NCBI GenBank assembly: GCA_964416235.1
Contig: CAYQDP010000001.1
Coordinates: forward strand, 1-31,189
Origin: an uncultured Flavobacteriaceae bacterium
Lineage (GTDB): Bacteria; Bacteroidota; Bacteroidia; B-17B0; Aurantibacillaceae
Direction: 5' to 3'
Length of the DNA stretch: 31,189 bases
Part shown: positions 1 to 31,189 of the stretch, in pieces
How positions within the stretch are numbered: the stretch's first letter is position 1
How the letters are laid out: every line of letters starts with the position of its first letter
Program-made: the position numbers and the translations under genes
The notes under the pieces: model-generated
The model's input: the letters and a program-made list of their open reading frames with translations, nothing else
What the model was told of the DNA's origin: nothing
Databases searched by the model: none

Positions 1-2
1 CC

Positions 3-1811
3 GCTGCCGCCAACATGGGCTCAAAGGTTCTTTTGGTAACCATGAACATGCAAACCATTGCCCAAATGAGTTGTAATCCCGCCATGGGAGGAATTGCTAA
101 GGGTCAAATTGTTCGTGAGATTGATGCCCTGGGAGGTTATAGCGGAATTGTTTCCGATGTCTCAGCGATACAGTTCAGGATGCTGAACAGAAGCAAGGGT
201 CCCGCCATGTGGAGCCCGCGCTCTCAAAACGACCGCATGCTATTTGCCGCCAAATGGCGCGAAATGCTGGAACAAACGCCAAATGTTGATTTTTGGCAAG
301 ACATGGTTCGTTCATTAATTATCAGTAAAGACGGAAAAAGAGTTGAAGGAGTAATAACCGGATTGGGAATTGAATTTAAAGCAAAAGCCGTTGTACTTAC
401 AAATGGTACATTCTTAAACGGCGTTATTCATATTGGAGAAAAACAATTGGGCGGAGGAAGAACAGGCGAATCTGCTTCACACGGCATTACCGAGCAATTG
501 GTGAATTTGGGTTTTGAAAGCGGAAGAATGAAAACAGGTACGCCGCCTCGTATCGACGGAAGATCTTTAGATTATTCCAAAATGGAAGTTCAGGATGGTG
601 ATGACTGCAATTATAAATTCAGTTTTTCCGACAGCACACAACCGCTAAAAAAGCAAGTACCTTGTCATATTACTTATACCAACGAGAAAGTTCACGAGAT
701 ACTTCGTACAGGCTTTGAGAAGTCGCCGATGTTTCAAGGAAGAATACAAGGGCTTGGACCAAGATATTGCCCTAGTATTGAAGATAAAATTACACGCTTT
801 TCCGAAAGAGAGCGCCATCAGTTGTTTGTAGAGCCTGAAGGATGGAACACCGTTGAGATATATGTGAACGGATTTAGCACCTCTCTACCAGAAGATATTC
901 AGTATCAGGCACTTAGGCTGATTCCGGGCTTTGAAAACGCAAAAATGTTCAGGCCGGGCTATGCTATTGAATACGATTACTTCCCTCCTACTCAATTAGG
1001 ACTCACCTTAGAGACACAGCTTATTGAAAATTTATATTTCGCGGGACAGATCAACGGAACGACCGGTTACGAAGAAGCAGCGTGTCAGGGATTAATTGCA
1101 GGTATGAATGCTCATTTGAAAGTTAACGAAAAGAATCCTTTTGTTCTTAATCGTTACGATGCTTATATCGGTGTGTTGATTGATGATTTGGTAACAAAGG
1201 GAACGGAAGAGCCCTATCGCATGTTTACTTCTAGAGCTGAATATAGATTATTGCTGAGACAAGATAATGCAGACGTTCGCCTCACTCCTCTTTCTCATCA
1301 GCTTGGATTAGCTAGTCAGGAAAGGTTTGAAAAGGTTGAGCAAAAGATAAAGGATTATGAGAAGGTGATTGATTACTTCAAAAACACCAGCGCAAATCCG
1401 GATGAAATTAATCCTTATTTAAGTTCTGTTAATTCTGCAGAGGTCAACCAAAAGATGCGTTATTATAATATTCTCTCCAGACCGGATGTTTCTATAAAAG
1501 GTATTGCCGGCTCGTGCAAGGATGTAAACGGACTTTGTGAATATTTGACGGAAGAAACAATTGAGCAAGCAGAAATTCTAATGAAGTATGAGGGTTATCT
1601 TCAGCGTGAGCAAGAGAACGCGGAAAAGCTAAAGCGCCTGGAAGATTTGAAGATTAATCCCAACTTCAATTATGATACAATTGTAAGTTTGGGAACAGAA
1701 GCCAAGGAAAAACTAAAGAAGTTTAAACCCGCCTCTATCGGACAAGCAAGCCGAATATCGGGAATTAACCCGGCAGATATTTCGGTATTGTTAGTTCATA
1801 TGGGCCGATAA
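3..1811 (+). CDS. mnmG: tRNA uridine-5-carboxymethylaminomethyl(34) synthesis enzyme MnmG/GidA, 5'-truncated by the window edge
   Basis: Motifs [47 protein letters not shown] and [12 protein letters not shown]. The frame is open from position 3 (AAANM...) and the N-terminal GxGxxG FAD motif is absent, so the true start lies upstream. Confidence 0.98.
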
Positions 1812-1827
1812 AGTTCCACGTGAAACG
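1812..1827. promoter_or_regulatory. parS-like ParB binding site 1 (AGTTCCACGTGAAACG)
   Basis: The central 14 bp match the widespread parS consensus TGTTNCACGTGAAACA. The site begins immediately after the mnmG stop codon. Confidence 0.8.
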
Positions 1828-1833
1828 AAACCT

Positions 1834-2721
1834 ATGCTATATAAATTAGACAGATGTCCGGTTTGTGGTTCAGGCCAAAGCCAGCCGTTTATTTCCTGTA
1901 AGGATTATACGGTGAGCCAGGAAACATTCAATATCGTTTCCTGTTCGGCCTGTGGATTTAAATATACAAACCCAAGACCTAGCGATGACACCATTGGTCA
2001 GTACTATAAATCGGAAGACTACGTTAGCCATACCAACACCAAGAAGGGCTTAATAAACCGTCTTTATCATATGGTGCGTTCTCATACGCTCAAGAAGAAA
2101 TTAGGCCTTATTGAATCTTTTGTTTCACGTGGAACAATTTTGGATTACGGTTGTGGTACCGGAATGTTTTTGAATACTTGTAAAGAAGCCGGCTGGAGGT
2201 CTTTCGGCTTCGAACCGGATTCTGATGCCAGGACCATAGCTTCAAAGAAAGGGCTAAGTGTATTTAATACTAAAGAAAGTTTGGCCCTGGAATTAGGTAG
2301 CGCAAAGTTCGACGTTATTACTTTATGGCATGTATTGGAGCACGTAACGGATTTAGACGATACGCTAAGTTTCTTTAAGAATCATCTTAGCGATAAAGGA
2401 ACCCTTATAATTGCTGTTCCAAATTATACTTCTTTTGACGCGCAGCACTACAAAGAATATTGGGCAGGCTATGATGTTCCGCGCCATATCTATCATTTTA
2501 ATCTAGACTCTGTTTCTAAACTGCTTTCTAAGTTTGGCTTTACACATGTTAAAAGTTTACCGATGAAGTTTGATAGTTTCTATGTGAGCATGCTTTCAGA
2601 GAAATATAAGACCGGTTCTATACGCTATTTAAACGCCTTTATAAATGGTTTAAGATCTAATCTTAGGGCAAGAGACCCCAACGCCTATTCCAGCGTGATA
2701 TACATCTTTAAGAAGGCCTAA
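1834..2721 (+). CDS. Class I SAM-dependent methyltransferase with N-terminal CxxC...CxxC zinc-ribbon-like region
   Basis: Motif I ILDYGCGTG, motif FDVITLWHVLEH, and N-terminal CPVC and CSAC. Substrate unknown. Confidence 0.9.
   Translation: MLYKLDRCPVCGSGQSQPFISCKDYTVSQETFNIVSCSACGFKYTNPRPSDDTIGQYYKSEDYVSHTNTKKGLINRLYHMVRSHTLKKKLGLIESFVSRGTILDYGCGTGMFLNTCKEAGWRSFGFEPDSDARTIASKKGLSVFNTKESLALELGSAKFDVITLWHVLEHVTDLDDTLSFFKNHLSDKGTLIIAVPNYTSFDAQHYKEYWAGYDVPRHIYHFNLDSVSKLLSKFGFTHVKSLPMKFDSFYVSMLSEKYKTGSIRYLNAFINGLRSNLRARDPNAYSSVIYIFKKA
2121..2136. promoter_or_regulatory. parS site 2 (TGTTTCACGTGGAACA) inside the methyltransferase CDS
   Basis: Exact reverse complement of site 3; read in frame as F-V-S-R-G-T. 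Confidence 0.85.
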
Positions 2722-2733
2722 GGGCCTTTTTTT
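2713..2733 (+). terminator. Short intrinsic-terminator-like hairpin over the methyltransferase stop codon
   Basis: AAGGCC-TAAG-GGCCTT followed by a T run. Confidence 0.5.
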
Positions 2734-2746
2734 ATTTCCGGCACTT

Positions 2747-2762
2747 TGTTCCACGTGAAACA
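2747..2762. promoter_or_regulatory. parS site 3 (TGTTCCACGTGAAACA)
   Basis: Full consensus match, embedded in a longer imperfect palindrome at 2740-2769 (GGCAC...GTGCC). Confidence 0.88.
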
Positions 2763-3279
2763 ATGTGCCCATTCTTTTATTTATTCGGACAGAATAATTC
2801 TCTAAACCCTCCTCTAGGCTTCTCCTAAATATCAAATCTAAGCATCAATCTGCCTCTTTGATTCAGTTAAGGAAATCGAATGTCTTACTATTTAGTTAAG
2901 GAAAAATAAAAGACCTTGCTACCTTCTGTATCTTATAAATAATAACCGAAACCCGAACCGAATTTTAGAACAAGTATAATTTTCATTTATTTGTAATGCC
3001 CTGTTTTCAATTAATAAGCTATAATTTAATTTATATATAGTTCTGTAAAAAGGAGCAAGAAGTCTTTAGTAAAGCGGAGTCGAATGGAAAAGTTGGGCTT
3101 ATAAAAAACCTTAACTAATTAGTCAAGGACTAATATTGCATAAACCAACCTTAATCAAGTAAAACTATTAACAAGGCCGTTTGTAAGTCTTTATAGCGTA
3201 CTTCAGCCTCAGAAGTCAGGTCTTGCTCGGCTTTTGAAGAAGGCGCTCTTATAGCGTTTAAAAAGCACTAAATTCGAGC
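2763..3279. other. Candidate chromosomal replication origin (oriC) region
   Basis: Largest non-coding gap in the window, adjacent to mnmG and three parS sites. The core 2961-3050 has 16 G+C in 90 nt, with an iterated 10-mer on both sides. No canonical TTATCCACA box found. Confidence 0.45.
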
Positions 3280-4200
3280 ATGCGAATTCTTATTGCCTTT
3301 CTACTTGTCTTTGGGTCTGCGCTAAGCAAGGCACAAAACTGGTGTCCGCCCGGCGCTATATGGAAGCACGCTATGTATGGGTTTCAGTGCGTAGGTTATT
3401 CAGATCTCATTTATATTGGAGACACGGCTATTCAATCAAAAACGTGCAAAAAAATAAACCATCGTTTTATAGGTTACAATCCAATGTTTGCACCAACCGG
3501 GACGGTCAACGTTTCTATTACAAACCATTTTGCTTATGAAAACAACAAAGTGATTTACTATTTCAACATCAACTCTCAATTTGATACACTCTTTAATTTC
3601 AACGCGGGAATTGGTGATAAATGGCTACGTGTTGTTTCTCCGCATGGCGGTTCGTGCAATGTTGTTCCCCGAAAGGTTGTTGAGGTGTTGGATACAGGAA
3701 GCGTTACGTTAAACGCTGTACAATTAAGAAAATTGGTTTTGAAATATACTCACGTTTATATGAGCACTTTCACAACAACGGTTATCGATACCGTATATGA
3801 AAAAATCGGAAGCAAGCAGAACTTCTTATTTCCTTTTGTTTGTGAAGGAGCGATTGTGGATCCGGATATTTTAGCCGGCGGAGCGTTTAGATGTTATTTT
3901 GATAATTCATTTGGTAATTACAATGTATCTAGTAATTGTAATTACATAAATAATATTGATGTAAGCGTTTTAATTCCTGAAAAGTTTGTCTTGTTTCCAA
4001 ATCCCACAACAACGCGTTTTAAACTTCAGGGAGATTTTATCATGAATACAATTCGTGTATTTGATGTGTGCGGAAGGGAAAAGCAAATAAACATTATCGA
4101 TGATGAAGTAGATGTTTCTGCTCTTGATTGCGGAATCTATTTCGTGGCAGTAATAAACAAGCAAGGAAATATTGTTCGCGCGCGGTTTGTGAAATTATAA
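3280..4200 (+). CDS. T9SS type A sorting domain-containing protein, unknown function
   Basis: Sec-type signal peptide (MRILIAFLLVFGSALSKAQ) and C-terminal domain motifs FPNP...VFDVCGR...GIYFV...RFVKL. Confidence 0.85.
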   Translation: MRILIAFLLVFGSALSKAQNWCPPGAIWKHAMYGFQCVGYSDLIYIGDTAIQSKTCKKINHRFIGYNPMFAPTGTVNVSITNHFAYENNKVIYYFNINSQFDTLFNFNAGIGDKWLRVVSPHGGSCNVVPRKVVEVLDTGSVTLNAVQLRKLVLKYTHVYMSTFTTTVIDTVYEKIGSKQNFLFPFVCEGAIVDPDILAGGAFRCYFDNSFGNYNVSSNCNYINNIDVSVLIPEKFVLFPNPTTTRFKLQGDFIMNTIRVFDVCGREKQINIIDDEVDVSALDCGIYFVAVINKQGNIVRARFVKL

Positions 4201-4242
4201 AACCAAAGAGCCTATTTAACATAATAATTATTATTTAAACAC

Positions 4243-4274
4243 AAAAAAGCCCGATTGCTCGGGCCTTTGTTTTT
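4243..4274. terminator. Bidirectional intrinsic terminator between convergent genes
   Basis: A run, GCCCGA-TTGC-TCGGGC, then a T-rich tail. Confidence 0.75.
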
Positions 4275-5565
4275 ATTTACTGTTCATGATGTCTTCTATT
4301 TCTTCTGCCTCTAATGGAATGTTTTTCATTAAGTCAACCTGACCTTTTGTTGTAATGAGAATATTATTCTCTAAGCGAATGCCCAGGTTTTCTTCAGGAA
4401 TATAAATCCCCGGCTCAACCGTGAACACCATTCCCGGACGCATAGGTTCATTAAAGAAACCAACATCATGAACATCTAATCCCAAGAAATGAGATGTGCC
4501 GTGCATGAAGTATTTTTTATAAGCGGGCCAGGCAGGGTTTTGCTTTTTTACATCAGAGGCTTTGATAAGTTTTAATTTTAAAAGTTCTTCGGTCATTAAC
4601 TCCCCAACAGCCTTGTTATATTTCTCAAAGGTATTGCCGTCTTTTAGCATTTTGGTTGCGGCTTTCATTACGCGCAAAACAGCATTGTAAACTGCTTTCT
4701 GGCGTTTGCTGAATTTTCCGCTTACAGGAATACAACGCGTTAAATCGCTGGCGTAATTAGAATATTCTGCGGCAGTATCTAAAAGTAAAACATCTCCGGC
4801 TTTACATTGTTTGTTGTTTTCCACATAGTGAAGAACACAAGCGTTGTGTCCGCTAGCAATAATGGGCCCATAGGCAAAGCCTTGGCTTCTGTTTCTAACA
4901 AACTCGTGAATTAATTCCGCTTCAATTTCATATTCCCACACACCTGGTTTCACGAACTTCAATAAACGACGAAATCCTTTTTCGGTAATGTCGCAAGCTT
5001 GTTGAATAAGCTCGATTTCGTAGGTGCTCTTAATCGCGCGAATTTTATGCATGATAGGGGCGGAGCGCTCAAATTTGTGCAATGGAAACTTCTCCTTCAT
5101 CCATTTTGCAAAACGCATTTCTGCAGTTTCTGTATCAATATAACGACGCGTGTGTTCATTGCTATTCAGATAAACAAATTCTGCCTGAAAAATCAAGGTT
5201 TTTAAAACCTTTTCAAATTCATGATACCAAAATATGGTTTCGATACCACTAACGTTCGTCGCTTGCCCTTTAGTTAATTTAGCGCCTTCCCAAATCGCGA
5301 TTAATTCGCTTGTTTCCTTAACAAATAAAATTTCGCGCATTTTATTGTCTTTAGCGTCGGGAAACAATACTAAAATGGTGTCTTCCTGATCAACACCGGT
5401 TAAATAGAACAAATCGCTGTTTTGTCGGAACCCCATGGCTCCGTCGGCGTTTGTTGGTAAAATATCGTTGCTTACAAACACACTAATCGCGCCGGGCTTT
5501 AAATGTTGGCGATAACGGTTTCTGTTTTCTATAAAAAGATTGTTTTTAATAGGAGCGTATTTCAT
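4273..5565 (-). CDS. pepP: Xaa-Pro aminopeptidase (peptidase M24B, aminopeptidase P)
   Basis: N-terminal FRQNSDLFYLTG; metal ligands in LLDTAAEYSNYASDLTR, HGTSHFLGLDVHD, TVEPGIY and RLENNI. Confidence 0.92.
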   Translation of the reverse strand: MKYAPIKNNLFIENRNRYRQHLKPGAISVFVSNDILPTNADGAMGFRQNSDLFYLTGVDQEDTILVLFPDAKDNKMREILFVKETSELIAIWEGAKLTKGQATNVSGIETIFWYHEFEKVLKTLIFQAEFVYLNSNEHTRRYIDTETAEMRFAKWMKEKFPLHKFERSAPIMHKIRAIKSTYEIELIQQACDITEKGFRRLLKFVKPGVWEYEIEAELIHEFVRNRSQGFAYGPIIASGHNACVLHYVENNKQCKAGDVLLLDTAAEYSNYASDLTRCIPVSGKFSKRQKAVYNAVLRVMKAATKMLKDGNTFEKYNKAVGELMTEELLKLKLIKASDVKKQNPAWPAYKKYFMHGTSHFLGLDVHDVGFFNEPMRPGMVFTVEPGIYIPEENLGIRLENNILITTKGQVDLMKNIPLEAEEIEDIMNSK

Positions 5566-5581
5566 AGTGTAGAAATTTTGA

Positions 5582-6796
5582 TTACGAAGATAAGGTATTT
5601 ATAGGATTTAATTTTTGGGCAATTACCCACACGAAGTTTTTACGCAACTCGTTAATAAAGCGCAATTTAACCTCGTCATCCATTTTCACACTAGTGGTAT
5701 CTGAGCAAAAGTTTTGCAAACTGTCGAAATAGTTGAATATAACGGTCTGGTAATTACCCCCATCATCCAGCTCAATGTTTACCAACTGGTAGAGTGAAAT
5801 CTGCCGGATACTTCGGTTTCGGAAAGCTAAAAAACCCTTATAAATTTTGATTCCGTTTTCATCCACCATAAAGCGCGCATACTTGAAGTCGTTTTTGAGC
5901 ATGAGTCCTGCATACAGGGCCAAAACGAATAGGGAAGGAAAAGAAAACAATCCTGTTTGAAGAATGGTTAATGCTCCAATTAAAATAAAGATATATGACG
6001 ACTGAACACCCGGACTGGTAAAAAAGCTGATGTCGGGATTAAAGGCACTAATCGTTTCTTTCTTTTTTAAATAATCAAACTCTTTTTCGCGGACATTGAT
6101 TTCCGTAGTAGTTCCGTCGGTTTTTTGATTTAATAAAATAGCGGTTGCCGAATATAACTCCGGAGCGTTGTTTTTGAATTGTTGTGGTGATTCGAAAAAA
6201 TGTTCAATGGCAACGCTAAGAAATTCATTAATGTTGGCCCCGCCGTATGAGCGAAAAATGCTTGGCAGTCCTTTCTGCAACTTATAAAATTCTTTATAGG
6301 CATAGCAATACCACTTCCAAAAATAATTTTCAAAGAAGTAATCGTTGTTTTCACCACGGATACCATTAAACCTTAAGGCGTGGGCAAACTCGTGTAAACC
6401 TAAATTAATGTTGTCGTTTGGAATACGATATCCTTCAATAAAACTTTTCCAACTGAAAGAAACAAAGCCGGTTAAATTGGTTTCACCTTTTAAATATAGT
6501 CCGCTGATTTCGTTTTTAAAATCCCCAGGAAACAAAATGATAGTATCAAAGTAACCGAGTTGCCAATCTTTTAATCCCAGCGTAAGCTGAACGGCCGACG
6601 CCGAAACAATGGCTTTAACTTTATTATTTATTTCCAGATTTTTTTGCGAAATAAAATTTTTAGAACGAATAAAAACAAGCAATCTCTCAACAAAGAGGTT
6701 TTTATATTCTGATGAGAGAGTAGAATAATAGGAAAAATACTTTTCTAAAAAAGCATGAAGTTCAGCGGGATTTAAGCGAATGTCGTCGGAGGTCAT
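5582..6796 (-). CDS. MtfA-like (M90) zinc metallopeptidase with C-terminal membrane segment and extra domain
   Basis: NLGLHEFAHAL (HExxH), RSYGGANINEFLSVAIEHFFESP and ASAVQLTLGL are typical of the MtfA family. A hydrophobic stretch YIFILIGALTILQTGLFSFPSLFVLALYAGLML follows the peptidase domain. Confidence 0.8.
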   Translation of the reverse strand: MTSDDIRLNPAELHAFLEKYFSYYSTLSSEYKNLFVERLLVFIRSKNFISQKNLEINNKVKAIVSASAVQLTLGLKDWQLGYFDTIILFPGDFKNEISGLYLKGETNLTGFVSFSWKSFIEGYRIPNDNINLGLHEFAHALRFNGIRGENNDYFFENYFWKWYCYAYKEFYKLQKGLPSIFRSYGGANINEFLSVAIEHFFESPQQFKNNAPELYSATAILLNQKTDGTTTEINVREKEFDYLKKKETISAFNPDISFFTSPGVQSSYIFILIGALTILQTGLFSFPSLFVLALYAGLMLKNDFKYARFMVDENGIKIYKGFLAFRNRSIRQISLYQLVNIELDDGGNYQTVIFNYFDSLQNFCSDTTSVKMDDEVKLRFINELRKNFVWVIAQKLNPINTLSS

Positions 6797-6882
6797 TACA
6801 TGGCTAAAATCCGAAAAAACTATTAAAATTAAAAGCTAAATCCCACCTATATATAAAAGCAAGGTATTATTCCAAAAGTTTA

Positions 6883-7212
6883 TTAAACCCTTGGTCGCTC
6901 ATTTGAAAGCATGGTTTCTTGTAATTTATACGGGTTTGTTTTAACGCCGGTCTCGGCACTTAACACAGGCGAGGAAGACCTCTCTTTACAAAGCGTTTCT
7001 ACATCTTCTTTGTTTAAGTAGTGTACAAAAAAGTTTTGATTAAGCGCACGGCTTATTTTTTCAAGCAAGCCGGTATCTATGCTTTCTTTATCGAAAATTT
7101 TATAAACATTTCGGGTAGTACAGTTTATTCTTCGGGCGAATTCTGTAACTGTAATTTTTCTGTTTTTTACTGCGGTTCGGATAATTTGTCCGATGTGTAT
7201 TTTTGTTTCCAT
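6883..7212 (-). CDS. XRE/Cro-C1-type helix-turn-helix transcriptional regulator
   Basis: IHIGQIIR...ITVTEFARRINCTTRNVYKIFDKESIDTGLLEKISRALNQNFF pattern of small Bacteroidota XRE proteins. Confidence 0.85.
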   Translation of the reverse strand: METKIHIGQIIRTAVKNRKITVTEFARRINCTTRNVYKIFDKESIDTGLLEKISRALNQNFFVHYLNKEDVETLCKERSSSPVLSAETGVKTNPYKLQETMLSNERPRV

Positions 7213-7233
7213 AGGTTTATTTGTGTTTTTAGT

Positions 7234-7395
7234 TTATTGAAATATAGAAAAGAAGAGCGCGTTTTCTGAATGTGGATTAGAGACACATTCAGTTTTTATT
7301 ATTCTCAAATTGTCTTTAATAACATGCGCGGCAATAATTATCACGAGAGAAAAAACGATTCCGGCTCCGAATTTTTTAAGCGTTGATTTTTTCAT
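7234..7395 (-). CDS. Small 53-aa membrane/exported protein (not in supplied ORF track)
   Basis: Manual translation: MKKSTLKKFGAGIVFSLVIIIAAHVIKDNLRIIKTECVSNPHSENALFFSIFQ*. It has a basic N-terminus plus hydrophobic helix and fills the gap between co-oriented genes (5 nt and 21 nt spacers). Confidence 0.65.
   Translation of the reverse strand: MKKSTLKKFGAGIVFSLVIIIAAHVIKDNLRIIKTECVSNPHSENALFFSIFQ
7266..7292. repeat. Perfect 9-bp inverted repeat CTGAATGTG-N9-CACATTCAG
   Basis: Seen directly, 54-80 bp upstream of the XRE start and inside the 53-aa ORF. Confidence 0.7.
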
Positions 7396-7400
7396 GGCAT

Positions 7401-7775
7401 TTAGTTTAGTTTAATGAATAATGCTTTTTTGTTAGTGTCTTTATCTTTTATGATAAGTGTATCTTTAACCGAAACACATTCGCTGATTAGAAAATCCTGA
7501 TCGTAACAATTCCATAAAGGATAATTCATGGCATAGAAATGAATGTTACAAGGAGAATCATTTTGTACAAAGTACCAACTCAGCGTAAGGTCGGCAGAAA
7601 AGATACTGTCCCCCGATATGCTTTTCCACTTCGTGAATTTTCCCAAGGGGCCGTATTTGCCTTCATCATTATGACCCTGCTCTTGATTTGATGATGGGGC
7701 TGAAATGTTTTTTTTCTGACATGAGGCAACAATTAGTGTTGTTGCTACAATAATATACGCTAAGTTTTTTTTCAT
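7401..7775 (-). CDS. Putative lipoprotein, unknown function
   Basis: MKK, a hydrophobic stretch, the lipobox VASC, then QKKN. Confidence 0.8.
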   Translation of the reverse strand: MKKNLAYIIVATTLIVASCQKKNISAPSSNQEQGHNDEGKYGPLGKFTKWKSISGDSIFSADLTLSWYFVQNDSPCNIHFYAMNYPLWNCYDQDFLISECVSVKDTLIIKDKDTNKKALFIKLN

Positions 7776-7784
7776 AAGCTTTGT

Positions 7785-8036
7785 TTAACTGATATATCCG
7801 ATTTTAATGTTTAGATAATTTCCTTTTTTGTTTTTCAACACAAACTTTATATAGGTAGGAGGATTAAATATTTTTATGGATGGAGCTTTTAACTTTATGT
7901 GGAAGGCCCTCTCCTTTTGTATGAGCTTTTTAAACAGACCGTGGTTTTCTTTTTCTTTGGTGGCCTCGGGCGTTTTGTGTGCGCAAAGCGAAATACTTAT
8001 TAAAAGCAAAAGAATAATTTGTAGTGTTGTTTTCAT
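7785..8036 (-). CDS. Small cationic exported protein (83 aa)
   Basis: Hydrophobic leader MKTTLQIILLLLISISLCA, a -7 promoter box 4 nt upstream of the ATG, and a 9-nt gap to the next gene. Confidence 0.7.
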   Translation of the reverse strand: MKTTLQIILLLLISISLCAHKTPEATKEKENHGLFKKLIQKERAFHIKLKAPSIKIFNPPTYIKFVLKNKKGNYLNIKIGYIS

Positions 8037-8040
8037 GCCC

Positions 8041-8048
8041 CAAAACTA
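8041..8048 (-). promoter_or_regulatory. Bacteroidota sigma-70 -7 element (TAGTTTTG) for the small-protein operon
   Basis: Matches TAnnTTTG on the minus strand. Confidence 0.7.
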
Positions 8049-8149
8049 TCTCAGCATCAAGACCTACTGAAAAGGATTTGCGCCAAACGCTGATGTAAAT
8101 GTGGATTTATTGCGAGTAAATGAACAAAATGGACATGTTGTTGTGTGGC

Positions 8150-8177
8150 TTTTGCGATTTTTGCAAACACCGCAAAA
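8150..8177. promoter_or_regulatory. Nested palindrome, candidate operator in the divergent promoter region
   Basis: TTTTGCG-ATT-TTTGCAAA-CAC-CGCAAAA; the inner and outer palindromes share one centre. Confidence 0.45.
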
Positions 8178-8237
8178 ACCCCCTTGCTTTTTCACAAAAA
8201 TCAATACCTTTAATTCTTAATTCACCCGAAAATTAAT

Positions 8238-9239
8238 ATGGCAAAAACGCTTAAATCTTTACCCATTCAAACGCACTTCATTCAGAAGTTAAAAGAAAGC
8301 TTACCGCCTAATGTTGGTTTAGCGGAAGAAATAGCAGACTTATTAGAAATTAGTACAGACAGCGCTTATCGTCGTATCCGCGGAGAGACCGATTTAAGTA
8401 TTGATGAAGTATATAAGCTGACTAAAAAGTACAATATTTCTATTGATGGTATTTTTTCAAATCTTGGAGACACTGTAACTTTTGCTTATACCAAATTAAC
8501 GGATAGCGCCGATAACTTTGATAAATATTTAAATCGTATATATGGCCATGTAAAGGCCATTGGTTCTTTCAGTGAAAAGAAAATTACTTATATCGCCGAG
8601 GAGGTTCCTTTATTTTATTCTTTCTTTTCGGATAAGCTTACTCAGTTCAAATTATTTTATTGGCAGCGAAGCGTATTGAATGTTCCGGATTATCAAGGAA
8701 AAAAATTTGAATTTGGTATTGTTCCTGACCACCAGGTAAAATTAGCAATGAGCGCATTGGAAGAATACAAAAAAATTCCAAGCGTTGAAGTCTGGACTCA
8801 TGAAACAATTCATACAGTTTTAAAGCAAGTAGAATTTTATGTGGACAGCGGTGTATTTAAAAACAAGAATGACGCATTAGAAATTATCGAAGAAATCCGC
8901 ACCATGGCTCAATACTTAGAAAAGTGTGCTGAGTCAGGCCGAAAAGAAGTAAGCAGCAAAGAAGAAAATTTATTATTGTATAACAGCGAGGTTGTATTAG
9001 GCACTAACTGTATTTATATTAATACTGGTCCGGCCAGATATGCTTACATCACATTTAACACGTTAAATTCATTAACTACAAATAATCACGAGTTTTGTGA
9101 AGAAACAGAACACTGGGTTAAAAACATCATAAAAAAGAGCACATTAATTAGCGGTGTAGCCGAAAAGCAACGTTTTCAGTTCTTTAGCAAAATTTATAAA
9201 AACATAGATAATTCATTCGAACGCATTAAGAATCTGTAA
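8238..9239 (+). CDS. Transcriptional regulator: N-terminal XRE/BetR-like HTH plus ~260-aa putative ligand-binding domain
   Basis: AEEIADLLEISTDSAYRRIRGETDLSIDEVYKL is a clear HTH. The large C-terminal domain is not assignable by eye. Confidence 0.8.
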   Translation: MAKTLKSLPIQTHFIQKLKESLPPNVGLAEEIADLLEISTDSAYRRIRGETDLSIDEVYKLTKKYNISIDGIFSNLGDTVTFAYTKLTDSADNFDKYLNRIYGHVKAIGSFSEKKITYIAEEVPLFYSFFSDKLTQFKLFYWQRSVLNVPDYQGKKFEFGIVPDHQVKLAMSALEEYKKIPSVEVWTHETIHTVLKQVEFYVDSGVFKNKNDALEIIEEIRTMAQYLEKCAESGRKEVSSKEENLLLYNSEVVLGTNCIYINTGPARYAYITFNTLNSLTTNNHEFCEETEHWVKNIIKKSTLISGVAEKQRFQFFSKIYKNIDNSFERIKNL

Positions 9240-9246
9240 AAAACAC

Positions 9247-9254
9247 TACATTTG
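9247..9254 (+). promoter_or_regulatory. -7 promoter element (TACATTTG)
   Basis: TAnnTTTG match 18 nt upstream of the DUF5606 ATG. Confidence 0.65.
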
Positions 9255-9272
9255 TAATCCAATTTTTACAAC

Positions 9273-9812
9273 ATGATCGATTTAACAGGTATTATATCTA
9301 TTTCAGGACAACCGGGTCTTTATAAAATTATTGCCCAGTCAAAAAACGGAATTATCATTGAGGGGCTTAGCGATAAAAAGCGCAGCAATATTTATTCTTC
9401 TACCAAAGTTTCTACATTGGCAGATATTGGGATGTATACAACAGGAGAAGATAAGCCTATCGAAGAAATCATCACAGCTATTTTCGAAAAGGAGAAAGGC
9501 GGACCTTGTGTTAATCACAAAGCCGACGACAAAGAAATTGAAGCCTACTTCAAATCAATTTTACCCGATTACGATAAGGAGCGTGTTTATGTAAGCAATA
9601 TGCGTAAATTATTCAGCTGGTATACCATTCTTCAAACTACTGGTAATTTGAAAGAGAAAGAAGAAAAGAAAGATGCTGCTGAAGAAACAAAAGTGGTTAA
9701 AGCTGAAACAAAGAAAGTAGCAGCAAAAACAACAAAAGATACAGGCAAAAACGTTAAGACAAGCGCCGGCGTTAAGAAAGCAGCAGGTGTTCGTAAAACA
9801 GGATCAGCTTAA
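9273..9812 (+). CDS. DUF5606 family protein (conserved in Bacteroidota) with Lys/Ala-rich tail
   Basis: IISISGQPGLYKIIAQSKNGIIIEGL and YFKSILPDYDKERVYVSNMRKLFSWY. Confidence 0.85.
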   Translation: MIDLTGIISISGQPGLYKIIAQSKNGIIIEGLSDKKRSNIYSSTKVSTLADIGMYTTGEDKPIEEIITAIFEKEKGGPCVNHKADDKEIEAYFKSILPDYDKERVYVSNMRKLFSWYTILQTTGNLKEKEEKKDAAEETKVVKAETKKVAAKTTKDTGKNVKTSAGVKKAAGVRKTGSA

Positions 9813-9832
9813 TTTTAAGAATGAGATATATT

Positions 9833-9862
9833 AAAAATCCCGCTCAAAGGCGGGATTTTTTA
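9833..9862. terminator. Bidirectional intrinsic terminator
   Basis: AAAAATCCCGC-TCAAAG-GCGGGATTTTT between the convergent DUF5606 and gmk genes. Confidence 0.85.
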
Positions 9863-10438
9863 TTTGGTGTTGCTTAGAAAATCACCGACTACTTTTTCGG
9901 CTTTTGCTAATGCCGTTTCTAAATGCTCGTTCAAAATAAATGTGTCAAACAATTCAGCGGTTTTCAATTCTTTCTCTGCTTTTGCAACTCGACGCGCAAT
10001 GCTTTCCGGACTGTCAGTGCTTCTCGACCGTAACCTTTCTTCCAATATTTTTATACTCGGAGGCATGACAAAAACAGCGAGTGCTTTATCTTTAAATTGA
10101 CTTTTTAAATTTAATCCGCCCTCTACATCAATATCGAAAATCACGTTTTTTCCTGAGGCCCAAATACGCTCTACTTCGCTTTTGAGGGTACCGTAATACA
10201 CACCGGCATATACTTCTTCCCATTCTAAAAACTCCCCGGCATCCACTTTTTTCTTGAATTCCTCGCCAGATAAATAATGGTAGTCTTTGCCGTTTTCTTC
10301 AACGCCGCGTTTAGGCCGACTGGTCGCAGAAATGGAAAAGGCTAATTTATCCGGCATTACTTTTAGTAAGTGTCTGACTATAGTGGTTTTACCAGATCCG
10401 GAGGGGGCTGAAAAAATAACCAGTTTTCCTGTTTCCAT
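9860..10438 (-). CDS. gmk: Guanylate kinase
   Basis: P-loop APSGSGKTT, SATSRPKRGVEENGKDYHY and EWEEVYAGVYYGTLKSE. Start moved to the ATG at 10438 because the track's TTG at 10444 lies inside the -7 box. Confidence 0.97.
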   Translation of the reverse strand: METGKLVIFSAPSGSGKTTIVRHLLKVMPDKLAFSISATSRPKRGVEENGKDYHYLSGEEFKKKVDAGEFLEWEEVYAGVYYGTLKSEVERIWASGKNVIFDIDVEGGLNLKSQFKDKALAVFVMPPSIKILEERLRSRSTDSPESIARRVAKAEKELKTAELFDTFILNEHLETALAKAEKVVGDFLSNTK

Positions 10439-10441
10439 GCC

Positions 10442-10449
10442 CAAAGATA
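10442..10449 (-). promoter_or_regulatory. -7 promoter element (TATCTTTG) of gmk
   Basis: TAnnTTTG match 3 nt before the ATG. Confidence 0.7.
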
Positions 10450-10498
10450 CGCTAAAAAACAGCCCAATTGTTCAAAACCCCGATTATTGTTAAAAAAG

Positions 10499-10529
10499 TT
10501 TGTAACTCACGCTAAATGCGCTATATTTG
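10499..10529 (+). promoter_or_regulatory. Full Bacteroidota promoter for rplU-rpmA
   Basis: TTTG (10499-10502), a 19-nt spacer, then TATATTTG (10522-10529). Confidence 0.8.
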
Positions 10530-10567
10530 CCCTCCCAATTTAAAAATTAATTAAAAACAAAGAACCC

Positions 10568-11041
10568 ATGTATGCAATTGTAGAAATAGCCGGGCAACAG
10601 TTTAAAGTGGAACGTGGAAATAAAGTATACGTTCACCGCCTTGAGGCTAATGAGGGTGATAAATTGGAATTTGATCGCGTATTGTTAATTGACAACGGCG
10701 GTAAAATTTCAGTAGGTAACCCAACAGTAGATGGCGCTAAAGTAGCAGCCACTGTAATCGAGCACCGTAAAGGTGACAAAGTTTTCGTGTTTAAAAAGAA
10801 ACGCCGTAAAGGTTACCAGAAATGGAACAACCACCGTCAATCTTTCACACAAATCTTAGTTCAAGGAATTTTAGGTAAGGGCGAGACTTTAAAAGACGAA
10901 ATTAAAGTTGAGAAGAAAGCTAAAGTTGAAGCTCCTGCTAAAAAAACAAAAGAAGTAGCGGCTCCAAAAGCAGAAAAGAAAGCTCCTGCTAAAAAGGCTC
11001 CTGCTAAAAAAGCGGCTGCAAAGAAAACCGCAAAAAAATAA
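10568..11041 (+). CDS. rplU: 50S ribosomal protein bL21 with Lys/Ala/Pro-rich C-terminal extension
   Basis: MYAIVEIAGQQFKVE...FKKKRRKGYQKWNNHRQSFT, followed by rpmA. Confidence 0.98.
   Translation: MYAIVEIAGQQFKVERGNKVYVHRLEANEGDKLEFDRVLLIDNGGKISVGNPTVDGAKVAATVIEHRKGDKVFVFKKKRRKGYQKWNNHRQSFTQILVQGILGKGETLKDEIKVEKKAKVEAPAKKTKEVAAPKAEKKAPAKKAPAKKAAAKKTAKK
10982..11026 (+). repeat. 15-bp tandem repeat encoding APAKK units
   Basis: GCTCCTGCTAAAAAG, GCTCCTGCTAAAAAA and GCGGCTGCAAAGAAA; another copy starts at 10931. Confidence 0.8.
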
Positions 11042-11096
11042 AAGATTAATAACCGAATATAGATTAGTAAATCTAAATTCTTAAAGTCTAAAAGAA

Positions 11097-11357
11097 ATGG
11101 CACACAAAAAAGGCGAAGGTAAAGTAAAGAACGGTCGCGAATCACACAGCAAACGCTTAGGCGTTAAAATTTTCGGTGGCGAAACTTGTATCGCCGGAAA
11201 CATCATCGTTCGTCAGCGCGGAACTAAGCACAATCCGGGCGAAAACGTAGGTATGGGTAAAGATCATACTTTGTTTGCGTTAACTGACGGTACTGTTGTT
11301 TTCAGAAAGAAAAGAAACGATAAATCGTACGTTTCGGTTGTTCCTGCGCAAGCATAA
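11097..11357 (+). CDS. rpmA: 50S ribosomal protein bL27
   Basis: MAHKKG...NGRES.SKRLGVK and [27 protein letters not shown]. Confidence 0.98.
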
Positions 11358-11386
11358 GAAAAACCCGAACGCTAATAATTATTATT

Positions 11387-11418
11387 AAAAGCCGCGAGGG
11401 TTTTCTCGCGGCTTTTTT
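11387..11418 (+). terminator. Intrinsic terminator of rplU-rpmA
   Basis: AAAA-GCCGCGAG-GGTTTT-CTCGCGGC-TTTTTT. Confidence 0.85.
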
Positions 11419-11441
11419 ATTTTTACACTCACAAACTATTT

Positions 11442-12716
11442 ATGTTACAATTAAATTATATCCGCGACAGCAAAGACGAAGTTCTTAAACGCTTAGCTAT
11501 TAAAAATTTTAAAGATGCAGAAAGCATCATTAATAAAGTTATTGAGTTAGACAACAACCGACGTGCAAAACAAAAAGACGGCGACACGGTTAAAGCGGAA
11601 GCGAATGCGATTGCTAAACAAATTGGTGAGTTAATGAAGAGCGGCCAAAAAGAAGAGGCCGAGAAACAAAAATCAAAAACTACAGAGTTAAAGCAAAAAG
11701 AAAAACAGCTGGACGAAGAATTAAAAGCGATTGAAGCAGAAATTCAAAAGCTGTTAGTGCAGGTTCCCAACACACCACATCTTTCTGTTCCGTTAGGAAA
11801 AACACCAGAAGACAACGCAGTTGTATTTGAGCACGGCGAAAAACCTAATCTTCCTGGCAACGCACTTCCTCATTGGGAGTTGGCAGCAAAATATAATTTA
11901 ATTGATTTTGAATTAGGCGTAAAATTAACCGGCGCAGGATTTCCCGTATACAAGGGAAAAGGCGCACGTTTACAACGCGCTTTAATAAATTATTTTTTAG
12001 ATAAAGCAACGTCGAATGGTTATCTTGAAATTCAGCCGCCTATTATGGTGAATGAAGATAGCGGTTATGGCACAGGACAATTACCCGATAAGGAAGGACA
12101 AATGTATCATGTGCAAATTGATAATTTATATTTGATTCCTACTGCTGAAGTTCCTATCACTAATATTTATCGTGATGTGATATTAAAGGAAAGTGATTTG
12201 CCGATAAAAAATTGTGGATATACACCATGTTTCAGAAGAGAAGCTGGGAGCTATGGGAAAGACGTTAGAGGATTAAATCGTTTGCATCAATTCGATAAGG
12301 TGGAGATTGTACAAATTGCACACCCGGATAAATCATACGAAACACTTGAGCAAATGCGCGAGTTCGTTGCGGGAATTTTGAAAGAACTTGAATTACCATT
12401 CCGCACATTAAAGTTATGTGGAGGAGATATGAGTTTTGCTTCTGCCTTAACATATGATATGGAAGTATGGAGCGCGGCACAACAGCGTTGGTTAGAGGTA
12501 AGCTCAGTTTCAAACTTCGAAACATTTCAAACCAATCGTTTAAAATGCCGTTACAAAGACGCTAATGGAAAAACACAATTAGCACATAGTTTAAACGGCA
12601 GCGCTTTGGCTTTACCTCGCATCGTGGCGTCATTATTAGAAAACAATCAAACACCGGAGGGAATTAAATTACCAAAGGCGCTGATTCCTTATGCGGGATT
12701 TGATACCATAAACTAA
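11442..12716 (+). CDS. serS: Serine--tRNA ligase
   Basis: N-terminal coiled coil, LIPTAEVP, motif 2 FRREAGSYGKDVRGLNRLHQFDKVE, EVSSVSN and motif 3 NGSALALPR. Confidence 0.98.
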   Translation: MLQLNYIRDSKDEVLKRLAIKNFKDAESIINKVIELDNNRRAKQKDGDTVKAEANAIAKQIGELMKSGQKEEAEKQKSKTTELKQKEKQLDEELKAIEAEIQKLLVQVPNTPHLSVPLGKTPEDNAVVFEHGEKPNLPGNALPHWELAAKYNLIDFELGVKLTGAGFPVYKGKGARLQRALINYFLDKATSNGYLEIQPPIMVNEDSGYGTGQLPDKEGQMYHVQIDNLYLIPTAEVPITNIYRDVILKESDLPIKNCGYTPCFRREAGSYGKDVRGLNRLHQFDKVEIVQIAHPDKSYETLEQMREFVAGILKELELPFRTLKLCGGDMSFASALTYDMEVWSAAQQRWLEVSSVSNFETFQTNRLKCRYKDANGKTQLAHSLNGSALALPRIVASLLENNQTPEGIKLPKALIPYAGFDTIN

Positions 12717-12717
12717 T

Positions 12718-13293
12718 ATGAGATTTTTGTTTTCAATACTTGTTCTGTTAACCGTTTTTACAAATTGCGGCCGCAGAAACATGTACGAAAAAGAAATTTC
12801 TACCATTGATAGCACAAAGGTTGTATTGCAGGTTAAGCTCAACGAATTGTTGCGCGCCGAAAAAAACATTGAGGTAAGCGCCTTCTCAAAGTTCGAAACC
12901 TATGAATCGTTTTTAAAATCCAACATTAAAGACACACTCAACAAACCCGAAGCGACAGCGATTCAATTGTTTCTGAATTCAGGAAAAACAATCAAGCAAT
13001 TTAATTTATCAAAGGCTGAGTTAATAAAGCAAACAGAGTTGAGTATCGCCCAGCTTCAAAAGCTTTCACTCGATGCCAGAGAAAACAACATTCAGCAAAA
13101 CGCGTTGCAATCATTTTATTCAACCGAAAAAAATCATGCGGAAGAATTAATTGGTGTTATTGAACAAAACATCAAAGCACTTAATTTAAGCATTAACAGT
13201 TATCGCAATAGCTTGCCGCGAACCGAAGAATATATTCGTATCATTAATAACGGCGCTCTGCCTACTGTAGTGGCCGACTCTCAAATCGACTAA
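12718..13293 (+). CDS. Putative lipoprotein, predicted helical/coiled-coil, unknown function
   Basis: Hydrophobic leader ending FTNC. It starts 1 nt after the serS stop, and its stop overlaps the ybeY start (TAATG). Confidence 0.75.
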   Translation: MRFLFSILVLLTVFTNCGRRNMYEKEISTIDSTKVVLQVKLNELLRAEKNIEVSAFSKFETYESFLKSNIKDTLNKPEATAIQLFLNSGKTIKQFNLSKAELIKQTELSIAQLQKLSLDARENNIQQNALQSFYSTEKNHAEELIGVIEQNIKALNLSINSYRNSLPRTEEYIRIINNGALPTVVADSQID

Positions 13294-13724
13294 TGGCTAT
13301 AGTATTCAACAACAATAATGACAAGTTCAAACTGAAGAAATCGGCTTTGATAAAAAAGTGGATTGAGCAAGTGGCCGCTAAGGAAAAAAGAACGGTTGGT
13401 GATTTAAGTTATGTTTTTATGAGTGACGAAGAGCTGCTGAAAATTAACCAGCAGTTTCTAAAACATAATACCTATACCGACATCATTACATTCGATTATT
13501 CTGAAAACAAAAAAATTAGTGGCGAAATTTTTATTAGTGTTGATAGAGTAGAGGAGAACGCCAAAAAAATGGGGACTACTTTTGAAGACGAAATTCATCG
13601 CGTGATCATTCATGGGGTTTTACACCTCTGCGGCTATAAAGACAAAACCAAAATCGATTCAGATAATATGCGCAAGCAAGAAGACAAGGCGCTGCGTGTT
13701 TTTAACGCACTCACAAATGAGTGA
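13293..13724 (+). CDS. ybeY: rRNA maturation endoribonuclease YbeY
   Basis: INQQFLKHNTYTDIITF, GEIFISVDRV and HGVLHLCGY. Confidence 0.95.
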   Translation: MAIVFNNNNDKFKLKKSALIKKWIEQVAAKEKRTVGDLSYVFMSDEELLKINQQFLKHNTYTDIITFDYSENKKISGEIFISVDRVEENAKKMGTTFEDEIHRVIIHGVLHLCGYKDKTKIDSDNMRKQEDKALRVFNALTNE

Positions 13725-13752
13725 GCGTTCTTGTTTTTGAATCTAATTATTT

Positions 13753-13760
13753 TACATTTG
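13753..13760 (+). promoter_or_regulatory. -7 promoter element (TACATTTG)
   Basis: TAnnTTTG match 20 nt upstream of the ATG at 13781; TTG at 13731-13733 gives a 19-nt spacer. Confidence 0.7.
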
Positions 13761-13780
13761 TTTTTCTCAAACACTAACAA

Positions 13781-15970
13781 ATGAAAAAACTCTTTACTTT
13801 TTTACTTTCATCTTTTTTTGTTCTTGAATCCTTCGCGCAATCCAGCGCCGATGCCGCGGTTCAAATTAATGCAACCGTTCAAACATCAACACCACAAATA
13901 ACTTTGAATTGGGTAGGGAATGCCACTACAACATCGTATCAGATTTTTCGCAAGTTAAAAACAGCCACCTCTTGGGGCGCCGCCTTGGCCACGCTTACCG
14001 GAACAGTTAACCAGTATGTCGACAATACGGTTAGTGTAGGAACTAATTACGAATACCGCATCATCCGTTCAGGAAGCGGCTATACCGGTTACGGATATAT
14101 CAATTCAGGAATTAATGTTCCTGTTACAGAGTATCGCGGGAAATTAATATTATTAGTGGATAGTACATTTATTACTTCGCTCAATACAGAACTAAAGCGC
14201 TTACAAGAAGATTTGGAAGGAGATGGCTGGGACGTGTTACGACATAACGTACTGCGCACTGCTACTCCGCAACATGTCCGTTCTTTTGTTCAGGCGGATT
14301 ATACCCTTGATCCCACGAACACAAAAGCTGTTTTTATTGTAGGACACGTTCCTGTGCCTTATAGCGGAAATATTAATCCGGATGGTCATCCCGATCATTT
14401 GGGAGCTTGGCCAACGGATACGTATTACGCGGATGTTAATGGTGTGTGGACCGATGTATCCGTAACATCAACAACTGCATCCCCGGCGCGCACACAAAAT
14501 AATCCTGCCGATGGAAAGTTTGATCAAAGCGTTATTCCTAGCGATTTAGAGCTACAGGTTGGTCGCGCAGATTTTGCTAATCTCACTACTTTTACACTTA
14601 CCGAAACACAACTTTTAAAAAACTATCTTGATAAAGACCACGACTATCGTAAAAAAGTTTTTACTGTGGTGAAACGCGCTGTTATTGATGATAATTTCGG
14701 ATACTTTAGCGGAGAAGCTTTTGCGGCGAGTGGTTATAAAAATGCTGCGTGTATGGTGCCAACATCAAGCATTACAGCGGCCGATTATTTTACAAGCATG
14801 ACTGGAAATAATTATCAATGGTCGTATGGTTGCGGCGGCGGAACTTATACCAGCGCTTCAGGTATCGGAAACACATCAAATTTTTCTACAGCTAATTTAC
14901 AAGGTGTGTTCACCATGTTGTTTGGTTCGTACTTTGGAGACTGGGATTCGCAAGATAATTTTTTACGCGCCGCTCTAGCACAAGGAAAAATTTTGACTAA
15001 CGTTTGGTCGGGTCGTGTTCATTACCAATTACACCATATGGGACTTGGTGAAAATATTGGATATGGTGTTAAGTTAACACAAAACAGTATTGGCTCTTTG
15101 TATTTCAGCAGTCCAACCGGAATTACCGGACGCTGGATTCATCATGGATTAATGGGCGACCCAACATTGCGCAACGACATAGTGGCGCCGGTTTCTAATG
15201 TAGTGGCTACAAAAGTTGGGAACAATTGTAATATTTCCTGGACAGCATCGCCTGAACCGGGCGTATTGGGGTACAACATTTATATGAAGAACGACACTAA
15301 CACGAATTATGTAAAAATTAATTCAGCTCTAATTGCAGGCACAACTTATACCGATAATTGTCTTTTATATAAAGGAATTTATAAATACATGGTGCGAGCT
15401 TATAAATTAGAGACTACGCCCAGCGGTTCGTATTATAACATGAGTGAAGGAATTGCTGATACAGCCAACAGCACTAACGGCATGAAAGCCTATGCTTCGT
15501 TTAGTTTATCGGTGAGCGGAACAACGGTTAACGTAACCAATCTTTCCGTAAATACCACCGCGAACAACTGGAATTTTGGAGATGGAGGAACGTCTACAAG
15601 TGTAAACGCTGCACACACCTATACTGCAAACGGTTCTTATACCATTACATTAATCAGCAGCAACAGTTGTAATAGCGATACGGCGAAGCTGGTAGTTAAT
15701 ATAATTTCCGCATCCATCAATGAATTAAATTCAATTAGCGCAACTGTTTATCCAAATCCTAGTAACGGAAAAATTACTGTAATATTAAACAACAGAGACA
15801 ACGAGGCGTATGAGGCAACAGTTTATAATCAGGAAGGAAAATTAATACAGCGCAAATTAAATGTAAGAGATCGGATTGATTTTGACTTATCAAGTGAAGC
15901 ATCCGGATTATATTTCTTGCAATTGAGAAACGAAAAAGGAGTGTACTCCCAAAAATTCGTCATTGAGTAA
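13781..15970 (+). CDS. T9SS cargo: FN3-like + gingipain/C25-like domain + FN3-like + PKD + type A CTD
   Basis: Signal peptide; VFIVGHVPVP, ELQVGRADF, LKNYLDKDHDYR and LMGDPTLR resemble C25 landmarks; WNFGDG (PKD); VYPNP...SGLYFL...QKFVIE (CTD). Confidence 0.75.
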   Translation: MKKLFTFLLSSFFVLESFAQSSADAAVQINATVQTSTPQITLNWVGNATTTSYQIFRKLKTATSWGAALATLTGTVNQYVDNTVSVGTNYEYRIIRSGSGYTGYGYINSGINVPVTEYRGKLILLVDSTFITSLNTELKRLQEDLEGDGWDVLRHNVLRTATPQHVRSFVQADYTLDPTNTKAVFIVGHVPVPYSGNINPDGHPDHLGAWPTDTYYADVNGVWTDVSVTSTTASPARTQNNPADGKFDQSVIPSDLELQVGRADFANLTTFTLTETQLLKNYLDKDHDYRKKVFTVVKRAVIDDNFGYFSGEAFAASGYKNAACMVPTSSITAADYFTSMTGNNYQWSYGCGGGTYTSASGIGNTSNFSTANLQGVFTMLFGSYFGDWDSQDNFLRAALAQGKILTNVWSGRVHYQLHHMGLGENIGYGVKLTQNSIGSLYFSSPTGITGRWIHHGLMGDPTLRNDIVAPVSNVVATKVGNNCNISWTASPEPGVLGYNIYMKNDTNTNYVKINSALIAGTTYTDNCLLYKGIYKYMVRAYKLETTPSGSYYNMSEGIADTANSTNGMKAYASFSLSVSGTTVNVTNLSVNTTANNWNFGDGGTSTSVNAAHTYTANGSYTITLISSNSCNSDTAKLVVNIISASINELNSISATVYPNPSNGKITVILNNRDNEAYEATVYNQEGKLIQRKLNVRDRIDFDLSSEASGLYFLQLRNEKGVYSQKFVIE

Positions 15971-16001
15971 TCCCGTAAACAGGGTAGTACTATCTTAAAA
16001 T

Positions 16002-16040
16002 AAATCCCGTATTTTCGTGAAGAATGCGGGATTTTTTTAT
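16002..16040 (+). terminator. Terminator-like hairpin overlapping the M1 peptidase promoter and start codon
   Basis: AAATCCCGTATT-N9-AATGCGGGATTT followed by a T run. It contains the near-consensus -7 box TATTTTCG (16010-16017) and the ATG at 16024. Confidence 0.55.
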
Positions 16041-17649
16041 TTATATATTTTTAGGTTTAGCTTTTGTTTCGTTCGGACAAAAAACAAAATATACACACGC
16101 CGACTCCATTAAAGGTAAGATTACAAAAGAGCGAGAGTGGTGGAACGTACTGCATTATGATTTAAACGTTTCTTTTAATCCTTCTGACAGCAGCATTAGG
16201 GGACGAAATAAAATTACGTTTAGAGCATTAACGTCAGGAAAAACACTGCAAATCGATTTGCAGGCACCAATGGTGTTAGATAGTGTTTTACAGGCAGGAA
16301 AAAAATGTGTTTGGAAAAAAGATGGAGATGCTTATTTCGTTGAGTTGAACGTAGCCATTGACAAATCTATCACCGAAAACATCATTACGTATTTTCATGG
16401 CAAGCCGCATGTTGCAAAAATTCCACCATGGGACGGCGGTCTTATATGGAAAAAAGACAAGAACAAGAATCCGTGGATTTCGATTGCGTGTCAGGGCATG
16501 GCCGGAAGCGTTTGGTTTCCTTGCAAAGATCATATGTATGATGAACCCGACAGCACACGCTTTACAATTGAAAATGTTCCTGAAGGACTTGTTGCTGTTT
16601 CTAACGGTCGGCTTAAAGCGGCAAACGAAAACAGTAACGGAAGCGCAAGTTATATTTGGGAAGTTAAAAACCCTATCAACAATTATAACATCATTCCTTA
16701 TATTGGAAAGTACGTGTATTTTAGTGATACCATATTGGGCGAGAAGGGCGAACTAAAGTTAAACTACTGGGTATTGGATTACAACCTGGAAAAAGCCAAG
16801 CAACAATTTAAGCAAACGAAAAGCATGCTGCATTGTTTCGAGTATTGGTTTGGTCCTTATCCTTTTTATGAAGACGAGTATAAACTAGTGGAGGCGCCCC
16901 ATTTGGGAATGGAACATCAAAGCGCTGTAGCCTATGGAAACGGTTACGTAAATGGATATATGGGGCGCGATTTATCCTTAACGGGATGGGGACTTAAATG
17001 GGATTTTATTATTGTACACGAATCCGGGCACGAATGGTTTGGAAATAATATTTCGGTAAAAGATGTCGCAGATAATTGGGTACACGAAGGCTTTACAGCG
17101 TACTCCGAAAATTTATATACCGAATATTTGTTTGGAAAAAAAGCCGGGGCAGAATATGTAATCGGAACACGTAAAAGCGTAATGAACGACAAGCCTGTTA
17201 TTGGCGATTACGAAGTAAATAATGATGGTTCCGGAGACAAATATTATAAAGCCTCTAACATGCTACATACAATTCGTTATATTCTTAATAACGATTCAAT
17301 ATGGCGGGCTTTTTTGCGCGACATCAATAAAACATTCTATCACCAAACCGTTAGTTCCAAACAAGTAGAAGAGTTTATGATTTCATATTTGAAGTTGGAT
17401 TTACAAAAGGTGTTTGATCAATATCTTCGCACGACACAAATTCCGGTTCTTCAGTATAAATTAAAAAAGGGAAAACTAAGTTATCGTTGGGCAAATTGCG
17501 TGGAAGGGTTTAACATGCCGCTCAGAATTAATACTTCCAAAGGAAGTTTAATGCTCAAACCCACCACTCAGTTTCAGGACGTGAAAATTAAATCTACGGC
17601 TTTTGGTCCGGATGAAAATTATTATATAGAAATGGCGAAGATTAATTAA
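16024..17649 (+). CDS. M1 family zinc aminopeptidase, exported
   Basis: GMEHQS exopeptidase motif, HESGHEWFGN (HExxH), WVHEGF third ligand, YYKAS catalytic Tyr region, and a signal peptide. Confidence 0.92.
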   Translation: MRDFFIYIFLGLAFVSFGQKTKYTHADSIKGKITKEREWWNVLHYDLNVSFNPSDSSIRGRNKITFRALTSGKTLQIDLQAPMVLDSVLQAGKKCVWKKDGDAYFVELNVAIDKSITENIITYFHGKPHVAKIPPWDGGLIWKKDKNKNPWISIACQGMAGSVWFPCKDHMYDEPDSTRFTIENVPEGLVAVSNGRLKAANENSNGSASYIWEVKNPINNYNIIPYIGKYVYFSDTILGEKGELKLNYWVLDYNLEKAKQQFKQTKSMLHCFEYWFGPYPFYEDEYKLVEAPHLGMEHQSAVAYGNGYVNGYMGRDLSLTGWGLKWDFIIVHESGHEWFGNNISVKDVADNWVHEGFTAYSENLYTEYLFGKKAGAEYVIGTRKSVMNDKPVIGDYEVNNDGSGDKYYKASNMLHTIRYILNNDSIWRAFLRDINKTFYHQTVSSKQVEEFMISYLKLDLQKVFDQYLRTTQIPVLQYKLKKGKLSYRWANCVEGFNMPLRINTSKGSLMLKPTTQFQDVKIKSTAFGPDENYYIEMAKIN

Positions 17650-17650
17650 T

Positions 17651-17658
17651 TATCTTTG
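17651..17658 (+). promoter_or_regulatory. -7 promoter element (TATCTTTG)
   Basis: TAnnTTTG match 7 nt before the MFS ATG. Confidence 0.65.
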
Positions 17659-17665
17659 AACCCCT

Positions 17666-18883
17666 ATGGCAAATACAAATAAGAAAGCGATACTGTTTAT
17701 TTTCATTACACTTTTGGTTGATTGTACAGGAATCGGAATAATCATTCCGGTGGTTCCTTCCTTAATACAACAACTAACAGGCTCCAATGTTAGTGAGGCG
17801 GCGACTTATGGCGGGTGGTTAACCTTTGCTTATGCCATTATGCAATTTATTTTCTCTCCTGTTTTGGGGGGGCTTAGCGACCGTTATGGAAGAAGACCGG
17901 TGCTTTTAATTTCCTTATTAGGATTAGGAATTGATTACCTCTTTTTATTTTTTGCTCCGGATTTGTGGTGGTTATTTGTTGGACGAATAATCGCAGGTAT
18001 TTGCGGGGCAAGCTTCACAACAGCTTCAGCCTATATTGCAGACATAAGCACAGAAGAAAATCGTGCACAAAATTTCGGAATGATTGGAGCGGCTTTTGGA
18101 TTAGGATTTATAGTAGGACCATTATTAGGAAGTTTGTTCAGTAGTTTCGGTGTTCGCGTTCCGTTTTTAGCAGCAGCAGCATTGTCACTTTTAAATTGGG
18201 CTTATGGATATTTTATTTTACCTGAATCCTTATCTAAAGAAAACAGACGTCCCTTCGATTGGAAACGTGCCAACCCTTTAGGTTCATTACTGCATTTAAA
18301 AAAGTATCCGGCCATATTAGGTTTAATCCTGGCAATGGTATTAATATATATAGCCGGTCATGCCGCTCAATCAACCTGGACATTTTTTACCATTGAACGC
18401 TTTCACTGGAACGAGCAATGGATAGGATATTCTATTGCGTTTGTAGGTGTAACCGTTGCGCTTGTTCAAGGAGGATTGATTAGATACACTACAAAAATTT
18501 TGGGCACTAACAAGTCTGTTATTGTTGGATTGCTCTTTTACGTTATTGGGTTTACTTTATTTGCCTTTGCTTCACAAGGCTGGATGATGTTTGTGTTTAT
18601 GATTCCGTATGCTTTAGGTGGTATTGCGGGTCCGGCACTTCAAGGGTTAATGACCGGGCACGTTCCTTCTAATGAACAAGGCGAACTGCAAGGTGCTATT
18701 ACAAGCTTAGTAAGTTTAACATCCATTGTTGGTCCTTTATTAATGACGAGTCTGTTTTCGTTTTTTACCGCACAAGGCGCGCCATTTTATTTTCCCGGTG
18801 CTCCTTTTATGATGGGTGCCGTATTGTCTTTGTTAAGTGTTTTTATAACGGTTGGCGCCTTACGTAAATTTGCTGTAAAATAA
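17666..18883 (+). CDS. MFS transporter, TCR/Tet (DHA1) family
   Basis: Motif [14 protein letters not shown], motif [20 protein letters not shown], and about 12 hydrophobic segments. Substrate not determinable. Confidence 0.92.
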
Positions 18884-19025
18884 TTGTTAGATTTTCTTTG
18901 TTGTAAATTTTGTGTTAAACACAAATGATATTGTCTTGACTTCTTATTTACACTGTATTCAAATGGTGTGCCAATAAGTAATAAACAGGTAATTTTGATT
19001 TAAAGCCCAAACATCATTGCACAAG

Positions 19026-19033
19026 TAGTTTTG
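19026..19033 (+). promoter_or_regulatory. -7 promoter element (TAGTTTTG)
   Basis: TAnnTTTG match 17 nt before the ATG at 19051. Confidence 0.6.
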
Positions 19034-19050
19034 TCAAAAAACTTCTAACA

Positions 19051-20757
19051 ATGAAATCAAATTTACACAAATCAATTTTAAGCCTCGGCATCATTTGCGC
19101 AGGCGTATTAAATGCACAAACAACAGTAACCGGACCAAGCAGTACTCAATCGCCGTATTTGCTTCCTTCTACTCCTAACACAACTATTACATCTATCATG
19201 ACCGCAACGAATGTGGTTGGAACTTATACCGTGGCAGGATTAATGGATGGAATGGGCGCATACGATAACGGCGACGGAACCTTTACTGCTTTAATTAATC
19301 ATGAAATCGGAAACACCGTAGGATCTGTTAGAGCGCATGGTCATATAGGGGCTTTTGTTTCTAAGTGGGTAATCAATAAATCAAATTTGTCTGTTGTTAG
19401 TGGCAGCGATTTAATTCAAGGCCTTCAGTTGTGGAATGGTACGTCTTATACATTATACAACGCCAGCAACACTTCTACGTTGGCTCAAATTGGGAGATTG
19501 TGTTCGGCTGATTTACCTGCACAAACCGCTTTTTATAATAGCGCTACATCTAAAGGAACACAAAATAAAATCTTTTTAAGTGGAGAAGAAGTGGGTAACG
19601 AAGGAAGATGTTTTGCACATGTTGTAAGTGGACCTGATGCGGGGACATCATATCAGCTGCCTTATTTAGGCCGGTTCTCTTGGGAAAACGCCTTAGCATC
19701 ACCCGTAGCACAAGATAAAACGATTGTTGTTGGTTTAGATGATTCTTCTCCGGGACAAGTTTATGTTTATATCGGGAATAAAACGAACACAGGATTAGAT
19801 ATTGATAAAGCAGGATTAACAGGAGGAACTCTTTACGGAGTTGCTGTAACAGGAATGCCGGTAGAAACATCAACAATGGTTATTCCTACTAACACTACAT
19901 TTTCTTTGGTTAGTTTGGGTAACGTTTCAGCTGTTTCAGGCTCAACACTCAATGCAAATAGCATCAGCTCTAATGTAACAAACTTTCTTCGTCCCGAAGA
20001 TGGTGCATGGGATCCTTCAGCACCAAATGATTTTTATTTTGTTACGACCAATGGTTTCGGAAATCCAAGCAGAATGTATCGTTTGCGTTTTAATAATATT
20101 AATACCCCTGAGAATGGCGGAACAATAACCGCAGTGCTTGATGGTACTGAAGGACAGCAAATGATGGATAACCTGTGTATGGACGGAAACGGACACGTAT
20201 TAATTCAGGAAGACCCGGGAAACCAAGCGCACGTAGCAAAAATTTGGGAATATAACGTTGCGACAGACGCCTTAACACAATTAGCAACTCACGACGCTAC
20301 GCGCTTTGTTACAGGCGGAACAAATTTTTTAACGCAAGATGAAGAATCATCTGGAATTATTGATATGAATTCAATATTAGGACCTGGATGGTTTTTATTT
20401 GTTGATCAGGCACATTATTCTATTCCCGCTCCTGTTATGGAAGGCGGACAGCTTTTAGCTCTGTATAAGCCGGCATTGGCAACAGGAATAGCATCTAAGG
20501 AAAATGCTAATTCTTCGTTTAACTTGTACCCAAACCCTGCAGCAGACATTGTTACTATTGCATTAAATATAAGTCAACCTGAGCTTGCAAGCATTAAAGT
20601 GAAAGATGTTTCCGGACGCGTGATAGTTGAATTACAAAGCAAATCGTCAGAAAATGTTCTTAATATTAATACGGTTGATTTTTCAAACGGAATTTACATG
20701 GTTGAGGTAACGGCCGGAGATTTCATTATGCAGAAGAAACTGGTTGTTACACATTAA
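19051..20757 (+). CDS. PhoX/DUF839-like beta-propeller phosphatase with T9SS type A CTD
   Basis: Ordered motifs INHE, RLCSA, SGEE, RFSWENA, GLDD, RPEDG, MDNL, QEDPG and ESSGII parallel the PhoX metal-ligand motifs. Sec-type leader; LYPNP...NGIYMV...KKLVV CTD. Confidence 0.7.
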   Translation: MKSNLHKSILSLGIICAGVLNAQTTVTGPSSTQSPYLLPSTPNTTITSIMTATNVVGTYTVAGLMDGMGAYDNGDGTFTALINHEIGNTVGSVRAHGHIGAFVSKWVINKSNLSVVSGSDLIQGLQLWNGTSYTLYNASNTSTLAQIGRLCSADLPAQTAFYNSATSKGTQNKIFLSGEEVGNEGRCFAHVVSGPDAGTSYQLPYLGRFSWENALASPVAQDKTIVVGLDDSSPGQVYVYIGNKTNTGLDIDKAGLTGGTLYGVAVTGMPVETSTMVIPTNTTFSLVSLGNVSAVSGSTLNANSISSNVTNFLRPEDGAWDPSAPNDFYFVTTNGFGNPSRMYRLRFNNINTPENGGTITAVLDGTEGQQMMDNLCMDGNGHVLIQEDPGNQAHVAKIWEYNVATDALTQLATHDATRFVTGGTNFLTQDEESSGIIDMNSILGPGWFLFVDQAHYSIPAPVMEGGQLLALYKPALATGIASKENANSSFNLYPNPAADIVTIALNISQPELASIKVKDVSGRVIVELQSKSSENVLNINTVDFSNGIYMVEVTAGDFIMQKKLVVTH

Positions 20758-20778
20758 TAAAGCAATTTCTTTTTTTGA

Positions 20779-20806
20779 GCCGACCCCTAAAAAGGTCGGT
20801 TTTTTT
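20779..20806 (+). terminator. Intrinsic terminator
   Basis: GCCGACC-CCTAAAAA-GGTCGGT followed by a T run. Confidence 0.8.
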
Positions 20807-20897
20807 ATACCCTTTTTAAGGTATACACCCCAAGAAACCCAACAAGCATCTCTCAAAATACCTCGTTTTAGGTATTGGGTAACGAGCGCTCTAAAAA

Positions 20898-20905
20898 TAC
20901 TTTTG
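20898..20905 (+). promoter_or_regulatory. -7 promoter element (TACTTTTG)
   Basis: TAnnTTTG match; TTG at 20875-20877 gives a 20-nt spacer. Confidence 0.65.
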
Positions 20906-20923
20906 TGACGTAAATTAATTATA

Positions 20924-23131
20924 ATGAAGTCACGCAATATTTTTACCCTTTTTCTGATCTCTTTTAGTACTGTATCTGTTTTCTCGCAAGAAGACAGTGT
21001 AAAAACACTTAATCTTCCTGAAATCGAAATCAACCAAAAGCCTCTTAAAAATGAAATTGAACGAATGCCTGAAGTATTAGGCACATCAATTTATGCAGGA
21101 AAAAAGAACGAGGTTATTAAACTGGGAAACATTGACGCTGATTTATCTGTAAACAATTCACGTCAGGTTTTTGGAAAGGTGCCCGGTGTTACGGTGTGGG
21201 AAAATGATGGGTCAGGAATTCAAGTGGGTGTTTCAACAAGAGGATTAAGCCCTAATCGCTCTTGGGAATTTAACATCCGTCAAAACGGAGCCGACATAAG
21301 CGGTGAAACGTTTGGATATCCTGAAGCATATTATAGCCCGCCTTTAGAAGGAGTAGAACGCATTGAAGTAATTCGCGGCGCTGCATCTTTACAATATGGC
21401 CCGCAATTTGGAGGCTTATTAAACTATGTAATGAAAAAGGGTAACGCGTACAAGCCTTTGGTTTTTGAAACTCAACAAACATTTGGAACATACGGATTAT
21501 TTAATTCATACAACGCGTTAGGCGGAACGTATAAAAAAGTTTCTTATTATGCTTTTTTTCATCATCGTGGAGCTGATAGTTGGAGGGATAACAACCGTTA
21601 TACAATCAATGCCGGTTATGCGGCCATTAATTATTCCGTTACTTCTAAACTTAATATCGGAATTCAATATACGCGCAGTAGTTATTTAAGTCAGCAACCT
21701 GGCGGACTAACCGACTCGTTATTTAATGTTGATGCACAGCAATCTTTCCGTAAACGTAATTGGACTTCAGCGCCATGGAATGTGGCGACAGTTTATGCTG
21801 ACTATAATATTTCAGAGAATACAAAATTGAACATTAAATTATTTGGGGTGTTAGCCGAGAGAACAAATGTTGGATTTGTAAGAGCCATTAATATAGCTGA
21901 TACATTTAATACAAGCATAAAATCTTTTAATCCTCGCCAGGTAGACAGAGATTATTACAGCAATTATGGAGGAGAAATTCGTTTTTTACAAATGTATAAC
22001 TTGATGAAACAGAAGAGCGCATTAGCAGCCGGCGTACGTGTTTATCAAGGAAATATTTTACGACGTCAGCTGGGCGTAGGAACCACTGGAGATGATTACG
22101 ACGTAACCATTGCTTCACAATCTAATGGAAAAGATTTTTCTAAAGAATATAATTATAACACTGACAACATAGCTTTCTTTTTAGAAAACATGTTTAAAAT
22201 CGGAAAGCGTTTGAGCATCACTCCCGGTGTTCGTTACGAAATTATTAATTCATCTGCCAAAGGATATTTAAACACAAGTGCTACCGGAACTTTTACGCCT
22301 GTTAGTGAAAACAGAAATGTTGTTTTATTTGGAGCAGGAGCAGAATTTCAGACAACAAGTACAACAAATTTGTACGCGAATTTTAGTCAGTCATATCGCC
22401 CGGTTACATATTCTGAATTAACCCCTTCTGGAACAACAGATGTAGTTGATCCAAACTTAAAGGACGCAAGCGGATATAACATTGACGGTGGCTTCAGAGG
22501 GAAAATTAAGGATTACTTGAGTTTTGACATTGGAGGGTTTTATTTACTCTACGATAATAGAATAGGCACAATTACTCAAAATGGTTTACCGTTTAAGACA
22601 AATATTGGTACATCTGTTAGTCAGGGAGCGGAGGGCTTCGTTGAAATTGATCCAATTCGTGCGTTTACTGCAAACTCTCCTGTTGGATACATCACGTTGT
22701 ATGCTTCATACGCGTATGTAGACGCGAAGTATACCCGTTGGGATAACCCTGCTATTGCAAACGATCCTGCAAAATCAATTGTTGGTAAACGTGTTGAGTA
22801 CGCGCCACAGAATATTGGACGTTATGGAGCAACATATATTTATAAGAATATCTCTGCTACATTTCAGTTAAGTCAAGTTAGTGAGGTTTATTCTGATGCA
22901 GCGAACACTGAAAAATATAATCACGCAGCAACTGTAGGTGTTGTGCCGGCTTATATGGTAATGGATGCATCGTTAACAGTATTGTTTGCAAAAAAATACA
23001 ACTTAAAAGCCGGGGTGAATAACCTAAGCGATGAAAAATATTTTACCCGTCGTGCAGGAGGATACCCTGGCCCGGGCATTATGCCGGCTAATGGAAGAAC
23101 TATCTTCGTGAGTATTGGCGCAAAGATTTAA
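20924..23131 (+). CDS. TonB-dependent receptor, FecA-like
   Basis: Plug motifs RGLSPNRS and VERIEVIRGAASLQYG; C-terminal GVNNLSDEKYFTRR...GRTIFVSIGAKI beta-strand. Confidence 0.9.
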   Translation: MKSRNIFTLFLISFSTVSVFSQEDSVKTLNLPEIEINQKPLKNEIERMPEVLGTSIYAGKKNEVIKLGNIDADLSVNNSRQVFGKVPGVTVWENDGSGIQVGVSTRGLSPNRSWEFNIRQNGADISGETFGYPEAYYSPPLEGVERIEVIRGAASLQYGPQFGGLLNYVMKKGNAYKPLVFETQQTFGTYGLFNSYNALGGTYKKVSYYAFFHHRGADSWRDNNRYTINAGYAAINYSVTSKLNIGIQYTRSSYLSQQPGGLTDSLFNVDAQQSFRKRNWTSAPWNVATVYADYNISENTKLNIKLFGVLAERTNVGFVRAINIADTFNTSIKSFNPRQVDRDYYSNYGGEIRFLQMYNLMKQKSALAAGVRVYQGNILRRQLGVGTTGDDYDVTIASQSNGKDFSKEYNYNTDNIAFFLENMFKIGKRLSITPGVRYEIINSSAKGYLNTSATGTFTPVSENRNVVLFGAGAEFQTTSTTNLYANFSQSYRPVTYSELTPSGTTDVVDPNLKDASGYNIDGGFRGKIKDYLSFDIGGFYLLYDNRIGTITQNGLPFKTNIGTSVSQGAEGFVEIDPIRAFTANSPVGYITLYASYAYVDAKYTRWDNPAIANDPAKSIVGKRVEYAPQNIGRYGATYIYKNISATFQLSQVSEVYSDAANTEKYNHAATVGVVPAYMVMDASLTVLFAKKYNLKAGVNNLSDEKYFTRRAGGYPGPGIMPANGRTIFVSIGAKI

Positions 23132-23814
23132 TTTTTGCAAGCACAACCGGGTTTGTTACAACTCACCATTATTTTTTCGGCTACTTTTGAGGAAAGCACG
23201 GCATTCTCTCCATTTTTATATTTTACTTTTACAGAACCATCAAATAAAAATATTTTTTCTACACTCAACTTTTCATTAAGCCCTATTTTTAAATCGGTTA
23301 AATAATTCAAGAACTCAGCGCTGTCTTCATTTACGCCAAGCACTGTGCATTTACAACCTTCTACACTATTTAACAACGGGCGCCGTATACTTACCGGTAG
23401 CTTACCGCTTTTATCTGGTATTGGATCTCCGTGCGGATCAAACTTCGGCTCGCCGCTCAGCGTGTAAATTCTGTCAATCAATTTTTCGGAATTTACATTT
23501 TGTAATTGCTCCGCCATTTCGTGAACTTCATTCCAACCAAACTTACACACCTTGTGCAAAAAGGTTTCCCAAATCCTGTGTTTGCGGATAACGCTTAATG
23601 CCTCTTTCTCTCCATTACGCGTAAGTTGCGCGCCTTCAATCTTAGTGTATGTAATAAGTTTTTCTTTTACCAAAACCTGAAGCCTTTCGAGAACGGTTGG
23701 CGGTTTTAAATCGAGATAATAAGCCAAATCACTCAGACTAACTTTATTGTTTTTTTCGGTGTGACTAATGGCATAAATGGCTCGTAAATATTTTTGGTCG
23801 GATGTCTTTAACAT
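23128..23814 (-). CDS. DtxR/MntR-family metalloregulator with FeoA/SH3-like domain and degenerate primary metal site
   Basis: YLRAIY, HTH, RKHRIWETFL, EVHEMAEQL, DPHGDPIP, and a C-terminal FeoA-like domain. Confidence 0.92.
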   Translation of the reverse strand: MLKTSDQKYLRAIYAISHTEKNNKVSLSDLAYYLDLKPPTVLERLQVLVKEKLITYTKIEGAQLTRNGEKEALSVIRKHRIWETFLHKVCKFGWNEVHEMAEQLQNVNSEKLIDRIYTLSGEPKFDPHGDPIPDKSGKLPVSIRRPLLNSVEGCKCTVLGVNEDSAEFLNYLTDLKIGLNEKLSVEKIFLFDGSVKVKYKNGENAVLSSKVAEKIMVSCNKPGCACKN

Positions 23815-23818
23815 GGCA

Positions 23819-23826
23819 CAAAGATA
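23819..23826 (-). promoter_or_regulatory. -7 promoter element (TATCTTTG) of the DtxR-family gene
   Basis: TAnnTTTG match 4 nt before the ATG. Confidence 0.7.
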
Positions 23827-23831
23827 CCAAA

Positions 23832-23847
23832 ATTAGGTATACCTAAT
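23832..23847. promoter_or_regulatory. DtxR/MntR-type operator, perfect palindrome ATTAGGTATACCTAAT
   Basis: 16-bp perfect palindrome with TTAGGT...ACCTAA half-sites like known DtxR-family boxes, lying between divergent promoters. An extra half-site ATTAGGT is at 23854-23860. Confidence 0.85.
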
Positions 23848-23866
23848 AATAAAATTAGGTTCTTTG

Positions 23867-23874
23867 TATTTTTG
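23867..23874 (+). promoter_or_regulatory. -7 promoter element (TATTTTTG) of the second TonB receptor
   Basis: TAnnTTTG match 4 nt before the GTG at 23879. Confidence 0.65.
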
Positions 23875-23878
23875 CAAT

Positions 23879-25906
23879 GTGAGTTTAAGAGCACTAATAT
23901 TCCTTTTATTACCCTTTTTGTCTTTTGGTCAGAAGCTAAAAGACACACTGGAAAGCAATTCTGTAGAAGAGGTTGTTATTACCGGCACGCTAAAGGAAAT
24001 TAGTAAAGACGATAGCCCGGTAAATATCGACATTATTACGCCTAAACTTTTCCAGAAAACAGCCACACCTAATTTGTTTGAGGCTACTTCATTAGTCAAC
24101 GGAGTAAAACCACAAATTAATTGTAATGTGTGTAATACCGGCGATATTCATATAAACGGAATGGAGGGTCCGTATACACTTATTTTAATTGACGGGATGC
24201 CTATTGTTAGCGGACTGTCCTCAGTATATGGTTTAATGGGAATTCCGGCAAGTATGATTGAGCGATTGGAAATTGCAAAAGGTCCGGCCGGTGCGCTTTA
24301 CGGTTCGGAAGCGATGGGAGGAACAATAAATTTAATTACCAAAAACGCATCGCTTGCACCAAAGTTTTATGCCGATTATTTCGGAACTTCTTATCTCGAA
24401 AACAATTTAGACATTAGCACCAAATTAAAATTGGGAAATAAAGCGAGCTGGCTAATCGGCGCCAATGCCTATTGGTACGATACACCTTCCGACATTAACA
24501 ACGATGGCTTTACCGATGTGACGTTGCAAAAACGTATCTCCGGTTTTAATAAAATTAATTTTAACAGGAAAGAAAATCGCGAAGCAAGCATTGCCGCTCG
24601 GTATGTTTATGAAGACCGTTGGGGCGGACAAATGAATTGGGATAAAAACTTCAGAGGAGGTGACAGTATTTACGGAGAAAGTATTTTCACCAATCGCGCT
24701 GAGGTAATTGCAAAATATCAATGGCCGGTTAACGATAGAATTATTACGCAACTATCCTATAATTTACATGATCAGGATTCTTATTACGGTACCACACCAT
24801 TTATGGCGTTTCAGTCAACGGCGTTTGCGCAAACCTACTGGAATAAGTCAGTAGGAAGAAAGAAGCGCCATGATATGTTAATCGGACTCGCTTATAAAAA
24901 TTTATGGTATGATGACAGTACACCAATAACAGAAGTAAACGAACAATCGCACACAGCAGGTTTATTTCTTCAAGACGAAATCACGTTAGATTCCCTTAGT
25001 AAACACAAACTATTGTTAGGATTCAGGGGCGACTATAACAACGTGTATAATTTTATTCCCTCTCCGCGCATCGCGTATAAGTGGGCACCGTCATATAAAT
25101 TTATTTTTCGTTTAAATGCAGGTACCGGATTCAGAATTGTAAATGTGTTTACCGAAGATCACGCCGCATTAACAGGCGCGCGCAAAGTGGAGTTCGTAGA
25201 TAAAATCAAACCGGAACAATCCTATAACACAACGCTTAATTTTATTTATAAAATGAAGGTGAGCGCAGCTTCTATGATTGTTTGGGACGCTTCTGTTTTT
25301 TATTATTACTTTACGAATAAAATTGTAGCTAACTACGATTTAAATCCCGATAAAGTAATTTACAACAATCTCACCGGTTACGCGTATTCACAAGGCGCAT
25401 CATTAAATGCATCGTTGGCTAGTCCGGGAAATTTTAAGTTTAATATTGGTGCAACGTATTCAGATGTTCAAAACATCAACAAAGATTCAAGCGGCAAACA
25501 AGTGGCATCGTGGCAACTGCAATCACCGCGATGGAGTGGAAATATTATCATAGGATACAATATTCCAAAACACAATGTAAAGTTGGATATCACCGGAAAT
25601 TGGTATGGTCCGCAGCGTTTACCGATTTTACCAAAAGATTACCGACCACAATACTCGCCGTGGTTTTGTTTACTCAACGCGCAAGTATCAAAAACAGTAA
25701 AGGATAAATTTGAAGTTTATGTCGGAGCCAAGAATATTTTAAATTTTATTCCTCAAAATCCAATCATGCGGCCTCAAGATCCTTTTGATAAATCAGCGAA
25801 TGATGCAAGCACAAATCCAAATGGCTATACGTTCGATCCTTCATACAATTACGCGCCTATACAAGGTTTACGTTTTTACGTTGGTTTTCGTTTAACACTT
25901 AATTAG
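23879..25906 (+). CDS. TonB-dependent receptor with CxxC motif in the plug domain
   Basis: EEVVITGT TonB-box region, INCNVCNTGDIHINGMEG, IERLEIAKGPAGALYGSEAMGGTINLITK, and terminal RFYVGFRLTLN. A GTG start at 23879 gives a clean signal peptide (MSLRALIFLLLPFLSFGQ); the track's TTG at 23864 lies upstream of the -7 box. Confidence 0.88.
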   Translation: MSLRALIFLLLPFLSFGQKLKDTLESNSVEEVVITGTLKEISKDDSPVNIDIITPKLFQKTATPNLFEATSLVNGVKPQINCNVCNTGDIHINGMEGPYTLILIDGMPIVSGLSSVYGLMGIPASMIERLEIAKGPAGALYGSEAMGGTINLITKNASLAPKFYADYFGTSYLENNLDISTKLKLGNKASWLIGANAYWYDTPSDINNDGFTDVTLQKRISGFNKINFNRKENREASIAARYVYEDRWGGQMNWDKNFRGGDSIYGESIFTNRAEVIAKYQWPVNDRIITQLSYNLHDQDSYYGTTPFMAFQSTAFAQTYWNKSVGRKKRHDMLIGLAYKNLWYDDSTPITEVNEQSHTAGLFLQDEITLDSLSKHKLLLGFRGDYNNVYNFIPSPRIAYKWAPSYKFIFRLNAGTGFRIVNVFTEDHAALTGARKVEFVDKIKPEQSYNTTLNFIYKMKVSAASMIVWDASVFYYYFTNKIVANYDLNPDKVIYNNLTGYAYSQGASLNASLASPGNFKFNIGATYSDVQNINKDSSGKQVASWQLQSPRWSGNIIIGYNIPKHNVKLDITGNWYGPQRLPILPKDYRPQYSPWFCLLNAQVSKTVKDKFEVYVGAKNILNFIPQNPIMRPQDPFDKSANDASTNPNGYTFDPSYNYAPIQGLRFYVGFRLTLN

Positions 25907-27036
25907 TGTCTTCTGCCACCACCTCCGCCACCGGATGGCCGTTGAGCAGGAACTCCGCCGCCTTTAGGAGGTGCCATTTTAACAGGAGGAGGTTTCGGAT
26001 TTGATTTTGGCATCATCGGTTGCTTCTGAGGTGCTGGCTTAACAGGAACGTTACTTCCCGGGTTTACTTGCTTTACAGGACCGTTTGGTTTACCTGGATG
26101 CGGGGCATTAAATCCTGGGTTAGGTCTACCGACCGTAGGTTTACCTAAATCAGGTCGGCTGTAAGTGTTTTTGAAAGTTCCTGTATTTTTTCTTTCCATG
26201 TAATTAGCGGAAACCGAACGGCGTTCTTCGTAATATTTCGGATAAGTTTTAGAATAGCAAAACGGTGCAGGATGATAATAGTAATGATGGTGATAGAAAT
26301 GGTGATGATGATAATGCCAATAATAGTTGTGCCAAAATAATGGTTTCCACGGATTCCACCATCCCGGATAGTAACCCCAGTACCAAGGCGAAGCATATAC
26401 AACATAAGCCGGAGAATAAATATGATGAACAATCACCCATTGATTAACCGGAGGAACAGGCTTAGTATCTTCTTCTGATTTGTTGGAGTTATCTGAATTG
26501 TAATAATTATTTACGGTGTTGTTGATGATAACGGTTTTGCCGTCAGCCGAAACAGTAGTATCGGAGGTTTTATTGCTTTTAGCAGGAGCAGCTTGTGCAG
26601 AGTTCTTCTTTCCTGCATTATCATCGTTCGGCTCTATAATATAATCTTTACCGTATAGTTCGGGGTCACCAACTACTTGAACTTTTGTTTTTCCATTTGC
26701 GTCTTTGTCAACTGTAATTACAGCAAGATCTTGTTTTTCTGTTTTACTTACATCAACCTGTAAAGTTATCAAATGTGAGTCGCCCTCTTTACTATCCAGA
26801 ATTTTTATATAGTCTGTTTTGTCGTCATTATTCAAATCCAAATTATTGATTTTGGAATCCTCTGCATTTAATGTTTTTTCAAAAGCCTCAAGAGTTGGCG
26901 ATTCACGGAAAACATCCAACACCGCGTAGAGGTTTAAATTGTCACCGGGCAAACCTAAAGAGTCACCGGGCTGTTTGGTTTGTGATACTGCATTAATAAC
27001 CGGCAGTAAAAACAGAAACGCAATTACTTTTTTCAT
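25903..27036 (-). CDS. Exported protein: EF-hand-like Ca loop, Tyr/Trp/His-rich segment, Pro/Gly-rich tail
   Basis: Signal peptide, DLNNDDKTD loop, WHNYYWHYHHHHFYHHHYYYH, and a PGKPNGP...GGGGGRRH tail. Confidence 0.8.
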   Translation of the reverse strand: MKKVIAFLFLLPVINAVSQTKQPGDSLGLPGDNLNLYAVLDVFRESPTLEAFEKTLNAEDSKINNLDLNNDDKTDYIKILDSKEGDSHLITLQVDVSKTEKQDLAVITVDKDANGKTKVQVVGDPELYGKDYIIEPNDDNAGKKNSAQAAPAKSNKTSDTTVSADGKTVIINNTVNNYYNSDNSNKSEEDTKPVPPVNQWVIVHHIYSPAYVVYASPWYWGYYPGWWNPWKPLFWHNYYWHYHHHHFYHHHYYYHPAPFCYSKTYPKYYEERRSVSANYMERKNTGTFKNTYSRPDLGKPTVGRPNPGFNAPHPGKPNGPVKQVNPGSNVPVKPAPQKQPMMPKSNPKPPPVKMAPPKGGGVPAQRPSGGGGGGRRH

Positions 27037-27130
27037 AGAATTACTTTGTTAAGTAAAGATAAATCAATGAGCTTCCTGAATTTGTTAAGAAATGTAATAA
27101 TTGACCAAAATCAGATAAGTGGTAAGCTTT

Positions 27131-30100
27131 TTACCATAATTGGTAATCAAGAACAGTGTTTTCCATGCGGTATGTTGGGGTTTGTTTTCCCCCTGAGAGA
27201 TTGTTTACTTCTTCCGCGACATACTTTTGCAGCTCACTTAATACTACTTTCTTATCATGATTTAAATCAGCCTTAAAATTGTTTAAGCCTTCCAACACAC
27301 AATGTGTAAATAATCCGTTCTTCCATTTCTCTCCTTCAAAAGCAGCTTCTGTTCCTCCGGCTGATGAGATAATTGTAGCGCCTGAATTTTGTCTTAAGTC
27401 GGAGAAAATGGCTTTCGACATTTCCATGGCTGTAGTTTGTGTAAAAGCTTTTCCTGCAATACGCACATCGCGTCCGTCTTTATTTTTCTTTTCTTCTCCA
27501 CCTTCCTCATTAAAGATATCTTCATCAACCTCTCCGCTAAAACAAGCATCAATAAACATTAATTTTCTGATTGGTTTCATTTTGGTAAATAATTTTTCGA
27601 ATTCTTTAAACGCAACCGAATTAATTTTCGGATCAGAAAAATCAGTATAATAAGTAGGAAAGTAATAGCTTAAATCTTCGTCTAAATAACCATGTCCCGC
27701 AAAAAACACCATCACCACATCATTAATGTTGGCTTTATCAAAAAACGTTTTTAATTGCTTCACAGAATCGGTTGTAAAAGATTGATTAAATAGTTTTTTG
27801 ATTTCTATTTTACCAAACGACTTTGAATTACTCATCATGTTGGCCATATCGCTGGCATCTTTTACGGCGTAAGACAAATCAAAATCAGTATTCTTAAATT
27901 TTTCGGAGGCTACCACAACCATGTAAAGATTAGGCTTCACTTCTTTGGTATTATTGTAGAGTCTTACTGTACGCGGACTCTCCAATCCGTTTTCATCGCG
28001 GGCAATAAATTCAAACCGATTGATACCGGAGGCCGTTTCCAATGAAATTGTTTTTTCATAGTGAGATGCCGAGGACTCATTGATGCTTTCAATAAACACC
28101 TGCGTGCCGTTGTTCAGCACAGCAATTTGTTTCAACTTACCTAGCCCTTTATTTAAACTAATCGAAAAATTAATTTTACCCGCACTCTCTTCGTTAAGAT
28201 TTATGTATTGAAAATCGGGATGTGCCGTGAAATTAATTTTACTTCCGGGAGCAATCCCTAAAACTTTCATACGCTTGGTGTATGCTGTTTCATAAGCCTT
28301 AATTAAAGCACTATCACCGCAGCCGAAGGAACGAAGTACTTGATGCGGCTGATTTAAGTAAGCATCGAACTGTTCAAAGCTGAACATTTCACTTTTATAT
28401 TTAAAGCGCATGTTTTTAATAAAATCTTTAGAGCCCATGTAGTGTAATTCCGGAGTAATTATAAAGTAATTATCATTTAATGCGTTCGCAATTTGTCCGA
28501 TTACTTTTTTGTTTTTAAGATCGATGAATGTTGCCAGGGAGGTTGACATTCCGGTTACAATCACTTTATCTTGTTCTTCAATAAAAAAACATTTTGGCAT
28601 TAAAATATTGCTTTCACTTAAATCATACACCTCTTCGGCATTGCTGTTATAAATTTTAAATTGCTTGCCAAGAGCATCACTCAAGGCAAAGAACTTTCCG
28701 TTTTCGCTCGTAGCATGAAAAGGAATAATGTCAGGGGTTTTCGCAAGAGTTTTTGTAAATAACTCTTTTCCGCTTTCAGTTTCGTATTCGGAGTAAACAG
28801 TTTCTTTATACTCACTGTTGTAATTGGCAATGTCGTATTTGATATACCAAATGCCAATTTTTTTACCGCCTTCTTTTAAAAGAAAATCATATGGATAATA
28901 CGACTCTGCGTAATCACGAACGATTTTTTTGCTAACCATATCTATTTTTACAATAGCATTGGTGGGCACTTCGCTTTCATAACCATTAAAGTTTTTCTTT
29001 TTATTGATTTGGGCTGAGGTATAAATAGATTTATTATCCGGACTAATTATAACAGGCGCCGTCATCGACCAGGTCTGGCTTTCAAATTCAGTAGCTTTTG
29101 TTTTACGATTAATGATTTTGTAATTACCTGAGCCGGGAACAAACACCAGGTCTTTAGTAAATGAAATGATTTTATAAATGTTGTTAGCGGCCAGAGAAAA
29201 CATACCCTCGTATTTTTCTTCCGCCATTGTTTTTAAATTAATAATATGCAAAGAGGTAAAATCAGCATAATAGAACTCTCCATTTTTAAATCCGCTTGTA
29301 GAAGCGGTGATATTTTTTTTGATGGTCCGCGTATATTTTTTCTTCGCAATATTGTAGATGTTGAGATTAAAATTTGGATAGGCCTTTCCTGAATTCACAA
29401 CAATTTCAGAATCGTTGAGAAAAAACAAACCATATACAAGAGAAGTGTCGTTATTGCTGATGTCTTTTATCTCGGCGTATTTACTAAAGTTATTTAAGTC
29501 CCAAAGATTTGCTGTGTTAAAGCCTTTGGTGTATAACCAATGTTTGTTCGGGCTTACATCCGCAACGTAAATGGGATTATCCATTGCGGCGCGTTCAGAA
29601 ATAATTTGCATGTTATCAGGTCGGTACACGCGCAATGCTTTGTAAGATGTAAATCCATTCGTAATAAGACGACGACCTTCAGAGGAAAACTTCAGATTAG
29701 TAAAAATGCCTTCAGTTGTTTTTACTAATGTTTTTTTCGGCATGTCAACAAACTTGATGCCTTTCATGGTAAGGCAAACTAACTGAGAGGTGCCTGGCCA
29801 TAGGTCCATATCATAAATATAATCGTCAGCCAGTGTCTTTTCATCAACATTAGTGCTCAGTGCCCTGGGCTTCCGTAAATATTGTTGTTGAGTTGTGTTG
29901 TAGTAGGCCGTGTATTTTTTTGGCATCATAACTTCATAAACAACTTTATTGTTCGTTAAATTAAGCGCAAAAAAATTATCTGATGTCGCACACATCAAAA
30001 GGGAATCTCTGATTTTATATTTACTGACGCTTCCTATATCTTCAATAACAGTTGTTGTTTGGGTTAAATTACTTAATGATTGTTTTATAATGGACGTTAC

Positions 30101-30676
30101 CGTTCCGGATGATTTTGCTAAGATGGCTTCCTCTCCTTTGATGTATGGAGCAGCATGATACATATAATCGGCTACAGGAAACGCATGAGAGCTTACCGCC
30201 TTTTTATTTTCAAAATCGTAGATAAGCGTAAAGGTGCCAACACTTACATAAATTAGATTTCCTTTCCCTGTAAAGAAACAACCGCTAATGTGAAGAGCAC
30301 CATAGTACTCGCTGTTTGGAAGTCCTTTTATTAATTCGGCACTATTGGTTTTGAAAACAGTTTGAAGCTTTTGGTCTTTAAATGAAAAAATGACAAGCTC
30401 GTTGTTGGCGCAAACCATCAGCAAATCACCTGTACGATTAATGGATAAGTTTTTTGCAAGATAGGGCAGATCAATTTCATCAATAACCTCGGATGTTTCT
30501 GTATTAAATATTGTAAGAGCATTGGAGCATACCGCAAAGTTCTTTTCACCGGGCAGAAACTGAACAAAATCAAAATAGCTATAACCAAAATCCTTCGGAA
30601 TTATAATTTTTATATCCTTTAATTGAGAAAAGGCAAATAAAGGAACTAGAAATAGTAAAAGGAATAATTTCCGCAT
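27131..30676 (-). CDS. Exported beta-propeller (WD40-like) + caspase-like (C14) protease
   Basis: Signal peptide MRKLFLLLFLVPLFAFSQ and repeated short beta-strand blades. Caspase domain with FFAGHG (His995), FIDACFSG (Cys1045), NGLFT and QTP. No T9SS CTD at the C-terminus. Confidence 0.85.
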   Translation of the reverse strand: MRKLFLLLFLVPLFAFSQLKDIKIIIPKDFGYSYFDFVQFLPGEKNFAVCSNALTIFNTETSEVIDEIDLPYLAKNLSINRTGDLLMVCANNELVIFSFKDQKLQTVFKTNSAELIKGLPNSEYYGALHISGCFFTGKGNLIYVSVGTFTLIYDFENKKAVSSHAFPVADYMYHAAPYIKGEEAILAKSSGTVTSIIKQSLSNLTQTTTVIEDIGSVSKYKIRDSLLMCATSDNFFALNLTNNKVVYEVMMPKKYTAYYNTTQQQYLRKPRALSTNVDEKTLADDYIYDMDLWPGTSQLVCLTMKGIKFVDMPKKTLVKTTEGIFTNLKFSSEGRRLITNGFTSYKALRVYRPDNMQIISERAAMDNPIYVADVSPNKHWLYTKGFNTANLWDLNNFSKYAEIKDISNNDTSLVYGLFFLNDSEIVVNSGKAYPNFNLNIYNIAKKKYTRTIKKNITASTSGFKNGEFYYADFTSLHIINLKTMAEEKYEGMFSLAANNIYKIISFTKDLVFVPGSGNYKIINRKTKATEFESQTWSMTAPVIISPDNKSIYTSAQINKKKNFNGYESEVPTNAIVKIDMVSKKIVRDYAESYYPYDFLLKEGGKKIGIWYIKYDIANYNSEYKETVYSEYETESGKELFTKTLAKTPDIIPFHATSENGKFFALSDALGKQFKIYNSNAEEVYDLSESNILMPKCFFIEEQDKVIVTGMSTSLATFIDLKNKKVIGQIANALNDNYFIITPELHYMGSKDFIKNMRFKYKSEMFSFEQFDAYLNQPHQVLRSFGCGDSALIKAYETAYTKRMKVLGIAPGSKINFTAHPDFQYINLNEESAGKINFSISLNKGLGKLKQIAVLNNGTQVFIESINESSASHYEKTISLETASGINRFEFIARDENGLESPRTVRLYNNTKEVKPNLYMVVVASEKFKNTDFDLSYAVKDASDMANMMSNSKSFGKIEIKKLFNQSFTTDSVKQLKTFFDKANINDVVMVFFAGHGYLDEDLSYYFPTYYTDFSDPKINSVAFKEFEKLFTKMKPIRKLMFIDACFSGEVDEDIFNEEGGEEKKNKDGRDVRIAGKAFTQTTAMEMSKAIFSDLRQNSGATIISSAGGTEAAFEGEKWKNGLFTHCVLEGLNNFKADLNHDKKVVLSELQKYVAEEVNNLSGGKQTPTYRMENTVLDYQLW

Positions 30677-30680
30677 AATG

Positions 30681-30708
30681 TAAAAGTATCAAATAATTTT
30701 TATCTTTA
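30681..30708. promoter_or_regulatory. Back-to-back -7-like elements in a 36-bp divergent gap
   Basis: TACTTTTA (minus, 30688-30681) and TATCTTTA (plus, 30701-30708), each 4 nt from an ATG; both end in A rather than the consensus G. Confidence 0.55.
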
Positions 30709-30712
30709 ATCT

Positions 30713-31189
30713 ATGTTAAAACGCATCTGTTATTTACTTTTATTTCTTCCGTTTTTCTTAAGGGCTCAGTATCCCGCTCAACCCTCTAATTATGTAACAG
30801 ATGAGGCCGGCGTAATGAATGCAGAACAGCAAAACGAGTTGAACGCTAAGTTACGCGCATTTGAAGACAGTACGAGCAATCAGATATTTGTATACGTCAC
30901 TGCCAGTTTAAACGGCGCCGATTTACAGAGTCTCTCGCAAGAAATATTTCACAATTGGAAAATAGGCAAAGAGGGTAAAAACAACGGTGTGCTTATAGCG
31001 GTTTTTGTTGACGACCGAAAATTCAGAATACAAACAGGATACGGGATGGAGGGCGTATTACCGGATTTATTAACGAAGCGCATCCAAGACGAGTACATGC
31101 GTCCGTATTTTAAAGAAAAGGATTATTACTCCGGCATCAACGCAGGGATTGACCAACTTATTTACTATAGTAAACACGAATATAAGCCT
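30713..31189 (+). CDS. TPM domain (YgcG/DUF477) protein, 3'-truncated; not in ORF track
   Basis: Manual translation MLKRICYLLLFLPFFLRAQYPAQPSNYVTDEAGVM...FEDSTSNQIFV...WKIGKEGKNNGVLI...RIQTGYGMEGVLPD; open to the window end. Confidence 0.9.
   Translation, partial: MLKRICYLLLFLPFFLRAQYPAQPSNYVTDEAGVMNAEQQNELNAKLRAFEDSTSNQIFVYVTASLNGADLQSLSQEIFHNWKIGKEGKNNGVLIAVFVDDRKFRIQTGYGMEGVLPDLLTKRIQDEYMRPYFKEKDYYSGINAGIDQLIYYSKHEYKP

Follow-up and report, generated by a model that had tools for sequence, protein, structure and literature searches.

Architecture and export of the 729-residue protein

The window, the 31,189 nt stretch of DNA analysed here, includes an ORF of 729 codons plus a stop codon at positions 13781–15970 of the forward strand, on which all of the features described below also lie. 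An identical 729 aa protein was found in a public collection (P0001). Inspection of the sequence indicated a Sec signal peptide at residues 1–19 (13781–13837), made up of MKKLFTFLLSSFFVLESFA with Q as the next residue, and residues 2–17 form a helix in a full-length AF2 model. An N-terminal Fn3-like β-sandwich follows at approximately residues 27–113 (13859–14119), where AF2 placed strands between residues 29 and 113 with pLDDT of 72–92 and a profile search returned the Fn3-like 3mpc (E 1.2e-4). This domain is conserved throughout the family and occupies the position of the gingipain prodomain. The Pfam model for the inhibitory prodomain, PF08126, did not match the 729 aa protein, and in this respect it differs from RgpB and Kgp, the Fn3-like domain standing in place of theirs.

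Beyond a central domain of approximately 350 aa, a second, Ig/Fn3-like β-sandwich spans residues 472–564 (15194–15472) and was modelled with pLDDT of 83–92 in the full-length AF2 model. Its matches to titin Ig domains are weak (E 0.015) and PF03785, the IgSF domain, had no match in the protein in a Pfam scan. It lies directly after the catalytic-type domain, which is where the IgSF domain of RgpB and Kgp is located (PMC4357240). A PKD domain at residues 570–641 (15488–15703) was identified by PF18911 (E 1.5e-11), PF00801 (E 2.2e-7) and PKD matches in the PDB. The protein ends in a T9SS type A C-terminal sorting domain (CTD) at residues 655–729 (15743–15967), which scored 53.6 bits with PF18962 (cut-off 27) and 51 bits with TIGR04183 (cut-off 23). 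Pfam and NCBIfam scans detected only the PKD domain and the CTD, leaving the central domain without a match.

From the signal peptide and CTD, we conclude that the product is predicted to be an extracellular, multi-domain protein exported via T9SS. No T9SS core genes were found within the window, and Rfam and tRNA scans of it were both empty. Two further CTD-bearing ORFs (3280–4200 and 19051–20757) are present in it, so T9SS is likely to be encoded in the same genome. The sequence-only reading that preceded this analysis had called the product a T9SS protein. This is correct for the window protein, in which the CTD is above both cut-offs, but cannot be extended to the family, as the module was also found in phyla that lack T9SS, where it is followed by other C-terminal sorting ends.

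A predicted gingipain fold in the central domain

The earlier full-length AF2 model, made with 46 close relatives, had pLDDT below 50 over residues 195–455. When residues 108–472 were modelled without templates using an alignment deepened to 121 sequences, this region was modelled well as a result, and the central domain had pLDDT of 83.8 and pTM of 0.89. The only significant matches in the PDB returned by Foldseek were Kgp (6i9a, E 1.2e-10), RgpB (1cvr, E 8e-10) and 4ief. These gingipain matches had E values from 1.2e-10 to 3.9e-8 and TM scores of 0.59–0.62, while the next match had a TM score of 0.2. Sequence searches of the PDB using phmmer and profiles returned nothing for the central domain, and in this the window protein differs again from the gingipains. 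PF00656, the C14 p20 caspase domain, also had no match in the protein, and the best structural matches are to C25 rather than C14. The T9SS sortase PorU (6za2), which is found by a search with the RgpB sequence (E 1e-8), has a C25-type domain and shares the T9SS context, but is not among the significant Foldseek matches; the PorU model matched just one of 46 relatives, weakly (E 0.04). PorU keeps the Cys/His chemistry.

The N-terminal subdomain extends from approximately residue 118 to residue 290 (14132–14650), with strands at residues 120–127, 150–157, 181–187 and 259–263, for which DCA gave the order 4-3-1-2. HHalign comparison with a C25 profile aligned residues 118–222 with residues 8–102 of RgpB at 60–85% probability (E 7e-6 to 8e-5). 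Here the two share a GD/GH...P segment, followed by D213, D225 and R262, which correspond to D93, D103 and R112 of RgpB, respectively.

AF2, Foldseek and DCA together define a caspase-like C-terminal subdomain at approximately residues 291–465 (14651–15175), with strands at residues 300–304, 331–333, 345–352, 375–382, 406–409 and 457–459. The DCA strand pairs are 299–343, 348–378, 379–408 and 303–335. HHalign gave only 10% probability for this subdomain alone, and its sole confidently aligned piece is LMGDPTLR at residues 457–464 (15149–15172), in which G459 and D460 are invariant. It corresponds to FGDPSLLV, which closes the catalytic domain of RgpB, and the sequence-only reading was thus right to see in it the terminal GDP motif of the gingipains. 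The G-x-G loop after H-β-3 and the x-x-x-G-D-aromatic loop after H-β-4 are further features shared with RgpB and Kgp. Untrimmed alignments yielded PKD and CTD matches only, and alignments produced in global mode, or with the single RgpB sequence as template, were meaningless.

In RgpB, a pseudo-continuous 10-stranded sheet has the strand order 4-3-1-2 in the N-subdomain and 2-1-3-4-5-6 in the C-subdomain (PMC4357240), and the order in both subdomains was recovered here by DCA and profile–profile alignment. The predicted structure has the two-subdomain α/β/α arrangement of C25, with which the DCA strand pairs agree. A Peptidase_C25 profile had been proposed as a check on the fold and gave a divided answer, positive with HHalign but negative with Pfam, as PF01364 (gathering score 23 bits) had no match at E≤1 in the window protein. 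Among 46 diverse relatives, 18 have partial PF01364 matches (best E 4e-8); those inspected are below threshold (22.5, 16.5, 21.8 and 16.9 bits) and mostly cover model positions 44–139. One member from the Planctomycetota aligns weakly to nearly the full model (45–374 of 374). We conclude that the central domain is predicted to adopt the two-subdomain gingipain fold (MEROPS C25, clan CD), as the sequence-only reading had proposed, and that the Cys/His dyad is gone from it.

The dyad positions and the family-specific insertions

What defines the clan CD peptidases, among them caspases, legumains, gingipains and separase, is a conserved scaffold bearing a His/Cys dyad. The motifs on which the sequence-only reading was built were all located in the ORF translation, WSYGCGGG at residues 347–354, TMLFGSYFGD at 378–387, LMGDPTLR at 457–464, PDGHPDH at 200–206, HYQLHH at 414–419 and WIHH at 452–455, and C351 and S383 are separated by 32 positions as it had counted. 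Its placement of S383 (codon 14927–14929) at the nucleophile Cys244 of RgpB was confirmed in three ways. The ungapped profile register scored −0.7, with the next best at −6.8; the relaxed HHalign path gave the same pairing; and S383 directly follows strand 375–382, which coevolution places beside strand 345–352. A catalytic Cys is therefore absent from this position and replaced by Ser, which was found in 418 of 419 relatives. The lone Cys at 383 is in a truncated 391 aa fragment (P0223) and was dismissed. Loop L4, G382-S383-Y-F-G386-D387-W-D389 (14924–14947), is part of an invariant G-S-x-x-G-D-W loop; F-G-S-Y-F-G thus reads G-S-x-x-G, and the classical G-x-S-x-G nucleophile elbow of α/β-hydrolases is absent.

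Loop L3, G350-C351-G352-G353-G354 (14828–14842), takes the place of G210-H211-G212 of RgpB, and no His was found at residues 345–358 to serve as the counterpart of His211. Profile scores pair His211 with C351 (0.4) in preference to G353 (−2.8), as the sequence-only reading had done by eye, while G353 is the better counterpart according to the HHalign path and the strand register from DCA; neither residue is His. The change from His to Cys that it described applies to most members at best. C351 is present in 115 of 151 cluster representatives and in 370 of 423 unique sequences (~88%), and the 36 representatives without it have A, G, T, S, N, W, F or D and keep all of the other invariants. As C351 is replaceable, a Cys/Ser dyad is not a feature of the family. 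Residue 353 is Gly, Ala, Pro or Ser across the family. In contrast to these drifting neighbours, G352 and G354 are each present in 418 of 420 sequences, and they correspond to or adjoin G210 and G212, which in RgpB are involved in substrate and oxyanion binding (PMC6426963, PMC4357240). E312 is topologically at the position of the RgpB S1 residue Asp163 and covaries with R412, so the old S1 pocket could be filled by the protein's own Arg.

A canonical His/Cys pair elsewhere in the domain was looked for and ruled out, there being no conserved Cys besides the replaceable C351 and no suitably placed His. H414, H419 and H455 are variable, and H418 and H454 are mostly conserved. The central point of the sequence-only reading, that the fold is of C25/caspase type but the His/Cys dyad is missing, therefore stands. 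A cysteine protease that functions with a displaced dyad, in which C351 acts as nucleophile assisted by S383 or by a His at another position, would be consistent with the ~88% of sequences that have Cys at 351 and with the one profile register that equates it with His211. However, C351 has been substituted in members that retain every other invariant, which makes a Cys nucleophile very unlikely, and we give this explanation next to no weight.

The PDGHPDH segment had been described as an insertion, and in the HHalign alignment RgpB indeed has a gap of 12 residues that coincides with GNINPDGHPDHL, residues 197–208 (14369–14404). This family-specific insertion carries D201 and H203, each found in 419 of 419 sequences, and H206, found in 415 of 416. 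Conservation across homologues had also been suggested as a check, and S383, H203 and H206 are invariant or nearly so, while C351 is not. A second insertion relative to RgpB, at residues 226–258 (14456–14554), was recognised from HHalign and conservation; in it N240, D244 and D248 are invariant and K246 is near-invariant (GDGKFDQ motif). DCA contacts 197–230, 198–250, 215–247 and 214–256 pack the second insertion on the first. In RgpB and Kgp, both insertions, of 12 and ~30 residues with invariant D, H, N and K residues, are lacking.

The residues that never vary are D201, H203, D213, D225, N240, D244, D248, R262, D264, G382, S383 and D460. The family-specific invariants are those of D201-x-H203-x-x-H206 together with N240, D244, D248, D264 and D304, and the spacing H206-x6-D213 is also invariant. 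Overall, approximately 36 positions are invariant in 50 genomes, and ten of them are Asp. DCA pairs link the first insertion to the Ser loop at moderate ranks (D205–Y384, rank 124, and P211–W388, rank 225 of 64,620), and set segment 452–456, which contains H454, against residues 198–214.

The S383 family and its possible function

The family comprises at least 1889 clusters at 50% identity, from Bacteroidota, Planctomycetota, Acidobacteriota and Omnitrophota, with members 33–55% identical across these four phyla. While the gingipains are found in Porphyromonas, this family is found in environmental members of these phyla. The domains fused to it in relatives are PA14, LamG-like, PG_binding_1, PKD and Fn3, and also cadherin-like, SprB and FG-GAP. 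No conserved gene neighbours were found, the largest neighbour cluster covering 10 of 80 loci. A 'neighbour' that recurs at the family loci is a tandem paralogue, and the gene context in Aurantibacillus differs again. No description of the family was found in the literature, no Pfam or NCBIfam model names the domain, and present annotations of its proteins go no further than 'T9SS sorting domain-containing' or 'PKD repeat protein'. We conclude that this is a very large, unnamed and strongly conserved sister family of the gingipains.

Our preferred reading, to which we assign a probability of roughly 45%, is that the domain is an active hydrolase that does not use cysteine, with Ser383 and His and Asp residues from the insertion, and possibly a metal, at its active site. 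That strict invariants hold across four phyla while positions 351 and 353 drift suggests that the family is still enzymatic and consists of extracellular hydrolases. Ser383 would be the nucleophile, and an oxyanion hole could persist through the backbone amides of G354 and S383, equivalent to those of G212 and C244 in RgpB. As coevolution sets the loop of the D201-x-H203-x-x-H206 insertion against that of Ser383, this part of the N-subdomain may provide a general base or a metal site in trans. The structural Ca2+ sites known from gingipains are probably retained through further invariant Asp residues, namely D225 (equivalent to RgpB D103) and, on L4, D387 and D389. The accessory domains (PA14, LamG-like, PG_binding_1, PKD and Fn3) point to substrates outside the cell, either polymers or cell surfaces. 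Among the chemistries raised by the sequence-only reading, the conservation pattern favours a Ser-based or a His/Asp (metal) site. Against an active Ser383 hydrolase, clan CD is not known to include an enzyme with a Ser nucleophile, and G-S-x-x-G departs from the classical nucleophile elbow.

A second explanation, which we consider rather unlikely, is that the domain is a pseudoprotease, a non-catalytic adhesive or ligand-binding module displayed by T9SS or other anchors as a surface receptor or adhesin. The gingipain cleft would then be a binding site and the invariant Asp and His residues structural Ca2+ or Zn2+ sites. Both dyad residues have been lost, and the Cys-to-Ser change is known from the pseudo-orthocaspases, C14 variants in which the His/Cys dyad reads Tyr/Ser and which are presumed to be inactive (PMC6426788). 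These proteins resemble the S383 family in their clan CD fold, in the replacement of the nucleophile Cys by Ser with loss of the His, and in being conserved as a family of their own. However, they are C14 p20 domains, cytoplasmic and mostly cyanobacterial, whereas the S383 family is C25-type, secreted, conserved far more strongly and over a wider range, and equipped with the additional, invariant D-x-H-x-x-H insertion. The E312–R412 covariation, which suggests an occupied S1 pocket, and the lack of conserved partner genes also fit a pseudoprotease. Three structural Ca2+ sites are present in gingipains, one of them formed with D103, the equivalent of D225 (PMC4357240, a review), and a purely structural role in Ca2+ binding could account for many of the invariant Asp. 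Fn3, Ig and PKD domains in the window protein, and PA14, cadherin-like, SprB and FG-GAP domains in relatives, are typical of adhesins, but secreted hydrolases carry the same accessory domains. Invariance at approximately 36 positions in 50 genomes, with a strict Ser and two His among varying neighbours, would be unusual for an adhesin.

It is more improbable that the family consists of metalloenzymes on a gingipain scaffold, with D201, H203 and H206, perhaps joined by D213 and H454, binding a water-activating metal and S383 only shaping the site or binding substrate. The D-x-H-x-x-H motif and the invariant H206-x6-D213 spacing, the ten invariant Asp and the DCA placement of the H454 segment against residues 198–214 are all consistent with it. 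The H-x6-D spacing is shared with the LAS zinc peptidases (MepA/M74, VanX/M15), and weak matches to MepA/M74 were found in 3–4 of 46 members (E 0.017–0.07). However, these are far below threshold, the second motif, HxH, was not found and the fold differs, so the resemblance is confined to a short motif. The D/H cluster lies at the subdomain interface, which in Kgp holds a structural Ca2+ site (PMC6426963), and may for that reason be structural as well. The strict invariance of S383 would also be left unexplained.

The preferred reading of an active hydrolase leads to a still more tentative proposal, that the S383 family is the first clan CD lineage with a changed catalytic type, an extracellular hydrolase in which an invariant Ser and the His/Asp cluster of the insertion, possibly metal-loaded, would act together. 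The family keeps the clan CD scaffold and the substrate-binding glycine loop and has gained a new, invariant Asp/His insertion. If active, it would show how the fold of a cysteine protease can come to support another catalytic type, and the known means of polymer degradation in freshwater, soil and wastewater bacteria would be extended by an unannotated class of extracellular enzymes. If the catalytic type has truly changed, environmental Bacteroidota, Planctomycetota and Acidobacteriota would harbour a new and widespread family of enzymes, either serine-type or metal-assisted. If it is inactive, few bacterial pseudoprotease families would be as large or as well conserved, and the question becomes which ligand fixes approximately 36 residues. 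Either way, the central domain merits a Pfam or NCBIfam model of its own.

Domain layout and fold of the protein

The region singled out by the sequence-only reading (14240-15175) is internal to a single ORF, 13781-15970 (+), which encodes 729 aa and is the basis for residue numbers here. As one identical protein and many sharing 97-99% identity are present in public metagenome assemblies, we conclude that the gene is real. The protein includes a Sec-type signal peptide (residues 1-19), an Fn3-like sandwich (~27-113), a central domain (~118-465), an Ig/Fn3-like sandwich (472-564), a PKD domain (570-641) and a T9SS type A C-terminal sorting domain (655-729). The last scores well over curated cut-offs, in agreement with the T9SS label the protein had been given, and the protein is located extracellularly. 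The strings quoted in the sequence-only reading, WSYG-C351-GGG, FG-S383-YFGD, LMGDPTLR (457-464), PDGHPDH (200-206), HYQLHH and WIHH, were all found at the residues assigned to them.

Pfam and NCBIfam scans returned no matches in the central domain even at E<=1, including the Peptidase_C25 match that had been proposed as a check, and no PDB sequence matching it was found by phmmer or by profiles of its family, an unnamed sister group of gingipain-like domains. Three independent lines of evidence, from predicted structure, profile-profile alignment and coevolution, agree in showing that its predicted fold is that of a gingipain, as had been claimed. A template-free AF2 model of residues 108-472 (pLDDT 83.8, pTM 0.89) was built from an alignment of 121 relatives, a shallower alignment being insufficient for the central domain. 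When this model was used to query the PDB with Foldseek, E<1e-7 was reached only for Kgp (6i9a, 1.2e-10), RgpB (1cvr, 8e-10) and 4ief; TM was 0.59-0.62 across the whole domain for these three structures and ~0.2 for all other matches. HHalign comparison of the family with a C25 profile, derived from an RgpB sequence confirmed against PDB 4ief_B, aligned the N-subdomain with 60-85% probability (E 7e-6 to 8e-5). Mean-field DCA of 415 unique family sequences (Neff 260) recovered strand pairings 125-186, 121-153, 185-263, 299-343, 303-335, 348-378 and 379-408, from which the N-subdomain has strand order 4-3-1-2 and the C-subdomain 2-1-3-4-5, corresponding to the published RgpB topology (PMC4357240; PMC6426963).

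Partial matches to Peptidase_C25 were obtained with 18/46 diverse relatives, those inspected being under the gathering score, and one Planctomycetota member aligned weakly along positions 45-374 of the 374 in the model. Missing both catalytic residues and not reaching the Pfam threshold, the target is not classed as a C25 peptidase, and is best described as a member of a C25-like sister family in clan CD.

The dyad positions and conserved residues

In clan CD, strand H-beta-3 carries the catalytic His at its C-terminal end and strand H-beta-4 has the Cys at its end (PMC4357240). In the AF2 model, the strand at 375-382 is followed directly by S383. Pairing RgpB C244 with S383 gave the sole good ungapped profile register (-0.7; runner-up -6.8), and a relaxed HHalign path paired them likewise, so this part of the earlier alignment was right. 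The loop here reads A-C-x-x-G-x-F in C25 but G-S-x-x-G-D-W in the family. The counterpart of His211 is ambiguous: profile scores favour C351 (0.4; G352, 0.1; G353, -2.8), whereas HHalign picks G353 and the DCA register (348-378, offset 30) sets 353 beside 383. Neither register supplies a His, and both give a G-x-G frame resembling G210-H211-G212 of RgpB. Loss of the His therefore stands, but its replacement by C351 depends on the register and does not hold family-wide. LMGDPTLR, proposed as the terminal motif, aligned confidently with RgpB FGDPSLLV, and PDGHPDH does lie in an insertion, of 12 residues relative to RgpB. The original observation is genuine and stands well above chance.

The family comprises 3,508 clusters at 50% identity (E<=1e-3), or 1,889 at E<=1e-30, and >3,000 clusters at 90% identity. 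Conservation was assessed in 151 representatives (33-66% pairwise identity) and 423 unique sequences. Position 383 is Ser in all but one sequence, a truncated fragment. Position 351 is Cys in just 115/151 representatives, with A, G, T, S, N, W, F or D in members whose other conserved residues are all intact, and position 353 is G, A, P or S. As C351 is replaceable and no other conserved Cys was found in either set, the proposed Cys/Ser dyad is not a property of the family. D201, H203 (and H206), D213, D225, N240, D244, D248, R262, D264, G382, S383 and D460 showed no variation, and D304, G352, G354, G386, D387, D389 and W409 were almost invariant. The HHalign path pairs D213, D225 and R262 with RgpB D93, D103 and R112, three residues that hardly vary among true C25 enzymes. 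In RgpB, D103 binds Ca2+ and loop L4 carries a Ca2+ site (PMC4357240); by analogy, D387 and D389 could serve an L4-type site. The residues invariant in this family specifically are D201, H203 and H206 (first insertion), N240, D244, K246 and D248 (second insertion) and, outside both, D264, D304 and S383.

DCA pairs D205-Y384 (rank 124 of 64,620) and P211-W388 (rank 225) join the D-G-H-x-D-H loop to the G-S-Y-F-G-D-W loop, and pairs 212-456 (rank 19), 212-453 and 200-453 bring the segment with H454 up against the hairpin of the former loop. This is suggestive, not decisive, of contact between the Ser383 loop and the His/Asp insertion. The first helix of the C-subdomain starts at E312 (14714-14716), which occupies the place of the S1 specificity residue Asp163 in RgpB and covaries strongly with R412 (15014-15016, loop L5), the combination being E/R in 362/423 sequences and D/Y or N/I when Arg is missing. 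We infer that the two may form an internal salt bridge, with the protein's own Arg filling the old S1 pocket.

Distribution and genomic setting

In a scan covering one genome per species, family members occurred at 571 or more loci. The best 80 of these are from Bacteroidota (Sphingobacteriia, Chitinophagales, Saprospiraceae and Flavobacteriales), many Planctomycetota, Acidobacteriota (Thermoanaerobaculia) and Omnitrophota. Members outside Bacteroidota lack the T9SS sorting domain and their C-terminal ends differ, one being a Cys/Gly-rich segment that leads into a transmembrane helix and then an Arg tail. The end of a Planctomycetota member (locus L055, 5602-7746), GGGCAAGTGSIVPFVAVALVLVWRRRRR, resembles a sorting signal of the exosortase or MYXO-CTERM type. 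An Acidobacteriota member (locus L069, 5629-8109) has FG-GAP repeats, and in an Omnitrophota member (locus L073, 4618-7473) weakly matching GDSL-like lipase and cadherin-like domains precede the module. In longer members the module is fused to PA14, a LamG-like domain (DUF1349), PG_binding_1, SprB, Big, PKD or Fn3. At locus L057 and ~8 others, a tandem paralogue is encoded directly downstream. These paralogues retain S383 and the D-x-H-x-x-H motif, and some have an extra insertion behind the G-x-G-x-G loop, e.g. GAGGQASDGGVLTFNGATN. Database names are confined to 'T9SS type A sorting domain-containing', 'PKD repeat protein' or 'hypothetical', and our literature search found no published description of the family.

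No conserved gene neighbour was found, the maximum being 10/80 among the best 80 of the at least 571 loci. The target gene is flanked by ybeY and an M1 peptidase gene, while in Aurantibacillus a family gene lies between polA and rpoN. The M1 gene, directly downstream in an arrangement not kept in relatives, is one of three metallopeptidase genes in the window (M24 Xaa-Pro aminopeptidase, M90 and M1; 4273-6796 (-) and 16024-17649 (+)). Between serS and ybeY, a 191-aa ORF (12718-13293, +), lipoprotein-like at its N-terminus and unmatched in Pfam, overlaps the ybeY start codon with its final bases; the serS/ORF/ybeY order recurs upstream of the family gene in ~5 closely related loci (L001 group). 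A 306-aa ORF (3280-4200, +) has a T9SS sorting domain (E 5.6e-8) as its sole recognizable feature, the remainder being without Pfam match. A few kb downstream of the target, a 568-aa protein (19051-20757, +) that partially matches PhoX alkaline phosphatase and also carries a T9SS sorting domain is likely a second T9SS cargo. Two TonB-dependent receptor genes separated by one for a DtxR-type metal-dependent repressor with a FeoA domain (-) probably form a metal (iron) uptake unit (20924-25906). The window also includes a 1181-aa ORF (27131-30676, -) whose product combines WD40-type propeller repeats with a Peptidase_C14 caspase domain at the C-terminus (E 3e-15). Both canonical dyad motifs, FFAGHGY and FIDACFSGE, are intact in this domain, so the window that encodes the dyad-less C25-like target also encodes a true clan CD protein of the orthocaspase type.

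Possible functions

The family combines a gingipain fold that has lost the His/Cys dyad with a nucleophile position invariantly occupied by Ser and a family-specific, invariant D-x-H-x-x-H insertion. The sequence-only reading left a choice between a pseudoprotease or adhesin and an enzyme with different chemistry, and that choice is kept, except that its Cys-nucleophile branch fails: a cysteine protease based on C351 is highly improbable, given the substitutions at that position. A non-catalytic binding module or pseudoprotease, for which the Tyr/Ser pseudo-orthocaspases are a precedent (PMC6426788), is less likely than the active hydrolase favoured below, and a metalloenzyme with S383 in a role other than nucleophile is less likely again.

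We favour, with a probability of roughly 0.45, an active non-cysteine hydrolase, because the Ser and two His are strictly invariant while adjoining positions drift, the glycine loop (substrate binding, oxyanion hole) is retained, and conservation across phyla is enzyme-like. In such a hydrolase, S383 would be the centre of the site and the D-x-H-x-x-H insertion would provide it with a base or metal.

Follow-up and report, generated by a model that had tools for sequence, protein, structure and literature searches.

The window, the whole stretch of 31,189 nucleotides analysed here, comes from an uncultured Flavobacteriaceae bacterium. Within it, the gene for a DtxR/MntR-family regulator is flanked by the genes of two TonB-dependent receptors, one divergent and one convergent, and a predicted operator lies between putative promoters in the divergent intergenic region (Table 1). 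The reading frame of the divergent receptor opens at TTG 23864, and NCBI gives the 675-aa form (P0276).

Table 1. Features of the regulator-receptor locus (positions in the window; strand given as +, - or. for unstranded)
Feature	Position	Strand	Remarks
Second TonB-dependent receptor, siderophore-receptor-like	20924..23131	+	Convergent with regulator, 4-bp stop overlap
DtxR/MntR-family regulator gene, 228 aa	23128..23814	-	ORF, Pfam, AlphaFold2 model
C219-x4-C224-x-C226 C-terminal tail	23137..23160	-	Directly after last FeoA-domain strand
Span of binuclear ancillary-site ligands H79, E83, H98, D126, H128, D130, E163	23326..23580	-	Intact
C154-K-C156	23347..23355	-	Start of first FeoA-domain strand
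E102-Q103-L104-Q105-N106, primary-site remnant	23497..23511	-	E-x-x-E-H in relatives
Cys90	23545..23547	-	Specific to K8/Q105 clade; Leu in sister clade and most of family
Lys8 codon AAA	23791..23793	-	Position of N-terminal primary-site ligand (alignments)
Putative Bacteroidetes -7 box of regulator, TATCTTTG	23819..23826	-	4 nt before ATG, 5 nt from O1
Operator O1 (predicted), perfect 16-bp palindrome ATTAGGTATACCTAAT	23832..23847	.	Core TTAG-N6-CTAA
Extra ATTAGG half-site	23854..23859	.	Receptor side of O1
Putative -7 box of divergent receptor gene, TATTTTTG	23867..23874	+	4 nt before GTG 23879
Divergent TonB-dependent receptor, 675 aa	23879..25906	+	Plug domain; likely start GTG 23879
Plug motif N-C-N-V-C-N-T-G-D-I-H of divergent receptor	24119..24151	+	C87, C90, H96 (680-aa numbering)

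The regulator consists of a winged-helix DNA-binding domain, a dimerisation/metal domain and a FeoA (SH3-like) domain, and its Pfam scores (PF01325 Fe_dep_repress, 34.9 bits; PF02742 Fe_dep_repr_C, 93.6; PF04023 FeoA, 32.3) all exceed the cut-offs. The closest PDB structure to its AlphaFold2 model (pLDDT 88) is the Mn-bound MntR of Mtb, 5zr6 (Foldseek, TM 0.84/0.91), and the best 50 Foldseek PDB matches are DtxR/MntR-family proteins throughout. Based on domain architecture and fold, the regulator belongs to this family. Its top NCBIfam match, the MntR equivalog NF047407, scores 130.4 bits, which is far below the curated cut-off of 350. A literature search returned nothing specific on DtxR-family regulators of Bacteroidota or on family members described as lacking ligands.

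Codon counting confirmed the reading of the locus in a first-pass annotation made from the letters alone: a 228-aa DtxR/MntR-type frame with K8, H79, E83, H98 and E102, with Q105 and N106 (CAA at 23500-23502 and AAT at 23497-23499), and with the C-terminus C219-N-K-P-G-C224-A-C226-K-N. The agreement with DtxR numbering claimed there holds from residue 79 on, as it does for DR2539. The canonical primary site is built from an N-terminal Met, Asp or Asn, Cys or Glu at position 102, Glu105 and His106, and the regulator keeps Glu102 only. Residue-by-residue alignment with five solved homologues (Mtb MntR 5zr4, DR2539 8pvt, SloR, ScaR and MtsR) places AEQLQN of the regulator opposite AE.LEH, and the residue preceding YL is Lys in the regulator and Asp in all five. 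The counterparts of Lys8 are Asp11 in DR2539, Met10 in DtxR and Asp or Asn in MntR types.

These substitutions are shared by a whole clade. Among 150 family representatives, clustered at 50% identity, 139 have E105/H106. The combination of K/R8, C90 and Q105 occurs in 100 of 100 full-length members of the regulator's clade (about 100 database clusters, uncultured Bacteroidia), all of which derive from metagenome-assembled genomes, and the sister clade has N8, L90, E105 and H106 in 19/19 members. Cys90 covaries perfectly with K8/Q105; position 90 is Leu in 136 of the 150 representatives. Lys at position 8 is found in four of the 150, representing three independent lineages and all without His106, and in 0/139 canonical E105/H106 representatives. 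Q105 is invariant in the K8/Q105 clade, and position 106 takes nine residues (N, H, T, S, Q, K, G, M and A). The first-pass annotation had proposed aligning homologues for a subfamily marked by QN, Lys8 and the Cys tail. Such a subfamily exists with regard to K/R8, C90 and Q105, but N106 is variable and the tail extends to the sister clade. Judged by these residues, the canonical primary site is dismantled as a character of the clade.

The regulator gene is under strong purifying selection. Compared with the orthologue in locus L001 (99% amino acid identity), dN is 0.009 and dS 0.66, a dN/dS of ~0.01; with seven further orthologues dN is 0.07-0.18 and dS is saturated.

Activation of DtxR, IdeR and Bacillus subtilis MntR needs the primary site. 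It had been suggested on such grounds that loss of E105/H106 removes metal activation, which is too strong, because the ancillary ligands are invariant and the equivalent interdomain site of MtsR (matching H79/E83/D126/H128/E163) is its primary Mn sensor (PMC6698748); loss of metal sensing is not supported. Across both clades, H79, E83, H98, D126, H128 and D130 occur without exception (121/121 sequences), and position 163 is Glu in 120 and Asp in one. The regulator carries the full Mn-type ancillary set (H79, E83, H98, D/C126, H128, D130 and an acidic FeoA-domain residue). In DR2539 the same residue numbers bind two Mn, with hydrogen bonds from Glu102 to His98 and from Glu105 to His79 (preprint 10.1101/2024.02.12.579695). 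Glu at position 102 and Asn at position 8 are Mn-type states (review PMC11672702); here, Asn8 is that of the sister clade.

The solved fragment of the Mn sensor DR2539 (PDB 8pvt/8pvz/8pw0) matches the regulator at E 4.6e-26, with 39-40% identity in structural alignment. The binuclear ancillary site is identical and also has an acidic residue at 163, the recognition helix retains Pro38, and the operator geometry is shared. However, DR2539 possesses all primary-site ligands (D11, E102, E105, H106) as well as an additional tertiary site, and its target is an inner-membrane Mn transporter rather than a TonB-dependent receptor, whereas the regulator has K8, Q105, N106 and five added FeoA-domain Cys. 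The top PDB sequence match is Mtb MntR (5zr4 apo, 5zr6 Mn-bound; E 2e-28 over the full length, FeoA domain included), with which the regulator shares the linker DPHGDPIP; the Mtb protein differs in having the canonical ligands (QDYL, AEVLEH) and in lacking both the CxC and the Cys tail. MtsR, ScaR and SloR (PDB 6o5c, 3hrs, 5cvi) are likewise three-domain proteins, and the MtsR site H76, E80, C123, H125 and D160 corresponds to H79, E83, D126, H128 and E163 of the regulator (PMC6698748). Contacts made by the FeoA domain drive these proteins to oligomerise on DNA, and the extra half-site of the regulator could serve a similar purpose. They have Cys at the D126 position, retain E-x-x-E-H, target ABC Mn importers and have no Cys tail. 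The actinobacterial Fe sensors DtxR and IdeR are more remote (E 1e-8 to 1e-13). They belong to the same family with the same numbering, the ancillary H79/E83/H98 and TTAGG-type half-sites, but their own primary site (M10, C102, E105, H106) is essential and they have Phe128, whereas in the regulator position 102 is the Mn-type Glu and E105/H106 are missing.

The FeoA domain of the regulator bears five Cys. In addition to the tail reported previously there is a CxC at 154/156: C154 is present in 121/121 and C156 in 120/121 sequences of both clades, where a strand (155-161) starts in the AlphaFold2 model. The Cx4CxC tail is invariant in both clades and follows the last strand (215-218) with a pLDDT of ~81. 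A simple structural Zn site needs one Cys fewer than the five invariant here. The tail had been described as gained with the loss of the primary site. This does not hold, because both motifs are also invariant in the sister clade that keeps N8/E105/H106; by this distribution the five-Cys motif is older than the primary-site loss. As it coexists there with a complete canonical sensor, it is not a replacement, and we reject the idea that the tail makes up for the loss. Cys-rich tails also occur in other canonical lineages of the family, where they are enriched together with first-strand Cys (5/8 versus 17/133). CopY has a C-terminal CxCx4CxC on a BlaI/MecI-type winged-helix repressor, and ArsR/CadC have a CxC motif. 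In the regulator only C-x4-C-x-C is contiguous, with the C-x-C 63 residues upstream, and the fold is DtxR-type, not BlaI/MecI-type, so that the likeness to CopY is limited to Cys spacing.

The predicted operator O1 stands 17 bases from the regulator ATG at 23814, a perfect palindrome at the distance given in the first-pass annotation. It is the sole exact copy in the window (chance expectation 0.24 for matches with up to three mismatches) and occupies the same place, between conserved -7 boxes, in 14/14 loci examined. The earlier argument that a retained operator speaks for a functional regulator gains from this conservation and from the strong purifying selection. The geometry TTAG-N6-CTAA is that of the DR2539 operator ATTTTAGTCGCGCCTAAAAT. 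A metagenome scan with ATTAGGTAYRCCTAAT gave at least 120 matches. Most of those listed are chance and none comes from the K8/Q105 clade, but in this listing the 16-mer of O1 closely precedes at least about 11 unrelated canonical DtxR-family genes; O1-type boxes are apparently used by many canonical family members. Operator-like matches inside the genes of other regulators are a coding coincidence (LGEPK codons). No convincing further copies were found in the window or in the fetched loci (±6 kb), and no operator-like site was found near the start of the second receptor. Read in regulator orientation, 10 of 12 K8/Q105-clade loci have a CCTAA half-site ~6-9 bp upstream of O1, which is missing in L159, L160 and both sister-clade loci. 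The Bacteroidetes -7 consensus is TAnnTTTG. TAnnTTT(G/A) is kept at the position of the regulator -7 box in at least 11 related loci, and the receptor -7 box is conserved in related loci as well. The palindrome is thus predicted to overlap the promoter that it would regulate.

The pairing with the divergent receptor is also conserved, in each of the loci examined. Orthologues lie divergently beside the regulator in eight loci (L001-L008) with 68-92% identity, and in the sister clade with 51%; in L158, L159, L160 and the P0086 contig the receptor neighbour was recognised by Pfam domains or position only. The plug motif is present in 10/10 orthologues and ~117/120 database relatives. NCBIfam, a PDB sequence search and the names of database entries show only generic similarity of the receptor to siderophore, B12 and colicin receptors, mostly in the plug. 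The gene after it is convergent and encodes a His/Tyr-rich protein without a Pfam or NCBIfam match. L001, L002, L004, L005 and L008 each have a homologue (38-96% identity) of the second, convergent receptor. [quoted passage not shown] Compared by motif, the pair described here is similar in combining an MntR-family regulator with a receptor that has a CxxC in the central plug (CNVC, residues 87-90). It differs in reading CNVC instead of CQNC and in having no adjacent or syntenic downstream thioredoxin-fold gene; no such gene was found in the listed neighbourhoods of the regulator-receptor loci.

We interpret the regulator as a one-site Mn/Fe-responsive MntR-type repressor that acts via its ancillary site, regulates its own gene and controls the divergent receptor gene, and assign this interpretation a probability of roughly 0.55. 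It builds on the residue states, their conservation and co-variation, the conservation of operator and gene pair, purifying selection and the fold; the one-site mechanism itself is the most likely one by extrapolation from proteins of the MtsR type, whose sequences have retained E-x-x-E-H. Lys8 would most likely form a metal-free salt bridge with Glu102, Gln105 and Glu102 were most likely kept to hydrogen-bond His79 and His98, and residue 106 would have been freed from constraint. Metal sensing would fall to the intact binuclear site, which, with E163 supplied by the FeoA domain, would clamp that domain onto the dimerisation domain. Because the ligands are all O/N, and because of its ancestry, the sensed metal is probably Mn(II), possibly Fe(II). 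The most likely role of the five Cys is a thiolate site of their own, probably structural (Zn-type), which would pin the C-terminal tail to the first FeoA strand. When metal is plentiful, a regulator dimer bound to the TTAG-N6-CTAA palindrome between the two back-to-back promoters would repress both the regulator gene and the divergent receptor gene. Of the three options put forward previously (ancillary-site sensing, metal independence and sensing through the Cys tail), sensing by the ancillary site only is the best supported, given that all binuclear-site ligands are invariant.

The five-Cys motif, with Cys90, might instead be the true sensory site for Cu(I), Zn(II), Cd, an Fe-S cluster or redox state, and the main trigger after the loss of the primary site, with the CxxC-plug receptor importing the matching metal. 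Invariance of the five Cys down to 55% identity, the CxC and Cx4CxC spacings typical of thiolate metal sites, the ordered tail of the model, the appearance of Cys90 exactly with primary-site loss and the invariant C-x2-C-x5-H plug motif of the partner receptor all suggest such a role. We nevertheless regard it as unlikely: the motif predates the loss, and in the sister clade it exists alongside a canonical sensor that is complete, with operator and receptor partner unchanged. Judging from topology, the motif would lie at that end of the first FeoA strand which is distant from E163 and the interdomain site. Similar tails occur sporadically on otherwise canonical members, as expected of an accessory or structural site, and no DtxR-family member is known to sense through such a site (review PMC11672702). 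Slightly less likely again is a combination in which Lys permanently replaces the primary-site cation, the five Cys (with Cys90) bind an Fe-S cluster or thiophilic metal as a second input, new to the family, and, together with the binuclear site, control a CxxC-plug receptor that takes up the ionic metal directly.

A metal-independent DNA binder, constitutive or under non-metal control, with Lys8 locking the DNA-binding domain in the active position, is the least likely of the three earlier options, and we consider it improbable. Lys8 does take the place of a cation ligand throughout the clade, Lys here is confined to family members without His106, and the AlphaFold2 model is nearer to Mn-bound 5zr6 (rmsd 2.0 Å) than to apo 5zr4 chain A (3.6 Å), although AlphaFold2 is prone to holo-like conformers whatever the ligand state. 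Against this, the invariance of seven ancillary ligands over ~120 clusters is hard to explain without metal binding, and constitutive repression of an uptake receptor would render the receptor gene useless. The notion that Q105/N106 is a sequencing or assembly error, or belongs to a decaying gene whose operator serves a canonical paralogue, is barely credible. E-to-Q (GAA to CAA) and H-to-N (CAT to AAT) are each single-base changes, but the K8/Q105 state recurs in independent assemblies, including the MAG contig L001, and in ~100 clusters, and we reject sequencing error. Decay is rejected as well on the basis of the dN/dS and because every member retains an intact frame. The operator always immediately precedes the regulator gene. 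A GEPKFDPH scan, with a pattern that also catches canonical Bacteroidota relatives, found one locus per MAG in eight clade genomes, which argues weakly against a paralogue.

Debate continues over what the 'primary' and the 'ancillary' site each contribute in the DtxR/MntR family, and their roles apparently differ between Fe-type and Mn-type members. The K8/Q105 clade represents a natural, evolutionarily stable primary-site knock-out with a fully conserved ancillary site and an identifiable operator and target gene. It is suited to asking whether the interdomain site alone drives allosteric activation and whether Lys mimics a bound cation. The missing site is masked by the automatic label 'Mn-dependent regulator', and the FeoA domain bears an uncharacterised five-Cys motif. 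The associated TonB-dependent receptors, with their invariant CxxC-H plug motif, may import an ionic metal in uncultured Bacteroidia.

Read residue by residue, the DtxR/MntR-family regulator in the window departs from its solved relatives at the primary metal site. The five best solved homologues (Mtb MntR 5zr4, Deinococcus DR2539 8pvt, SloR, ScaR and MtsR) all have AE.LEH and an Asp before YL, and the regulator has AEQLQN and Lys. It lacks an intact primary site, and it scores 130 bits against the NCBIfam MntR equivalog, far under the 350-bit cut-off. Its architecture, fold, ancillary site and operator make it a member of the DtxR/MntR family. From 44 clade sequences, AlphaFold2 gave a model with a mean pLDDT of 88, whose best structural match is Mn-bound Mtb MntR 5zr6 (TM 0.84/0.91, rmsd 2.0 Å). 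Codon counting yielded K8, H79, E83, H98, E102, Q105, N106 and a Cys-rich C-terminus, C219-NKPG-C224-A-C226-KN, as the first-pass annotation had reported, and a perfect palindrome, ATTAGGTATACCTAAT, occurs once in the window, 17 bases from the ATG. Because the residues, the tail, the homologue comparison and the palindrome all checked out, that description of the sequence is accurate.

The altered site is the property of a clade. Among the best 120 database clusters, all from uncultured Bacteroidia/Bacteroidota, K or R at position 8, Cys90 and Gln105 are found in 100/100 full-length members of the near clade, and N8, L90, E105 and H106 in 19/19 members of a sister clade at 55–58% identity. Co-occurrence of the unusual features had been proposed as a check: Lys/Arg8 does accompany Gln105 throughout, but Asn106 is variable and the Cys tail is common to the sister clade. 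In the near clade, position 106 may be N, H, T, S, Q, K, G, M or A, nine residues in all, which is the mark of a former ligand no longer under constraint. The lineage is narrow: clustering of a library at 50% identity leaves just two clusters for it (P0097, P0121), and all others are at most 44% identical. Of the 150 best family representatives, 139 have E105/H106; Lys8 occurs in four, from three independent lineages, and His106 is missing in 4/4. Position 90, Leu in most of the wider DtxR family, co-varies perfectly with K/R8 and Q105 in the two clades, and Cys90 is the only Cys that is new with the K8/Q105 state.

A sequencing error had been named as one way in which the observation might fail, and a decaying gene is the related alternative. 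An independent MAG contig from a Bacteroidia bacterium (L001) encodes a protein with 99% amino acid identity to the regulator, with dS 0.66 and dN 0.009, therefore dN/dS of about 0.01; seven more orthologues have dN of 0.07–0.18 with dS saturated. This contig and about 100 clusters carry the same state. Error and decay are thus rejected, and we regard either as extremely improbable.

In the orientation of the regulator, the intergenic region reads CCTAAT, 6 bases, the palindrome, 5 bases, TATCTTTG, 4 bases and ATG. On the opposite strand, TATTTTTG sits 4 bases before a GTG that is likely the start of the divergent TonB-dependent receptor, which NCBI annotates in a 675-aa form. The Bacteroidetes −7 promoter consensus is TAnnTTTG; TATCTTTG and TATTTTTG both fit it and recur in most related loci. 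The operator has been retained, as proposed: the palindrome holds a constant position in the window and in 11 further loci of the K8/Q105 clade, with 0–2 mismatches, and in both sister-clade loci as AATTAGGTnnnCCTAATT. It has a TTAG-N6-CTAA core in common with the experimentally defined DR2539 operator ATTTTAGTCGCGCCTAAAAT.

In a metagenome scan, the exact 16-mer lies directly upstream of canonical DtxR-family genes in about 11 of the 120 exact matches listed (L039, L066, L069, L071, L076, L090, L100, L102, L103, L141 and L143). Those regulators share 26–38% identity with the window protein, and the G+C content of their contigs spans 39–74%. The box is common to several phyla, and its position ahead of unrelated canonical genes suggests a family-wide autoregulatory operator whose recognition the regulator has kept. 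Neither the window nor the flanks examined around related loci yielded a second operator, which leaves the regulator and the divergent receptor as the visible regulon. TTAGGN4CCTAA also occurs inside DtxR-family genes of other Bacteroidota and Firmicutes (L009–L011, L013, L021, L022 and L025). This is a coding coincidence, because the codons for L-G-E-P-K read TTA GGA GAA CCT AAA, and it could mislead operator scans.

Features of the window and their coordinates
Feature	Coordinates	Strand	Remarks
DtxR/MntR-family regulator	23128..23814	-	228 aa; Pfam Fe_dep_repress, Fe_dep_repr_C, FeoA
Lys8 codon	23791-23793	-	AAA
Cys90 codon	23545-23547	-	
Gln105 codon	23500-23502	-	CAA
Asn106 codon	23497-23499	-	AAT
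Operator palindrome	23832-23847		16 bp
Divergent TonB-dependent receptor	23879..25906	+	likely start GTG 23879
Region lacking CarboxypepD_reg domain	23864-24100		
Receptor plug motif	24119-24151	+	NCNVCNTGDIH (C-x2-C-x5-H)
Convergent receptor	20924..23131	+	siderophore-type
Secreted protein	25903..27036	-	377 aa; no Pfam or NCBIfam match
Caspase-domain protein	27131..30676	-	1181 aa; C-terminal Peptidase_C14
MFS transporter	17666..18883	+	akin to Tet(A)/Tet(B)/Tet(C) efflux family

The receptor is orthologous where compared (68–92% identity in related loci L001–L008, 51% in the sister clade), and in the four remaining clade loci, too, a divergent Plug-domain receptor adjoins the regulator. Its Cys-containing plug motif is kept in 10/10 orthologues and about 117/120 database relatives. 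A functional parallel, in motif and regulation, is the MntR-regulated receptor of S. maltophilia, with a CQNC plug motif and a proposed role in Mn uptake when Mn/Fe is limiting (PMC13217887). The N-terminal CarboxypepD_reg domain of about 75 aa is missing from the receptors of the window, L001 and L002 and present in all other orthologues (L004–L008, L033, L036); its absence is a lineage-specific deletion. A gene that converges on that of the receptor, the two overlapping by 4 bp at their stops, encodes a secreted protein kept in L001–L003 (63–81% identity); this protein combines a His/Tyr-rich stretch, HNYYWHYHHHHFYHHHYYYH, with a C-terminus rich in Pro and Gly and may bind metal. In a 61%-identical clade member (L160 1618-5117), genes for a second TonB-dependent receptor and a PepSY_TM protein come after the regulator; such a pair typically serves the uptake and reduction of ferric siderophores. 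In the window the convergent receptor occupies the corresponding place.

The remainder of the window is ordinary Bacteroidota chromosome, encoding MnmG, seryl-tRNA synthetase, ribosomal protein L21, YbeY, guanylate kinase and T9SS cargo proteins. The caspase-domain protein has a weak beta-propeller signal and scores 69.7 bits with an EACC1-associated-type model, under its 140-bit cut-off. The MFS transporter scores 352 bits, under the 475-bit cut-off, which gives no ground for naming it a tetracycline-resistance gene.

From residue 79 onward, residue numbers in DR2539 are the same as in the regulator. The primary site of DR2539 is D11, E102, E105 and H106, its binuclear ancillary site is H79, E83, H98, D126, H128 and D130, to which the C-terminal domain contributes D163, and hydrogen bonds join Glu102 to His98 and Glu105 to His79 (preprint 10.1101/2024.02.12.579695). 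Every ancillary ligand is present in the window regulator, and these are invariant in 121/121 sequences (E163 in 120/121). S. pyogenes MtsR has its primary Mn sensor at the equivalent interdomain site (H76, E80, C123, H125, D160), where alanine substitutions abolish DNA binding and regulation (PMC6698748). Where DtxR has Met10 and Cys102, Mn-type members carry Asp/Asn and Glu, respectively (review PMC11672702); the N8 and E102 of the sister clade match this pattern, so the ancestry of the regulator fits the Mn type.

We therefore favor, at roughly 0.55, a dimeric one-site repressor with its metal, Mn(II) or Fe(II), at the interdomain site and its cysteines structural. The dimer would occupy the palindrome between two back-to-back promoters when the binuclear interdomain site holds metal. 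Lys8 would pair with Glu102, standing in for the primary-site cation, and Gln105 and Glu102 would remain in the second shell, as partners of His79 and His98. Ligand chemistry and ancestry favor Mn(II), and Fe(II) is possible. A second dimer might be recruited through an extra half-site and FeoA-mediated oligomerisation, the latter known from MtsR (PMC6698748). A metal-independent protein, to which the substituted Lys might point, is improbable beside the invariant ancillary ligands.

A Cys-based sensor of a thiophilic metal, an Fe-S cluster or redox state is unlikely, if less so than metal independence. The Cys-rich tail does exist, but the first-pass annotation missed C154-x-C156, which makes five invariant Cys in total. 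In the model, C154-x-C156 begins the first FeoA-domain strand and C219-x4-C224-x-C226 lies right behind the last. First and last strands of SH3-like folds pair antiparallel, so the start of strand 155–161 and the end of strand 215–218 should adjoin, and a single thiolate cluster is plausible; most likely the five Cys form a structural Zn-type site. The tail was not gained with the loss of the primary site: the five-Cys motif is equally invariant in the canonical sister clade and therefore older, which rules it out as compensation. Independent Cys-rich tails occur in other canonical-EH lineages (P0124, P0131, P0233), and a first-strand Cys is enriched with them (5/8 vs 17/133).

Neither such a clade nor the five-Cys motif was found described in the searchable literature. 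The locus points to a CxxC-plug receptor family, and the regulator clade is a natural separation-of-function case for DtxR/MntR allostery.
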